Part shown: positions 1 through 64,000 of the stretch, one piece after another | Layout: the number at the start of each line of letters is the position of its first letter | How positions within the stretch are numbered: the first letter of the stretch is position 1 | Origin: an uncultured delta proteobacterium | GTDB taxonomy: Bacteria > Desulfobacterota > Zymogenia > Zymogenales > Zymogenaceae | Assembly: GCA_963792965.1 (NCBI GenBank) | Contig: CAWBYW010000013.1 | Span: forward strand, 160,677-224,676 | Direction of reading: 5' to 3' | Length of the DNA stretch: 64,000 nt | Position numbers and translations under genes: made by a program | Notes under the pieces: generated by a model | The model's database searches: none | The model's input: the letters and a program-made list of their open reading frames with translations, nothing else | Told to the model about the DNA's origin: nothing

Positions 1-1
1 C

Positions 2-598
2 TCCCTTCATGCTACGGTGACCAAGAAGGTGAGGCTCTTTGGGAGCGGGAGCCAGGAGGCGGTGGCGATTGCAAACAGCGTAACGAAGTTTACCCATGAT
101 ATATACTTTGCCCATAGGAATTTCAGGGGCGGGAGATATACGGCGGGGTTCTGGTCGATGGCCAACCACGTCGCATTTGGGACATTGGCCGGGGCGCTTC
201 CTTCAGGGAGACGTGCGGGGAAGGCTTTCACCCCCGGCCTTACCCCTTCACCCAACGCGAGCAATAATATCCTTGATAATATCAGGGATGTTGCACAGCT
301 GGATCCGAGGAACATGAATAATAATATCGCCTTTAATGTAAAGATCGTCCCCGCCATGACCCACAGTCACGAGAGGACCGTTGATATTATGCATTCACTG
401 GTAAAGACCTATTTTGACCTCGGCGGGATGCAGATGCAGCTCAATGTCGTGAACTCGGACATGCTCAAAGACGCGATGTATCATCCTGAGGACTATCAGA
501 ATCTTTTGGTGCGGATCTCCGGATACAATGCGTATTTTGTAACGCTAAATAAGGACATGCAGCATGAGCTTATCGAGCGCGCGGAGTATGGGATATAG
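2..598 (+). CDS. Glycyl-radical enzyme (PFL-like family), C-terminal part; 5' end lies outside the window
   Basis: Frame open from base 2; C-terminal glycyl-radical motif LLVRISGYNAYF and GGMQMQLNVV. Confidence 0.9.
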   Translation, partial: SLHATVTKKVRLFGSGSQEAVAIANSVTKFTHDIYFAHRNFRGGRYTAGFWSMANHVAFGTLAGALPSGRRAGKAFTPGLTPSPNASNNILDNIRDVAQLDPRNMNNNIAFNVKIVPAMTHSHERTVDIMHSLVKTYFDLGGMQMQLNVVNSDMLKDAMYHPEDYQNLLVRISGYNAYFVTLNKDMQHELIERAEYGI

Positions 599-746
599 GA
601 TGAATAGCTAAAGGAAGGCGGCTGCGGCCTGACCGCTAGGAGCCGAAGACAGGTGCGGTTTTTGCCAGACTAACCGGAGCTTGCGCTGACAAAAGCCAGT
701 TGTTATTCGTCAGTCCTGCTACTAGTAATCTATCATGGAGGCATAC

Positions 747-1760
747 ATGAAGGCATTGATGCTCAAGGGTATACGCGACCTGGCGCTCATGGACGTCCCC
801 GTGGCGTCGGTCGGGCCGCGGGACGTGAAAATCAGGGTTGCCGAATGCGGACTCTGCGGCACGGATCACTCGGTCTACGCCGGGACGCTCGTGCTGCCGG
901 GAAGTTTCCCGTTCTACATGGGGCACGAGCTCTCGGGGATCGTGGAAGAGGTGGGGCCCGACGTGAAGGATATCGCGGTGGGCCAGCTGGTCGTCACCAA
1001 TCCGGTCCGCTACTGCGGCGACTGCTATCGTTGTCGCAACGGCCAGCAACACTACTGCGAGCGACTCTTTGAACTCTGGAAACCCAACGGAGGTTTTTCA
1101 GAGTTCGTCGTGGCCGACCGCCAGCAGGTCTTCGCGGTTCCGGACGGAATAAAGCCCGACGTCGCGGCATTCGCCGAACCCGTGTCGGTCTGCATCCACT
1201 GCATCGACATGGCAGGCATCAAATCGGGCATGGCGGTGGCCATCACCGGGGCGGGCCCCATCGGGCTGATCCTTATGCAGCTTGCCAGGCTCTCGGGGGC
1301 CTCTCTCATCTTCGTTACGGAGCCGGTGGCCTCAAAGAGGAAACTCGCTCAAAAGCTCGGCGCCGATGTGGTCGTTGATCCTACGAAGGATGACGTGATC
1401 GGCAAAGGTTTTGAGGCAACGGGATACAAGGGGTTTGACGTGGTGATCGAGGCCTCCGGCAACGCCGCAGCGGCAAACGAGGCACTGGGGATCACCGGGA
1501 TGAAGTCGACGCTCTTTTTCTTTGCGGTCTACCCGGCGGACTTTACGATCCCCATCTCGCCGTTTACCATGTACACCAAAGAGATGACGATCAAGGCGGT
1601 CTTCTTCTCTCCCTATACATTCCCGCGGGCGATAAACATGCTTGGGAAGCTGGATCTCGTTTCCCTGATCTCCCACCGGTTTAAGCTGGCCGACGCCCAT
1701 AAGGCTTTTGATGCCCACGAGACGGGTGAAGCGGTAAAAGTCATGGTCAACTGCGCCTGA
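747..1760 (+). CDS. Zn-dependent alcohol/polyol dehydrogenase (MDR family, sorbitol/threonine DH-like)
   Basis: CGLCGTD, GHE, structural Zn CGDCYRCRNGQQHYC, GAGPIG; GGAGG RBS upstream. Confidence 0.9.
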   Translation: MKALMLKGIRDLALMDVPVASVGPRDVKIRVAECGLCGTDHSVYAGTLVLPGSFPFYMGHELSGIVEEVGPDVKDIAVGQLVVTNPVRYCGDCYRCRNGQQHYCERLFELWKPNGGFSEFVVADRQQVFAVPDGIKPDVAAFAEPVSVCIHCIDMAGIKSGMAVAITGAGPIGLILMQLARLSGASLIFVTEPVASKRKLAQKLGADVVVDPTKDDVIGKGFEATGYKGFDVVIEASGNAAAANEALGITGMKSTLFFFAVYPADFTIPISPFTMYTKEMTIKAVFFSPYTFPRAINMLGKLDLVSLISHRFKLADAHKAFDAHETGEAVKVMVNCA

Positions 1761-1771
1761 AGGAGGAGCCC

Positions 1772-2535
1772 ATGAAACGATTGCAGGATAAGATCGCCCT
1801 CGTCACGGGTGGCGGCGGGGGGATCGGTGGGGCGATCGCCGTCGCCTACGCAAAAGAGGGGGCCCGTGTCTGCGTTACCGACATTAAAGAGCCGGGGATG
1901 GACGAGGTTTTGGCCGAGGTGGAAAAGGCGGGGGGGAGGGGATGAAGTTCGCCCTGGACGTGAGTAACAGCAGCGCGGTGGACCGGATGGTTAAGGATAT
2001 CGTCACGAAATTTGGCGCCGTGGATATCCTGGTCAACACGGCCGGGATCTTTCACGTCAAGTCGATCGTTGAGATTGACGATGAGTCGTGGGACCGTGTC
2101 CTCAAGACTCATCTCTACGGCACGTTTTACTGCATCCGGGCGGTCCTCAGAGAATCAATGCTGGCCAGGAACACAGGCCGCATTATCAACATAGCATCGC
2201 TTGCCCCCTATGTGGGCGGCCCACCCCGGACGGGCGTGGCAGAATATTCCGCTGCCAAGGGGGGGATCGTGGGGCTCAACAAGGCGGTAGCAAAGGAGGT
2301 TGCCTACACCGACATCAACGTCAACGCCATAGCCCCCGGTTATATCAACACGCCCATGACGGCGGACCTCTACGCCGAAGGGCCCATTAGAGACGCGCTC
2401 CAGACCTGGAAGATCGCCAAAGGACGGGTCGGCGTGCCGGAGGACCTCGTCGGGACGGCGATATTCTTGGCCAGCGACGACTCCGCCTACATTACCGGAC
2501 AGGTCATCTTCGTGGACGGGGGCTCGATAGGCTGA
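1772..2535 (+). CDS. Short-chain dehydrogenase/reductase (SDR); apparent 1-nt frameshift at ~1930-1941
   Basis: MKRLQDKIALVTGGGGGIG from 1772 after AGGAGG joins ORF 1942-2535 (YSAAK, NAIAPG) across a G-run. Confidence 0.85.
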
Positions 2536-2573
2536 GTCACGCTTCCGCTCAGATACACAAGGAGGATATCGGT

Positions 2574-3440
2574 ATGCAGAAGAAAGACTTTAAATCAAGA
2601 GATCAACTCCTGGACTTCCTCGACGACAAGGCCGAGTGGCTCAGGAGGGAGATCATACGGTTGTCGTCCATCGCCGGAGGGTCGCACCTCGGGGGCGGGC
2701 TCTCCATGACCGACATCATCGTTGCCGTCTACTACTATGCCATGAACCTGAAGCAGGGCGACCCCACATGGGCTGACCGGGATCGCTTCATCCTCTCCAA
2801 GGGGCACGGTGCCATCGCCTACTGCCCGGTGCTCGCGGACCAGGGCTTTTTCTCACCCGACTGGCTCAATACCTTCAATAACCTCGACAGCCCCTTTGGA
2901 ATGCACCCGGATATGAAAAAGATCCCCGGGTGCGACATGAGCACGGGATCGTTGGGACATGGCCTTTCCGTGGCGGTGGGGATGGCGCTTACCGCCCGGC
3001 TTGACAAGAAGAACTGGCGGGTCTTTGTCCTCATGGGGGACGGCGAAATCAACGAGGGGATGGTTTGGGAGGGGGCGGCGGCGGCGTCCCACTTCAAGCT
3101 GGGCAACATCGTGGCGATCATCGACAGAAATACGCTGTCGCTGGACGGCCCCACGGAGGAGATCATGGCCATAGAGCCGATCGCCAAGCGATGGGAGGCC
3201 TTCGGGTGGCGCGTCTTTGACATCGACGGGCACGACATGGGCGCCCTCGTGGACACACTGGACAAGCTCCCGCCGTCGTCCGATCCCACGCCCACGCTCA
3301 TCGTCGCCCGGACGGTGAAGGGAAAGGGAGTCGATTTCATGGAGAATAACCCCATCTGGCACTATGCGGGGCTGGACAAGGCCAAATCGCAGGAGGCCTT
3401 GACCTGTATCGGGAACTGCCGCCCGAAAAGGAGGTCGTAA
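2574..3440 (+). CDS. Transketolase, N-terminal (ThDP-binding) subunit
   Basis: RDRFILSKGH, STGSLGHG, GDGE...N ThDP motif, RTVKGKG. Confidence 0.92.
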   Translation: MQKKDFKSRDQLLDFLDDKAEWLRREIIRLSSIAGGSHLGGGLSMTDIIVAVYYYAMNLKQGDPTWADRDRFILSKGHGAIAYCPVLADQGFFSPDWLNTFNNLDSPFGMHPDMKKIPGCDMSTGSLGHGLSVAVGMALTARLDKKNWRVFVLMGDGEINEGMVWEGAAAASHFKLGNIVAIIDRNTLSLDGPTEEIMAIEPIAKRWEAFGWRVFDIDGHDMGALVDTLDKLPPSSDPTPTLIVARTVKGKGVDFMENNPIWHYAGLDKAKSQEALTCIGNCRPKRRS

Positions 3441-3441
3441 G

Positions 3442-4438
3442 ATGGCCGATGACGTACAAAAATCGATCGTTCTGGATTTCACCTATACTACCGATACCTA
3501 CGACCAGTTTACCCAGGCCGAGGTCTACGGCAAGGTGATCACGAAGATGGCCGAAGCCAATAAAGACATCGTCGTCCTCACCTCCGACATGACCCGTTCT
3601 AACAAGACCGGCAGACTTCAAGAAGTCCTTCCCTGAGCGCTTCTTCAACTTCGGGATCGCTGAGGCTAACATGTTCGCGGCCTCGGCCGGCATGGCCACC
3701 TGCGGCAAGATCCCGTTCGTCACGACGTTTGCGGTCTTCGCGTCGCTCCGCTGCGCCGAGATGATCAGGACGGATATCGCTTACCCGAACCTCCCGGTCA
3801 GGATCATCGCAACGCATGCGGGACTTTCGCAGGGAAACGGCGGTACGACACACCACTCCACCGAGGACATCGCGATCCTCAGGTCGATGGCCAACATGAC
3901 CGTGATCGTACCGGCGGACTCAATCGAGACGGGGAAAGCGGTGGCCGCGACGGCCAAGATAAAGGGTCCCGTTTATATCCGTATTGGGAGGGCGCTGGAG
4001 CCGATGGCGTACCCTGATGACAACTACGACTTTACAATCGGCAAGGCCGTCATCATGCGGGATTACGGCAAAGATGCAGCCGTTATTGCGTGTGGTGTGG
4101 CGGTAAAGGCGGCCTGCGATGCAGCAGATGAGCTGAAAGAGAAGGGAGTTAAGATCAGGGTCGTCAACATGCACACGATCAAGCCGCTGGATATCGACGC
4201 GCTCATGAAAGCCGCAAAGGATATCGGAAAGATTATCACCGCCGAGGAGCACAGCATCGTCGGCGGGCTTGCCGGCGCGGTGTCGGAGGCGCTGACGGAG
4301 GCAGGGGTAGCGGTAAAGTTCAAGAGGCTGGGGGTGCCGGATATCTTTTCAGCCATCGGGTACCCGGACGAGCTCTACGCCCGCTATAAGATCAACAAGG
4401 ACGGGATCGCTGAGGCAGTCAAGAATATCGTATCGTAG
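3442..4438 (+). CDS. Transketolase, C-terminal subunit; apparent frameshift at ~3605-3615
   Basis: ORF 3442 continues in another frame as DFKKSFPERFFNFGIAEANM; GGTTHHSTED, GPVYIR, EEHSIVGG. Confidence 0.88.
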
Positions 4439-4451
4439 CGGAGCCCATTGA

Positions 4452-4491
4452 GAACCGCCCCATTCGCTCTCGGTTTGGGGCGGTTCCTTTT
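4452..4491 (+). terminator. Intrinsic terminator after the transketolase genes
   Basis: GAACCGCCCCA...TGGGGCGGTTC stem followed by a T-run. Confidence 0.7.
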
Positions 4492-4553
4492 GGTACCTGA
4501 TTCGGTCATTCCATCCTTCCAATCTATTAAAGCCTTTCGGTTTTTCTTGCGCC

Positions 4554-5171
4554 TCACTCCCCTCCCTTCTTCACGCGGTGGATGCAGTGAGGTGCACCCA
4601 TAGCCATGCAGGCCTCTTCCCGCGCAACCCACCCTTCCTTTCCCGTCGCCCAGGCGAGGATCCCCGTAACAAAGCCCGAGGTAACGTGGCAGACGGGCGT
4701 CTTGCTCGTCAGGCCGAAGGAATGCGTATTCTCGTCGATGTGATAGAGCAGGTCCTGTCCGTCGGCTTGAGCCCACGCCTTGCTGTCGGTCTCCGCCGCC
4801 ACCACCCCCGCCGCCAGCTCAAGCGCGGTCTTGGCGGTATCAAACTCGCTCATCCCGGAAAAGATCTGCCGCGCTGCCGCGACAGTATCCGGGTTTTCCT
4901 CGAGTCCCCATTTGGCCTGCATCTTCCCCACCTGGAAGAGGATCGCGGCAGCTCCATTATCGCCGAAGATATCAGCAACCCCCCTGTCCGCGACCGCGAC
5001 TTCCGACGCAAGGCAACGGTTTTTCTCGTGGTCGTTGGGCGGGAGATTATCCCGGTACTTCGCGAGCTTCGCGTAGTTGAGCACCGTGTTAAGGCCGTTT
5101 TCCCCGATGATTTCCCGGATGCCGAGGAGCACTACCCGAAACGTCATGTTGCTGATGAAGCGGTCTTCCAT
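4554..5171 (-). CDS. Stand-alone V4R (4-vinyl reductase) domain protein
   Basis: PVCHVTSG...EEACMAMGAPHC V4R cysteine pattern; GAGGTG RBS before MEDRF. Confidence 0.75.
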   Translation of the reverse strand: MEDRFISNMTFRVVLLGIREIIGENGLNTVLNYAKLAKYRDNLPPNDHEKNRCLASEVAVADRGVADIFGDNGAAAILFQVGKMQAKWGLEENPDTVAAARQIFSGMSEFDTAKTALELAAGVVAAETDSKAWAQADGQDLLYHIDENTHSFGLTSKTPVCHVTSGFVTGILAWATGKEGWVAREEACMAMGAPHCIHRVKKGGE

Positions 5172-5529
5172 GATACACCTCACGAAATGTTACAACACGT
5201 ACGCGGGCACCTGGATCTATCAGGCGAGAGCATGGACGTTTACGATTATACCATGAACTGCTTTCATGTCGGAAGAAGAAATATGGACCCGCCGATAAAC
5301 CAGATAATTCTCCGCCGAAACGCTCCACATACTCCTCCTGGATATCCTCTACGGTATACTTTAAGTATTCTTGGTACTCTTGATTGGGAAATGGCCGGGG
5401 AGGTGCTTCAGGTTTGCGAAGTTGTTGATGCTATTAGGGAAGTGGGCCGCAAAGAAACGACGGAGGGCATTGGGTGGACACGAACTGAAAATGAGTCAGG
5501 CACCCAATCGCGTAACTCATTGAAATCAT

Positions 5530-5604
5530 TGGAGCCGGAGGGGAGGGTTGAACTCCCGACCTGATGATTACGAATCAACTGCTCTACCACTGAGCTACTC
5601 CGGC
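5530..5604 (-). tRNA. tRNA-Thr (anticodon CGT) with encoded CCA
   Basis: Reverse complement GCCGGAG TAGCTCAGTGGTAGAGC AGTTGATT CGT AATCATC AGGTCGGGAGTTCAACCCTCCC CTCCGGC TCCA folds as a cloverleaf. Confidence 0.95.
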
Positions 5605-5620
5605 CCATCTGATTTTATCA

Positions 5621-5649
5621 AAACTATATCTTTTGTTCCTTTTTGTCAA
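5621..5649 (-). promoter_or_regulatory. Putative sigma70 promoter of tRNA-Thr
   Basis: TTGACA-N17-TAGTTT on the minus strand just upstream of the tRNA. Confidence 0.55.
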
Positions 5650-5790
5650 GCACTTGGTGGATAAAAAATTGTCCTCACTGCGTATCCGGCGCGGCCGGGC
5701 GCGTAAGAGCTCCCTTTCAATATCAAAAAGCTCTTGCGGTTATACCTCCTTCTGTGTTACCTTTTAGCTCCAACCAACAAGGAGCCGACG

Positions 5791-6240
5791 ATGGAATCAA
5801 TACCGTCTCCGTACGTCTCGCGGGGATACCGCGCCTACATCCTGATCGCGGGCCTCTACGACATGCTCGTCGGCCTCTCCTCGTTCTTTATCTATCCGGT
5901 CACGTACGTGCTGATGAGCACCCTTGACCCGTACCTTCCGATGACTGCCGCCGGGTCCATCGAGATGATGCACCTGAAGATGAACGGTGTCTTCATGATC
6001 TTCGTCGGCTTCGGCTACCTCTTCCCATACCTGAACTACGAAAAGTTCAAGTTCTATATCCCCGTCTTCGGAATCGGCCTCAGAGTATGGGGCGGCGCCT
6101 TCCTCGTCTGGGCGTGTCTCTTCTGGGCGGTTCCCGTCACCTACTGTATCCTCGGGATTGTGGATCTCCTTCTTGCGGGAGGGTTCGTGATGTTCCTCTT
6201 GGGCTACCGGAAAAAACGGATCCACATCAGGAACTATTGA
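5791..6240 (+). CDS. Hypothetical integral membrane protein (~4 TM helices)
   Basis: AAGGAG RBS; four hydrophobic segments. Confidence 0.7.
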   Translation: MESIPSPYVSRGYRAYILIAGLYDMLVGLSSFFIYPVTYVLMSTLDPYLPMTAAGSIEMMHLKMNGVFMIFVGFGYLFPYLNYEKFKFYIPVFGIGLRVWGGAFLVWACLFWAVPVTYCILGIVDLLLAGGFVMFLLGYRKKRIHIRNY

Positions 6241-6296
6241 AGCCGTCTCGCGTCCGGTACGTCCGATACGCGGCGAGGCATGCGGCCGGCCTTTTC

Positions 6297-7460
6297 CTAC
6301 GAGCGAATCGGATACTTTCCGTATTGCCTGACCGCCTCCATCATGTACCGGATGTTTTCCACCTTGATATCGGCGTGGGAGTTACACGGGCCCAGTATGA
6401 GCCCGCCGCCCGGCGCCGCCTTCCGGATCACCTCGCGGACGTGATCGTAGACTTCCTCCCGTGTCCCGTGCGAGAGGACATGGGCGATGTCCAGATGTCC
6501 CAACAGCGAGAGCTTGTGCCCCACGGCACCCCTGACCTCCCCGAGGTCCACGCCCGCCGTCGGCTCCAGCGAGTGCTGGCCGTCAAAACCCCATTTGATG
6601 AAGTAGGGAAGGAGCGGCATCGTGTTGCCGTCCGTATGGATGATGATCGGGAGGCCCTTCTTGTGGGCGCGGTCGGTGATCTCGCGGAACGCTTTTCCCC
6701 AGAGCTCTTCCATGAGCAGGGGATTTAACATCGGGCCGGATTTGTAGGCCATGTCGTCGGAGTAAATGATCCCGGGCAACCCCGCGTCGGCCGAAGCGTC
6801 TACGCACTTGAGATACCAATTCTTATTGTATTCGATGGCTTGTTCGATAAAGCCCCGCTCCTTTTTGAGGAGACGCGTAAAGATCGGAAAGCCGAAGGGC
6901 TGCCAGATGTTCTCGAAGACCCCGTAGAGATGGGAGCCGAACAGGTAGATATCATTTCCGAATTCCTTCTTGATCTTCACGTTGAAACGGAACATCTTTT
7001 CCGGGAAGCGCTCCCACGCCCTTTTCGAGAGGCGGCGCCAATCCTCGGGCGACTTCAGCATGCCGCCGATGTACATCGGGGTATCCATGTTGCCGTAGCC
7101 GTCGTCCACGACCTTGTAGAGGCGGCCGAAGATGTCGGTCATATGTTTTGAGTCCTTGATGAGGAAGATATTGGCGTAGAGCGCCCAGGTGGCGTCATAT
7201 CCCATGATCACGTCGGAAGTGAGCTTCTTCATCATGAACTCCCACACGTCGCGCTCGAAAAGCCCCATCCTGTTGAGGAGCGGGGCGCCGATGTCGATGA
7301 GCCGGGCGGTGAAAGGGTTCATAAAATACTTGTAGGAGTTGTCGGGCTTCTCGCCCAGGATGTCGTAGATCTGTTTCTGGACGTCGATGCAGGAGATCGT
7401 GGGGACGACGTCGGGCTCCCGGTGGGCCAGCGCCGCCTTGACTCGTTCGATCTTATCCAT
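6297..7460 (-). CDS. Uroporphyrinogen decarboxylase / MtaA-CmuA methyltransferase family protein
   Basis: ERVKAALAHREPDVVP start, SDDMAYKSGPM, IIIHTDGN, GGGLILGPCNS. Confidence 0.8.
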   Translation of the reverse strand: MDKIERVKAALAHREPDVVPTISCIDVQKQIYDILGEKPDNSYKYFMNPFTARLIDIGAPLLNRMGLFERDVWEFMMKKLTSDVIMGYDATWALYANIFLIKDSKHMTDIFGRLYKVVDDGYGNMDTPMYIGGMLKSPEDWRRLSKRAWERFPEKMFRFNVKIKKEFGNDIYLFGSHLYGVFENIWQPFGFPIFTRLLKKERGFIEQAIEYNKNWYLKCVDASADAGLPGIIYSDDMAYKSGPMLNPLLMEELWGKAFREITDRAHKKGLPIIIHTDGNTMPLLPYFIKWGFDGQHSLEPTAGVDLGEVRGAVGHKLSLLGHLDIAHVLSHGTREEVYDHVREVIRKAAPGGGLILGPCNSHADIKVENIRYMMEAVRQYGKYPIRS

Positions 7461-7634
7461 AGGACACCTCGAATATGGTTGATATATTGTATGATTGTGA
7501 TCTAATGACCTCGTTTTGAGCCTTCCGTGGCCCTCCCTCACGACCGGATTCGATGCCACGGGCCCTGGGGCGCGTCGTGGGCCTTGTCCGGCCCAATGGC
7601 GCGTCACGGTCCGCCGCGCCGATCGAATGTACGA

Positions 7635-8750
7635 CTAATCCCTCAAGAACCAGCGTTTCGCGATCAGCTCTCGCCGCAAGAGTCCGCTTCCCGCGGCGCG
7701 CCTTCCGAACGAGATGCCGGCCCATGCGGGCATATATGACATGAGGGAAAGGAGCCGGGGGCTATAGGGCCTGCCGAGCCTGCCCGTGAGACGCTCGACA
7801 TAGCTCGACAACGCGTGCCGGGAATAGTTACCCCGAGCCTCGATAATCGTCTCGGCCGCAAGCAGGCCCGAAAAGATCGCCGGCCCGATACCCTCGCCCG
7901 ACATGTTATACGCCACCCCCGCGGCGTCACCGGAAAGCAGAAACCTGTCGGAGACAAGGGTGCGGGTAGTTGTGCGCATGAGCTTATAGGCGTGGCCGAT
8001 AAACGGCTCGAGGGGATTTCGTCGGGGATCGGGCAGCATCGTTTTACCCGCAAGGCGCGCCATGAGCGCTCCCCGGTGGGATTTCAGCGCAGGACCCATC
8101 GTCGTCCCCACCCCGATATTGAGATAGTTCCCCTTGGGAAAGTACCACCCGTATCCCGAAAAATCGTCGTTGAAGATGATCTGGGGGACGTCCGGTATTG
8201 GAGAGATCGCGGCCATCACGGCGTGGGGAAGCCGCGTCTCGGAGACGACGGCCGTGACGAACTGCTCGTCCGGCCGTATATGGCCCATCTTGCGGGCAAT
8301 CGGGCAGCGATGGCCCCCGGCGCCGATGACGACCCGCCCGCGGTAGGCGCCGTTGATCACCACGGAATCCGCGTCATCTTTTACCGCGGTGACGCGCGTC
8401 CCCTGGACGATAGAGGCGCCTTTTATCCGCGAAAGAAGAAATGAGTCAAACTCGCGCCTGATGATCCCGTACCCCATGGTGCGGTCGAACGCGACGGGAT
8501 GCGGGATTTGATGTTCGTCCCAGATGACCAGAGAGGAAAACGGGACGACCGTCCCCTTTCTTGCATATTGGTCGGGGCCGACCCCGATGAGGTCGAAGAC
8601 CCACGGCGAAACCCAACCCGCGCAGGGCTTGAGGCGGGGGAAGGTGTTCTGCTCGAGGATGAGGACCGAGAGGCCTTCAGACGCGAGGAGTCGGGCCGCC
8701 GTGCTGCCGGCCGGCCCCGCCCCCACGACGATCACATCGTATAGTTCCAT
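7635..8750 (-). CDS. FAD-dependent geranylgeranyl-reductase-family oxidoreductase (TmpA-like)
   Basis: VVGAGPAG, FPRLKPCAGW, GYGWYFPK, GDAAG...SGEGI; overlaps the upstream cfa-like gene. Confidence 0.8.
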   Translation of the reverse strand: MELYDVIVVGAGPAGSTAARLLASEGLSVLILEQNTFPRLKPCAGWVSPWVFDLIGVGPDQYARKGTVVPFSSLVIWDEHQIPHPVAFDRTMGYGIIRREFDSFLLSRIKGASIVQGTRVTAVKDDADSVVINGAYRGRVVIGAGGHRCPIARKMGHIRPDEQFVTAVVSETRLPHAVMAAISPIPDVPQIIFNDDFSGYGWYFPKGNYLNIGVGTTMGPALKSHRGALMARLAGKTMLPDPRRNPLEPFIGHAYKLMRTTTRTLVSDRFLLSGDAAGVAYNMSGEGIGPAIFSGLLAAETIIEARGNYSRHALSSYVERLTGRLGRPYSPRLLSLMSYMPAWAGISFGRRAAGSGLLRRELIAKRWFLRD

Positions 8751-9949
8751 TGCGCCCGGCCGGGCTCCTTGGTATAGAGGTATTCGCGCGTCAGCTCCTC
8801 GCGGTTGTCTTCTCCGTTGCTGAAGATCACCTGGTAGAGGGCAAGCCCCCCCCACTTGAAGGCGACGGACGAGGAGTTGAGATAGAGACGCCACATACGG
8901 ATGAAGCGCTCGTCGAATTTCTCCCGCACAACATCGAGGTTACTCTCGAAACGCTGCGCCCAGAGGTCAAGCGTCCTGGCGTAGTGCAGCCTGAGGTTTT
9001 CCACGTCCCGGACGAAGAACCCCGCCTTCTCAAAGGGGACAAGGACCTCCGACAGCGCCGGGGTATAGCCGCCCGGAAAGATATACTTGGCGATCCAGGC
9101 GTCACCCCTCTTGGGGGTAACCTTCCCGATGAAGTGAACCACTCCCCGGCCGCCCTTCTTGAGCGTGCGCCCGATGACGTCGACAAAGGTCCGGTAATTG
9201 TCCGGCCCTACGTGCTCGAGCATCCCGATGGAGATGAACTTGTCGAAAACGCCCTCGGCCTTTCGGTAGTCTTCCTCGAGAAACGTGACAAGCCGGTCCA
9301 CTTCCGCCTCCTCGGCGAGCCTCCGCGCGTAGCCGATCTGTTCCTTCGAGATGTTATATGCCTTTACCGTGACCCCATAGTTTTTCGCGGCAAAGACCGC
9401 CAGTCCCCCCCAGCCACAGCCCGTCTCGATAACCGTCTCGCCCTTTTTCAGGTCGGCCTTTCTGCAGACGTAGTCCATTTTTTCCCTCTGGGACGTGTCC
9501 AGGCTACCGCACGGGTCCGTAAAATAGGAGCAGGTGTATTGGAGGTTTTCATCCAGCCACAGCCGATAGAAGTCGTTGGAGATGTCGTAGTGATGGGTGA
9601 TGTTCCTGCGAGAGCCGGCAAAGGTGTTCCGGTTTCTGAATGAGGCGGCAAGCTCCGAGAGGTTGGTGAAGAACGCGCCAAGAGAGCCCCCGGACGGCAT
9701 CCGGGCGGCGGCGGCGAGGAGCTGTTGGAGGTCACCCTCCACCTCGATCTCTCCGTTCATATACCCCTCGCCGAAGCCGAGGGGGAGCCCCTTGAAGAGC
9801 CTGCGGGCGGAGGCCTTTGTCTTGAAGCTGACCCGGGCCAGGGGCGTCCCTTCTCCATATTTCTTCGTGGTGTTGTTCCAATAGCTGATCTCGACGGGGA
9901 TAGGGCTGTCTTTGAGAAGAGTATCGATAACACGCTGTGATATGTTCAT
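8732..9949 (-). CDS. Cyclopropane-fatty-acyl-phospholipid synthase-like SAM methyltransferase (TmpB-like)
   Basis: HHYDISNDFY, QYTCSYF, ETGCGWGG, SIGMLEHVG, YIFPGG, HYARTL. Confidence 0.88.
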   Translation of the reverse strand: MNISQRVIDTLLKDSPIPVEISYWNNTTKKYGEGTPLARVSFKTKASARRLFKGLPLGFGEGYMNGEIEVEGDLQQLLAAAARMPSGGSLGAFFTNLSELAASFRNRNTFAGSRRNITHHYDISNDFYRLWLDENLQYTCSYFTDPCGSLDTSQREKMDYVCRKADLKKGETVIETGCGWGGLAVFAAKNYGVTVKAYNISKEQIGYARRLAEEAEVDRLVTFLEEDYRKAEGVFDKFISIGMLEHVGPDNYRTFVDVIGRTLKKGGRGVVHFIGKVTPKRGDAWIAKYIFPGGYTPALSEVLVPFEKAGFFVRDVENLRLHYARTLDLWAQRFESNLDVVREKFDERFIRMWRLYLNSSSVAFKWGGLALYQVIFSNGEDNREELTREYLYTKEPGRAQWNYTM

Positions 9950-10180
9950 CGCCTCCTCCTCCGTGAAAGTTGCCGAGAGATGAATATGATGAATTATTCT
10001 ACCACCACTCGGACAAATCCACAATTCTTTTTGCCACCGGTGCAATATCGTGCGTGACGAGGAGCCGTCGGCCGACAAAACCTGCGGTCATTTGACATCC
10101 CGGAGGCGCCTTGGGAAAACCCGGATCTTTCTGGAGGGAATATCCTTTACTTGCCCGAGAAAACGTGATAGAAAACAGGC

Positions 10181-11083
10181 ATGGTGGAGAAATCGATGGA
10201 CGCCCGGGGATCGGCCCTGGCGGTTTTTTTATGCCTTGTGTTCGGCTCCAACGCCGTGGCGATAAAGCTCTCTCTCTTCGGCCTGACGCCGTATGCCTGC
10301 GTCACGATACGGTTCATCGTGGCGTCCCTCATCATCTACACCTATGCCCGTCTCAAGAAGATACCGATCGCCCTTTCCGCGCGTGACTGGGGGCACGCGA
10401 TCGCGATGGGACTCATCTTCGCGTTTCAGATGGCCGTCTTTTACGTCGGCATCACCTACACGACGGTGTCCCACGCCGGCGTCCTTATGAACACCCAGCC
10501 GTTTTTTGTGGCGATCATGGCGCATTTTTTCCTGGCCGACGACCGGCTGACAGTGCGCAAGGTGATCGGGATCACGCTTGCCTTTGCTGGGGTGGCAATC
10601 CTCTTCTGGACGGAAGAGGAGGGCGCTTCGGTGAGCCTGATAGGTGATGTCCTCGTGACGGGATCGGCGTTTCTCTGGGCGGCCCAGACTATCTATATTA
10701 AGCGGTGGACCGAGCACTGGGACGAGGTGCCGCTCGTGCTTCACCCGATGGTGCTGAGTATCTTTATCTTCCTTGTTTTTTACCTGGTATTTGAATGGGA
10801 CGCCGTGCAGACCTTCGACCGGAACGTTCTGATCTCGCTCTTCTATCAGTCGGTGATTGCGGCCGGATACGGCTATATCGGCTGGACGCAGCTGCTTCTG
10901 AAGTACAAGGCAAGCCACCTGTCGGTCTTCGTCTTTATCATGCCGGTCGCGGCGGTGATTCTCGGCATCATCTTCATGGGCGACCCCTTTTCCTTCAAGA
11001 TCCTGGCAAGCTTAGCCTTCGTGGCGGTGGGGATCTTGGTCGTCAACATCGTCCCGAAAGAGGTCTTCGTGATGCCGGAGTGA
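10181..11083 (+). CDS. DMT/EamA family transporter
   Basis: About 10 TM segments in two EamA-like repeats. Confidence 0.85.
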   Translation: MVEKSMDARGSALAVFLCLVFGSNAVAIKLSLFGLTPYACVTIRFIVASLIIYTYARLKKIPIALSARDWGHAIAMGLIFAFQMAVFYVGITYTTVSHAGVLMNTQPFFVAIMAHFFLADDRLTVRKVIGITLAFAGVAILFWTEEEGASVSLIGDVLVTGSAFLWAAQTIYIKRWTEHWDEVPLVLHPMVLSIFIFLVFYLVFEWDAVQTFDRNVLISLFYQSVIAAGYGYIGWTQLLLKYKASHLSVFVFIMPVAAVILGIIFMGDPFSFKILASLAFVAVGILVVNIVPKEVFVMPE

Positions 11084-11296
11084 GGATCGATCGAGGGTAG
11101 AGCGCGGGAGACGTAATGATATCCGCCGGAAAATATTATCGTCCCCCGAGGGACACAAAGTAGAAATTGCAACGTCGGCGGGGCGGCATCGTGGATATCT
11201 TTAAGAAAACGAAGTTGTATTCACTCTCGTTTCGCCTACCGGCGATTGGGGACCCTGCTCTTTCAAATCCGTTCGGCCTCGGGGCGATTTTCCTTT

Positions 11297-12217
11297 TTAT
11301 AAGTTATTCGGAACGAAACTACGCGGATCCATTGGAATGCCGTTCACTCTGACCTCGTAATGAAGATGAGGCCCTGTACATGCTCCGGTGCATCCTATCG
11401 TCCCTATCTTATCTCCCTTTTTCACTTTGTCTCCCTCTTTAACGATAATGGTTTCCAGATGACCGTAGCGGGTCATGAGGCCGTATCCATGATCAATCGT
11501 CAGAAGATTTCCGTACCCTGTTTCGATGCCGGCGAAAATAACCAGGCCGTCGGCGCCCGCGTGTACCACCGTTCCTGTTTTATTGGCAATATCCAACCCT
11601 TCATGCATCTTTATCCTTCCCGTAAATGGATCGCGACGGAATCCAAAGCCTGAAGTGATAAATCCCCGAGTGGGCCAAATAGAGGGAGTAGAGTCGAGGA
11701 GATCTTCCTGGCCCTCACAAAAGACTAATAGCTCTTGAAGGCTCTTTTCCCGGAGTGAACATTCATTACGGAGCTTATCCATTTCCCCGGCCAATTCGTC
11801 CGTGAGGATCTGATGGCGTCTGCTTAACTCGAACGTACTGGTATCGTCTTCGGGTGTGGGACCTCCAATACCAAAAGGCTGCTCCTTGTCGTTTTCGATT
11901 CCGGCCAAGGCAAGCAGATTGCTTTTTAGCAGCTTGTCATTCTCAATCCGGGAGCTGGTCCCTTCAAACGCCTTATTGAACTCCTTCATTTGTTCCTTGA
12001 GCAGTCCGTTTTCACTTTTCAACGAAAAATATTCCGCCGCCGTATAATGCGCATCAATAGACGTGAATAGTAGCAGCCCAAAAGCGCTCAGGACTCCGAC
12101 GAAGGAAACGATAGCCACGATGACCCCTGTGCCGGTAATCCTGAACTTAAATAACCTGTCCGCATAATCGGTCACCACGATGATGGTATAATAAGTCCTT
12201 TTCACTATCTTCCTCAT
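11297..12217 (-). CDS. M23 family peptidase (TM + coiled coil + M23)
   Basis: PSIWP, HEGLD, TRYGH, GPHLHYEV. Confidence 0.9.
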   Translation of the reverse strand: MRKIVKRTYYTIIVVTDYADRLFKFRITGTGVIVAIVSFVGVLSAFGLLLFTSIDAHYTAAEYFSLKSENGLLKEQMKEFNKAFEGTSSRIENDKLLKSNLLALAGIENDKEQPFGIGGPTPEDDTSTFELSRRHQILTDELAGEMDKLRNECSLREKSLQELLVFCEGQEDLLDSTPSIWPTRGFITSGFGFRRDPFTGRIKMHEGLDIANKTGTVVHAGADGLVIFAGIETGYGNLLTIDHGYGLMTRYGHLETIIVKEGDKVKKGDKIGTIGCTGACTGPHLHYEVRVNGIPMDPRSFVPNNL

Positions 12218-12522
12218 TATGTATGTAGGGAAAGACGAAGAGTCGATTCAGCCTTATTCCATATGCGCTCCCCGCGATATGGCAGCTTCGCAATCTTTTT
12301 TGCCCGGCTTTCTTCATTGAGACGACTTTCATGAATCGCGCGGCGCGTATAGATACGGCGTTAAGCGTATCTTGCCCCGAATGGAGGACGGCCATATTAT
12401 CGGCGCGGATTGTAAGAGGATGGGCCGGTAACGAGCCGTTTGTCCGCTCTCTTGGTCTCTCATGATTTCTCAGTCGTTCGATTCTTCTTGTTTAGAGCAT
12501 GAAACTCGGGCGGCGTAAACGA

Positions 12523-13665
12523 TCATTTTCCTCTTTCTATGACCGCCGTATCGAACACGGTTCCATCGGGCAGGACGGCCCGGAACGTGCACGTTTTCCC
12601 GTCGACATCCATCACAAGGAAATGATGGGCCACTCTCGTGGCGTCCGTCCTCCCCATAAACAGGGTGTAGAAATTATACTTATTGATTTTGTAGAGAGGT
12701 GAACCGCCGCCGCCGGTGATGAAAAACGGAACGCCGGAATAAGTGGTCCCCCGGGCATAGTGGTGATCATGGCCGGAGATGATGGCGGTAACCCCGTAAC
12801 GTCCCATTATTCCCGTAAAGGGCTTCAGTCCCGAGTAGCCCCTGCGGAACCTCCAGTGGCTGATCACCCCCTCGTGGGAGAGTATGAAAACGTGATGGAT
12901 GTCCGGCCGTTTTGACGCATCCTTCAGCAGCCGATAGAGCCTCACGCCCTCCGTAAAGGTAAAGAACGGCCGCTTCGAGTAGATATCCAGGAAGATGAAG
13001 AGATCCCCGCATATCGTCTCGTTAAACGTGATCGAGTCTGAGGGGATGGAGACGGGCCGAATGAAAAACCGTCGAAACATCGTGAAGGCACGATCATACT
13101 CGACGTCGTGGTTTCCCGGCACTCCAAAGATCGGGATATGGTCAAAGAGCTTTTTGCCGGGATCAAATAACTGTCCCTTCCAGTCCTTGGCCTGATTTGA
13201 CCTGTCGACGAAATCACCGAGCATGACGATAAACCGGGGCCGGTACGCGTCAATCCGGGAGAAGATGAGATTCGTGACGCCGGTGTTACCGCGTGTGTCG
13301 CCGAGGAATACGGCGCGATATGGTCCCCGCTCGGGGAGCGTGAAAAACCACGATCGGTGGCCGACGATTCGATTTACCAAGACCGCGTATTCATAGCGAG
13401 TGTCGGGCGCGAGCCCCCCGATCGTCACCACGTGGCGGGTTGCCACGTCCGGCGAGGAGATCTCCCTCTCCAACCCCGTGGGATCGGAGAGCACCACCGA
13501 TCCCGCCGCGGCGTTGTCGGTCTCCCACACAACGGTCATCGTGTTGGGACCGGGCAGCTCCAGAAGAGGGCCGATGGTGATCTCTGAGCCCAAGGCGGTG
13601 GCCGCAAAAAAGAAAATCAGAACAGTCACGGCCGTCAACATGATCCATATGATTCCATTCTTCAT
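12523..13665 (-). CDS. Secreted metallophosphoesterase with N-terminal FN3/purple-acid-phosphatase-type domain (paralog A1)
   Basis: Signal peptide; GDTR, GDFV, GNHD, SHE, GHDHHY, TGGGG. Confidence 0.85.
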   Translation of the reverse strand: MKNGIIWIMLTAVTVLIFFFAATALGSEITIGPLLELPGPNTMTVVWETDNAAAGSVVLSDPTGLEREISSPDVATRHVVTIGGLAPDTRYEYAVLVNRIVGHRSWFFTLPERGPYRAVFLGDTRGNTGVTNLIFSRIDAYRPRFIVMLGDFVDRSNQAKDWKGQLFDPGKKLFDHIPIFGVPGNHDVEYDRAFTMFRRFFIRPVSIPSDSITFNETICGDLFIFLDIYSKRPFFTFTEGVRLYRLLKDASKRPDIHHVFILSHEGVISHWRFRRGYSGLKPFTGIMGRYGVTAIISGHDHHYARGTTYSGVPFFITGGGGSPLYKINKYNFYTLFMGRTDATRVAHHFLVMDVDGKTCTFRAVLPDGTVFDTAVIERGK

Positions 13666-13857
13666 GGGGGATGACTCCCTATCGATCTCAGCAACTATTG
13701 GTGAGGAACATGCGTATTATCCGAGGTTCCCCATACCAACCCTGACATGGGATCGTTCAATCCAATATCCTCGAAAGAGGTCCTCGCGATGCTGGAGTGA
13801 GGAGTCCGGCCAGTCTTGTCCGAGCTCCTTCTTTTAGGAGGTTACCGCACGGCATGA

Positions 13858-14977
13858 CTATTGCGGCTTGTGTCTCACCGACTTCCGATTGCTCACCCGC
13901 ACGGATGAAAAGAACCAAATGCCGAGAAGGCATGATACTAATCCACCGGAGCCCATAATCGGCATCTCCCATTTTTCTTCATGCTCAAAGAAGGCAAAGG
14001 CCTGCGTGAGCATCGTCTTTTTCATTACGTAGAACGGGCGCTTCTGACTTTTACCTATATAGATCCGTTCATTCACGTTTCTTGTGACCGGATCAACCTG
14101 GATGAGCATGGCGTGATATGAGCCTTCCTTCTCGTTTTTCGCCTTGTTCGCGAACTTATCGGTCCCTCCCCCTGAGATAAGGAAGACCGTGTTTCTGACT
14201 TTGGCGCGAAAATAGGAATGGAAATCCCCCGAGATGACGTAATCGACGTTGTTGTTCTCGACCAGCGATAGGAATTCCTTTTCCCCCAGCATCTTCCTGC
14301 TCCTGATGGCAGGTGAGATGGTATGTGGCGGTATATGCGTGAAGACAAACGTCATGAGGGTGCCTTTCTGCCTATGCGAAAGGGCCTCGGCAAGGTACGC
14401 GACGTGGCTGTCGGTTTCTATATCGTTGAGTATGACGAAGAGACACCCGTGGTAGTAAAACGAAAAATCGGCCGGGCCGTAAGTCCTTTCAAAGTCCTTC
14501 AGGGTAAAGGAATACCACCTGTTCCGGGCTATATTCGGCTCGGTGACGATGTCGTGATTGCCGCAGACGAGAAATACCGGCTCATGAATTCCCCAGGTGG
14601 GGAAATCCATCATGAATTCCTTATGAGACTCTGTTTTAGCGGGTCTCACATTGTCGCCTAATAGAACGCCGAAATTTGGAGAATCACCTTTAATGTCGTC
14701 GCGATAGATGGCCGGGAAGAAATCGTTTTGCTGCATATCTCCCACAATGAAGAAGGAGAAGGGAGCAGAATCGGAATCGGTTTTCTTGAGTAAATCGATA
14801 TTGTCCTGCTTATTTCCGAGGAACGCCGGCAACTTCACCCGCTCGCGAGACTCGCCGTATATAATCGACGCCGCGCCATAGCTCAAAGAGAGCAATGAGA
14901 TCAACAGGAGGAGTGAAAATGATTATTGACTTAATGTCGAAAATTTTCTTAGACATGCTCCGTTTTTCACTATTCAT
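13858..14977 (-). CDS. Membrane-anchored metallophosphoesterase (paralog B1); apparent frameshift at ~14915 in the N-terminus
   Basis: GDMQ, GDNV, GNHD, HIPP, GDFH; alignment with 17247-18386 restores the N-terminus from the ATG at 14977. Confidence 0.8.
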
Positions 14978-15080
14978 CTCTATCATTGAAATTCTTTTGC
15001 GGGAAGATAAGTCACCCGACTGTTAGCAAAATAGACTACTACCCTTTCGGGAACATTACAAAAGGATTAGATAGCTATAA
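13896..15080. repeat. Copy 1 of a ~1.2-kb direct repeat (gene B plus upstream region)
   Basis: Visibly near-identical to 17312-18496, including the non-coding CTTTCGGGAACATTACAA...GATTAGATA. Confidence 0.85.
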
Positions 15081-15189
15081 TCTTTATCTATTAATAATCT
15101 TTCGCCGATGAGGCGGCCGCCTTTGTCGCCTTTATCGCGCCTGATAGTGTCCGAACCTCGACACCGCTCGACCACAGAAGTAGAAAATT

Positions 15190-16323
15190 CTATCTCTTGC
15201 TCTTTCGTATCGTGGTCCTGTCGATTACTTTTCCGTTTTCCTCAATGGCGGTAAAGGTCACCACGTCTCCGCGAACGTCCATGAGGAGCATGTGGTAGGT
15301 CTTGAGTGCGAACACTTTCCTGCCGGTAAGGATCGCAAAGGGATTGTAATTTTCGATGTCATAGAGTGGGGCACCCCCGCCGCCCGTGATGATGAACGGG
15401 ACCCCCGAGTAGGTGTTCCCCCGGACATAGTGGTGATCGTGACTGGTGATGAGTGCGGTCACCCCGCGTCGTCCCATGACGCCGGTAAAAAGCTTCAGAC
15501 CGAAAAATCCCCTGCGCGAGTTTGAGTAATCCAAGACCCCTTCGTGGGAAAGGACGAAGATGTGCCGTACGCGCGGGTCCCGCGAGGCCTCCTTGAGCGT
15601 GTGGAGAAGCCACATTCCTTCGGTGAAGGCAAAAAACGGCCTGACGGTGTAGACATCAAGGACGACAAATAAGTCGCCTCCGAGAGAAAACGTATAATAG
15701 AGCCTTCCCTCAGGTGTGCTCTTCGGAGGGGGGAAATAGTGTGCGTAGAGATCGGCCCGTCCTTTCTCGTCGAGATCATGATTGCCGAGCACGGCCACCA
15801 ACGGGATATGATCGAAGACATCTCTTCCCACGTCGAACAGGTACTTTTTCCATACGGCCCCGCCCCACGTGCCGTGGATCATGTCGCCGAGATGTACGAT
15901 GAGATAGGGGTGGTTTTTTTCAATCAGCAAGAGAAGCTTCCTAAAGGTCTTGGGGTTGTCCCTCGAATCACCCATGAGTGCTATGCGATATGAATCATCC
16001 CCGTCGAAGGTGACAAAAGAGGCCTCATGGATAACGCTCCCCCCTCCCACTACTTGATACTTATAACTCGTTCCTGGCTTGAGTCCCGATAGAGTGACCA
16101 GATGGTAGACTCCCTTTTCCAGGGAGGGCACCTCCGTCTTTTTCCCCGATGGGTCGGTAAGGATGACGGAGGAATTTACGGGAATGTCCGTCTCCCACAT
16201 GACGGCCATCGTGTCGCTGCCGGGGCGTTCCAGCACCGGACCGATGGTTATCTCCGCACCGGATGCCAGAGCGGCGGCATATAGATTGAGTACCAGTATC
16301 ACTGCGATAATACTTCTTTTCAT
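15190..16323 (-). CDS. Secreted metallophosphoesterase with FN3-type domain (paralog A2)
   Basis: Signal peptide; GDSR, GDMI, GNHD, SHDHHY; colinear with A1. Confidence 0.85.
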   Translation of the reverse strand: MKRSIIAVILVLNLYAAALASGAEITIGPVLERPGSDTMAVMWETDIPVNSSVILTDPSGKKTEVPSLEKGVYHLVTLSGLKPGTSYKYQVVGGGSVIHEASFVTFDGDDSYRIALMGDSRDNPKTFRKLLLLIEKNHPYLIVHLGDMIHGTWGGAVWKKYLFDVGRDVFDHIPLVAVLGNHDLDEKGRADLYAHYFPPPKSTPEGRLYYTFSLGGDLFVVLDVYTVRPFFAFTEGMWLLHTLKEASRDPRVRHIFVLSHEGVLDYSNSRRGFFGLKLFTGVMGRRGVTALITSHDHHYVRGNTYSGVPFIITGGGGAPLYDIENYNPFAILTGRKVFALKTYHMLLMDVRGDVVTFTAIEENGKVIDRTTIRKSKR

Positions 16324-16479
16324 GCTTTTCGTGCCCTGTGTCGTCAGATTCATTTCAATCTACTTAATCTTACGACTGTTTTTTAGTTTTCGCCTCTATG
16401 GCATCGCGGGTTCAATGTAGGCCTTGCTTGCATAAGAAAGGCCGGATTACTCCGGCCTTTCCGTGTGAAGTCGGGATAT

Positions 16480-17079
16480 TTACCTGTCTCGGTCTCCCCA
16501 CCATTCGTGGTCGCCTTCCTTTTCGTGGTTACCCTCGCGGGCGCCTTCGCATTCATGACCCCACTTGCCTCTCTCCCCGCAGATTCCGAATCCTCCACCA
16601 AATCCGGGGCCGAACCCGGCACCGAAACCGGGGCCACCCATAGGACCGAAGCCCGGCTCCATAAAGGCATACGGATCGGCCTTGAGCTGCTCGTCAGTCA
16701 ATAGCGCACGAGCACTATTGCGAAACTCCCGGAAGAGAGGGATGTTCTTATCGGCAAGGGCCTTGATTTCGTCCTGGGCCTTATCGATTGCGTTGATGTC
16801 CGGTTTTTCGGCGAGATACAGCTTTTTCAGCTCGAACTCCTTTTTCACGATTTCGTCGGTGTTTTTTTCTTTGTCGGTGAATAGCTTCTCCTGGAGATCA
16901 ATCAGCTTGGTCTTCTGTTCCGTGGTCAGTTTGAGCTCGTCCGTGTATCCAACGTATCCCTTATCCTTATCCCGACCAAAACACCACGGCTCTTTACCCC
17001 GCCGATCTTTATCACAGCCCGCGCCAATGATCAGTAGCAGCGTAACCAAGGCAAGAACCATGTAATTATACTTTTTCAT
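16480..17079 (-). CDS. Spy/CpxP/ZraP-like periplasmic lipoprotein with a Gly-Pro-Phe and His/Glu-rich tail
   Basis: Lipobox-like IGAGC; LTTEQ and LTDEQ motifs. Confidence 0.75.
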   Translation of the reverse strand: MKKYNYMVLALVTLLLIIGAGCDKDRRGKEPWCFGRDKDKGYVGYTDELKLTTEQKTKLIDLQEKLFTDKEKNTDEIVKKEFELKKLYLAEKPDINAIDKAQDEIKALADKNIPLFREFRNSARALLTDEQLKADPYAFMEPGFGPMGGPGFGAGFGPGFGGGFGICGERGKWGHECEGAREGNHEKEGDHEWWGDRDR

Positions 17080-17246
17080 CCGTTCTGCTCCTTTCTTGCT
17101 GTGGTGCTTTTTGTTATCTCAACACGTCGAAACGCGCTATGTGCACCAGAGCTTTTTGTCGCATTTGTCTCGATATCCTTATCCTAATCTCCCTCAGCCA
17201 GTCCCCCACCCATCGATATGTTAGCCTCGATTATGAGTGTTCCTCC

Positions 17247-18386
17247 TTATCTCTTATATTGTAGCGGCGTAAAGTCGTCACGGGTCGTTCTTTCCTGCTT
17301 TCTGCTGTGTGCCCGCACGGATGAAAAGAACCAGATACCCAGAAGACATGATGCCAGTCCGCCGGAGCCCATGATCGGCGTTTCCCATTTTTCATCGTGC
17401 TCAAAGAAGGCAAAGACCTGCGTGAGCATTATCTTTTTCATCGTGTAGACCGGGCGCTTCTCACTCTTGCCTATATAGATCCGTTCATTGACATTTCTTG
17501 TGACCGGGTCGACCTGGATGAGCATGGCCTGATATGAGCCTTCCTTCTCGTTTTTCGGCTTGTTCGCAAACTTATCTGTCCCTCCCCCTGAGATGAGGAA
17601 GATCGTGTTCCTGACCTTGGCGCGAAAATAGGAATGGAAATCCCCCTCGATGACGTAATCGACGTTGTTATTCTCGACCAGTGACAAGAATTCTTTTTCT
17701 CCCAGCATCTCCTTACTGCTAATGGCGGGCGAGATCGTGTGTGCCGGTATATGCGTGAAGACAAACGTCATGAGGGTGTCTTTCTTCCTGTGCGAGAGGG
17801 CGTCGGCAAGGTAGGCAACGTGGCTGTCGGTGTCCACATCGTTGAGGATGACGAAGAGACATCCATGGTAGTAAAAGGAAAAATCAGCCGGGCCGTAGGT
17901 CTTTTCAAAGTCTTTCAGGGTAAAGGAGAACCACCTGTTGTTGGCGATATCCGTCTTGGTGACGATTTCGTGATTGCCGCACACGAGAAACACCGGCACG
18001 TTGACGCCCCATGTGGGGAAATCCATCATGAATTGTGCGTGATCCTCCGCTTTTGGATTCTTAACGAAGTCTCCAAGGATGAGGCCGAAATTGGGGGAGT
18101 CGCTCTTGATGTCGTTTTTGTAGATACCGGGGAAGAAGTCGCCTAATTGCGTATCCCCGACGACAAAGAAGGAAAAGGGAGAATCGCCCGTATTGCTCTT
18201 CCCGAGAAGGTCGATGTTCTCCGTCTTGTTTCCCAGGAACGCCGGCAGCTTCACCTGTTCGTGAGACTCGCCGTATATAATCGACGCCGCGCCGTAGCTC
18301 AAAGAAAGCAATGAGATCAACAGGAGAAAGAAGATGATTGCTGATTTTATACCAAAGACTTTCCTGAGCATGTTCCGCTCTTTCAT
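17247..18386 (-). CDS. Membrane-anchored metallophosphoesterase (paralog B2)
   Basis: GDTQ, GDFV, GNHE, HIPA, GDFH; N- and C-terminal hydrophobic segments. Confidence 0.85.
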   Translation of the reverse strand: MKERNMLRKVFGIKSAIIFFLLLISLLSLSYGAASIIYGESHEQVKLPAFLGNKTENIDLLGKSNTGDSPFSFFVVGDTQLGDFFPGIYKNDIKSDSPNFGLILGDFVKNPKAEDHAQFMMDFPTWGVNVPVFLVCGNHEIVTKTDIANNRWFSFTLKDFEKTYGPADFSFYYHGCLFVILNDVDTDSHVAYLADALSHRKKDTLMTFVFTHIPAHTISPAISSKEMLGEKEFLSLVENNNVDYVIEGDFHSYFRAKVRNTIFLISGGGTDKFANKPKNEKEGSYQAMLIQVDPVTRNVNERIYIGKSEKRPVYTMKKIMLTQVFAFFEHDEKWETPIMGSGGLASCLLGIWFFSSVRAHSRKQERTTRDDFTPLQYKR

Positions 18387-18496
18387 TACGTATCTCCATC
18401 AATTGAATTTTCTTGCGGGATGATGAGCCGTCCAACCGCTAATAGAATAGGCTACAATCCTTTCGGGAACATTACAATACGATTAGATAATTATAA
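17312..18496. repeat. Copy 2 of the ~1.2-kb direct repeat
   Basis: See copy 1. Confidence 0.85.
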
Positions 18497-18741
18497 TAAG
18501 GCGCGATTGCGGCGGGTTCAGGGCCGGTGGGGCGCCTTCTTCAGAAGCATTGCCTGAACTTTGGTATTGCCAATAACGGTGTCATTTGATATATCTCCTA
18601 CAGGCACGCCTGAGCCCGGCGCCATCATACGCGCCGGGCCGGACCCGTCCGCGAGACACGCGGTCGCCACATGAGGCCGTCGCTTCATAGCTGTCTCTGG
18701 TCTTATCGCCGGCACGTCATGAACCGACCGTGGCCGGTCTT

Positions 18742-19689
18742 ATGGAGATGAGCCTGCAAACCATCGTTACTGTCGTCGGCATCGCCGCCGCGGTTGTCAT
18801 CGTCCTTAATCTCATCGCCTCTTTTGTGCTGTCGGTATACCTGTGTCGGCCGAAAAAGAAGACCTACCTCGACGACTACTTCTTTACCCCGTTTGAGACG
18901 GGCGTCCCCTACGAGTCCGTTTCATTTCAGACCAAAGACGGCGTCGGCCTCTCGGGGTGGTGGCTTGCCGGCACGGGGGACCGGGTGGTAGTGGGGTTAA
19001 CGGGCAGGGGAGGCATCAAGTCTGAGCTATTGGGGGTGGGAAGTTTTCTTGCCAAGGCCGGCTTCCATGTCCTCCTCTTTGACTTCCGGGGGAGGGGACA
19101 GAGCGAGACGGCACCGATCGGCATGGGGGGCCGCGAGGTGACCGACGCCCTGGCGGCGATTGATTTTGTATACGAAAAACTACCGTCGGCACGCGTCGGG
19201 CTCATCGGTTTTTCGATGGGGGCGACCGTCGCGATCCTCACGGCGGCGGCCGATCCAAGGGTTACGGCCATCGTCCTGGATTGCCCCTATCATAACGCGG
19301 GCGATCTTGTCCGGACAAGGCTCAGGCGCTTCTTCCCCATAACCCGTGCCGTCTTCATGCGCAGCCTGACGAGGATGTGGGCCCGCGTCCTGTTCGGGTA
19401 TGACTTCGGGGGGATTGAGGTACTCTCCCGTGCGGCACGCCTTACGGTACGGGGTGCGCTTGTGATCGTCTCGGGAAAGGACTCGGTCGTGCCGCCCTCC
19501 CAGCAGCGTCGGGTCTTCGAGGCACTCCCGTCCCCGAAGGAGCTCTGGGAGGAGAGAGAGTCCGATCATTGTGGGACCTACTTTTTGGACAGGGAGCGAT
19601 ACGTCCGGCGGGTTATCGAGTTTTTCAACGGGACTCTCGGCCCGCAGACGGACGGGCGCCGGCCTCGGGGTAACGGCCCCGCCCGATAG
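18742..19689 (+). CDS. Membrane-anchored alpha/beta hydrolase
   Basis: FDFRGRGQS, GFSMG nucleophile elbow, D (GKDSVV) and H (SDHC); start uncertain. Confidence 0.85.
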   Translation: MEMSLQTIVTVVGIAAAVVIVLNLIASFVLSVYLCRPKKKTYLDDYFFTPFETGVPYESVSFQTKDGVGLSGWWLAGTGDRVVVGLTGRGGIKSELLGVGSFLAKAGFHVLLFDFRGRGQSETAPIGMGGREVTDALAAIDFVYEKLPSARVGLIGFSMGATVAILTAAADPRVTAIVLDCPYHNAGDLVRTRLRRFFPITRAVFMRSLTRMWARVLFGYDFGGIEVLSRAARLTVRGALVIVSGKDSVVPPSQQRRVFEALPSPKELWEERESDHCGTYFLDRERYVRRVIEFFNGTLGPQTDGRRPRGNGPAR

Positions 19690-20046
19690 AGCCGTCGCCC
19701 CCATTAACTGTGCTACCCACAGCTTCCTTCAGGCATTCGGAAGATGTCTCATGCGGCGTTGCATGTTGCGCTTATGCAGCAATCAACGTGCGGACCACAT
19801 TGTCCGATTCAAGCATACGGTTACTATAAGTAATTGATATCAATAGAGTTTTTTCCCTCGCTCGATTCCGCCCAAAATCCGAGTATTATATTTTGTATAT
19901 ATTTCAACACGCCGGCACGATGATGCAACATCACTTACCGATGCGCCCAGGAACCGCATTTTTGACCAAAAAAAGAAAGAAACGGGGCAAAAAAGACCCC
20001 AAAACCGCCCAAATTGCCGCGTATCATTTCTCATAAATCCCATTGT

Positions 20047-20062
20047 TGGCATATATGTTGCT
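20047..20062 (+). promoter_or_regulatory. sigma54 (-24/-12) promoter
   Basis: TGGCAT-ATATG-TTGCT (GG-N10-GC), ~50 nt upstream of GTG 20112; imperfect palindrome GGGGC-AAAAAA-GACCCC at 19984-20000. Confidence 0.75.
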
Positions 20063-20111
20063 TACTCCTTAAGCATGAGTGCAAATGCTTCATCGTTTTG
20101 AGGAGTATGAC

Positions 20112-20375
20112 GTGAAACTGATCACCGACCACCACCAGGCCCGACGGCTCGCGCGGACGATCATCTCGGATATAACGATCTACAATAGTAAGAAAATCAA
20201 GGAAGGCCTCAAGAATGATAACCTCTTTGATCTCTTAAGAAAGGAGATAGAGCAGGGCAGGAGGGTATACGAAAGCAGGGTCTCCCCGGACATCACCGAG
20301 GCGGGCAGGTTCTATGATCATGCGATTGTCGACGTTATGCTGATACAGTCCATTGACTCCGAAAGCAGGATTTGA
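20112..20375 (+). CDS. Small 87-aa protein resembling Myxococcus RomX-family proteins
   Basis: GAGGAG RBS + GTG; ARRLARTIISDITIYN...NDNLFDLLRKEIEQGR...FYDHAIVD; family assignment is from memory. Confidence 0.6.
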   Translation: MKLITDHHQARRLARTIISDITIYNSKKIKEGLKNDNLFDLLRKEIEQGRRVYESRVSPDITEAGRFYDHAIVDVMLIQSIDSESRI

Positions 20376-20450
20376 TTCGGGCAAAGTTCAGCCTTTGCTA
20401 TATGAACACGAACCATCCGTATGAGGGTGCTGTCATTTTGAACATCATGA

Positions 20451-21866
20451 ATGATCTTGTCAGAAAAACGGAATACTCACGACATCCACTTGGTCTGGGA
20501 CGACATGACGACCTATAACGATATCGGCGCGGCCGTTTTCCAGCAGTGTCCTGAAGGGATCGTCGTCCTGAACGATTCCGGGGTCCTGTCGGCCAACGAA
20601 GCGTTTGCGGCCCTGGTGGGGTACGGACCGGAGGAGATCATCGGTCGGCCGTTGGATGTCCATCTGATACCCGAGGGGTCCGGCAGGTTCACGAGACTAT
20701 GGACGAGAGTCCTCTCCCACGATTCCCCGGAAAGATGTAAGACGTCACTGATTCATAATGACGGCCGCAGGATCGAGGTTGAATGTCTTCTCAATCCGGT
20801 CGTCTGGGCCGGTGACGCGGCCGCGCTCATCTTTTTCCGCGAGACCGGCAGACTCAAAGAGATTGAAGAACAGCTGAAGATGACGACCGATAAATTGTCC
20901 TTTTTCAGCAAATGGGTGAAGAAAAACACCGCAGAGATCATAGAAATGAACAGGCGGCTGAACAGTGAGATGAAGAAACGCAACGCCGCCGAGAAAATGA
21001 GGGATGAGAGCGACGAGCGGTTCCGCGCCATGGCGGAGGTGATCCCCGAGGTCTTCTGGATGTATTCTCACCATGAGAAGAAACTGTTATATGTCAGCCC
21101 CGCGTTCGAAAAGATATACGGCCGTCCCTCCGACGAATATTACCGGAACCCCGAATTGTGGTTGCAGGTCGTCCATCCGGACGACGTTGATTTCGTGAGA
21201 GAGTCCCTCGATAACCATTTCGGAAAAGAGCGGGAGGTGGAATACCGGATTCTTCACCCCGACTGGTCGATTCGCTGGATTCGTGATCGGATATTCCCCA
21301 TCAAGGACGATCAGGGAGAGATCGTTCATATCGTGGGGTTCTGCGAAGACATCACCGGCCGAAAGCACCTCGAGGAAGAGCTCAGATTATTGTCCATCAC
21401 CGACGGGCTCACGGGTCTCTATAATCAGCGCCACTTCTTCAAGAAGATCGCTGAAGAGATCGAGCGGGCCAAGAGAATTTCTTATCCCTTGTGCCTGATC
21501 CTGTTTGACCTCGATAATTTCAAGCAATATAATGACCTTCACGGTCACCTGAAGGGAGACGACCTCCTCAGGGAGGTGGGGCGGGTGACACAGGGGGTGA
21601 TCCGTAAAGGCGTGGACACCGCTTTCAGATACGGCGGGGATGAGTTCGTGATTATCTTTCCCAATATGACCGAGGAGGGGGCCCGGGTGCTGGAAAAGCG
21701 TATCAGAGTGGTGATCCAAGAGAAGATACACGAAATAGGGATCAGCGTCGGAATATCACAGCTAAAAGAGCACGACACCGCGGAGACGTTCATCGACGCC
21801 GCCGACAACGCGATGTACCTCGATAAGGAGGTCCGCAAGAAGAACAAAGACCTCCCGCCTCCCTGA
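20451..21866 (+). CDS. PAS-PAS(PAC)-GGDEF diguanylate cyclase
   Basis: TDGLTGLYN, DLDNFKQYNDLHGHLKGD, RYGGDEF; start uncertain (20451 or 20505). Confidence 0.92.
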   Translation: MILSEKRNTHDIHLVWDDMTTYNDIGAAVFQQCPEGIVVLNDSGVLSANEAFAALVGYGPEEIIGRPLDVHLIPEGSGRFTRLWTRVLSHDSPERCKTSLIHNDGRRIEVECLLNPVVWAGDAAALIFFRETGRLKEIEEQLKMTTDKLSFFSKWVKKNTAEIIEMNRRLNSEMKKRNAAEKMRDESDERFRAMAEVIPEVFWMYSHHEKKLLYVSPAFEKIYGRPSDEYYRNPELWLQVVHPDDVDFVRESLDNHFGKEREVEYRILHPDWSIRWIRDRIFPIKDDQGEIVHIVGFCEDITGRKHLEEELRLLSITDGLTGLYNQRHFFKKIAEEIERAKRISYPLCLILFDLDNFKQYNDLHGHLKGDDLLREVGRVTQGVIRKGVDTAFRYGGDEFVIIFPNMTEEGARVLEKRIRVVIQEKIHEIGISVGISQLKEHDTAETFIDAADNAMYLDKEVRKKNKDLPPP

Positions 21867-22022
21867 TCCGGATAATTTTGGCCGCGCCGACGCTCCCCCG
21901 ACCGCCCTCTCTATTCCCCGCATGCGATCTATATCAGGTAACTGTCGCCCGACACACCGCCCGGCCCCCTTTACGGCACGTGGGATGAGGCCGCTGCCCC
22001 TATCATACGGGCCCGACGTCAT

Positions 22023-22922
22023 CTATCGCGCGAGCGCATACCGGATGCCGCCGTCTCGGCCCACCAATCCGCTTTCGATCATCTCTTCAAGGTGCTTTTC
22101 GATCATCTTTCCCTCCCAATAGCGCAAGAGCGGCGCCGCGTAGGGAAAGGAGCCGTAGATGGGCGCCGCGTCGACCAGCTCCGGGAGGGTCTTCGGGCCC
22201 CCTTCGAGGAGGCCGGCGATCTTTTTCTCGCGCCGGTCGAATACGGCAAGGTAGTGATCAATACCCTCGTGGATACGTTCGGTGATGATTTCGCGGTGGC
22301 CCGGTGCAAGGACGCGAATGTCCAGACCCTTGAGTCGATTCAGTGACTTTTTGAAATCCGCAATGTTAGACTCCCGATGCCCGTACCAGGGTCCGAAAGG
22401 GGTCAGGTCGTAATCGAAAGAGAAGAGTATCCTTTGCCGGGGCTCCCAGAGACAATAGTGGTCCACGGTATGCCCCGGCGTATGGAGCGCGATCAACGTC
22501 ACCGATCCGAAGGTGAACTGGTCGCCCTCACGATAGCTCTCGTCGGGCCTCCGGTCGCGGAAATCCATCGTTTTGAGGACCCACTCCCTCCAGTATTCGG
22601 CAAGCTCCCCGGGCTCGGCGAAGCGCTCGGATAAGGCGTGGATATTTCCTCCGGAGTCGATGCCCTCCTCGGGCATATAGATGCGGACCGAGCCGCCGAA
22701 GAGCCCGTTTCCCGTCGAGTGATCGGGATGTCCGTGGGAATTGATGATGGTTTTTATGGTAAAGCGCCTCCTGACCTGGGCCAGCGCCTCGGGGCCGCAC
22801 CCGGTATCGAGAAGGACGGCGGAGCCGCTGCCGTCCTCGATAACGAACGAGTGGGAGTAGGGAAAGCGGCCGCCGTTCTTCCCGTGGACGAGAGTGATCG
22901 AATCGCCTATCGGCTCAAACAT
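22023..22922 (-). CDS. MBL-fold metallo-hydrolase
   Basis: SHGHPDH, TPGHT, APGH. Confidence 0.85.
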   Translation of the reverse strand: MFEPIGDSITLVHGKNGGRFPYSHSFVIEDGSGSAVLLDTGCGPEALAQVRRRFTIKTIINSHGHPDHSTGNGLFGGSVRIYMPEEGIDSGGNIHALSERFAEPGELAEYWREWVLKTMDFRDRRPDESYREGDQFTFGSVTLIALHTPGHTVDHYCLWEPRQRILFSFDYDLTPFGPWYGHRESNIADFKKSLNRLKGLDIRVLAPGHREIITERIHEGIDHYLAVFDRREKKIAGLLEGGPKTLPELVDAAPIYGSFPYAAPLLRYWEGKMIEKHLEEMIESGLVGRDGGIRYALAR

Positions 22923-22933
22923 CGGCTCCCCTC

Positions 22934-23701
22934 CTATTGACAAGCCGGACAGACGGCAATGCACTTGAAGCAGTGATAGTGAAAGCCGATGAACTGAGCC
23001 TGATAGATCGGGAGCAGCGCCGGATCGCGCAGGAGCGCCTTCTGTTCGTCAGGGGTCGCCCCGATGAATTTGCTGAAGTACTTGATGGTCCGCATGATGC
23101 CATAGGGCTGGGAGCATTTGAGACATTTGATCATGTCGGTCTTTCCCTCCTCGGCCAGCGCCCCGGCGGGGCAGCCGTCCACGCACAGGCCGCAGTCGGT
23201 GCAAAGCTCGTCCGTAACGGGCGGGTCGGAGGCGAGCGGAAGCTCCGTCAGGACAGCAGCGAAAATGATCCGAGAGCCATACTCGGGGTTGATGATGAGG
23301 TTATGCCGGCCGAACGCGCCCAGCCCCGCGGCGGCGGCCGCATGCCGAAGCGATACGTCAGCACTCATCCCCATCACCGGCGGCTCCATGTTCAGGGGAT
23401 AGGAGGGGGCGATCGGGGCCGCCTTGGTTTTCGTCCGCTTCTCGATGAATCGGGCGACCAAATAGCCGTTCGTCCGCGAGAGCTCCATTTCCCCGAGGCG
23501 GGATGTCATGGCGATACGGGTGTTTTCGCTCTCGACGGCCCCGTCGTTCCCCCGATAGCCCAGCACCACGAGCGACCTCACGCCGGGCAGGATTGTCGAG
23601 AGCTCGGGAGTGCGGGGCGACGCGTAGTCGGCCGCGGCCGCAAATCCGACCACGTCGGCCCCGATCTCAAGGGCGTAGCGTCTGATCTCTTCCTTTTCCA
23701 T
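22934..23701 (-). CDS. Epoxyqueuosine-reductase-like (QueG/RdhA superfamily) Fe-S protein
   Basis: RHAAAAAGLG, CTDCGLCVDGCP, CFKCIAVCP. Confidence 0.8.
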   Translation of the reverse strand: MEKEEIRRYALEIGADVVGFAAAADYASPRTPELSTILPGVRSLVVLGYRGNDGAVESENTRIAMTSRLGEMELSRTNGYLVARFIEKRTKTKAAPIAPSYPLNMEPPVMGMSADVSLRHAAAAAGLGAFGRHNLIINPEYGSRIIFAAVLTELPLASDPPVTDELCTDCGLCVDGCPAGALAEEGKTDMIKCLKCSQPYGIMRTIKYFSKFIGATPDEQKALLRDPALLPIYQAQFIGFHYHCFKCIAVCPACQ

Positions 23702-23728
23702 GGTATGCTCCGTTAATTACTCTTATGC

Positions 23729-23758
23729 AATATAGTTGTATACGAGTGATCGAGTCAA
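23729..23758 (-). promoter_or_regulatory. sigma70 promoter with a MarR-type operator in the spacer
   Basis: TTGACT-N18-TATATT enclosing TAGTTGTATACGAGTG (23733-23748). Confidence 0.6.
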
Positions 23759-23764
23759 AAAAAA

Positions 23765-24181
23765 TCATCCGGCCGCGCGGATCACCGCCAGGAACCGCCT
23801 GAGCGCGTCCTGATCGGGTTGGGACAGATCCTTGAGGAACACGCGGTTGGCTTCCCCTACAAGGATCGACATCTTGCCGGCGGTTTCCTTCCCTGGGCCG
23901 GTCAGGGCCACGAGGATCGCGCGGCGGTCGTCGGGGTGCTCCCGCCGCACAACGAGGCCCTGCGCCTCGAGCCGATCTATGATGCCGGTGAGCGTGGCGC
24001 TATCAAGCTGCGTCTTTTCGCCAAGGTCGCGAGAGGTCATGGGGTCCGCGTCAAGAAGGAACATCAGGGTCATCGCCTGGACGGCGGTCACGCCCAGCGG
24101 GGCGACTTGCTGGCCCCAGTACCTGACGGCGGATTGGCTGGCCTTGGCAAGCTGAAAGAATATGCAATCGGAAGGTTTCAT
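23765..24181 (-). CDS. MarR family transcriptional regulator
   Basis: TLTGIIDRLE...DDRR...LT.PG. Confidence 0.92.
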   Translation of the reverse strand: MKPSDCIFFQLAKASQSAVRYWGQQVAPLGVTAVQAMTLMFLLDADPMTSRDLGEKTQLDSATLTGIIDRLEAQGLVVRREHPDDRRAILVALTGPGKETAGKMSILVGEANRVFLKDLSQPDQDALRRFLAVIRAAG

Positions 24182-24202
24182 GTATCTCTCGGTCTCTCAA
24201 AT

Positions 24203-24253
24203 TGCTTGTACACAACTAAATTGTATACTAACCAAAGGACGCGTTGTTGTCAA
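24203..24253 (-). promoter_or_regulatory. marR promoter overlapped by two TTGTAYAC operators
   Basis: TTGACA-N17-TAGTAT; TGCTTGTACACAACTA and AATTGTATACTAAC. Confidence 0.6.
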
Positions 24254-24415
24254 GACTTTTTTTGACAGGTTAGAAGGCGGTTGTCTCGAATAGGTCTCGG
24301 ACAGGCTGTTACTCCGCGGAGCACCGATACGACTTCTCACGTTCGTCGCCGGTCATCGGCAATGTGGGCGTCGCCTGAGACGGACACCGTCAATGGAGTC
24401 GTTGAGGGAACCGGG

Positions 24416-24985
24416 TCATACGCAGGTGGTGACGGGGTTTCCGCAGTGCGAGTCGGGTCCGAGCCACCCCTCGGTGCCTTGGTATATGACCTTTACCCAC
24501 TCGCCCCGGCACCCGTCGATGGGGAGCTCGATCTCATCGGGAAGTCTCAATACGACCGGGGACGAGGAATCCGGGTCTCTGTAGAGCGGGCAGGAGAGGT
24601 TGGGATATATGCCGGTGGCGCGGGTGCGCAGTCCTAAAAGGGGGCCCCAGACCCACCCGGAAATGTTCAGGGTGGCGTCTTCGGTTTCGCCGTTATCCGC
24701 GAAGATATAGGCCTGTCCGATCTGCATCCACTGGCCCATAGATCCGATGATCGTGACCTCGACGTCTTGCGTGGTGGGGAGGGTGGTGACGACGCGGTAT
24801 TGATCACCCGGCCCCTCCCGGACATTGAGACCCTTGGGGTCGGTGTCGATGATGTAGGCGGTTATGTTGCAGGGGACGATCGTCGGCACGGGGGGCTGTG
24901 CGGCGGCGGCAGGGGGAGCGAAAAGGGCCGCGACGGCGAGCAGAATAATGAAGGGGATGAAACGGGTGAATTTCTTAGGGCTCAT
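24416..24985 (-). CDS. Secreted bacterial SH3 (SH3b) domain protein
   Basis: Signal peptide; GLNVREGPG, GWV; second SH3-like segment; terminal CGNPVTTC. Confidence 0.75.
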   Translation of the reverse strand: MSPKKFTRFIPFIILLAVAALFAPPAAAAQPPVPTIVPCNITAYIIDTDPKGLNVREGPGDQYRVVTTLPTTQDVEVTIIGSMGQWMQIGQAYIFADNGETEDATLNISGWVWGPLLGLRTRATGIYPNLSCPLYRDPDSSSPVVLRLPDEIELPIDGCRGEWVKVIYQGTEGWLGPDSHCGNPVTTCV

Positions 24986-25192
24986 CTTGTCCTCACCTCT
25001 CACTATGACTCTATTAGTATACCGTATTCTTGCCGTTCTTGCCAGGGGGAGCCGCGACAAAGAAGATGTCCGGGATCGCCGGCGAGAGCTCTCACGTCGC
25101 GCGTCTCCGGCTGCCCCGGTCCAGACGTCGGGCCGAGCGGACGATCGGGTCGGCAGCGGCAATCGACTATATCGGCGCCGGCCTATTGTTCT

Positions 25193-25957
25193 CTATTTCT
25201 TTGTCCACCGGTATCCACTCAACGCCCACAGCACCACGTTGGTCCCATAGAAGACCCATACGAGGCGGAACATGACCTCGGAGAGGGTACCCATCCCGAG
25301 GTTGAAGATCTCGCCGGTGATCTCGGTGGCAAACCAGCAACTCGCCGCTATGGCGACCATCCAGGCGTTTGCCCTCGGGTAGAGTCTATAGCGCACCGTC
25401 TCCCACGCAAACCACATCGTGGTGCAAAAGAAGGCCGTATAGATCGGGCCGATGACCGCATGGCCGACGCGGACGATATCGGGCCAGAGGATGACCACGA
25501 TAACGGCGGCGACCCCGAATATGAGAACGGGGAGCCAGAGGTCGGTGATCTTGAACTTCTTCAGATACGGTACGCCGTGTGCGAGGCGGATAATCAGGAA
25601 GATATGCGCACATATCGAGAGCACCCCTCCGACCATAAAGACCCAGGATCCAACCGACAGTGCAGGGCTTACCACCACTATGCTCATCAGCACATCGGTC
25701 GGCACCATGCAGAGGAACGCGGCAAAGAGCAGCCACCAGTCCTTATTGCCGAGACGGTTGTTGCCGATCATCAAGACGAGCATAAGTCCCAGCAGCGTAA
25801 TGACGGGCTTGGCGACCGCCGGGTAGAGGCTCGCGGTGCCGTAAAAATAGTTCATCCAGTCCACGCCGAAGATTGATCCGGCCAAGAGAAGAATGGCCCC
25901 GACGAGTCCGAGGACCCAGGCGAGCTTTGCGGCTGCCAAGACCCGACTTTCTTTCAT
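25193..25957 (-). CDS. Multi-pass membrane protein, YhhN/lysoplasmalogenase-like
   Basis: About 8 TM segments; VAKP, PTDVL, CAHIF and WFATE resemble YhhN motifs. Confidence 0.55.
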   Translation of the reverse strand: MKESRVLAAAKLAWVLGLVGAILLLAGSIFGVDWMNYFYGTASLYPAVAKPVITLLGLMLVLMIGNNRLGNKDWWLLFAAFLCMVPTDVLMSIVVVSPALSVGSWVFMVGGVLSICAHIFLIIRLAHGVPYLKKFKITDLWLPVLIFGVAAVIVVILWPDIVRVGHAVIGPIYTAFFCTTMWFAWETVRYRLYPRANAWMVAIAASCWFATEITGEIFNLGMGTLSEVMFRLVWVFYGTNVVLWALSGYRWTKK

Positions 25958-26052
25958 TGCAGTTGCTCCTTAGGAACACGTGGTTTAGAATTAGCGGATG
26001 ACGGGAGCGACATATCGCGTCCGTCTCGATATGCCCATGCCTTGAGCCCTGG

Positions 26053-26082
26053 CTCACTCCCCCACCGAGGCGGGGGAGTGAG
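26053..26082. terminator. Strong intergenic stem-loop
   Basis: CTCACTCCCCC...GGGGGAGTGAG, no clear T-tail. Confidence 0.5.
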
Positions 26083-26093
26083 GTCGGGACGGC

Positions 26094-27107
26094 TTATTTT
26101 TTCTTAGACATTTCGGCCACTTTTTTTGCCACCGCGTCGTTGAACCTCTTGCCCGTCCACCCGACGCTGAAGAGGCACCCACAGTATACGGAGAGGAAGA
26201 CCACCAGGAACTTGCATACGACCGCGACCGGGAACGATACCTTTTCTATACCGACCGCCTTGGTAACGACCCCGAACAGTATGCCCAGCGCCGCCCCCAT
26301 CAAGAGCATCAGGATAAAATAGAGAAATCCGTTGATGCCCCTGGCCTTGCCCGTATAGGTGAACCTGCCGAGATACATATCCGACAGCGTCGAGGCCGAA
26401 AGCCCGAGGAAGGTGAAATTACAGACGAACATGAAGGTGACCGCGAAATCCAGGGCCATGGCGGCTGTCGGCACAAGAGAATTCGGATCCTTCGCGACCT
26501 CGTGGGAAAAACCACGGTTGGCAAAGGCCAGGTTGATGATCAGCTGAAAAATGAGCGTGGGCAAGATATAGTGGGCCCAGATGTATTTGGACTTCGAGGC
26601 GACCGGTTTTCCGGAGAAAGGTCCGGCGGCAGCCAGCCCCGAGATGTCGTCATAGATGTAGCGTCTCACGATGAGGGCAAAAGGAATCACAAACAGGAAC
26701 GATAAAAGGACCGTGACAACCGGCGAGGGGGTCCAGCCGGCCCCGAAGATGATCGCAGCCATGATAGCGGTGAAGACGACCGCCCCGACGATCCCGAGGG
26801 GGGCCGTCCTGCATACCGGCACGTCGATGGGGGCCTTGGCGGGGGTCTTTTCGTTCTTCTTTACCTCGGCCTTTTCGCTGATCAGCTCTACCCGGGAGGC
26901 AAAGAGCGTCGCGCCCGGCTGAAAGATGATAAACGCGAAATAGACGGTGGCGAGAAAGCCCAGCACCGTGTACGGGGTGTACTCCTTGCCCATGAGGTTA
27001 AAGACCAGCAGCGCGCCCAGGACGATAAGTACGGCAATGACAATGAAACTGATAATGACCTGTACAGCGAATAATTTCTTGATTCCCATTTTCTCGTGAC
27101 CGCTCAT
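26094..27107 (-). CDS. Hypothetical multi-pass membrane protein
   Basis: 337-aa ORF with ~8 hydrophobic segments; AAGGAGG RBS. Confidence 0.75.
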   Translation of the reverse strand: MSGHEKMGIKKLFAVQVIISFIVIAVLIVLGALLVFNLMGKEYTPYTVLGFLATVYFAFIIFQPGATLFASRVELISEKAEVKKNEKTPAKAPIDVPVCRTAPLGIVGAVVFTAIMAAIIFGAGWTPSPVVTVLLSFLFVIPFALIVRRYIYDDISGLAAAGPFSGKPVASKSKYIWAHYILPTLIFQLIINLAFANRGFSHEVAKDPNSLVPTAAMALDFAVTFMFVCNFTFLGLSASTLSDMYLGRFTYTGKARGINGFLYFILMLLMGAALGILFGVVTKAVGIEKVSFPVAVVCKFLVVFLSVYCGCLFSVGWTGKRFNDAVAKKVAEMSKKK

Positions 27108-27486
27108 TTACGCCTCCTTTTTTGTAGGCAACAGACTTCAAGACACCTATTCATCTATGGCGGAAACCGCCCGGTCTCCCCAAATTCGTGCGGCATCTTC
27201 TTCATGAATTAACGTCCGATGCTTCGAGGTTTTGTCGCGTATCCTATGCCTTTTTCAGATCATTTTCAAGGGATAAAAGGAGGGCCGCGCGATTCGCGTA
27301 CAGGATCGGACCGACAAGCGGCGATTGAGTCGCGCCCCGGGACGTATGGGACGGACCTGTCCTCCCTTCATCTTGGATGGTACCGGTATGCCGGCAGGCC
27401 CCGGGGAGGAGGGCAAGAACGCGAATTGTACCGCAGACAAAATTCTCACGGGAGGCGTATTCTTCTTGCCCGCGTGACGATTATGA

Positions 27487-28715
27487 CTATTTCGCAAATC
27501 TCCTCTGGGACGTCGGCACCAGAAGGATCTTGCCGACGACCTGCATGATGCCGTCGGAGCTTTCCTTGCACGTCTCCTTGACCATCTTGAGCACGGCGCC
27601 CGCCGTCGTCTCCTGCCAGAACCAGTCAACGAGCTGCAGCGTTGGGAGCGATTCGTTGCCAGGCTGGGCCGTGAGGGCCTCGAAGTAGTAGGCCTTGAGG
27701 TCGTCCACGGCAAGCTTCAGGACATCCGGTAGCGAAAGGTCAGTCTCTCGGGTTTTTTGGGGGACGTACCGACGGCGAAGGGGAAGATAAAATCCACCAG
27801 CGCCTCGAGGTCGAGCCCGCTGTTGCCGACGGTGGTTCGCCCGCGCTTCTTTACCGCCAGATCGTACCACGATCTCATCGCGGCAAACTCCTCGGAAAAC
27901 GCCGCCCTGAGCCTTTCGGACTCGGAGAGCTCGCCCGGTCGAAGCGATATCGATATCGGACAAAAGAGGGAGGCGTCATGGGGCGTGGCGGCCGGCACGT
28001 CCTCTCCGAAATCCTCGATGATCGGCCCCTGGGGCGCCTCCAGGAGCCGCAGGGCCGAAAGGAGCACCCGTCTCTGAAAACCGACCTCGTTCGGGACGCC
28101 GAGGGGACGCCCGAGCTCGAACGGCACCCAGAGCGCCCGTGGTGGCCTTATTTGTTCGGTGTGCTCCCGGATCAGGCTGATCTGCGTCGTCGGGACCCCC
28201 TCCTCTTCAAAGTAGTGTGCCAGACCGCCCACGGCGATCGTGCAGAGCGGTCAAACGGGGATTAAGAGGAGCGCGTTGACGTTATCTTTTTTCAGGATGC
28301 CGGCAAGCGTCCGCGCCGCGCCTTCCATCTGAAGGGGGCTGTTCGCACCCATAAACGAGTAGTGGTAGGCCGCGACGCTCCCGATGATCCGGTCTTTTGC
28401 GAGCTCCTTCAGGCGGTCAATCGGGAAGACAACGTTCCAGTCCTGTTGGAATCCGGTGCGGTCGAAATTCGTGGAGATGTGGGTCATGGTGAGTTGGTCG
28501 GCGGCCACGTCGCCGGGAATAATGCGGTACTGGTCGCCGGGCATGATGGTGAAGGGACGGTCGCCCCTCACTACGAGCCCCGCTGTCGAGATGATCGAAA
28601 CTCGACGCTCGGAAAGCGGCGGCCCCGCCGCCCAGGGGGTGGTCGTGTACTGCGGACATTGGAGGTTCTTGAGAAAAGACCGCTCCGGCTCGTGTAGCTG
28701 GTCGAGGCGTGCCAT
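27487..28715 (-). CDS. GrdB/PrdB-like selenoprotein (UxxC) with C-terminal extension; in-frame TGA at 28251-28253; apparent frameshift at ~27750-27760
   Basis: STAG, DWNVVFPIDRL, HYSFMG, LLIPV-TGA-PLCTIAVGGLAHYFEEEGVPT in one frame; joins LKLAVDDLKAYYFEA. Confidence 0.85.
28223..28252 (-). promoter_or_regulatory. Candidate bacterial SECIS hairpin
   Basis: GACCGCTC-TG-CACG-ATCGC-CGTG-GGCGGTC starting at the UGA. Confidence 0.5.
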
Positions 28716-28979
28716 GGATCATCCCCGTTTTTCGTGTTTCTGTCAAACAGACGGCGCATCGGACGATGCGCGAACGTTACCTTACATACGAGCACATAAC
28801 GGGCCGATTGTCAAGAGTTATGAGCGGGGGGAGCCTAAAGGGGATGTTTAAGGGATCGGACACATAATAGCCGAGAGCGTGACATCACTGACTATATGCA
28901 CATATAGATAGGCGAAAGGGCAGACAACAAGTACCCGTAGATTGCTAAAGATTTACGCAAAGAAAGGGAGGAACATACA

Positions 28980-29123
28980 ATGAACGCAAAAATATTAGTG
29001 ATGGCTCCGATGCTTCTTCTGTCGGCCGCGGTCGTCGGACCGACTCTTGCTCTTGCCCTCGATAAGCCGGGAACGGTTGTCGACCCCGCGGACTTTGTCA
29101 GCGATACACTGATCATTAGATAA
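28980..29123 (+). CDS. Secreted small peptide P1 (47 aa): MNAKILVMAPMLLLSAAVVGPTLALA-LDKPGTVVDPADFVSDTLIIR
   Basis: GGGAGG RBS, signal peptide, one copy of the core found in 29899-30315; absent from the ORF track. Confidence 0.8.
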   Translation: MNAKILVMAPMLLLSAAVVGPTLALALDKPGTVVDPADFVSDTLIIR

Positions 29124-29142
29124 ACGCTGACACGTCCTCATC

Positions 29143-29172
29143 GGCCCTCTCTTTTTGAGAGGGCCTTTTTTT
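29143..29172 (+). terminator. Intrinsic terminator of P1
   Basis: GGCCCTCTC-TTTTT-GAGAGGGCC-T7. Confidence 0.85.
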
Positions 29173-29318
29173 ATTCTTGGAAGCAGTGTGAATGCGGGTT
29201 CTCTTGCCCCGGATGATGATAAGGGGTGTGGAGGCGACATGTCTGCCGACCCCATGGCTCGATATCGGGCGGGAGGCGATGGGTACGGCGTCGCGGCGGC
29301 CGCAAATATTTTGAAAAG

Positions 29319-29350
29319 GATGAATCTCCGGCCGGGCTCGGGAATCTAAA
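29319..29350 (+). promoter_or_regulatory. Putative ECF-sigma-type promoter of P2
   Basis: GATGAA-N19-ATCTAAA, same motif and spacing as 29823-29854. Confidence 0.6.
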
Positions 29351-29400
29351 TACTACTGAAGCCGTAGGGTTTTAGAATTGAGAGAGGGGAGGGATGGACG

Positions 29401-29550
29401 ATGAATGCAACACTACTTGCGCTGGCTTTTCTCTTTGTGCTGTCGATTGTCGTAATTAAGCCGGTCTTCGCCTATGTGACCGAAAGGCCGACGGTAGTCG
29501 TCGAAACGATAGATTTCGGCGGCGATACACACACAATCCTGGGGAGATAA
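29401..29550 (+). CDS. Secreted small peptide P2 (49 aa): MNATLLALAFLFVLSIVVIKPVFA-YVTERPTVVVETIDFGGDTHTILGR
   Basis: GGGAGG RBS, signal peptide, diverged core; absent from the ORF track. Confidence 0.75.
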   Translation: MNATLLALAFLFVLSIVVIKPVFAYVTERPTVVVETIDFGGDTHTILGR

Positions 29551-29569
29551 CCATTGACACGGACCTGAG

Positions 29570-29599
29570 GGCCCTTCTCGTAAGAGAGGGCCTTTTTTT
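29570..29599 (+). terminator. Intrinsic terminator of P2
   Basis: GGCCCTTCTC-GTAA-GAGAGGGCC-T7. Confidence 0.85.
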
Positions 29600-29822
29600 A
29601 TCGTGCGGGATGTGTCGGGGAACGCGGGTCATTTTGCCTGCTGCTGCGTCATGTCTCGAAGAGGTGGCATACACACCGCCGGTTCCTTACCGGACCTCCG
29701 CAGACAGAGATCGGTTCGCGCGGCCGCGATATATCTCAGCTTTACCGGCAAACGGTCGCGACGAATCGGCTTCTTTTTCAACCCTCCCTGTTTCCCAACG
29801 CAGACTGCCTTTTTTTCGTCTC

Positions 29823-29854
29823 GATGAACCGTCCGGGATGCTGCTCCATCTAAA
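29823..29854 (+). promoter_or_regulatory. Putative ECF-sigma-type promoter of P3
   Basis: GATGAA-N19-ATCTAAA ending 44 nt before the ATG. Confidence 0.6.
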
Positions 29855-29898
29855 GTATTAAATTGGTAGTAATTAACCAACAAGAGGAGGGATGTAAA

Positions 29899-30315
29899 AT
29901 GAACACGAAACATTTAGTGGCAGTTTGGATGTTTTTGCTGGCTGTCGTGACAATAACCCCAGCCGTAGCGTATATGAGCGAAGAGCCCGGGACGATCGTG
30001 AACCCGAAGGATTTTGTCGTTGATACCGTTAAGCTGGCACTATTAGGCAATGAGCCGGGGACTATGATTGACCGCAGCGAGTTTGTCGGCGATACACTTA
30101 GGGTTTCTCTTTTAAGCAATGAGCCGGGAACGGTCGTAAATCCGAAGGATTTCGTCGCAGACACGATTAAGCTGGCGCTCTTAGCCAATGAGCCGGGGAC
30201 TCTGATTGACCGGTCCGAGTTTGTCGGTGATACACTTAGAGTTTCCCTTTTGAGCAATGAGCCCGGAACGGTCATCGACCGCAGCGAGTTTGTCGGTGAC
30301 AGCATTGACATATAG
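29899..30315 (+). CDS. Secreted repeat protein P3 (138 aa): signal peptide plus five 23-aa repeats
   Basis: GAGGAGG RBS; PAVA cleavage site; repeats (N/E)EPGTh(V/I)(N/D)xx(D/E)FVxDT. Confidence 0.85.
   Translation: MNTKHLVAVWMFLLAVVTITPAVAYMSEEPGTIVNPKDFVVDTVKLALLGNEPGTMIDRSEFVGDTLRVSLLSNEPGTVVNPKDFVADTIKLALLANEPGTLIDRSEFVGDTLRVSLLSNEPGTVIDRSEFVGDSIDI
29983..30312 (+). repeat. 69-nt tandem coding repeat, five units (last truncated), A-B-A-B-B order
   Basis: GAGCC(C/G)GG starts at 29983, 30052, 30121, 30190 and 30259. Confidence 0.92.
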
Positions 30316-30407
30316 GCTGGGCAAGGTGGGATAGAGGAGCAATTGGGGGTGGAGTTACAGGTTTTTTCCTTGACCAGTTAAAGAGGTTCATATGTTGACG
30401 TTCTGAT

Positions 30408-30440
30408 GAGAGCCCTCTTGATGAAAGAGGGCTCTTTCTT
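30408..30440 (+). terminator. Intrinsic terminator of P3
   Basis: GAGAGCCCTCTT-GATGA-AAGAGGGCTCTT-TCTT. Confidence 0.8.
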
Positions 30441-30776
30441 ATCTATATTCGGGGATAGCGAAAACGCATAGATAATTGCCTTATCTTATGCGGGTCCTGA
30501 GGCGAAGTAATACGGATTCAAGGATCTGCCTTCCTCGGTGACCCCTAACTTCCTCGTATAGTTGAGTATTCTTCATTACTCTCATCCCTCAATTATCTCG
30601 CCGTTGCCAGAGGGGCCGAGAATAATTTCTACCTGCATGGTCAGGGAAGTTGGATGGACGTGAAAAACGCTGGTGGGGTCCTATTTACCGAAATCGAGCT
30701 TTTGATGACGCTCTTCCTCTTCAAATCTTCGCGATCACGATGGTGATGGGTCACCGGAAAAATACGCGTGGCCTCG

Positions 30777-32411
30777 TTATTTAGTCCGTTTGGGGTAGTG
30801 TTTTTCCCGGCATTCCGGGCAGATGGCGTGGGAAAAATCGGCCCCGGTATGCTCTTTCAGATAGCTCTCCAGGTGATCCCAGTAGCCCTGATCGTCTCTG
30901 ATTTTCTTGCAGAAGGCGCAGATCGGGATCAGGCCCGACAACGTCTTGATTTCTCCTGCGGCTCTTTGCAGCTCGGCTATCAGCCGCTCCTTCTCTTCTT
31001 CTATCCGCTTGCGCTCGGTGATATCCACGACGATCGAGCGAATCTCCACTTCTCCGCCTATGGGATCCGGAATCCGGTTGATCGACAGGCTGACCCAGAC
31101 CGTCGAACCGTCCGGGCGCCGCATCTGCAGATGGCGGTCGACAACCGGCCTCCCGGCGTTGAAGTCCCCCATAACCCCCTGGGCAGCCGATTTTGAGTCG
31201 GGCGTATCCAGACAGAGGTCAAAGAGCGACCGGCCCAGCAGCTCGGCGCGCTCGATGCCGACCAATTCAACGGCGCGTCGGTTGCATATCTGGATGATGC
31301 CGTCCGTATCGGTGGAAAAATAGGCGGTCGGGGCGTTCTCGTACAGGTCGCGGAATTTCTCCTCGGACTTCACGAGGACCGCCCGGTCCGATTTGAGCTG
31401 GGTAACGTCGGTGATGGTCAGGACGCGTCCCCGGTGCTGTTGACCCCAGCCGGCAAGGGGGAACGCGCCCATCTTAAAGATCCGTTCACCCAAGGTGATT
31501 TCCGCAAGATCTCCAACCACGATGCCCGGCACACTGGTGAGCTCCGACCAGGCTATGGCGGCCTCTTCCACGCTCATGCCAAGGGCCTCAAACGCGGGTG
31601 AGCCGAAGATCCGGACCGCCGCCGGGTTCATGTCTACGATTCGAGTGTGATCGTCCAACACGACGAACCCTTCGCCCATCTGCTCGACGACAAGGTCCCG
31701 CGCAAAGAGCCTGAGGTCGAAAATTCGGTACCTGAATATCGTAAGGGAAAAGACAAGAGCCGTCCCGACAAAGCCGAAATGGGTCAGATCCAGGCCGGGC
31801 AGGGGAGAGAGGCCGGAGACATACAGGAGGTTTCCGATCAGCGGCAGCACCGCCCCGCCGACCATGAGGCCGATGCCGAAACGGTACCGCTTTGTGTAGT
31901 GCCTGAAGGCGTTCAGGAGGAGTATCGTCCCGGCCACGAACATCGCGTAAGTGTAGGCTATGGCCACCCAGAACCAGGGCCCATGTTTATATATCGGAAG
32001 GCTCAGGCCCGAGACGGTATTCGGGGTTATGCTTGTCCATATCAGGCCGTGCAAGTCGTTAGTGAAGGCCATGACGATGGTGATCGCGGGAAGGATGCCC
32101 AGCAGGGCCAGTCGTTTCCTGGTCAGCCATCCTTTATTTCCGGTGTAATGGAGAGCGAAAACGAGCCAGAAAAAGCCGACGGTGGCGATTCCGAGATATT
32201 CGCATTTTGCCCAGAAGATCTTGCCGGCCATTTCGAGGGCGGCGCCCTCAAGCGCCCTGGTCAGGCTCCATTCCCCCACCGCCAGCATCAGAAGCGTGAA
32301 AGGAGTCCCGCCCGGATTTCCGCGCCTTGACAAGGCGAAAAGCGCAAAGACCAGCGCGATACACGCGTTGGCGACGAACAGCAGGGCCAGCGGTGTAATA
32401 TGGTAGGTCAT
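30777..32411 (-). CDS. Membrane sensor: N-terminal 7TM (HisKA_7TM-like) + two PAS + C-terminal CxxC...HxxCxxC domain; no kinase domain
   Basis: FTNDLHGLIW, GPWFW; PAS segments; PICAFCKKIRDDQGYW...SHAICPEC. Confidence 0.82.
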   Translation of the reverse strand: MTYHITPLALLFVANACIALVFALFALSRRGNPGGTPFTLLMLAVGEWSLTRALEGAALEMAGKIFWAKCEYLGIATVGFFWLVFALHYTGNKGWLTRKRLALLGILPAITIVMAFTNDLHGLIWTSITPNTVSGLSLPIYKHGPWFWVAIAYTYAMFVAGTILLLNAFRHYTKRYRFGIGLMVGGAVLPLIGNLLYVSGLSPLPGLDLTHFGFVGTALVFSLTIFRYRIFDLRLFARDLVVEQMGEGFVVLDDHTRIVDMNPAAVRIFGSPAFEALGMSVEEAAIAWSELTSVPGIVVGDLAEITLGERIFKMGAFPLAGWGQQHRGRVLTITDVTQLKSDRAVLVKSEEKFRDLYENAPTAYFSTDTDGIIQICNRRAVELVGIERAELLGRSLFDLCLDTPDSKSAAQGVMGDFNAGRPVVDRHLQMRRPDGSTVWVSLSINRIPDPIGGEVEIRSIVVDITERKRIEEEKERLIAELQRAAGEIKTLSGLIPICAFCKKIRDDQGYWDHLESYLKEHTGADFSHAICPECREKHYPKRTK

Positions 32412-32736
32412 CTCTCTCTTCCTCTCTCCTCCGTTCTTGTCGGACACTCCGTCGGCACCCGGTCGCCGGGCCGGTCATGCGTATGGTCCGCGTCACATCG
32501 TGCGGCTGAACTCGACCGTCATACTACCAGCATTCATGCAAAAAGAAAATCAAATAGTGCAAATCATCTCATTACAAACGGTATGGACAACGGTCGTGGA
32601 CATCACGGTCGCGGTTCAACACGCGCATGGACCAGAGAGGCGGAAGGAAGAGAGGGCGAGGGGAGATGGGCGAGCCCGGAGACGCGGTGGGCGCCGACAT
32701 TGAGCGGAGAATCGATTCTTAGATGGTAAAATATCG

Positions 32737-32774
32737 GCTCCCGCCACCGGCATTTTTGGCCGGCAGCGGGAGCC
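32737..32774. terminator. Stem-loop downstream of the pirin gene
   Basis: GGCTCCCGC...GCGGGAGCC. Confidence 0.45.
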
Positions 32775-32803
32775 TGTGGCCGATTCCTCCGTGGTATCTA
32801 TGT

Positions 32804-33760
32804 CTATTCCTTGATGAACGTGCCTTCGTCCAGTTCCCGGAACGCACGCTCCAGTTCCTGTCGGGTGTTCATGACGATCGGCCCGCCCCAGGCAATCGGC
32901 TCCCCGAGCGGCAGGCCCGAGGCCAGCATAAACCTGAGATTTTCCCGGGCCTTTACGGCAAGGCGCGGGGCATTCTTCAAGACGATCAATTGACGCTTCT
33001 CGACGACGCTGCCTTCAAAGTCGCCGCTGCCCTCAAGCAGATAACAGCACGTCGTATACCCTTTCTTTACGGGATAGTCTATCGTCTTTCCCTTCGAAAG
33101 GGAAACGTCGAGATATTCGACGTCGACCACAAGGTCTGTTACGGGGCCTTTCTTTTCGCCATAGGTGCCGGCGATGACTTTAGTCTCTTCACCGTCTCTT
33201 TTCAGGACCGGGACATCGCCGGCGGCAATGCCCCGGTATCGCGGGGCCATCATCTTGTCCGCTGCGGGCAGGTTCACCCATAGTTGCGTCCCCCGCATCG
33301 TGCCCCGGTACGCCTTGGGCATCTCCTGATGAATGATGCCGCCCCCGGCGGTCATCCATTGGATGTCACCGGACCGTATGACGCCGCTGTTTCCGATGCT
33401 GTCGCCGTGCTCAACTTCTCCCTCGATCATGTAGGTGACCGTCTCTATTCCTCGGTGCGGGTGCCAGGGAAATCCTTTAACGTAATCCTCCGGCCTCTCC
33501 GAGCCGAAATTGTCCAGAAGCAGGAACGGGTCGGTGAGCTTGGTTGTGTCGTTGGCGAAGACCCTGAAAAGCTTGACGCCCGCCCCGTCGACGGTGAAAT
33601 GCCCTGTTAGAATTGTTTTTTCCATACGCGCATATTCGGATCGGGACGGGCCTTCATCGACGGACTTCATGGTGCTGTAGCACCCCCCGTAGGATCGGTC
33701 ATCGCCGGGTTTCGTGCGGCGCCAGACGGTGACGCGGCTTTTCTTCTCGCTCTCTTCCAT
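32804..33760 (-). CDS. Pirin family protein
   Basis: DPFLLLD, GFPWHPHRGIETVTY, WMTAGGGIIHQE, QLWVNLP; start 33760 (GGAGGT RBS) or 33625. Confidence 0.9.
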   Translation of the reverse strand: MEESEKKSRVTVWRRTKPGDDRSYGGCYSTMKSVDEGPSRSEYARMEKTILTGHFTVDGAGVKLFRVFANDTTKLTDPFLLLDNFGSERPEDYVKGFPWHPHRGIETVTYMIEGEVEHGDSIGNSGVIRSGDIQWMTAGGGIIHQEMPKAYRGTMRGTQLWVNLPAADKMMAPRYRGIAAGDVPVLKRDGEETKVIAGTYGEKKGPVTDLVVDVEYLDVSLSKGKTIDYPVKKGYTTCCYLLEGSGDFEGSVVEKRQLIVLKNAPRLAVKARENLRFMLASGLPLGEPIAWGGPIVMNTRQELERAFRELDEGTFIKE

Positions 33761-33876
33761 CCCCATACCTCCAAAGGTATTGATGCATTTGACTGGTCGG
33801 CATGTCGGTTGCTGCCGGAGCCCGGAATGTCTCGGTAACGAGGGGAGAGAGGTCATGTGTTCTTCCGGGGCTCAGG

Positions 33877-34305
33877 CTAACCCAACCGGGGTCCCTTGCC
33901 GATCTCCATCGTGCCTCGGTAGTATCTCTGTTTGATCTCGGCCGCTCTTTCGATGAACTTTGCGATCCCCTGCCGCTTGATCGCGCAGAGGTTGAAGACT
34001 TTGAGGTTATGCGGCAGCACGTTTGCCCGGTCGGCCGCCGGGTTCAGCTTTGCGCAGGGAAAATCTCCGCACTCGAAGCAGAAATCATGCCCGCGCGACT
34101 CGATGCAGGCATAGGTCTCACACGTGCCGTCGACGAACTGGCATTTGCCGTGGGCCTGTCTGCATCCGGGGCAGGGGACGCCATCCCACTTCACGCCGGC
34201 CAGCGAGCTCTTAAGCGTCGGATCATCCTTGACGCGGTAGACGGCGCAGTCGCCGCAGTAGATCCCGCACGGCGCCACGAGCGTAATGTCTTCACCTTTC
34301 TTCAT
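33877..34305 (-). CDS. Cys-rich DUF3795-type protein
   Basis: APCGIYCGDC, CPGCR, CFECGDFPC. Confidence 0.75.
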   Translation of the reverse strand: MKKGEDITLVAPCGIYCGDCAVYRVKDDPTLKSSLAGVKWDGVPCPGCRQAHGKCQFVDGTCETYACIESRGHDFCFECGDFPCAKLNPAADRANVLPHNLKVFNLCAIKRQGIAKFIERAAEIKQRYYRGTMEIGKGPRLG

Positions 34306-34436
34306 GTTGTCTTCCTTTCGGTGTTGGTGCAATGGCCTCAGACTCGAGGACTCTCTAAAATCGATCTTTCGGTACCTCTAAAAGTATACACCAAAATCCC
34401 GGAAATGGGAACTCCCGTCCCCCTGTGCGAGAGAAA

Positions 34437-34468
34437 AGCAAAAGGCCCGGTCGCCCGGGCCTTTTGCT
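34437..34468. terminator. Intrinsic terminator of the aldolase/thiolase operon (possibly bidirectional)
   Basis: AGCAAAAGGCCCGG-TCGC-CCGGGCCTTTTGCT. Confidence 0.8.
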
Positions 34469-34488
34469 ATTGAATCTCGCTCATCGCG

Positions 34489-34959
34489 TCAGTCAATTAC
34501 CACGAAATGCTTGATGTCGGTGATCTTGCCGGAGCGCTTCTCCTCGAAAACCGCCTTCACCCGCGCGCCGATCTTCACCTTCTTTTCGTCCTTGATCTCC
34601 ACGTAGTGCTGAAAATCGGTGTCCGCGCCGTCCAGCCGGATGAACGCGTAGCCGTAGGGCACGGGCTTCTCCTTCCCGGTTTCCGGGTCCAGAAACGCAA
34701 AGCGCAGAATCGTGTAGGTGTGCAGGTAGCCCTCGTCCTTGACGGGGACAAATTCCGTCATCTCGGCGAAGCATTTTCCGCAGACCTTGCGCGGGGGCAC
34801 GTAGACCTTCTTGCATTTGGGACATTTGATTCCGACGAACCGCTTGTTGTCCCTGATCTCGATCAGGAACCGGGACCCTTCGGCGCCTATCGTGTAGTCA
34901 AAGGGTTGCTCGGCATCGCCTGAATTTATCGTCAAGAGGTCAACTCCCTGAGTTGTCAT
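34489..34959 (-). CDS. Zn-ribbon/OB-fold (DUF35) acyl-CoA-binding protein
   Basis: KCPKCKKVYVPPRKVCGKC, IRLDGADT, IGARVKAVF. Confidence 0.88.
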   Translation of the reverse strand: MTTQGVDLLTINSGDAEQPFDYTIGAEGSRFLIEIRDNKRFVGIKCPKCKKVYVPPRKVCGKCFAEMTEFVPVKDEGYLHTYTILRFAFLDPETGKEKPVPYGYAFIRLDGADTDFQHYVEIKDEKKVKIGARVKAVFEEKRSGKITDIKHFVVID

Positions 34960-34972
34960 GACGACCTCCTTT

Positions 34973-36136
34973 CTATTTGGGTTTTGCGCTCTTTAAAACC
35001 GTAACGTCGCTCCACATACACCCTCCGAATCCGCTTGCCAGCGCCGTCTTCACGTCGGGGACCTGTTTCTTCCCGCCTTTTCCCATGATCTGAATCGCAC
35101 ACTCGGCGATCCTGAGGAGAGCGGTGGCCCCGATGCAGTTTGTGGAGATAACGCCGCCCGACGGGTTGATGGGGAGTTCCCCGCCCATGTCGGTCACGCC
35201 GTCCCACAGGAGCTTCGGGCCCTGGCCCGGCCCGGCGAGGCCCAGCGCCTCGATCCACGACAGCCCCGCGCAGGAGTAGGGAAGGTAGAGCTCCATCACG
35301 TCGATCTCCTTGAGCGGCTCCTTGATGCCGAGCTTGCCGTAGACCTCTTTTGCCGCCATCTCCAGCGACGGGAGACTGCTTCCCCATTCGTAGTCGCCCA
35401 GATAGTTATACGGATGCTTGACCGAGACGCCGTGGATCCATGCCGGCCTGTCGCAGATCTTGTCGGCCCACTCTTCAGAGGCATAGACGACCGCACATGC
35501 CCCGTCGGTCCGCGGGCAGACGTCCAAGAGCTTGATGGGGTCCGACAACATCGGGGAGTTCATCACATCGTCGATGGTGACCTCCTTCCTCAGCTGGGCG
35601 TACGGGTTGTTGGAGCCGTGCTTGCGGTCCCGCACCGCCACGCGCGCGGCGTCCTTCTCGGTGGCGCCGTATTTTGTCATGTAGGACATTGCCTCGGCCG
35701 CAAGTCCCGAGATCGCGCCGGCAAATACGAGGCGATCCCAGATCGGGTCAAAGGCCGTCGTAATGGCCGCAGTTGTGTCCGACTCCGAGTTTTTTTCCCA
35801 GCCGATTGCCAGCACCTTGTCGAACATGCCGGAGGCGACCAGGTGATAACCGCAGTGGCCGACGGTGGAGCCGGTGGTGCCGCCGGTGGTAACCTTGAAG
35901 ACCGGCTTCATGAAACCGCCGGTTCCGTCGATGCTCCACATATCGACGTAGTTTATTCCCTCGAAGTGGTCCATATTACCGATGACCACGGCGTCAATAT
36001 CGTCTATCGTCAGGTCACCGTCCTCAAGACACCTCACCACCGCCTCGCGGATCAGCTCGATCCCGTTGACATCCAGGCGGCTGGAGCGGTGGTGGGTCTG
36101 GCCGGTGGCGACGATCGCAGTTCTTACCTTTGCCAT
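34973..36136 (-). CDS. Thiolase-superfamily protein, Ltp3-like
   Basis: GQT...DHFEG...VTTGGTTGST...GWEKNSES; NNPYAQ; INPSGGV; no N-terminal catalytic Cys at the usual position. Confidence 0.8.
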   Translation of the reverse strand: MAKVRTAIVATGQTHHRSSRLDVNGIELIREAVVRCLEDGDLTIDDIDAVVIGNMDHFEGINYVDMWSIDGTGGFMKPVFKVTTGGTTGSTVGHCGYHLVASGMFDKVLAIGWEKNSESDTTAAITTAFDPIWDRLVFAGAISGLAAEAMSYMTKYGATEKDAARVAVRDRKHGSNNPYAQLRKEVTIDDVMNSPMLSDPIKLLDVCPRTDGACAVVYASEEWADKICDRPAWIHGVSVKHPYNYLGDYEWGSSLPSLEMAAKEVYGKLGIKEPLKEIDVMELYLPYSCAGLSWIEALGLAGPGQGPKLLWDGVTDMGGELPINPSGGVISTNCIGATALLRIAECAIQIMGKGGKKQVPDVKTALASGFGGCMWSDVTVLKSAKPK

Positions 36137-36138
36137 TG

Positions 36139-37287
36139 CTACCTCCCTACGATCCATACACAATGTGACTGGCCGCAGGCGCCGTTAACGCCGTGCGCCA
36201 GGGCCGTCTTGACCCCCTTGACCTGATGCTCGCCGGCGTTTCCCCTGACCTGGAGGCACGCCTCCGCAAGCCGGATGAGTCCGCCGACGATGACCGGGTG
36301 GCCCGACAACAAGCCGCCGGAGGGGTTGACGGGAAGCTTCCCTGCCATCTCGGTGACACCCTTATCCATGAGCTTTCCCCCGTCTCCCGGCGCGCAGAAA
36401 CCGAGCCCCTCGTACCACATTAGCTCCATGTACGAGAAGGCGTCGTAGACCTCGGCCACGTCGATCTCTCCGAGGGGATCGGTGATGCCGGCCATCTCGT
36501 AGGCGGCCGACGCCGCCATGTCCAGCGCGTTTGCGTCGGCAAGGTCGCGGTCGCCGAGGAAGTAGGCGTCGGCGCAATAGCCCACGCCCCTGACCTTCAC
36601 GGCGTTCTTGTGTTTCTTCGCGGATTCTTCTCCGGAGATGATGATGGCCGCCGCAGCGTCCGAAATCGGGGAGCAGTCGTAGAGCTTCAAAGGATCGGCA
36701 ATGACGCGCGATTCCATGACCTCCTCGAGCGTGACGGCTTTCTTTATCTGGGCGTATGGGTTTTTGAGGGCGTTGGCGTGGTTCTTGACGGAGACCCTGG
36801 CGCACTGCTCCTCGGTGATGCCGTACTTGGTCATGTAGCGGCGCATCTGGAGAGCCGAAGTGTTGAGGGAGTCAAGCCCGATCGGCCTCATGTAGATCGG
36901 ATCGAAGATGCCGTTGGTGATATGAATATTATCCGAGATGGAGCCCTTCACGTGGGCGACGACGAGGGTGTTCTTGTAGGAGCCCGAGAGGACCCGGCAC
37001 ATCCCGTAGAAGGCCGAGAAGGTCCCGTCGCCCTCCGCGGTGGTAATGTTCTTGCCGAGCCCCGCGCCCACCGCGTCATTGACCGCCATGGACGAGATGG
37101 TCCTGCCGTCCCAGAAGTCGTTGGACGTGGTTACGATATTGTCGATATCCTCGATCGCCATCCCGGCGTCTTTCAGGGCCTTGTTGGTGGCCTCGTAGGC
37201 CATATCGGCGAAGGTGTCGGCGGGCTTTTGCCGCTCTATGGTCGTCTGGCCCACCCCGATGATGGTGATGTCTTCAATAGAGTTCAT
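36139..37287 (-). CDS. Thiolase-superfamily protein, Ltp4-like
   Basis: SNDFWDGR, AEGDG, KNPYAQ, EVYDAF, VNPSGG...GHP. Confidence 0.8.
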   Translation of the reverse strand: MNSIEDITIIGVGQTTIERQKPADTFADMAYEATNKALKDAGMAIEDIDNIVTTSNDFWDGRTISSMAVNDAVGAGLGKNITTAEGDGTFSAFYGMCRVLSGSYKNTLVVAHVKGSISDNIHITNGIFDPIYMRPIGLDSLNTSALQMRRYMTKYGITEEQCARVSVKNHANALKNPYAQIKKAVTLEEVMESRVIADPLKLYDCSPISDAAAAIIISGEESAKKHKNAVKVRGVGYCADAYFLGDRDLADANALDMAASAAYEMAGITDPLGEIDVAEVYDAFSYMELMWYEGLGFCAPGDGGKLMDKGVTEMAGKLPVNPSGGLLSGHPVIVGGLIRLAEACLQVRGNAGEHQVKGVKTALAHGVNGACGQSHCVWIVGR

Positions 37288-37299
37288 CGTCTCCCCCCG

Positions 37300-37758
37300 C
37301 TATATCGGTTTAAAGTGCTTGATGTCAAGGATGTGTCCCTTGCGGTTTTCCTCGAAGACCGCTTTTACCCTCATGCCGACTTTCACCTTGTCATGTGAGA
37401 CGTCCCCGATCAGGTGAACGAGCCCCGTGTCGGCGCCGTCCAGCATGATGATTCCGATGATCTGAGGGGCCTTCCTGGGGATGAGGGGGGTTTCATACCG
37501 GACGACGGTAAAGGTCACCAGCGTCCCCTCATCCTTTACCTCCACCCACTCGTGGATATCAGTCCCGCAATAGGTGCAGGTCTTCTTGGGGGGAACGAAA
37601 GCCACCTCACACGACGGGCACTTGGTCGCCCAGATTTTCTTGTTGTCCTTGAGCTCCATGAGGAAGCGGCTCCCCACCTCCCCGACAGACCAGGTGTACG
37701 GCACCTTTATCCTGCTCTTATAGGAGAGCAGCTCCTGGTCCTGTTGCTTTTGGGCCAT
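37300..37758 (-). CDS. Zn-ribbon/OB-fold (DUF35) protein
   Basis: KCPSC...PPKKTCTYC, LDGADT, GMRVKAVF. Confidence 0.88.
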   Translation of the reverse strand: MAQKQQDQELLSYKSRIKVPYTWSVGEVGSRFLMELKDNKKIWATKCPSCEVAFVPPKKTCTYCGTDIHEWVEVKDEGTLVTFTVVRYETPLIPRKAPQIIGIIMLDGADTGLVHLIGDVSHDKVKVGMRVKAVFEENRKGHILDIKHFKPI

Positions 37759-37967
37759 ATGTTACCTCCTAACCCATATAGTATAAATATGTTCTCTCAA
37801 ACGATTTTCGGAGTAGTGGTCGGATGGCGATTTGCGATATGGGCGGTTATGCGGCCGGTGCTCCCGTCCGAAGTGATCGAAGGGATTGGCTCGGCAGTGG
37901 GCAGGACGCCCTTTGTGGGGGATATCCACGATGTGCCCCTTAAAAAGACTATTTCCGTGAGAGGTCA

Positions 37968-38018
37968 AACCTATCAGAGTGGGGCCGTGATGTCAAGGTA
38001 ATTGATTGACCAATCAAT
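37968..38018 (-). promoter_or_regulatory. sigma70 promoter plus perfect palindrome upstream of the DUF35/Ltp operon
   Basis: TTGACA-N17-TAGGTT (minus strand); ATTGATTG-AC-CAATCAAT at 38001-38018. Confidence 0.55.
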
Positions 38019-38355
38019 CTTTTATCTCCCGTACGGTGAGGATTTACTTTACGATACGCAATGGTAAAGGAGCCACGGAGAGGGTCCGGTAACACGCGGC
38101 GTGGTCCACTATCGAAACAGACCGGAGACGAGGACGCCCGACGAGGGCTCCATCGCTCGGCCGACCATTTCTTCCTCCGTCGTCTTTGTGTCTTTCTGCC
38201 GTTAGGGCGAGTTGCCTGTGGTGCGTCGGCACGAAAGATGATCCAACGTGGACCGTTTTGCTTCGGGAAGAGGCATTATTTTAGTATATATCTTTATATA
38301 ATTGGTATAAATTAAGAGAAATTATATATAATTTATGCTATTTTAAACAAAGTTC

Positions 38356-38384
38356 TTGACATTTTTCGGGAAATATTGTATATG
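38356..38384 (+). promoter_or_regulatory. sigma70 promoter of the 3D-domain gene
   Basis: TTGACA-N17-TATATG in an AT-rich region. Confidence 0.6.
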
Positions 38385-38504
38385 AGAAAAACCAGGAGTT
38401 TGTACAGGAACGGCGCCCGCGCCGAAAGAGAAGTTTTTGCGCTTTTTACAGGTCGGAGCGCGGCGGTAGCCAGTTTTCTCTCATGCGTATGAGGGGGTGA
38501 TAGC

Positions 38505-39985
38505 GTGGAGAGACCGGAGATAATAACAATCCTCAAGGAATCCCTCCACTGTCGTGACGAGCGCGAGCAGTACGTGGCGTTTGAGTTTCTATCCGCTGTC
38601 CTCGTGCGGAGAAATGAGCCGCTCGCCAACAGGTCTCGGGCGGGATGGCACCTCGGCCGGTACCAGGCCCGGCGGGCCCTCCTGTGGGGGTGGTCGGCAG
38701 TACGACGGGTACGGCCGTTTATCGTGGATCGATATCATGCGGCTCGTCCGGGCATGGAACTCGCCGCCGGCTCGTTGTCGGCGATCTCTCGAAAGGCAAG
38801 GGGAGTGGCCCACGGCCTCGGGATCTCTGCCGCACTCACGCTCTCGCGGGGAAAGCAGCGGTCGTACGACCTCTGCCTTTGGACAATCGCCGTCCTCGTC
38901 AGGACGTGCGAGGTCGCGGCCGGCGCATACCGAAGAGGGGCCGGGGTCGTCGCTGACATCCGGGTATCAGTGCTTCGCGGTTTGGGGAGGTCACGGCGAT
39001 CCTTCTATCATCTCTACCGTCGACTCGCCGACGGGGTTAAGGGCGGTGCCGGGGCCGTCGCGGGCGAATACCGAAGTGCGGTAGGATCGCTGTATAGGAT
39101 TTTGGCCTGGGTGGCATATGAGGTGGTAAGCTTCCGGGTCTACCTGTACGGCCTCTGCTGCGGGCTGATCGACGGGATCGCGGGCATGCGTGCGGCGGTC
39201 GCGGGCACCTTCCGACGAGCGATGGCGGCCGTGCGGGATGTCTGGGGGTGGGTGACGGACGCCCTTAGGTCGGCGCAGAGGTCCCTGTACCGACTCTGCA
39301 GCCGGATAGCCCGTGCGATCGTGAGTGCGGGCAATGCCGTTGTGAACGGATACCGCACGGCCAGAAGGATCGCCTACATGGAGCTCCTGCCGGAAACGAG
39401 CATCAGGTATATCGTGCCGGCCGTTGTCGTCGTCGTCATCCTGATGTTCGGAGTGAATTGGTATCTTATCGTCAGCGATGTCAACAGGAAGGGCATCTTC
39501 GTGGACATGACCACCTACCGGTGGGGCGATGAGGCTCTGGCCTCGATCATGGTCGGCGAGGCCTACGATATCTATCATCAGGAAAAGATAACCGAAAAAA
39601 AGATACAAGAGCTCCTCGCGTCGGGGAAATATTACGAGCGGGTTATCCATGTGACCGGGTACTACTCGCCGCTTCCCAATCAGACAAAATATGCAACGGG
39701 CAGCTACTGGGGAGATATCGTGCTTAACGGCCGGGGGATCGTGGGGGTGATACGACGCCGGTCTATATCGGCATGGCCGCCGGCCCGCCGCACATGGAAT
39801 TCGGGACCAACCTCATCATCAAGGATCTGGGCAAGTTCGATCTGCCGAAGGTATACACGGTCCACGATCGGGGGGGGGCCATTGTCGGCAACAGGCTCGA
39901 TATCTGGGTCGGCAGGGGGGAGGACGCCATGAAGAAGGCATACGAGATCACCGGGAACTATCGGGTGATCATCGTCGAGAGATAG
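38505..39985 (+). CDS. Membrane-anchored 3D-domain (MltA/Sps-type) protein with 47-aa N-terminal repeats; apparent frameshift at ~39743-39747
   Basis: VTGYYSP...GDTTPVYIGMAA...FGT...VHDRGGAI.GNRLDIW; TM segment IVPAVVVVVILMFGV. Confidence 0.75.
38859..39365 (+). repeat. Degenerate 141-nt (47-aa) coding repeat, ~3.5 units
   Basis: Units start at 38859 (RSYDLC), 39000 (SFYHLY), 39141 (YLYGLC) and 39282 (SLYRLC), each with an AVAGx(Y/F)R-like motif at the same offset. Confidence 0.75.
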
Positions 39986-40130
39986 CGGGTCACTTTTTCC
40001 GACGGACCGGCACGGTCACTTGTCCCTGCCCTCCGATGGGACAGCCTCGGAAGACGGCGCACGTGACGATCTCCAAACCGTGCGGCAGGGAAACGTTCGG
40101 GGAAGATCAGATACAGTCGAATTAGTCAAG

Positions 40131-40156
40131 AGCCGGGCCCCGCGCCCGGTTTTTTT
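40131..40156 (+). terminator. Intrinsic terminator
   Basis: AGCCGGGC-CCCGC-GCCCGGTT-T run. Confidence 0.75.
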
Positions 40157-40232
40157 ATACAATTCTTTAGAAATCCGTTGAATTTTGTGATATTTTTCTA
40201 TACTATGTTTTGGTTATTTTTTGGTGAGGGGC

Positions 40233-41321
40233 GTGGCTAAGGACGATGACATCAAGGATCTGCGCGGGCGGATAGACGCCCTCGACGAGAAAATCATCGA
40301 CCTCCTCAAAGAGAGGATCGCCGTCTCGCAACAGATCGGCGCCGAAAAACAGCGCCTCGGGATGAGCGTCGTCGATCCTACACGGGAAGAGGAGGTCTAT
40401 TCCCGTCTGCTTGCCCTCTGGGGCCACGAGATCCCCGCCCACTACCTGCGGACGATCTACCGGGAGATCATCGGTGTCTCCCGCGCGATCCAGTCTCCGC
40501 CGCGGGTCGCTTACCTCGGCCCTCCGGCGAGCTTCTGTTATGAGGCGGCGCTCGTCAAGTTCTCTCGCCACGGCTCCTTCCTCGCGTCCCAGGGGATCGA
40601 CGATGTTTTCGAGGCGGTGCTGAAAAGCGAGGCGGACTTCGGCGTAGTGCCGGTAGAGAATTCCACTGAGGGAATCGTCAGCGTCACCCTGGATCAGTTC
40701 ATCGAGGTGCCGCTCAAGATCGCGGGAGAGGTCTTTCTCAGGATTACGTTTGACCTGATGAACAAGAGCGGGAGAATCGAAGACATCCAGAAGGTCCTCT
40801 CCCATCCCCAGGGTCTGGCGCAGACGCGCAGGTGGCTCTCCCACAACCTCCCCAAAGCGGAGAGGGTCGCGGTAAGCAGCAACTCCGAGGCGGCGCTGTT
40901 GGCATCGAAGGACCCGACGGTCGCCGCGGTGGCGGGGGAGGAGGCGGGGAAGTTTTACGACCTGTGCGCGGTTCGGCACGACATTGGGGACAAGGTAGAC
41001 AACTACACCCGATTTCTCGTCATCGCTGACCGGCATCCCGGACCCACGGGGAACGACAAGACCTCGCTCCTTTTTTCCGTCAAAGATCACCCGGGTATCC
41101 TGCATAAGGTGCTCGGCCCGTTTGCCGCAAAGGGGATTTCGCTGTCCAAGATCGAATCCAGGCCGTCTCGCAGGGACCTCTGGGATTACGTCTTCTTCCT
41201 GGACCTGTTGGGTCACATCGAGGACCCTAAGGTGAAGGCCGCGGTTTCGAAGATAGAAAAATATACCACTTCCATACGGCTGCTGGGTTCATACCCACGT
41301 GGCGAGATGAGGAGCAGATAA
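40233..41321 (+). CDS. pheA: Chorismate mutase/prephenate dehydratase
   Basis: N-terminal CM domain; AYLGP, VPVENSTEG, SHPQ, NYTRF, KIESRP. Confidence 0.95.
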   Translation: MAKDDDIKDLRGRIDALDEKIIDLLKERIAVSQQIGAEKQRLGMSVVDPTREEEVYSRLLALWGHEIPAHYLRTIYREIIGVSRAIQSPPRVAYLGPPASFCYEAALVKFSRHGSFLASQGIDDVFEAVLKSEADFGVVPVENSTEGIVSVTLDQFIEVPLKIAGEVFLRITFDLMNKSGRIEDIQKVLSHPQGLAQTRRWLSHNLPKAERVAVSSNSEAALLASKDPTVAAVAGEEAGKFYDLCAVRHDIGDKVDNYTRFLVIADRHPGPTGNDKTSLLFSVKDHPGILHKVLGPFAAKGISLSKIESRPSRRDLWDYVFFLDLLGHIEDPKVKAAVSKIEKYTTSIRLLGSYPRGEMRSR

Positions 41322-42418
41322 TGATAGAAAAACTCGTCCCCGATTACATCAAAACGCTGAAGCCCTACCCACCGGGAAAACCGATCGAGGAGCTCGAGCG
41401 CGAGCTGGGCATCACCGGCTCCATCAAGCTCGCGTCTAACGAGAACCCCCTCGGGCCTTCGCCCAGGGCGCTTAAGGCTATCGCGGAAAAGGCCGCCGAC
41501 CTCCACCGCTACCCCGATGGCAGCTGTTACTACCTCAAGGAACGCCTATCGCAGTATCACGACCTTCCGATGGACCACTTTATCGTCGGGAACGGGTCCA
41601 ACGAGATTATCGAATTCATCATCCGAACCCTCGTGCGGACGGGGGACGAGGTCGTCATGGGAGATCCGTCTTTCATTGTCTACCGTCTCATCAACCAGGC
41701 CGTGGGAGGAAAAAACGTCATCGTTCCCCTGAAGGACTGGTGCTTTGACCTGCCGGCGATGAAGCGGGCGATCACGCCGAGGACACGGGTCGTCTTCATC
41801 GACAGCCCCAATAATCCCGTGGGGACGATCGTGAAGGAAAAGGACTTCGCCCGCTTCATGGAGGGGCTCCCGGATCACGTGGTGGTGGTGCTGGACGAAG
41901 CGTATAACGAGTTTGTCACGGATAAAGAGGGCGTCGAGTTTTTCAAGTATCTGAAAGGAAACGTCCCTATTCTGTCCGCACGCACATTCTCGAAGGTATA
42001 CGGCCTATCGGGCCTGAGGGTCGGCTACGGGATCGCGCTGCCGGAGATCGTCTCGATGCTTGAGCGGGTGAGGCAGCCGTTCAATATCAACTCGCTGGCG
42101 CAGGCGGCGGCGACCGCGGCGCTGGACGATACCGAATTCGTAGAAGAAACCCTTTCCGTAACGCGCGAGGGTCTGTCCTACCTCTACGGCGAGCTGGAGC
42201 AGATGGGCCTCTCCTACGTCCCGTCGCAGACAAATTTCATCCTCGTGGATGTCGGCAAACCCGCGGGCGAGATCTATGACGCGCTTCTCCGCGAGGGGGT
42301 GATCGTCCGCTCCATGGCGTCCTACGGACTGGCGACCCACCAGCGCGTTACCGTCGGGACTCAAAAAGAAAACGAGCGTTTCATCAGGGCCCTGAAAAAG
42401 GTCCTCAAGAAAGGATAG
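41321..42418 (+). CDS. hisC: Histidinol-phosphate aminotransferase
   Basis: [33 protein letters not shown]. Confidence 0.95.
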
Positions 42419-42422
42419 CACC

Positions 42423-43436
42423 ATGATATTCGTTCTCAAACCCGGCCATACTGAAGAAGAGCTTCAACACCTCATTGACCGGATCACGGAAGCCGGGCTC
42501 AAGCCGCACATCTCTCGCGGCGAGGAGCGAACGGTCGTCGGGGCGATCGGGGATGAGCGTATGCTCCAGTTTCTCCCCGTCGATACGCTCCCCGGAGTGG
42601 AAAAGGCGGTCCCGATTCTCAAACCGTACAAGGTGGTAAGCCGGGATTTCAAGAGACAGGATTCGATAGTAAAGATCGGCGGCGTGCCGTTCGGCGGAAA
42701 AAGGGTACAGGTAATCGCGGGCCCCTGTGCGGTGGAGGGGCTCGATATCCTCCGGGAAATTGCATTGGAGGTCAAGACGATGGGCGCCGCCGCCCTGCGC
42801 GGCGGGGCCTTCAAGCCGCGCACCTCACCCTATTCCTTCCAGGGGCTGGGCGAGGAAGGGCTCAAATATCTCGCTCAGGTGCGCGAAGAGACGGGACTTC
42901 CGGTCGTGACGGAGCTGATGGACGTACGTCAGTCCGACCTCGTGGGGAAATATGCCGACGCCGTCCAGATCGGGGCGCGTAATATGCAGAACTTTGACCT
43001 CCTCAAGGAAGTGGGGAGGATGAAGAAGCCCGTGATCCTTAAACGGGGTATGAGCGCCACGATTCTTGAGCTGTTAATGTCGGCCGAATACATCGCCTCT
43101 GAGGGAAACACCAACATCGTGTTGTGCGAGCGCGGGATCAGGACGTTTGAGACCGAGACGCGCAACACCCTTGATATAAACGCCGTGCCGGTGCTCAAGG
43201 AGCTAACCCACCTGCCGGTCATTGTGGACCCGAGCCACGCCACGGGCCGCTGGGACCTCGTAACGCCGACGGCGCTGGCGGGGGTCGCGGCCGGGGCCGA
43301 CGGGATCCTCGTCGAAGTCCATACCAACCCGGAAAAGGCGATGAGCGACGGGAACCAGTCGCTCAAGCCCAAGAAATTTGCCGACATGATGGAGCGGGTC
43401 AGAAAGGTGGCGGAAGCGGTGGGACGCAGTGCGTAA
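42423..43436 (+). CDS. aroF: DAHP synthase (class I beta)
   Basis: [39 protein letters not shown]. Confidence 0.95.
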
Positions 43437-43526
43437 GAGAGTCGGGTAGACTCGCGTGACGAGTGATCGAGGCGCACACGAGCGGTAAGTGGCGCGGGTA
43501 AGTCCACGATTTACCCGTGATTTCAT

Positions 43527-44831
43527 ATGCAGCGGGAAATGAACAACGAGCGACTCATACAACGCGCCGGAGGTCTTTGTGGGGAGGTCGTGATGCCGGG
43601 GGATAAATCGGTCTCCCACCGCGCGATCATCTTCGCGGCCATGGCCGATGGAACGTGTCGGATCACGAATTTCCTCAATGCTGCCGACACACGCGCCACC
43701 GCCGACATCATGCAGGCCCTCGGCACATCTATCGTGGAAAAAGAAGGGGCCCTGATCGTGACGGGCAGCGGGGTGCGCGGCTTTACCGAGCCCGAGGTCG
43801 TCCTTGACTGCGGCAACTCCGGCACCACGATGCGGCTCATGGCCGGCTTCCTTTGTGGGCGTCCCTTTTTTTCGGTGCTCACCGGTGACGCGTCCCTCAC
43901 GAGGCGCCCCATGCGCCGCGTCATCACCCCTCTCGGGCAGATGGGGGCGCGGATTTTCGGCAGGAGCGACGGGTCATATCCGCCGCTTGCCGTCGTCGGA
44001 AGAGACCTCAAAGGCATCACCTACGAATCGCCGGTCAGCTCCGCCCAGGTGAAGTCGGCCATCCTGTTGGCCGGGATGACGGCCGAGGGCGAGACGCGGG
44101 TCTCTGAGCCCGAGGCCTCACGAGACCATACCGAGCGGATGATGGGATACCTCGGCATCGGGCTCGTCCGAGAGGGGAGATACCTGACGATCAGTCCCGT
44201 CGGGGGTTATCGGGCCCGGGATATCGAGGTGGTCGGCGACATCTCATCGGCCGCCTTCTTCATCATAGCTGCCCTCATCACGCCGGGTTCCGAGCTCCTT
44301 GTCAGAAACGTCGGGACTAACCCGGGCAGGATCGGGATCGTCGAGGCGCTTATCTCGATGGGCGCTGACATCTCGGTCGAAAACGAGCGGACGATATCGG
44401 GCGAGCCGACGGCCGACCTTGTGGCGCGGTCATCCGATCTTAAAGGGATCGAGATCGGCGGCTCGCTCATTCCCCGGATGATCGACGAGATCCCTGTGTT
44501 CTGTATCGCCGCCACATATGCCCGCGGGACGACGATCGTCCGAGACGCCGCGGAGCTGAGGGTCAAAGAATCCGACCGCATCAAGGCCACGTGCGAAAAC
44601 ATCCAGACGCTCGGGGGAAGGGCCGAGGAGCAGGATGACGGGATGGTGATCGAAGGGGTGGAAAGGCTCGAGGGCGGCCGCGTCGCCTCATTCGGCGACC
44701 ACCGAATCGCCATGTCGGCGGCGGTGGCGGGGCTTGCGTCCGAAAAGGGAGTAACGGTAAGCGACCTCGGGTGCGTCTCAACGTCGTTTCCGAAATTCTT
44801 CGATCTGCTCGATTCGGTCGTCATAAGATAA
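43527..44831 (+). CDS. aroA: EPSP synthase
   Basis: PGDKSVSHR, GNSGTTMR, SAQVKSA, RDHTERM, RVKESDR, DHRIAM. Confidence 0.95.
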   Translation: MQREMNNERLIQRAGGLCGEVVMPGDKSVSHRAIIFAAMADGTCRITNFLNAADTRATADIMQALGTSIVEKEGALIVTGSGVRGFTEPEVVLDCGNSGTTMRLMAGFLCGRPFFSVLTGDASLTRRPMRRVITPLGQMGARIFGRSDGSYPPLAVVGRDLKGITYESPVSSAQVKSAILLAGMTAEGETRVSEPEASRDHTERMMGYLGIGLVREGRYLTISPVGGYRARDIEVVGDISSAAFFIIAALITPGSELLVRNVGTNPGRIGIVEALISMGADISVENERTISGEPTADLVARSSDLKGIEIGGSLIPRMIDEIPVFCIAATYARGTTIVRDAAELRVKESDRIKATCENIQTLGGRAEEQDDGMVIEGVERLEGGRVASFGDHRIAMSAAVAGLASEKGVTVSDLGCVSTSFPKFFDLLDSVVIR

Positions 44832-44936
44832 AAGTGGTCAACAGGAAGAGATATCCGCAGGGCGCGGACTTTTGCGCCTTTGCGGTTTAGTGCTCTTGGC
44901 GCGCGACGCTTTCGAACAAAAGCGATATTTTGGTCC

Positions 44937-45587
44937 ATGAAAAAGAACCTCACCATCGTTATAGACGGCCCGGCGGGCTCCGGTAAGAGCACGGTGAGCA
45001 AACGGCTGGCAAAGGAGCTCGGCTACGCCTACATAGACACCGGTGCAATGTACCGGGCCGTGGCATTGAGGTCGGCCGAGCTCGGGGTAGACCCCACGGA
45101 CGACGGGGGGCTGGCGTCGATCTGTGAGGAGATCACGCTTGAATTCAGGGACGAGCGGCTCTTCATGGACGGCCGCGACGTTTCGAGTGCCATCAGGACG
45201 TCCGGCATGGACAGGCTCTCCTCGGTGGTCTCGGCGCGTCCCTCCGTGAGAAAGGCGATGATCGGCCTGCAGCGCAAAACGGCCCGAAGCGGCGGCGTCG
45301 TCATGGAGGGGCGAGACATCGGAACGGTCGTCTTGCCCGACGCCGATAAGAAGTTTTTCCTGACGGCGGACCCACGGGTCAGGGGGGAGCGGCGCTTCAA
45401 GGAACGGCTCACAAAGGGCGAGGCCGCCGATCTCGAAAGGGTCATATCCGACATCGAAAAGAGAGACAAGAATGATTCCGAGCGGGAGCTTTCGCCGCTG
45501 AAACCGGCCACCGACGCGATCGTCATCGACACAACTCACCTTTCGCTTGGGGAGGTGGTTGAAAAAATATGTGAAAAAATAGTGTAA
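44937..45587 (+). CDS. cmk: Cytidylate kinase
   Basis: IDGPAGSGKST, DTGAMYR, EGRDIGTVV. Confidence 0.95.
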   Translation: MKKNLTIVIDGPAGSGKSTVSKRLAKELGYAYIDTGAMYRAVALRSAELGVDPTDDGGLASICEEITLEFRDERLFMDGRDVSSAIRTSGMDRLSSVVSARPSVRKAMIGLQRKTARSGGVVMEGRDIGTVVLPDADKKFFLTADPRVRGERRFKERLTKGEAADLERVISDIEKRDKNDSERELSPLKPATDAIVIDTTHLSLGEVVEKICEKIV

Positions 45588-45605
45588 TTTAGGACTTTTT
45601 TTATC

Positions 45606-45634
45606 TTGACTAACAGGTCAAAGTGTTCTAACTT
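45606..45634 (+). promoter_or_regulatory. Putative rpsA promoter
   Basis: TTGACT-N17-TAACTT followed by an AT-rich leader. Confidence 0.5.
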
Positions 45635-45732
45635 AAATCTTTTTAGAGTATAATACTTATATATATATCTTATTTAAGGCATATTATCCGCTCTCGCGGT
45701 TGATAGAGAAAAAAGTCAGGGGGTACAACTGA

Positions 45733-47529
<1,797 letters not shown>

Positions 47530-47573
47530 TCACACCATCTCTGATGCGCCACACGTCCTTTGCTCGATACAAC

Positions 47574-47609
47574 TACTGGTTCAGGCCCCGGCCTGAACCA
47601 GTATGTTTT
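47574..47609 (+). terminator. Intrinsic terminator after rpsA
   Basis: TACTGGTTCAGGC-CCCG-GCCTGAACCAGTA-TGTTTT. Confidence 0.75.
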
Positions 47610-47634
47610 ATAGGGTCTATTGTGGAGGTATTCC

Positions 47635-48510
47635 ATGGTCAAGCATAAAGGTATCCTGATCGCGGTGATTCTCGTGTGTCTCGTCATTGTAGTGGCAGGT
47701 ATTGTGGTGTTGTCTACCTTTCTCACGACGGGAGTCTCGCCATTCGCGAAGTCCGTCGCGATCATCGAGGTCAAGGGTGTGATCGCCGGATCGGATGACG
47801 TTATCAAGAAGATCAAGGAATATAGGGATGACGACAATGTCGCCGCGGTCGTGCTCAGGATCAACTCGCCCGGCGGCAGTGCCGCGTCCTCACAGGAAAT
47901 CTATGAGGAGCTCAAGAAGCTTGCAAAGAAGAAGACGCTCGTCGTTTCCATGGGAGACGTAGCGGCGTCGGGGGGCTTCTACATCGCCGTGGCCGCAAAC
48001 TACATCTATGCCAACCCCGCCACGACTACCGGGAGCATCGGCGTCATCGCCGAAACACTGAACGTCGAGCAGGCGCTGAATACCCTCGGGATCAAGGGGG
48101 TTGTCATCAAGAGCGGAAAGTTCAAGGACACGCTTTCCCCCCTGCGTCCAATGACCGAGGAGGAGCGGGCGTTCCTGCAGGAATATATTGATAGTATCTT
48201 CAGGCAGTTCGTCAAGGCCGTGGCCGACGGACGAAAGCTCCCCGAGAGCGAAGTCCTCAAGATCGCCGACGGCAGGGTGTTGACCGGGGAGCAGGCCTTG
48301 AAATTAAAGCTGATCGACGGGATCGGCAACATGGAGGACGCCATCGATATGGCGGCAAAAAAGGCCGGCATCAAGGGGAAGCCCAACGTCATCTATCCCG
48401 AGAAGGAGCGGCTGTCGCTTCTCTCGATCCTGCTCAATGAGATGAAGAGCAGTGTCTCGGAGCGTGTCCTCGGCCAAACGTTCAGTGCCGAGTACCGGCT
48501 GCTTCCTTAA
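47635..48510 (+). CDS. sppA: Signal peptide peptidase SppA (S49)
   Basis: RINSPGG, AASGGFY, TGSIGV, SGKFKD. Confidence 0.93.
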   Translation: MVKHKGILIAVILVCLVIVVAGIVVLSTFLTTGVSPFAKSVAIIEVKGVIAGSDDVIKKIKEYRDDDNVAAVVLRINSPGGSAASSQEIYEELKKLAKKKTLVVSMGDVAASGGFYIAVAANYIYANPATTTGSIGVIAETLNVEQALNTLGIKGVVIKSGKFKDTLSPLRPMTEEERAFLQEYIDSIFRQFVKAVADGRKLPESEVLKIADGRVLTGEQALKLKLIDGIGNMEDAIDMAAKKAGIKGKPNVIYPEKERLSLLSILLNEMKSSVSERVLGQTFSAEYRLLP

Positions 48511-48517
48511 GAAGACC

Positions 48518-49384
48518 GTGAACGCCTTCTTTTCACAAAAGTCCCGGTACGCAATAGGAGGCGTCGCGGCGCTCCTCTTCCTTTGCGCCGTGACGGTCTT
48601 CGCGGCCCAGTACGTCGTCATCAAGATACTGCACAGGCCGGCATCCGAATTAGTGGAAGCAGTAAGGGCGATCCTTACCCCCGGGGGGACCGTGATCGCC
48701 GACACGAGTAACAATACGCTCATCGTCATGGACGAGCCGGCCACCCTCGTGAAGGTTCGGGAACTGGCGGCGGCGATGGATAGTCCGGGACGTCAGGTGA
48801 GACTTACCGTCACCTTCTTTGAGGCGGTGAGCGCCGCAGACGTCGACCTCTTAGTCCGCTGGCGTTACGCGGATGGAGGGTTCTTTATCGGGAACTATGC
48901 GGGTGGAGAAGTCGAGGGCGGCCTCTCCGTAGGGGCGCAGCCCCGGGCGATGTGGAAGAGGAGTACCTCTACCACGACCCAGGATATCCTGGTGATGAGC
49001 GGACAGTCGGGGACCCTCATCACGGGCCAGAGCGTTCCAATCACGACCGAGGTGCTGACCTTCCTTCGCGACGGCGGTATCGTCACGGGGGGCGTGGTCT
49101 TCCGGGAGGTGGCGTGTGGCTTTCAGTTCACCCCGACGATACTTGAGAATGCCGTGAGGATCGATATCGTGCCCATCATGTCCTATTTTACCGACACGAA
49201 GAGCGGATCGATCGCCTTCTATCAGGCCAGGACCTCAGTCACGGTCCCGGCAAATCAGACCGTCGTCATTACCGAGAGCACCGGTGACAAGGGGAAGTTC
49301 GTCGCCGATATATTTTCGGGCTTTTCGTCATCCGGCGCGAAGGGAAAGTTTTATCTGTCGATTACACCGAGTATCGAAGACTAA
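48518..49384 (+). CDS. Short secretin-like protein (NolW/Secretin_N domain plus beta-rich C-terminus)
   Basis: Signal peptide; ILHRPASEL...DTSNNTLIV.D...AMDSPGRQV; start uncertain. Confidence 0.65.
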   Translation: MNAFFSQKSRYAIGGVAALLFLCAVTVFAAQYVVIKILHRPASELVEAVRAILTPGGTVIADTSNNTLIVMDEPATLVKVRELAAAMDSPGRQVRLTVTFFEAVSAADVDLLVRWRYADGGFFIGNYAGGEVEGGLSVGAQPRAMWKRSTSTTTQDILVMSGQSGTLITGQSVPITTEVLTFLRDGGIVTGGVVFREVACGFQFTPTILENAVRIDIVPIMSYFTDTKSGSIAFYQARTSVTVPANQTVVITESTGDKGKFVADIFSGFSSSGAKGKFYLSITPSIED

Positions 49385-49404
49385 AAGGAGGAAAGCACTC
49401 GCCC

Positions 49405-49782
49405 ATGAAAAAGATTGAGACCGCCATCGGCACTCTTAAGACCGAAGTCGCCACTCTGAAGACAACCGTCGAAAAGTACGACAAGGGGCTGCGTGCCAAG
49501 AAGAAGGAGCTGAGACGCGCCCAACGGAAGAAAAAGAAACTCGACGTCCTGAAGGCCTCCGTCGACGCGAAACACGCCCGGGTCATCGAAAAACGCGAGC
49601 GCGCAGACAAGAGGGCAGAGGACCTCCATAAGAAGGCCGAAGAAGCCCGTATTGCCGCCGAGAAGATAAAGGAGGAGAAACCGGCCGCCGAGGCCGAGAC
49701 TCCCACTGAGCCCGAGAGCGCCCCCGAAGGGCGAGACCCCCGCAGAGGGTCAGTAGGATTCATAATCCGTTGCGCGCCATAA
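49405..49782 (+). CDS. Hypothetical Lys/Glu-rich coiled-coil protein
   Basis: AAGGAGG upstream; highly charged helical composition. Confidence 0.6.
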   Translation: MKKIETAIGTLKTEVATLKTTVEKYDKGLRAKKKELRRAQRKKKKLDVLKASVDAKHARVIEKRERADKRAEDLHKKAEEARIAAEKIKEEKPAAEAETPTEPESAPEGRDPRRGSVGFIIRCAP

Positions 49783-49830
49783 CGGGACCGGCGCGGGCGG
49801 TATGCCGATTTTTAGCTATGGATCTTCCGT

Positions 49831-50694
49831 ATGAAGAGATCCCTTCTGGGCGCTCATGTCTCTATAGCCGGCGGGGTCCGCGAGGCCCCCGGACGGGCAT
49901 CGGTACTTCTGATCAACACCTTTCAGATCTTTACCAAGAACTCCAATCAGTGGAAAGGAAAAGAGATCGAGAAAGAAGAGGCAGAGGCGTTCCGGAGATC
50001 GGTGAAGCAGGGCGGATTTTCTCGGATCGTCGCCCACACGGATTATCTCATCAATCCGGCTTCGGCAAATGAAGAGGTCGGCAGGCGGTCTATCCCGAGC
50101 CTCTTGCAGGAGATCGAGCGATGTACCGCCCTCGGGATCAATCTATTGGTGATGCATCCTGGCAGCCACGGAGGCTCGGGAGAGAAGGAAGGGATCACCA
50201 AGCTCGCCCATGGACTCCGTGAAGTCCTCTCTGAGTCGGGGGAGGTAACGGTCCTCTTGGAAACGACCGCGGGTCAGGGAAACGGGATCGGCAATTCCTT
50301 TGAGCAGATTCATTGGATTATCGATGAGTCCGGTATGAATGAGCGGCTTGGGGTTTGTTACGATACCTGCCACACCTTTGCTGCGGGCTATGACATCAGG
50401 ACGCGTGATGCCTACGAGCGGACAATGGAAGAGTTCGACAGGGCCGTGGGGCTTAACAAAATTGGGGCCTTTCACCTTAACGACAGCAAGAAGGGCCCCG
50501 GCTCCCGTGTGGACCGGCACCAGCATATCGGCTGGGGCGAGCTGGGGCTTGATCCGTTTCGGTTCATCATGAACGACCGGAGATTTACGGACGTCCCAAA
50601 GATCATCGAGACGCCCAAGGAAGGCAGCCCCGAGGTCTATGACCGGATCAATCTGGACGTCCTCATGGGTCTGACGGACGCGCGTCCCGTCTGA
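49831..50694 (+). CDS. nfo: Endonuclease IV
   Basis: GAHVSIAGG, HPGS, ETTAGQG, DTCH, HLNDSK, DRHQHIG, ETP. Confidence 0.95.
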   Translation: MKRSLLGAHVSIAGGVREAPGRASVLLINTFQIFTKNSNQWKGKEIEKEEAEAFRRSVKQGGFSRIVAHTDYLINPASANEEVGRRSIPSLLQEIERCTALGINLLVMHPGSHGGSGEKEGITKLAHGLREVLSESGEVTVLLETTAGQGNGIGNSFEQIHWIIDESGMNERLGVCYDTCHTFAAGYDIRTRDAYERTMEEFDRAVGLNKIGAFHLNDSKKGPGSRVDRHQHIGWGELGLDPFRFIMNDRRFTDVPKIIETPKEGSPEVYDRINLDVLMGLTDARPV

Positions 50695-50786
50695 AGCGCC
50701 GACAGTCTTGAACCGAAAAGGCTTCCCTCTGTTCCGCAGGTAAAGAGAGCCGGAGGCCTTTTCAATCGACTCTAAGGATTTTTCCC

Positions 50787-51551
50787 ATGAACTACACCGA
50801 TATCCTCCTCACCATCGACGACGGGGTGGGGACTATAACGCTCAACCGTCCCCGCGAGATGAACGCCCTCTCCAAGAATCTCTGCGAGGAGCTGTCCACC
50901 GTCATGGCCGAGCTCAAAGACGACCAGAAAGTCAACGCGGTCATCATCACCGGAGGGTCGGAAATCTTTTCGGCCGGCATCGACATCGCCGAGCTTATCG
51001 GTCTATCTCCCGTGGAGTACAAAACCTACTTCGAGCCGGTTATCGACTACTACCTCTCGATCTACGATTTTCCCAAGCCGATGATTGCGGCGGTAATGGG
51101 GATCGCGCTGGGCGGCGGATTCAACCTGGCGCTGGCCTGTGACTTTATCATCGCCTCAGAGACCGCCATCTTCGCGCATCCGGAGGTGAAGTTCGGCCTC
51201 AACCCGATCTTCGACCCGCTCTGGAGGCGCGTGGGCATCGCCAAGGCCAAGCAGATCGCCATGACGGGAGAGCCGATCGGCGCCGTCGAGGCGGAGCGAA
51301 TCGGCCTGGTGAACAAGGTGCTCCCGCCTGATAGGGTCATGGACGAGGCGTGCGATCTGGCCGGGAAGCTCGCGCACAAGTCTCCCAAGGTGTTGTCGAT
51401 GATCAAACGGATCTCCGACCTCGTTCCCCGTCTGGACCGCCATTCGGCCATCGAATACGAGGTCGAGCTTTCGGCTCTCCTCCTCTCGTACGATGAGACC
51501 CGTCATAATCTTTCCGAGGCACTCAGGTCACTCAAGGATAAGAAGAGGTGA
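50787..51551 (+). CDS. Enoyl-CoA hydratase/isomerase family protein
   Basis: LNRPREMNAL, FSAGID, GGGFNLALACD, PEVKFG. Confidence 0.9.
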   Translation: MNYTDILLTIDDGVGTITLNRPREMNALSKNLCEELSTVMAELKDDQKVNAVIITGGSEIFSAGIDIAELIGLSPVEYKTYFEPVIDYYLSIYDFPKPMIAAVMGIALGGGFNLALACDFIIASETAIFAHPEVKFGLNPIFDPLWRRVGIAKAKQIAMTGEPIGAVEAERIGLVNKVLPPDRVMDEACDLAGKLAHKSPKVLSMIKRISDLVPRLDRHSAIEYEVELSALLLSYDETRHNLSEALRSLKDKKR

Positions 51552-51554
51552 GCG

Positions 51555-52006
51555 ATGGACGCGGCCACCCTGAAGAAATTCCCGCTCCTTGCGGAGATGA
51601 GCGCTGAAATGCTCGGCGTGCTTTCCGTCTATCTGACCGAGCGGCGATTCGGGGAAGGGACCCTGATCTTCGTGGAAAATATGGTGGGGGAGTCGCTCTT
51701 CTTTATCGAGAGCGGGCGCATCTCGTTGACAAAGATGGTCGCGGAAGGCGCGGAAAGGAGACTGGCGGAGCTCGGGGAGGGCGACAGCTTCGGGGAGCTT
51801 GCGGTCATCGACGGAGGCACACGCGCCGTCACCGCCCGGGTTCTCCAGGACACTGAGGTCGCCATCCTGTCACGTGACGGTCTTTCTCGCCTCTCCGAAC
51901 AGCGGCCCGACGTGGCCCTCGCGCTGGTCGTGTCGCTCTTCCGCCGGACGCTTTCGCTGGTGCGCCAGAACGTTCCCCTCATGACCGAGTCCCTCAAGGA
52001 GACGCC

Positions 52007-52010
<4 letters not shown>
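51555..52010 (+). CDS. Cyclic-nucleotide-binding domain protein
   Basis: GDSFGELAVIDGGTRAVTA. Confidence 0.88.
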
Positions 52011-54437
<2,427 letters not shown>

Positions 54438-54440
54438 TTA

Positions 54441-56000
54441 ATGCACTCCGTCGATATCCATCAAGAAAAGGTCCTTATACTTGACTTCGGGTCCCAGTAT
54501 ACCCAGCTCATCGCCCGGCGTATCCGGGAACAGCACGTCTATTGCGAGATTCACCATTGTAATATCTCCGTCGAGAAAATCAGGGAGCTTTCCCCGAGCG
54601 CACTGGTCCTTTCCGGCAGTCCTTCCAGCGTCTATGATAAGGGCGCCCCTCACATCTCTCGGGAGGTGCTCGATCTTGGTGTCCCCGTGCTCGGGATCTG
54701 CTATGGGATGCAGATCATCACCTACCTCCTCGGGGGCGAGGTGGCGTCCTCTAAGACGCGGGAGTACGGCAGGGCCGTCGTCAGGCCCGGGACGTTCGAG
54801 ACGCTCTTTTCTGGCTTCGAGGGGGACGGCAAGGTCGCGGTCTGGATGAGCCACGGCGACAGCATCAAGAAGGTCCCCCCGGGCTTCGAGATCACGGCAA
54901 AGAGCGACAATAACCTGATCGCCGCCATCGAGAACAGAAAAAAGAGAATATTCGGCGTTCAGTTTCACCCCGAGGTGGTGCATACGCCGCGGGGAACGGA
55001 GATTCTGCGCAATTTCCTGTTTGATATTGCGGGGCTTTCCGGGCTTTGGACGATGCGCTCCTTCATCGAGACCGAGATCGCGCGAATCACGGAGGTCGTG
55101 GGTGGTGACCGCGTCATCTGCGCCCTGTCGGGGGGCGTGGATTCTTCGGTGGTGGCGGCCCTCCTGGATCGGGCCGTCGGCGATCGGCTGACCTGTATAT
55201 TCGTCGACAACGGGCTGTTGCGCAAGGGAGAGGCCGGGCGTGTCAAGAAGGTCTTCCAGGGTCACTTTGGCATGGATTTCCACATGGTCTCGGCCCAGGA
55301 TGAGTTCCTGGGGCGACTTTCGAGCGTCACCGATCCCGAGAAGAAACGGAAGATCATCGGCAACCTCTTCATCGAGATCTTTGAGAAAGAAGCCCTCGCC
55401 ATCCCCGGCGTAAAATATCTTGCCCAGGGAACCCTCTATCCCGACGTCATCGAGAGCGTCTCGTTCAAGGGGCCGTCGGCCACCATCAAGAGTCACCACA
55501 ACGTCGGCGGGCTTCCCGACGTGATGAACTTGAAGCTGATAGAGCCGCTCAAGGAGCTCTTCAAGGACGAGGTGCGGGTGTTGGGCCGAGAGCTGGGGCT
55601 CCCCGAGGAAGTCATCGGTCGCCATCCCTTCCCCGGCCCGGGGCTCGCCGTCCGTATCCTTGGCGAGGTGACCAAAGGGCACTGCGATATGCTCCGGGAG
55701 GCCGACGTGATCGTCGAGGAAGAAATCAAATCGGCCGGGCTCTACGATGAGATCTGGCAGGCCTTCGCGGTGCTGCTTGGGGTCAGGACCGTGGGGGTAA
55801 TGGGGGACGAGCGGACCTATGACAACGCCGTGGCGCTCAGGATCGTCACAAGCCTGGACGGGATGACCGCCGACTGGGTGCGGCTCCCCTATGACGTCCT
55901 GGGCCGCATCGCCTCACGGATCATCAATGAGGTCAAGGGGGTCAACCGGGTCGTCTACGACGTCTCCACCAAGCCCCCGAGCACCATCGAATGGGAATAA
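54441..56000 (+). CDS. guaA: GMP synthase (glutamine-hydrolysing)
   Basis: [41 protein letters not shown]. Confidence 0.97.
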
Positions 56001-56002
56001 CC

Positions 56003-59000
56003 ATGGGTGATCCCGAATTCATCCACCTCCACCTGCACACGCAGTACAGCCTCCTCGACGGCGCCATACGGCTCAAGGACCTCTTCGTCACCACCGCCGC
56101 CCTCGGCATGGGGACTGTCGCCGTCACTGATCACGGCAACCTCTACGGCGCGCTTGACTTTTTCCAGCAGGCCAAGAACGCGGGAATCAAGCCGATCATC
56201 GGGTGCGAGGTTTACGTCGCCCCGGGAAAGTACACCGACCGGGAGTCGGGGGCGCTGTCGGAGAACAACAACCATCTCGTCCTCCTCGTCCAGGACGAGG
56301 AGGGCTACCGGAATCTGAACCGCCTCCTCACTCACGCCCACCTCGAGGGATTCTACTACAAGCCCCGGGTCGATAAGGAACTGCTGGCCCGCTACAACCG
56401 GGGTCTCATCGCCATGTCGGCCTGTCTCAAGGGCGAGGTCGCGTCGCGGGTGATGGCGGGCGACGAGAGGGCCGCGCTGGCGGCCGCCCGGACTTTTGCG
56501 GACATTTACCCCGGCCGATTTTACCTTGAGTTGATGGAAAACGGGATCGCCGAGCAGCGGAAGGTAAACCGAGCCCTTATTGAGATGGCCAAGACCCTCT
56601 CGTTGCCGCTGGTGGCAACCAATGACTGCCACTACCTGACGCGAAAGGATGCCGCGGCCCACGATGTGCTGTTGTGCATCCAGACCGGGAAGACCGTCAA
56701 CGACCCCGGGCGAATCCGGATGACAACCGACGAGTTCTACGTGAAGTCCCCTGCCGAGATGGTAGAGGCTTTCCGTGAGGTGCCCGAGGCGATCAAGAAC
56801 ACGCTGGCGATCGCCGACCAGTGTAACTTTTCGTTCACCTTCGGCGGTTTCCAGTTTCCCCAGTATCAGGCGCCCGAGGGCGAGAAGATCGAGGAGTACT
56901 TCGAAAAGGAAGTGAGGAGGGGCTTTGGCGTCCGGATGGAAAAGCTTCTTTCCGACGGCAGGCATGATCCGACCGAGACGAAGAGGACCTACGCCGAGCG
57001 CCTCGAAAAGGAAATCTCCACCATCAAGAAGATGGGGTTTGCCGGCTATTTCCTCATCGTATCGGACTTCATCAGCTATGCCAGGGGCAACAATATCCCG
57101 GTGGGACCGGGGAGGGGATCGGCGACGGGGAGCCTGGTGGCTTATTCCCTGGGCATCACGGACATCGATCCGCTGGCCTATGACCTGCTCTTCGAACGGT
57201 TCCTGAACCCCGAGCGCATCTCGATGCCCGATATCGACATCGACTTCTGCAAGAACGGCCGCGACGAGGTCATCCGCTACGTGTCGGAGAAATACGGCGG
57301 GGAGGAGCGGGTCGCGCAGATCATCACCTTCGGAAAGCTCCAGGCGCGCGCGGTGGTCAGGGACGTGGGCCGGGCGCTCGACATGAGCTATCCCGAGGTG
57401 GATAAGATCGCCAAGCTGATCCCCACGATGCCCCTCAACATCACCCTCGAGGAGGCGGTAAAGACCGAATCCCGGCTGCGCGATATGATCCAGGCCGACC
57501 CAAGGGTTGCCCGTCTGATCGAGATCGCGAAATCGCTGGAGGGGCTCAACCGTCACTCCTCCACCCACGCGGCGGGCATGGTGATCAGCAACCGGCCCCT
57601 CGTCGACTACATGCCGCTGACCCGGGGGCAGAGGGAGAGGTCGTCACCCAGTTTGACATGAAGAGCGTGGAAAAACTCGGGCTCATCAAGTTCGACTTCC
57701 TCGGTCTCAAGACACTCACCGTCATCGATCACGCGATCGGACTCATCAAACAAAACCGCGGCCAGGACATCGACATGACGCGGATTCCGCTCGACGACAA
57801 GATGACTTACAGCCTCCTCCAGTCGGGAAACACCGACGGGGTCTTCCAGCTGGAGGGCTCGGGCATGAAGGACCTGATGGTCAGGCTCGTCCCGGAGAAA
57901 TTCGAGGAGGTTATCGCGCTGGTGGCGCTCTACCGTCCGGGGCCGCTCAACGCCGGCGCGGCCGAAGAATTCATCAAACGAAAACACAGCCAGCGCGCCG
58001 TCCGATATGAGCTTCCCCAGCTCAAGGAGATCCTGGCCGACACCTACGGTGTCATGGTCTACCAGGAGCAGGTCATGCAGATCGCCGTGAAGCTGGCCAG
58101 CTTCACGATTGCCGACAGCGACCTCCTCAGGCGCGCGATGGGAAAGAAGATCCGGGAAGAGATGGCGCGACAGCGGGAGAAGTTCATCGCCGGGGCGACG
58201 GAAAACAAAATCGATTTCAAGAAAGCCGATAAGATCTTCGCACAGATGGAAGAGTTTGCCGAGTATGGGTTCAACAAGTCCCACAGCGCGGCGTACGCCA
58301 TGGTCGCCTATCAGACGGCTTACCTGAAGGCGCATTTTCCGGTGGAGTTCATGGCGGCGCTTTTAACCTCCGAAATGGACGACACCGACAAGATCATGAA
58401 GTATATCGGCGAGTGCCGCGACATGGGGATCGTCGTCATGCCTCCCGACGTCAACGAAAGCGGGCTCGATTTCACCGTGTCGGGAGACATCATCCGCTTC
58501 GGGCTCAAGGCGGTCAAGAACGTGGGAGAATCGGCGATCGAGTCGATCCTCGAGGCCAAGAAAGGCGACGGCCCGTTCGTTTCCCTGTTCGATTTCGCCC
58601 GCAGGGTGGACCTGAGAAAGGTCAATAAGCGGGTTATCGAGAGCCTCATTAAGTGCGGCGCCTTCGATTTCTCGGGGATCGGCCGCTCCCGGATGATGGC
58701 GGCCGTCGACCGGGCGGTCGAGACGGGTCAGGTTCGGCAAGACGATCTCAGAAGGGGCCAGATGAGCATCTTCGACCGCTTCGAGGCAAAGGGCTCGGCG
58801 GACGGCTTGCGGACGGCATTTGACGACGACTACCCGGACGCCCCCGAATGGAGCGACGTGATCAAACTTGCCAACGAAAAGGAGAGCCTCGGCTTCTATA
58901 TCACCGGCCATCCGCTCACTCAGTATCTTGATGTCCTCAAGAAACGGGCCAACTGCGACACGCAGTCGATCGGCGAGAAACAGGACAAGGCGACGGTCTC

Positions 59001-59487
59001 CATTGGCGGGGTCGTCACCAACTCCCGGGAAATCATCACAAAAAAAGGAAACCGGATGGCCTTCGTCACCATCGAGGATACCAAGGGGCTCTTGGAGGTG
59101 GTGGTCTTCGCGGATGTTTTCGAGGCGTCCCGCCAACACCTTGGGGCAGATACGGCGGTGCTCGTGGAGGGCACCCTCGATAAGGGCGAGGAGACCAGCA
59201 AGGTCATCGCGAAAAGTATCTCTCCGCTCAAGAAGGGGGCCGGAAACGGAGGCGGAGGCGTCTATATCGAGCTTTTCGACCGGGACATCCCCGAAGAGCG
59301 GATCGCCGGTCTCAGACGACTCATCCAGGAGCATCGGGGAAAAAGCAGGGTCTTCTTGCGTGTCGGCAACCGTGAAGAGGGGTATGTGACGATCTCGCTT
59401 TCCGAGGAGATGGGGGTAGATCCGACCAACGGCTTTATCGCCGCCGTCCGGGATCTTTTCGCGGGCGGCTCGGTCACCGTCGTGTGA
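56003..59487 (+). CDS. dnaE: DNA polymerase III alpha subunit; apparent 1-nt frameshift at ~57624-57635
   Basis: PHP HLHLHTQYSLLDG, GRGS, PDIDID; EVVTQFDM bridges the two ORFs; KFDFLGL, YGFNKSH. Confidence 0.95.
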
Positions 59488-59504
59488 CATCAAGGGGGTA
59501 ACCC

Positions 59505-60473
59505 GTGGAAAACGGCATTAAGTTCGAGCGAAGTATGCGGGAGCTTTCCCGGAAGATCAAGGCAATCAAGGAGGCGTCACACAAGGCAGACTCCGAAGGG
59601 ATCGGCCATTCCGTCCGGAAGCTCGAGGAACAAACGAAGCGTCTGGAGCTCGACTTCTTTTCAACGACGGACCGGTGGAAGAATGTCGAGCTGTCGCGGC
59701 ACGAGGAGCGTCCCCAGATGCTCGACTATATTTCGCTGATTTTCGACGATTTCATCGAGCTCAAGGGAGATCACCTGTTCGGAGACGACCAGGCCATCGT
59801 AGGGGGGCTGGCGGCATTCAGGGGAATGAGGGTAATGGTGATCGGGAATCAGAAAGGAAAGGGCCTGAAGGAGCGCATGACCCGGAACTTCGGTATGCCT
59901 CACCCGGAAGGCTTCCGAAAGGCGCAGCGGTTAATGCTGCTTGCCGAGCGATTCGGCCTGCCCCTCATCACGCTGGTCGACACCCCGGGGGCCGACCCCG
60001 GGCCTGAGTCGGAACAGCGGGGGCAGTCTGAGGCGATTGCCCGCTCGATGTATATCCTGTCCCGTTTGGCAACTCCGGTCGTCGCGGTGGTTGTGGGTGA
60101 GGGGGGAAGCGGAGGGGCGCTGGCGCTGGCGGTGGCGGACCGCGTTATTTTGATGGAGCACGCCAATTTTTCGGTTGTCTCCCCGGAGGGGTGCGCATCC
60201 ATCCTCTGGAAAGACCGCACGATGAAAAGGGAGGCTGCCGAGGCCCTGAAATCCACCGCACAGGACAACCTCGCGCTCGGCCTCGTCGACGAGGTGGTGC
60301 CCGAGCCCCTCGGCGGGGCCCATCGAGACCACACAGTGGCGGCGCAAAACCTCGCCGGGGCCATCGAGCGACACCTCAGAGAGCTGACGGCGATCCCCGT
60401 TGAACGACTTGTGGATCTCAGGTACGAGCGGACCAGGAGGTTCGGCGTCTTTGTGTCAGAAGGGGACGCATGA
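59505..60473 (+). CDS. accA: Acetyl-CoA carboxylase carboxyltransferase alpha subunit
   Basis: RNFGMPHPEGFRKA, DTPGA, GEGGSGGALA, VSPEGCASILW. Confidence 0.95.
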   Translation: MENGIKFERSMRELSRKIKAIKEASHKADSEGIGHSVRKLEEQTKRLELDFFSTTDRWKNVELSRHEERPQMLDYISLIFDDFIELKGDHLFGDDQAIVGGLAAFRGMRVMVIGNQKGKGLKERMTRNFGMPHPEGFRKAQRLMLLAERFGLPLITLVDTPGADPGPESEQRGQSEAIARSMYILSRLATPVVAVVVGEGGSGGALALAVADRVILMEHANFSVVSPEGCASILWKDRTMKREAAEALKSTAQDNLALGLVDEVVPEPLGGAHRDHTVAAQNLAGAIERHLRELTAIPVERLVDLRYERTRRFGVFVSEGDA

Positions 60474-60592
60474 GAACTGTCTTGCAGGGATGGGCCCGGT
60501 GGTCCTGCTTCCCCTGTCCGCAGGTGGCGGTTCCGACCGGCGCCTGATCGCACGTTGCTCATTGCTATAACACTTTAGTATCAAGGACGGCC

Positions 60593-61136
60593 ATGTTTCG
60601 ATGCATACGAACGATGAGAGAAGATATCAAGGTGATCTTTGAGAGAGACCCGGCGGCACGGACCACGCTTGAGATCCTCCTCTGTTACCCGGGTCTCCAC
60701 GCACTGATCATCTATCGGGTGTCCCACTTTTTATGGATTCACGGCCTGAAACTCGCGGGTCGGTTCCTCTCCCAGATCGGGAGGTTCTTCACCGGCATCG
60801 AGATCCACCCCGGGGCGGTGATCGGGAGGCGTTTTTTCATCGATCACGGGATGGGGGTTGTCGTCGGGGAGACGTCGGTGATCGGGGATAACGTGACCCT
60901 CTATCAGGACGTTACGCTCGGCGGAAAGAGCTGGCAAAAGGTGAAGCGCCACCCGGATCTTGCCGATCATGTCGTCGTGGGGGCGGGCACTAAGATTATC
61001 GGCCCCTGTGTCATCGGGGCATATACCCGTATCGGCGCAAACTCGGTCGTGGTAAAGGATGTTCCCCCCGCTCCACCGTCGTAGGGGTGCCCGGCAGGGT
61101 AATACTCTCCCAGGAGGGTGAACCCCACGAAGAGGT
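60593..61136 (+). CDS. cysE: Serine O-acetyltransferase; frameshift at ~61064-61070 and apparently truncated at ~61136
   Basis: [40 protein letters not shown]; continues STVVGVPGR in another frame. Confidence 0.9.
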
Positions 61137-61890
61137 AATAACGGCTTTGATATTGTCACCCAGGCAAACAAGGTCCGCCGGTGCATCGGCGTCATCCCGC
61201 AGGCGATGACGACGGACCTGGACCTCAGCGCCCGGGAGAACATGAGCATCTTCGCCAAGCTCTACGGCATCGGGCGCGAGAAACGCGGAGCGACGATCGC
61301 AGAAGCTGCTCGAAGCCGTGGACCTGGAGCAATGGGCGGACAAACCGGTCAAGATGTTCTCCGGCGGCATGCGGCGGCGGCTGGAAATCGCCCGCGGCCT
61401 GGTGCATGAGCCGAATCTTTTTTTCTGGATGAACCGACCACCGGGCTGGACCCGGTGTCCCGCGTTGCCGTCTGGGAGATGCTGGCGCGACTTGAAACGC
61501 GAGCGCGAACTGACGATCCTGGTCACCACGCATTACATGGACGAGGCCGACAAATTGTGCGACCGGATCGCCATCATTGACCACGGCAAATTGGTGGCGC
61601 TGGATTCGCCCCTCAAGCTCAAGGCCTCCATCCCGGGCAAGAACATCCTTGAGGTCGGCTTTTCCCGCGTCCCGCCGGGCTGGGAGGCAACGCTCAGGGC
61701 TTTGCCGGACGTGGCGGATGTGAAGGCGGAGGACATCGTCTTCCGCATCTCCTCCAACAACGGCCCGCGCACGACCGGGGCGTTGCTGGAAGCGGTGCGG
61801 GCGGCGGGAATCGCCCTGACCTCCCTTTCGGTGCAAAGCACGACGCTCGATGACGTGTTCGTCCATTACACCGGGCATCAATTGCGTTCC
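61137..61890 (+). pseudogene. Internal fragment of an ABC transporter ATP-binding subunit (DrrA/NodI-like), several frameshifts
   Basis: NGFDIVTQANKVRRCIGVIPQ, FSGGMRRRLEIAR, DEPTTGLDP (shifted frame), TTHYMDEAD; Walker A absent. Confidence 0.8.
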
Positions 61891-62354
61891 GCAGAGGTTA
61901 TCGGTCCCGCCTCGACCGCGTCCTGGCGGCCGTTGAGATCCCCGCGCTCGGCCTGTGGCTGGGCGCGCTGTGCGGTTTCGCGTTCATCAGCGCCCCGATC
62001 GCGGTCCATACCGTCACCGACTTCTCGCAGTTCTCCGCGCTCACCACCGCGACGCTGACGATGCTCGCCGACGTGGGCTACGCGTGCGGCGCGCTGGCGA
62101 TTGCGTCCGCGCTGCTGCGGTCGCGCGACGCCGCCGACCGGACCGGCGACATCCTGCGCGCCGGGCTGATCGTGGTGGCGTTGGGACTGGTCGCGTACGA
62201 ATCGCTGGCGATCGTCCCCGCGCTCAGCGGGCGGACCGACGTGCACAGCGACGCCTTCCGCGCGCTGCACGACCGCTCGATGGCCGTGTACGGCGGCGTG
62301 GTGCTCCTGGGTTTGATCGCGCTCGTGGCCGCCGCCGTGCGAACGGACCCCTAG
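61890..62354 (+). CDS. Membrane protein fragment (DUF4149-like), high GC
   Basis: Hydrophobic helices; AFRALHDRS; 5' end frameshifted or missing. Confidence 0.5.
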   Translation, partial: RRGYRSRLDRVLAAVEIPALGLWLGALCGFAFISAPIAVHTVTDFSQFSALTTATLTMLADVGYACGALAIASALLRSRDAADRTGDILRAGLIVVALGLVAYESLAIVPALSGRTDVHSDAFRALHDRSMAVYGGVVLLGLIALVAAAVRTDP

Positions 62355-62360
62355 CGCGAC

Positions 62361-63656
62361 ATGACGTTTCACGAAGGCTTCCTCTCGGAAATGCTCGGCC
62401 GGCCGGCGGTCGTGGGAAGCGGACGTGAACGCAAGACGGTCGGCCGGGTCGCCGACTTCGTGGTGCAGCATCCCGAGGACACGTTCCCGCACATCGATGC
62501 GGTCGTGGTCAAGTCCCGCGGCCGCCGGCAGATGGCCCCGATCGCGTCGGTGATCGAATTCAACGACGAGGGCCGCGTCGTGCTGCGCGAAGCGCCGACC
62601 GCCGACGTCCCCGCCGAGGACGAAGCGCTCTATCTCGTCGAGGATCTGTTCGACAAACAGATCGTCGACGTCGACGGCCGCAAGGTCGTGCGCATCAACG
62701 ACATCGAGGTCGCGCGCACCGGCGGCGCGCTGCGGCTGGTCGCCGCCGACATCGGGATCGGCGGGATCGTGCGCCGCCTCGGCGGGGGCCGCATCCCGTC
62801 GGCCATCGTCGCGACGGATCCCGCGCACGCTGATCGCCTGGGACAACGTCGCGCCGCTGCACGATCTCAACCCGACGCAGATCCAGCTCTCGGTCTCCGA
62901 GAACCGGTTGGCGCGGCTGCACCCCTCCGACCTCGCCGAGATCATCAGCGATCTCTCGGCGCACGACGCGGCGCGCGTCGTCGGGGCACTCGACGACGAG
63001 ACGGCCGCCGACGCCCTCGAACACCTCGATCCGGAGACGCAGCGCTCGATCATCGACGACCTCGGCCACGAGCGTGCCGCCGACATCATCGAGGAGATGG
63101 ACTCGGGACGACGCCGCCGACCTCCTCGGCGATCTTCCGGAGGAGCAGAAAGAGAAGCTGCTCAGCGAGATGGACGCGGAGACCGCCGAGGATCTCCGCG
63201 AGCTCGTCCAATACGACGACGAGACGGCGGGCGGTCTCATGACCACCGACTACGTGTGGATCTACCCTCACCGCACGGTCGCGGCGACGATCGCGAAGAT
63301 TCGCGAGCTGGCCCCGGAGACCGAGTTCATATACTACCTCTACGTCACCGATCAATCGGAGAAACTGCTCGGCGTGTTGTCGCTGCGAACGCTCCTCCTC
63401 TTCGCTCCCCGAAGCGACGATCCACACGATCATGCAGACCGACCTCGTCAGCGTCCAGCCCGACGCCCGGGCCGAGGACGTGGCATCGACGATCGCGCGC
63501 TACGATCTACTCGCCTGCCCGGTGCTCGACGAGAGCGGGAAGATGCTCGGGATCGTCACCGTCGACGACGCGATCGACGCGATCATCCCCGAACGGCTCA
63601 AGAAGCAGCTGCCGCGGTTCACGCAGCGGCGCCAGCGCGAACGCCAGTCGGCGTGA
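62361..63656 (+). CDS. MgtE intracellular/CBS domain protein (PRC-like + MgtE_N + CBS), several frameshifts
   Basis: DKQIVDVDGRKVVRINDI, LHPSDLAEII, ETAGGLMTTDY, GIVTVDD. Confidence 0.8.
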
Positions 63657-63665
63657 GCTGAACGC

Positions 63666-64000
63666 ATGCGACGATTGTGGCGGTCGGCGATCGCGCTCTT
63701 CGCCGTGCTCGGCCCTGGCTTCGAGTCACGGCGTCTGCCGGGAACGACGTCGGCGGGATCGCGACGTATTCGGCGGCCGGCGCGAAGTTCGGCTACTTGA
63801 CGCTGTGGACGCTGCTCCCGCTGGCCGTCTCGCTGATCGTCGTCCAAGAAATGGCGGGCCGCATGGGGGCCGTCACGGTAAGGGCTTGGCCGGGCTGATC
63901 CGCAAGAACTTCGGGATTCGGCTGACGTTCATCGCGATGGCGGCGCTGTTCTTCATCAATACGGGGATCACCGCGACCGAGTTCGCGAGGGGATCGCCGC
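63666..64000 (+). CDS. Nramp family divalent metal transporter, 5' part, frameshifted
   Basis: VLGPG...AGNDVGGIATYS, VQEMAGRMGAVT. Confidence 0.8.

Follow-up and report, generated by a model that had tools for sequence, protein, structure and literature searches.

A lineage-restricted gene family in Zymogenaceae encoding predicted exported products built on a 23-residue acidic unit

Three genes on the + strand of a 64,000-nucleotide stretch of DNA (hereafter the window) carry the same short unit behind Sec-type signal peptides, as a single copy in P1 and P2 and as a chain of five in P3. This arrangement had been proposed by a sequence-only reading, and it holds. The three genes are real: all were recovered on the same strand at coordinates matching those first proposed (Table 1), each with a signal peptide, a terminator of its own and a ribosome-binding site of the GGAGG type located 6-9 nt upstream. 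Sequence comparison places P1, P2, P3 and a fourth gene, P4, in one family of related genes, which is lineage-restricted, with members so far only in Zymogenaceae (Desulfobacterota), and previously undescribed. The host of the family is an uncultured bacterium of sediment and soil. The function that we favor, at somewhat less than an even chance, is that of an exported acidic module acting via unit-to-unit association, with a short/long logic resembling that of the chaplins.

Table 1 Features of the P1-P3 locus and position of P4
Feature	Position	Strand	Description
P1	28980-29123	+	Single unit, 47 aa; predicted signal peptide 26 aa, mature part 21 aa, acidic, C-terminal Arg
P1 terminator	29143-29165	+	Hairpin of 9 pairs, then T-run
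Promoter-like element 5′ of P2	29321-29350	+	TGAATC, 17 nt, ATCTAAA; aligned with orthologue upstream regions
P2	29401-29550	+	Single unit, 49 aa; predicted signal peptide 24 aa, mature part 25 aa, acidic, C-terminal Arg
P2 terminator	29573-29590	+	Hairpin, then T-run
Promoter-like element 5′ of P3	29825-29854	+	TGAACC, 17 nt, ATCTAAA; aligned with orthologue upstream regions
P3	29899-30315	+	Five units, 138 aa from ATG 29899; predicted signal peptide 24 aa, mature part 114 aa
P3 units	29980-30048, 30049-30117, 30118-30186, 30187-30255, 30256-30312	+	Four units of 23 aa, last of 19 aa
P3 terminator	30408-30436	+	Hairpin of 12 pairs and T-run
P4	G000:C9:194293-194457	-	Single-unit gene, on another contig than P1-P3, outside the window

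The ATG at 29899 was taken as the start of P3 because the MN(A/T)K start is kept in every relative; an alternative TTG at 29863 would give a 150-aa form. Between P3 and its relative G009a, 37, 38 and 81 differences fall at codon positions 1, 2 and 3, respectively. By this comparison the + frame is the coding frame of P3, and an antisense ORF of 153 aa (29850-30311) is ruled out as a gene, the differences clustering at position 3 of the + frame codons. P1 and P2 have stop context, 3′ UTR and terminator sequence in common. The stem of the P3 terminator (GCCCTCTC...GAGAGGGC) is found again downstream of the P3 orthologues and of P4, and the region holds 7 terminator-like sites as compared to 2.5 ± 1.8 in shuffled sequences. 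Standard annotation had been expected to show a single hypothetical gene at this place. This proved incorrect, as P1, P2 and P4 are already called in a public protein collection that counts NCBI among its sources. P3, searched in three sequence forms, was not found in the same collection.

The unit is strictly 23 residues long, and not of about 21-25 residues as had been suggested. P3 has the five copies counted previously, and Tandem Repeats Finder finds in it a period of 69 with 4.2 copies and a period of 138 with 2.1 copies and 84% matches. All 39 units of 12 sequences have a period of 23, as extracted with fixed 23-residue windows; in an independent check, motif starts were spaced exactly 23 residues apart inside each protein. 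Along the consensus, D-E-P-G-T-[IV]-[VI]-[DN]-x-K-D-F-x-x-[DN]-[ST]-[FL]-[KE]-x-A-[LM]-[LM]-S, conservation peaks over the junction LLS-DEPGT, and the units are joined without any variable spacer, conserved cleavage motif, dibasic site or other obvious cleavage site. Two unit types alternate in P3, each of them recognizable in both genera. In addition, a distinct, more hydrophobic unit caps the C terminus of G005, G007, G009b, L054, P0005, P0007 and the G002 fragment L028; the core of P2 resembles this cap unit of the multi-unit relatives, as compared by eye with P0007. Units are similar inside one protein, but between orthologues their identity is only ~40-55%.

Substitution patterns show strong purifying selection on the whole unit. 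Such selection on the core had been named beforehand as a test, and comparison of G005 with G007 indeed gives pN 0.023 vs pS 0.162. Units 1 and 2 of G009a do not differ at any of their 23 residues, while 10 of the 69 bases differ, all of them synonymously. When eight hand-picked pairs of like units are pooled, pN is 0.044 and pS 0.417.

Homology searches delimit the family. When the 72,260 six-frame segments of this genome were scored with a profile made solely from sequences of other genomes, P3 (E 1.3e-46), P1 (8.8e-11), P2 (7.6e-10) and P4 (1.3e-3) came out as the four best. Orthologues of P3 with several units, up to 7, occur in the same neighborhood in all four genomes of the sister genus g3, also in Zymogenaceae, Desulfobacterota. 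Unit copy number ranges from 1 to 7 and varies among paralogues as well as among species. Outside this genome, single-unit genes were found solely as near-identical metagenome variants, and none in g3; hence, a partnership of single- and multi-unit products cannot hold for the family as a whole. A word-indexed protein search returned one weak match for P3 (P0001, E 3.8e-5) and, for a single-unit profile, nothing beyond the three clusters of the window itself. Among weak genome matches at E > 1e-3, the five inspected (L008, L034, L035, L038 and L040) lack the unit motif and were rejected.

A promoter-like element precedes P2 and P3, and its strict pattern has these two matches in the whole 3.36-Mb genome; no family promoter/5′ UTR element is recognizable upstream of P1. 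A longer form extending into the 5′ UTR, written from the upstream sequences of g3 and P4, occurs six times in five genomes, always upstream of family genes (P4 in this genome, G000, and five genes in g3), as compared to one occurrence of the reversed control. Upstream of P1, P2 and P3, the longer form finds no match. In its layout, the element resembles an ECF-type promoter. An ECF-sigma regulon was considered and rejected: a relaxed pattern has 10 matches in the genome, 3 of them before family genes, and none precedes the sigma-factor genes checked, which were the 5 smaller of the 6 found.

The single-unit genes of the window might be mere relics, P3 alone being functional and P1 and P2 representing decaying remnants of local duplicates that were reduced to a single unit. 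Compared with the sister genus, both genes lie in inserted DNA, flanked by P3 and the orthologue of a membrane-protein gene (26094-27107, - strand), and this location, together with the loss of the family element from P1 and the failure to find single-unit genes in g3, would fit such an origin. However, despite an identity of only ~40%, P1 and P2 both retain the start codon and ribosome-binding site, the signal peptide, the core with its terminal Arg and the terminator. Paralogue pairs of single-unit genes give pN 0.38-0.41 vs pS 0.60-0.74, and the values of 0.38 vs 0.60 also speak against decay. So does P4, a third single-unit gene, whose cis element is perfectly conserved. Finally, variants of P1 and P2 from other assemblies still have open reading frames: the P1 variant P0013 differs at 1 residue and the P2 variant P0020 at 2, both outside the core. 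Contigs of 151-165 bases from four DNA runs, labelled as soil and freshwater sediment, are identical to the window and therefore provide no variation data. We consider it very unlikely that P1 and P2 are relics.

Signal peptides were judged by a count of sequence features in P1-P4 and three orthologues. In P1, P2 and P3 the N-region is short and usually contains K or R, that of P2 being devoid of a basic residue. The hydrophobic core reaches a best 12-residue Kyte-Doolittle mean of 2.4-3.3, and the cleavage-site region shows Pro at -4 or -6, A/V/S at -3 and A at -1. By this count, all seven proteins have the features of Sec substrates cleaved by signal peptidase I, save for the basic residue in P2. 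None of them has a lipobox Cys or a twin-Arg motif, and no Cys occurs in any. The host being a two-membrane cell, with a secretin gene in the window at 48452-49381, the family products would be expected in its periplasm.

Export of this type could also serve a source of peptides. P3 would then be a Sec-exported polyprotein, cut by a periplasmic or extracellular protease into 23-residue peptides, while P1, P2 and P4 would each supply one directly; the free peptides would be signals or ligands of a receptor encoded elsewhere. The P1, P2 and P4 peptides all have a C-terminal Arg, at the very point at which a following unit would begin. The protein identity of units is kept while synonymous sites diverge, as is the case in eukaryotic multi-copy peptide precursors, and units similar inside a genome but different across genomes would be reminiscent of specificity groups. 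The Sec precursors of the single-unit genes, 47-54 aa long, match Phr-type propeptides in size and layout. Tandem duplication of pheromones within one propeptide is known in the RRNPPA (Rap-Phr) systems of Bacillota (PMC11343458). Like Phr propeptides, the family products would be small Sec-exported precursors in which the active stretch can occur repeatedly; unlike them, they come from a Desulfobacterota MAG, have no adjacent receptor gene and are made of 23-residue units instead of mature peptides of 5-6 residues.

Several features argue against peptide release. At the loci examined, those of P1-P3, P4, G009a and the G009:C7 member, neither a receptor nor a processing protease or an exporter lies next to the family genes, and no TPR/Rap-like domain is present among their neighbors. 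The unit junctions lack the conserved cleavage motif or variable spacer that processing would call for, the C-terminal cap unit is given no role, and the N-terminal extension ahead of the core varies from 3 to 10 residues in the single-unit peptides. Moreover, a Sec product of a two-membrane host halts in the periplasm, and no single-unit genes were found in the sister genus. We regard peptide release, the main rival of the favored reading, as rather unlikely. A more specific version, in which the P3 polyprotein and P1, P2 and P4, under a private cis element, would yield acidic peptides of 21-28 residues as diffusible or periplasmic signals, with selection keeping the copies identical per genome and lineages diverging into specificity groups, would be pheromone-like outside Bacillota and without a linked receptor; we judge it unlikely.

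The neighborhood bears on another possibility, namely that the products are multi-core RiPP precursors and that the gene of their modifying enzyme lies elsewhere. Their cores are repeated, rich in Thr, Asp, Glu and Lys, and reminiscent of multi-core ester- or amide-crosslinked peptides. Nevertheless, a Sec signal peptide occupies the place of the leader, and Cys is lacking. The initial observation that the genes have neither a modifying enzyme nor a dedicated transporter beside them extends to the whole 64-kb window, where a Pfam scan of 58 ORFs detected no ATP-grasp, radical SAM, cyclodehydratase, peptidase-ABC exporter or similar; no RiPP modifying enzyme or leader-cleaving exporter is found near P4 either. 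With no Cys, no leader and no enzyme nearby, RiPP is the least likely of the functions first offered (peptide signal, RiPP, inhibitor, amyloid block), and we hold it to be extremely improbable.

That the products match no known family was borne out, with no family emerging from Pfam, NCBIfam, PADLOC or PDB sequences. PHROGs gave weak matches to families of unknown function only (best E 2.9e-6), which were treated as repeat-driven. The ESM Atlas gave no usable match for P3 and, for its neighbor P0002, only unnamed membrane-protein clusters, below 0.9. Rfam detected nothing near the gathering score over 28000-31000. A leucine-rich repeat was rejected, since no LRR family matched at E up to 10 and inspection of the unit by eye shows no conserved Asn where an LRR would have one; the LRR protein P0011 gave a weak periodic match only (E 2.4e-5). 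AlphaFold2 yielded no confident fold, with a mean pLDDT of 32.7 from 5 sequences and of 39.9 over the mature part from 11 sequences. These low-confidence models show short helices and no strands. A hydrophobic-moment scan of the consensus unit indicated modest helical amphipathicity, with a maximum of 0.43 that is not diagnostic.

Composition could point to soluble periplasmic acidic proteins that bind not each other but, for instance, divalent cations, an envelope component or a client protein, copy number setting the capacity and the single-unit genes being low-capacity paralogues. Family proteins have a pI of 4.0-4.8 and a net charge of -10 to -19 (P1, pI 4.1; mature P3, pI 4.2 and net charge -11). 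At 4-5 positions of each unit, Asp, Asn or Glu is conserved, whereas Cys and Trp are lacking and His is almost absent. An isolated chain without a confidently predicted fold would be expected if folding occurred only on the ligand. In addition, P3 is adjoined by uncharacterized membrane proteins, and one of them, encoded at 26094-27107, has a narrow distribution, nearly equal to that of P3. However, searches gave no match to a known cation-binding motif or family, selection acts on every unit position, including the hydrophobic ones, and thus exceeds what charge buffering needs, and a lone 21-aa peptide would be a poor binder. Overall, ligand binding appears improbable as the function.

The favored reading, a self-associating module, finds its closest layout in the chaplins of Streptomyces. 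Short chaplins (ChpD-H) contain one chaplin domain and long ones (ChpA-C) two, and both co-assemble (PMC3079736). Here also, small Sec-exported proteins of one genome carry a module that is single in short members (P1, P2, P4) and multiple in a long one (P3, with five). The likeness is one of layout only: P1-P3 have no chaplin match in Pfam at E up to 10, and the unit measures 23 aa as compared to ~40 residues for the chaplin domain. It is acidic and moderately hydrophobic, with no Cys pair and no sortase signal. Furthermore, the host is a two-membrane anaerobe that forms no aerial hyphae.

Curli subunits CsgA and CsgB, in two-membrane hosts, consist of a signal peptide followed by about five tandem repeats of ~20 residues, a layout shared by P3 with its signal peptide and five short tandem repeats. 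Unlike the Gln/Asn/Gly-rich curli repeats, the family units are Asp/Glu-rich. The curlin repeat (PF07012) was not detected in P1-P3 at E up to 10, and a genome-wide search at E up to 0.01 did not find it either. CsgG (PF03783) was not found in this genome, which is 88.85% complete, while it was detected in control genomes. We know of no single-repeat paralogues in curli systems. Amyloid signalling motifs, found as HET-s/NWD2 in fungi and in association with NLRs in filamentous bacteria, measure ~21-25 residues; one protein carries a single copy, which can template the several copies of its partner. The family likewise has a short unit both single and repeated in separate proteins. In contrast, amyloid signalling motifs are cytoplasmic and borne on NLR or cell-death domains encoded by adjacent genes, whereas the units described here stand alone behind signal peptides, and no NLR or cell-death-domain neighbors occur among the window genes scanned.

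Each family gene is a self-contained cassette of promoter/5′ UTR element (except for P1), strong ribosome-binding site, signal peptide, units and terminator. In the self-association model, the 23-residue unit would be the working module, acting most likely by homotypic association. A multi-unit chain would form a stack or scaffold closed by its distinct C-terminal cap unit, and the single-unit peptides would be partners that co-assemble with it, prime it or cap it. Such an assembly would combine the short/long logic of chaplins with the amyloid-signalling principle whereby one unit templates many. Given how many Asp, Asn and Glu positions are conserved, folding or assembly may depend on cations. 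The fixed period of 23, the conservation of junctions without spacer, the recurrent cap and the occurrence of two unit types in both genera favor a stacking module over loose peptides, and the resemblance of units inside a protein, as compared to that between orthologues, is expected if units must fit each other. On the other hand, the AlphaFold2 models, of low confidence, contain helices rather than strands, and the strong acidity opposes self-association unless cations are present. The conservation of unit proteins despite DNA drift would also fit a polyprotein releasing identical peptides. Finally, the family genes have no machinery for assembly or outer-membrane secretion next to them, and neither CsgG nor curlin repeats were found in the genome at its 88.85% completeness.

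With members in a single family of MAGs, the gene family is of limited practical value for now. If the units self-associate, they would constitute a new, very small building block for the envelope or matrix in an uncultured class of Desulfobacterota, and their natural series of 1, 2, 3, 5 and 7 units would be suited to biophysics. If they are released, the family would represent a bacterial Sec-dependent polyprotein source of peptides in a two-membrane organism, for which we know of no earlier description. Under either reading, peptides of 21-28 residues, exported and clearly under selection, would be the products of real genes so short that they border on the minimum size for ORF calling.

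The three plus-strand ORFs that a sequence-only reading had placed at 28980-30440 were recovered at exactly those coordinates. Each starts with MN(A/T)x and, as had been described, each is preceded by its own GGAGG-type ribosome binding site, 6-9 nt 5' of the start, and followed by its own terminator, a G+C-rich hairpin with a T-run. In total, the P1-P3 region contains 7 terminator-like sites, as compared to 2.5 +/- 1.8 in shuffles, and the stop context, 3' UTR and terminator are common to P1 and P2. We are confident that each family gene is an autonomous promoter-to-terminator unit. The same reading expected standard annotation to show just one hypothetical gene, which did not hold: P1 and P2, together with P4, an unlinked member on another contig, are present in a public protein collection with NCBI among their sources. 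Under the forms queried, neither P3 nor three orthologues turned up in this collection.

Peptide genes and other features discussed (window positions unless a contig is named; E values are from the other-genome profile)
Feature	Position	Strand	Description	Mature product	Terminator hairpin and T-run	E value
P1	28980-29123	+	47-aa ORF	21 aa, pI 4.1	29143-29165	8.8e-11
P2	29401-29550	+	49-aa ORF	25 aa, pI 4.75	29573-29590	7.6e-10
P3	29899-30315	+	138-aa ORF	114 aa, pI 4.2, net charge -11	30408-30436	1.3e-46
P4	G000:C9:194293-194457 (= L029:8294-8458), outside the window	-	54 aa			1.3e-3
Next segment after P4						0.022
Antisense ORF	29850-30311	-	153 aa			
Uncharacterised multi-pass membrane protein	25193-25957	-	No Pfam family; orthologue adjoins P3 orthologues in g3			
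Uncharacterised multi-pass membrane protein	26094-27107	-	337 aa, no Pfam family; orthologue beside P3 orthologues			
GrdB-family selenoprotein gene	27717-28715	-				
7TM-PAS sensor gene	30777-32447	-				
Secretin gene	48452-49381					
Calcineurin-like paralogues	12526-18386	-				
ORF among these paralogues	16483-17079		No family assignment			
DNA polymerase III alpha	55991-59484	+	Two ORFs meeting at 57658			
Divergent member L036	G009:C7, 198620-198724 region		84 aa			
P3 orthologue L025	L025:6042-6675 (on G007:C7)		Split over two frames			
337-aa protein gene of G007	G007:C7:730424-731429		In-frame TAG			

As proposed, the signal peptides of P1-P3 appear to be of Sec type: a feature count found the parts of a signal-peptidase-I substrate, with no Cys and no twin Arg. 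P2 alone lacks a basic residue (K or R) in its N-region. All have a hydrophobic core; Pro occupies position -4 or -6, the residue at -3 is A, V or S, and that at -1 is A. RiPP precursors are a very improbable reading of such genes: they encode a signal peptide, Cys is absent and, in line with the earlier remark that none is adjacent, no modifying enzyme was found among 58 window ORFs scanned with Pfam or around P4.

P3 does contain five units; the last has 19 aa and each of the other four 23 aa. Tandem Repeats Finder gave periods of 69 (4.2 copies) and 138 (2.1 copies, 84% matches), hence two unit types alternate. One has F-V-G-[DN] and the other F-x-V-D; since both are recognisable in P3's own genus and in the sister genus (g3), the 46-residue super-repeat is older than the genus split. 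The consensus over 39 units from 12 sequences is D-E-P-G-T-[IV]-[VI]-[DN]-[PI]-K-D-F-x-x-[DN]-[ST]-[FL]-[KE]-x-A-[LM]-[LM]-S, with Pro3 in 39/39 units, Gly4 in 38/39, Phe12 in 38/39 and Ala20 in 35/39. These units were extracted in fixed 23-residue windows, and independent evidence for the period comes from the spacing of the motif starts, which in any one protein is always exactly 23 residues. Conservation peaks across the unit-unit junction, and neither a variable spacer nor an obvious protease site is seen between units. Members have 1, 2, 3, 4, 5 or 7 units, counting where present the distinct, more hydrophobic cap unit that terminates many of them and that the P2 core resembles by eye; we are confident that recombination has altered unit copy number. 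The consensus has modest helical amphipathicity. AlphaFold2 gave no confident model: mean pLDDT was 32.7 for P3 when 5 sequences were supplied, and 39.9 for its mature part when there were 11. The low-confidence models of P3 place helices over K-D-F...A-L-L and E-P-G-T loops between them.

A search of the 3.36-Mb source assembly with P3 returned P1 (E 5.5e-6), P2 (E 4.2e-4) and nothing else. With the other-genome profile, which used no sequence from the source genome, P1-P4 are the best four of 72,260 six-frame segments, so that the likeness claimed for the P1-P3 cores goes beyond chance. Among 61 related genomes, the source genome included, strong matches are confined to that genome and to all four genomes of g3. 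Neither query gave anything convincing in the Zymogenaceae genera g2, g4 and g5, and five weak matches that were inspected (L008, L034, L035, L038 and L040) all lack the unit motif. No single-unit gene was found in g3. In the divergent member L036, a family-like signal peptide precedes a single D-E-P-G-V-V-V-D start and an unrelated Asn/Ser-rich tail; its gene lacks the family cis element. A pattern scan of the genomes of 185,579 species found five loci in four genomes, all recorded as MAGs of Candidatus Zymogenaceae or of an uncultured delta proteobacterium; Zymogenia is a described class of Desulfobacterota (10.1101/2021.03.22.436540). JGI metagenomes added two short contigs. HMMER over 1.84 billion representatives gave 15 matches at E up to 1e-3, of which six are members by eye (P0004-P0008 and P0013, a one-residue variant of P1) and P0001 is doubtful; the remaining eight count as repeat or unclassified proteins with no relation to the family, such as the LRR protein P0011, the sequences of all but P0010, P0014, P0015 and one more having been inspected. 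No described family matches by sequence, in agreement with the first reading, which had recognised none. Overall, the family is tiny and restricted to uncultured Zymogenaceae. We are confident that it is new and narrow, and that its members are acidic mini-proteins, exported and made of a 23-residue module.

Evidence that these genes are translated is evolutionary. P3 and its orthologue G009a differ 37, 38 and 81 times at codon positions 1, 2 and 3; for unit pairs added up gene by gene, the counts are, for example, 13, 7 and 40. The antisense ORF is open across the P3 repeats, as are its counterparts in orthologues; it was ruled out as a coding frame because the differences are concentrated at codon position 3 of the plus frame. 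Close orthologues (G005 versus G007) have pN 0.023 and pS 0.162, and more distant pairs pN 0.19-0.34 and pS 0.62-0.74. Units 1 and 2 of G009a differ at 0/23 residues and 10/69 bases, units 4 and 6 of the G005 one at 0 residues and 4 bases, and P3 units 2 and 4 at 1 residue and 8 bases. Of the changes in eight pooled like-unit pairs, 52 are synonymous and 19 non-synonymous (pN 0.044, pS 0.417), a pN biased downward because the pairs were chosen for being alike; the codon-position counts over all pairs are free of that bias. The single-unit paralogues point more weakly in the same direction (pN 0.38-0.41 versus pS 0.60-0.74), and the frames stay open in variants from other assemblies, where P1 differs at one residue and P2 at two that lie outside the core. 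With pN below pS throughout, the core is under purifying selection, the absence of which would have counted against the sequence-only reading. The family genes and the selection on them are real. That P1 and P2 are decaying relics is improbable, given that the signals of both are intact and that P4 exists as a further single-unit gene.

An upstream element common to family regions, TGAAYC and ATCTAWA separated by 17 nt, has two strict-form occurrences genome-wide, one upstream of P2 and the other upstream of P3. The relaxed form occurs 10 times, about the chance expectation, with 3/10 before family genes; one such match led to P4. The product of this gene starts with MNTKHLV like P3 and combines a signal peptide with a single unit-like core and, as in P1 and P2, a terminal Arg exactly where the next unit would start. 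Its 5' side has the family cis element and the same 5' UTR as P3, and the family terminator stem lies about 100 nt downstream. TetR regulators, an HpaB-like enzyme and an acyl-CoA synthetase-like gene surround P4, with no obvious partner gene. A longer version of the cis element, derived from the regions upstream of P4 and of the g3 genes and continuing into the 5' UTR, occurs six times in five genomes, before P4 and five times in g3 (reversed control, one match), and has no match upstream of P1, P2 or P3. Lying solely before family genes, it travels with the gene and defines no wider regulon.

The g3 orthologues share the P3 neighbourhood, with the two membrane protein genes on one side and a pirin gene and thiolase cluster on the other. 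In the source genome, a GrdB-like selenoprotein gene, P1 and P2 are extra DNA between membrane gene and P3, as is the sensor gene between P3 and pirin. The 337-aa membrane protein is distributed much like P3 (source genome and 3/4 g3; not found in g2, g4 or g5), its gene is divergent from the P3 orthologue in g3, and it is a possible partner of P3. In G007 both genes are disrupted, which could reflect joint decay or assembly indel errors. The selenoprotein gene is split into two ORFs under table 11; with TGA read as Sec it encodes one 332-residue protein with U155 in P-V-U-P-L-C, the Pfam GRDB match covering the N-terminal part. The sensor, convergent with P3 and missing at the corresponding g3 position, has a HisKA_7TM region, PAS domains and a Cys-rich C-terminal tail, and no kinase or output domain by Pfam. 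Elsewhere in the window, four calcineurin-like/purple-acid-phosphatase-type paralogues lie on one strand, and DNA polymerase III alpha is divided between ORFs in different frames, one with PHP and NTPase parts and the other with finger, HhH and OB parts, because of a frameshift or of an indel in the assembly.

The main alternative for function, a polyprotein plus monomers as a source of free peptides, is rather unlikely. Units that stay protein-identical while their DNA drifts, the terminal Arg of the single-unit peptides and a precursor size equal to that of known propeptides speak for it, and tandemly duplicated Phr propeptides provide a precedent (PMC11343458). On the other hand, no linked gene encodes a receptor, a protease or an exporter, no cleavage motif is present, the cap unit is given no role, and the Sec product of a two-membrane cell (the window holds a secretin gene) ends in the periplasm. 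A ligand- or cation-binding periplasmic protein is a slightly weaker candidate again.

We infer instead, tentatively, that the unit may be a module working by fit to copies of itself. This reading is favoured because the period is rigid, conservation spans the unit junctions, a cap unit is present, and units are alike within a protein and differ between lineages. The layout, one of exported short-repeat proteins with single-module paralogues, has analogues: chaplins, with short and long forms (PMC3079736), and amyloid signalling motifs, single-copy or repeated, follow the same logic, with no membership implied. In such an arrangement, the multi-unit chain would form a capped stack or scaffold, and the single-unit peptides would co-assemble with it, prime it or cap it, in an assembly that may be cation-dependent.
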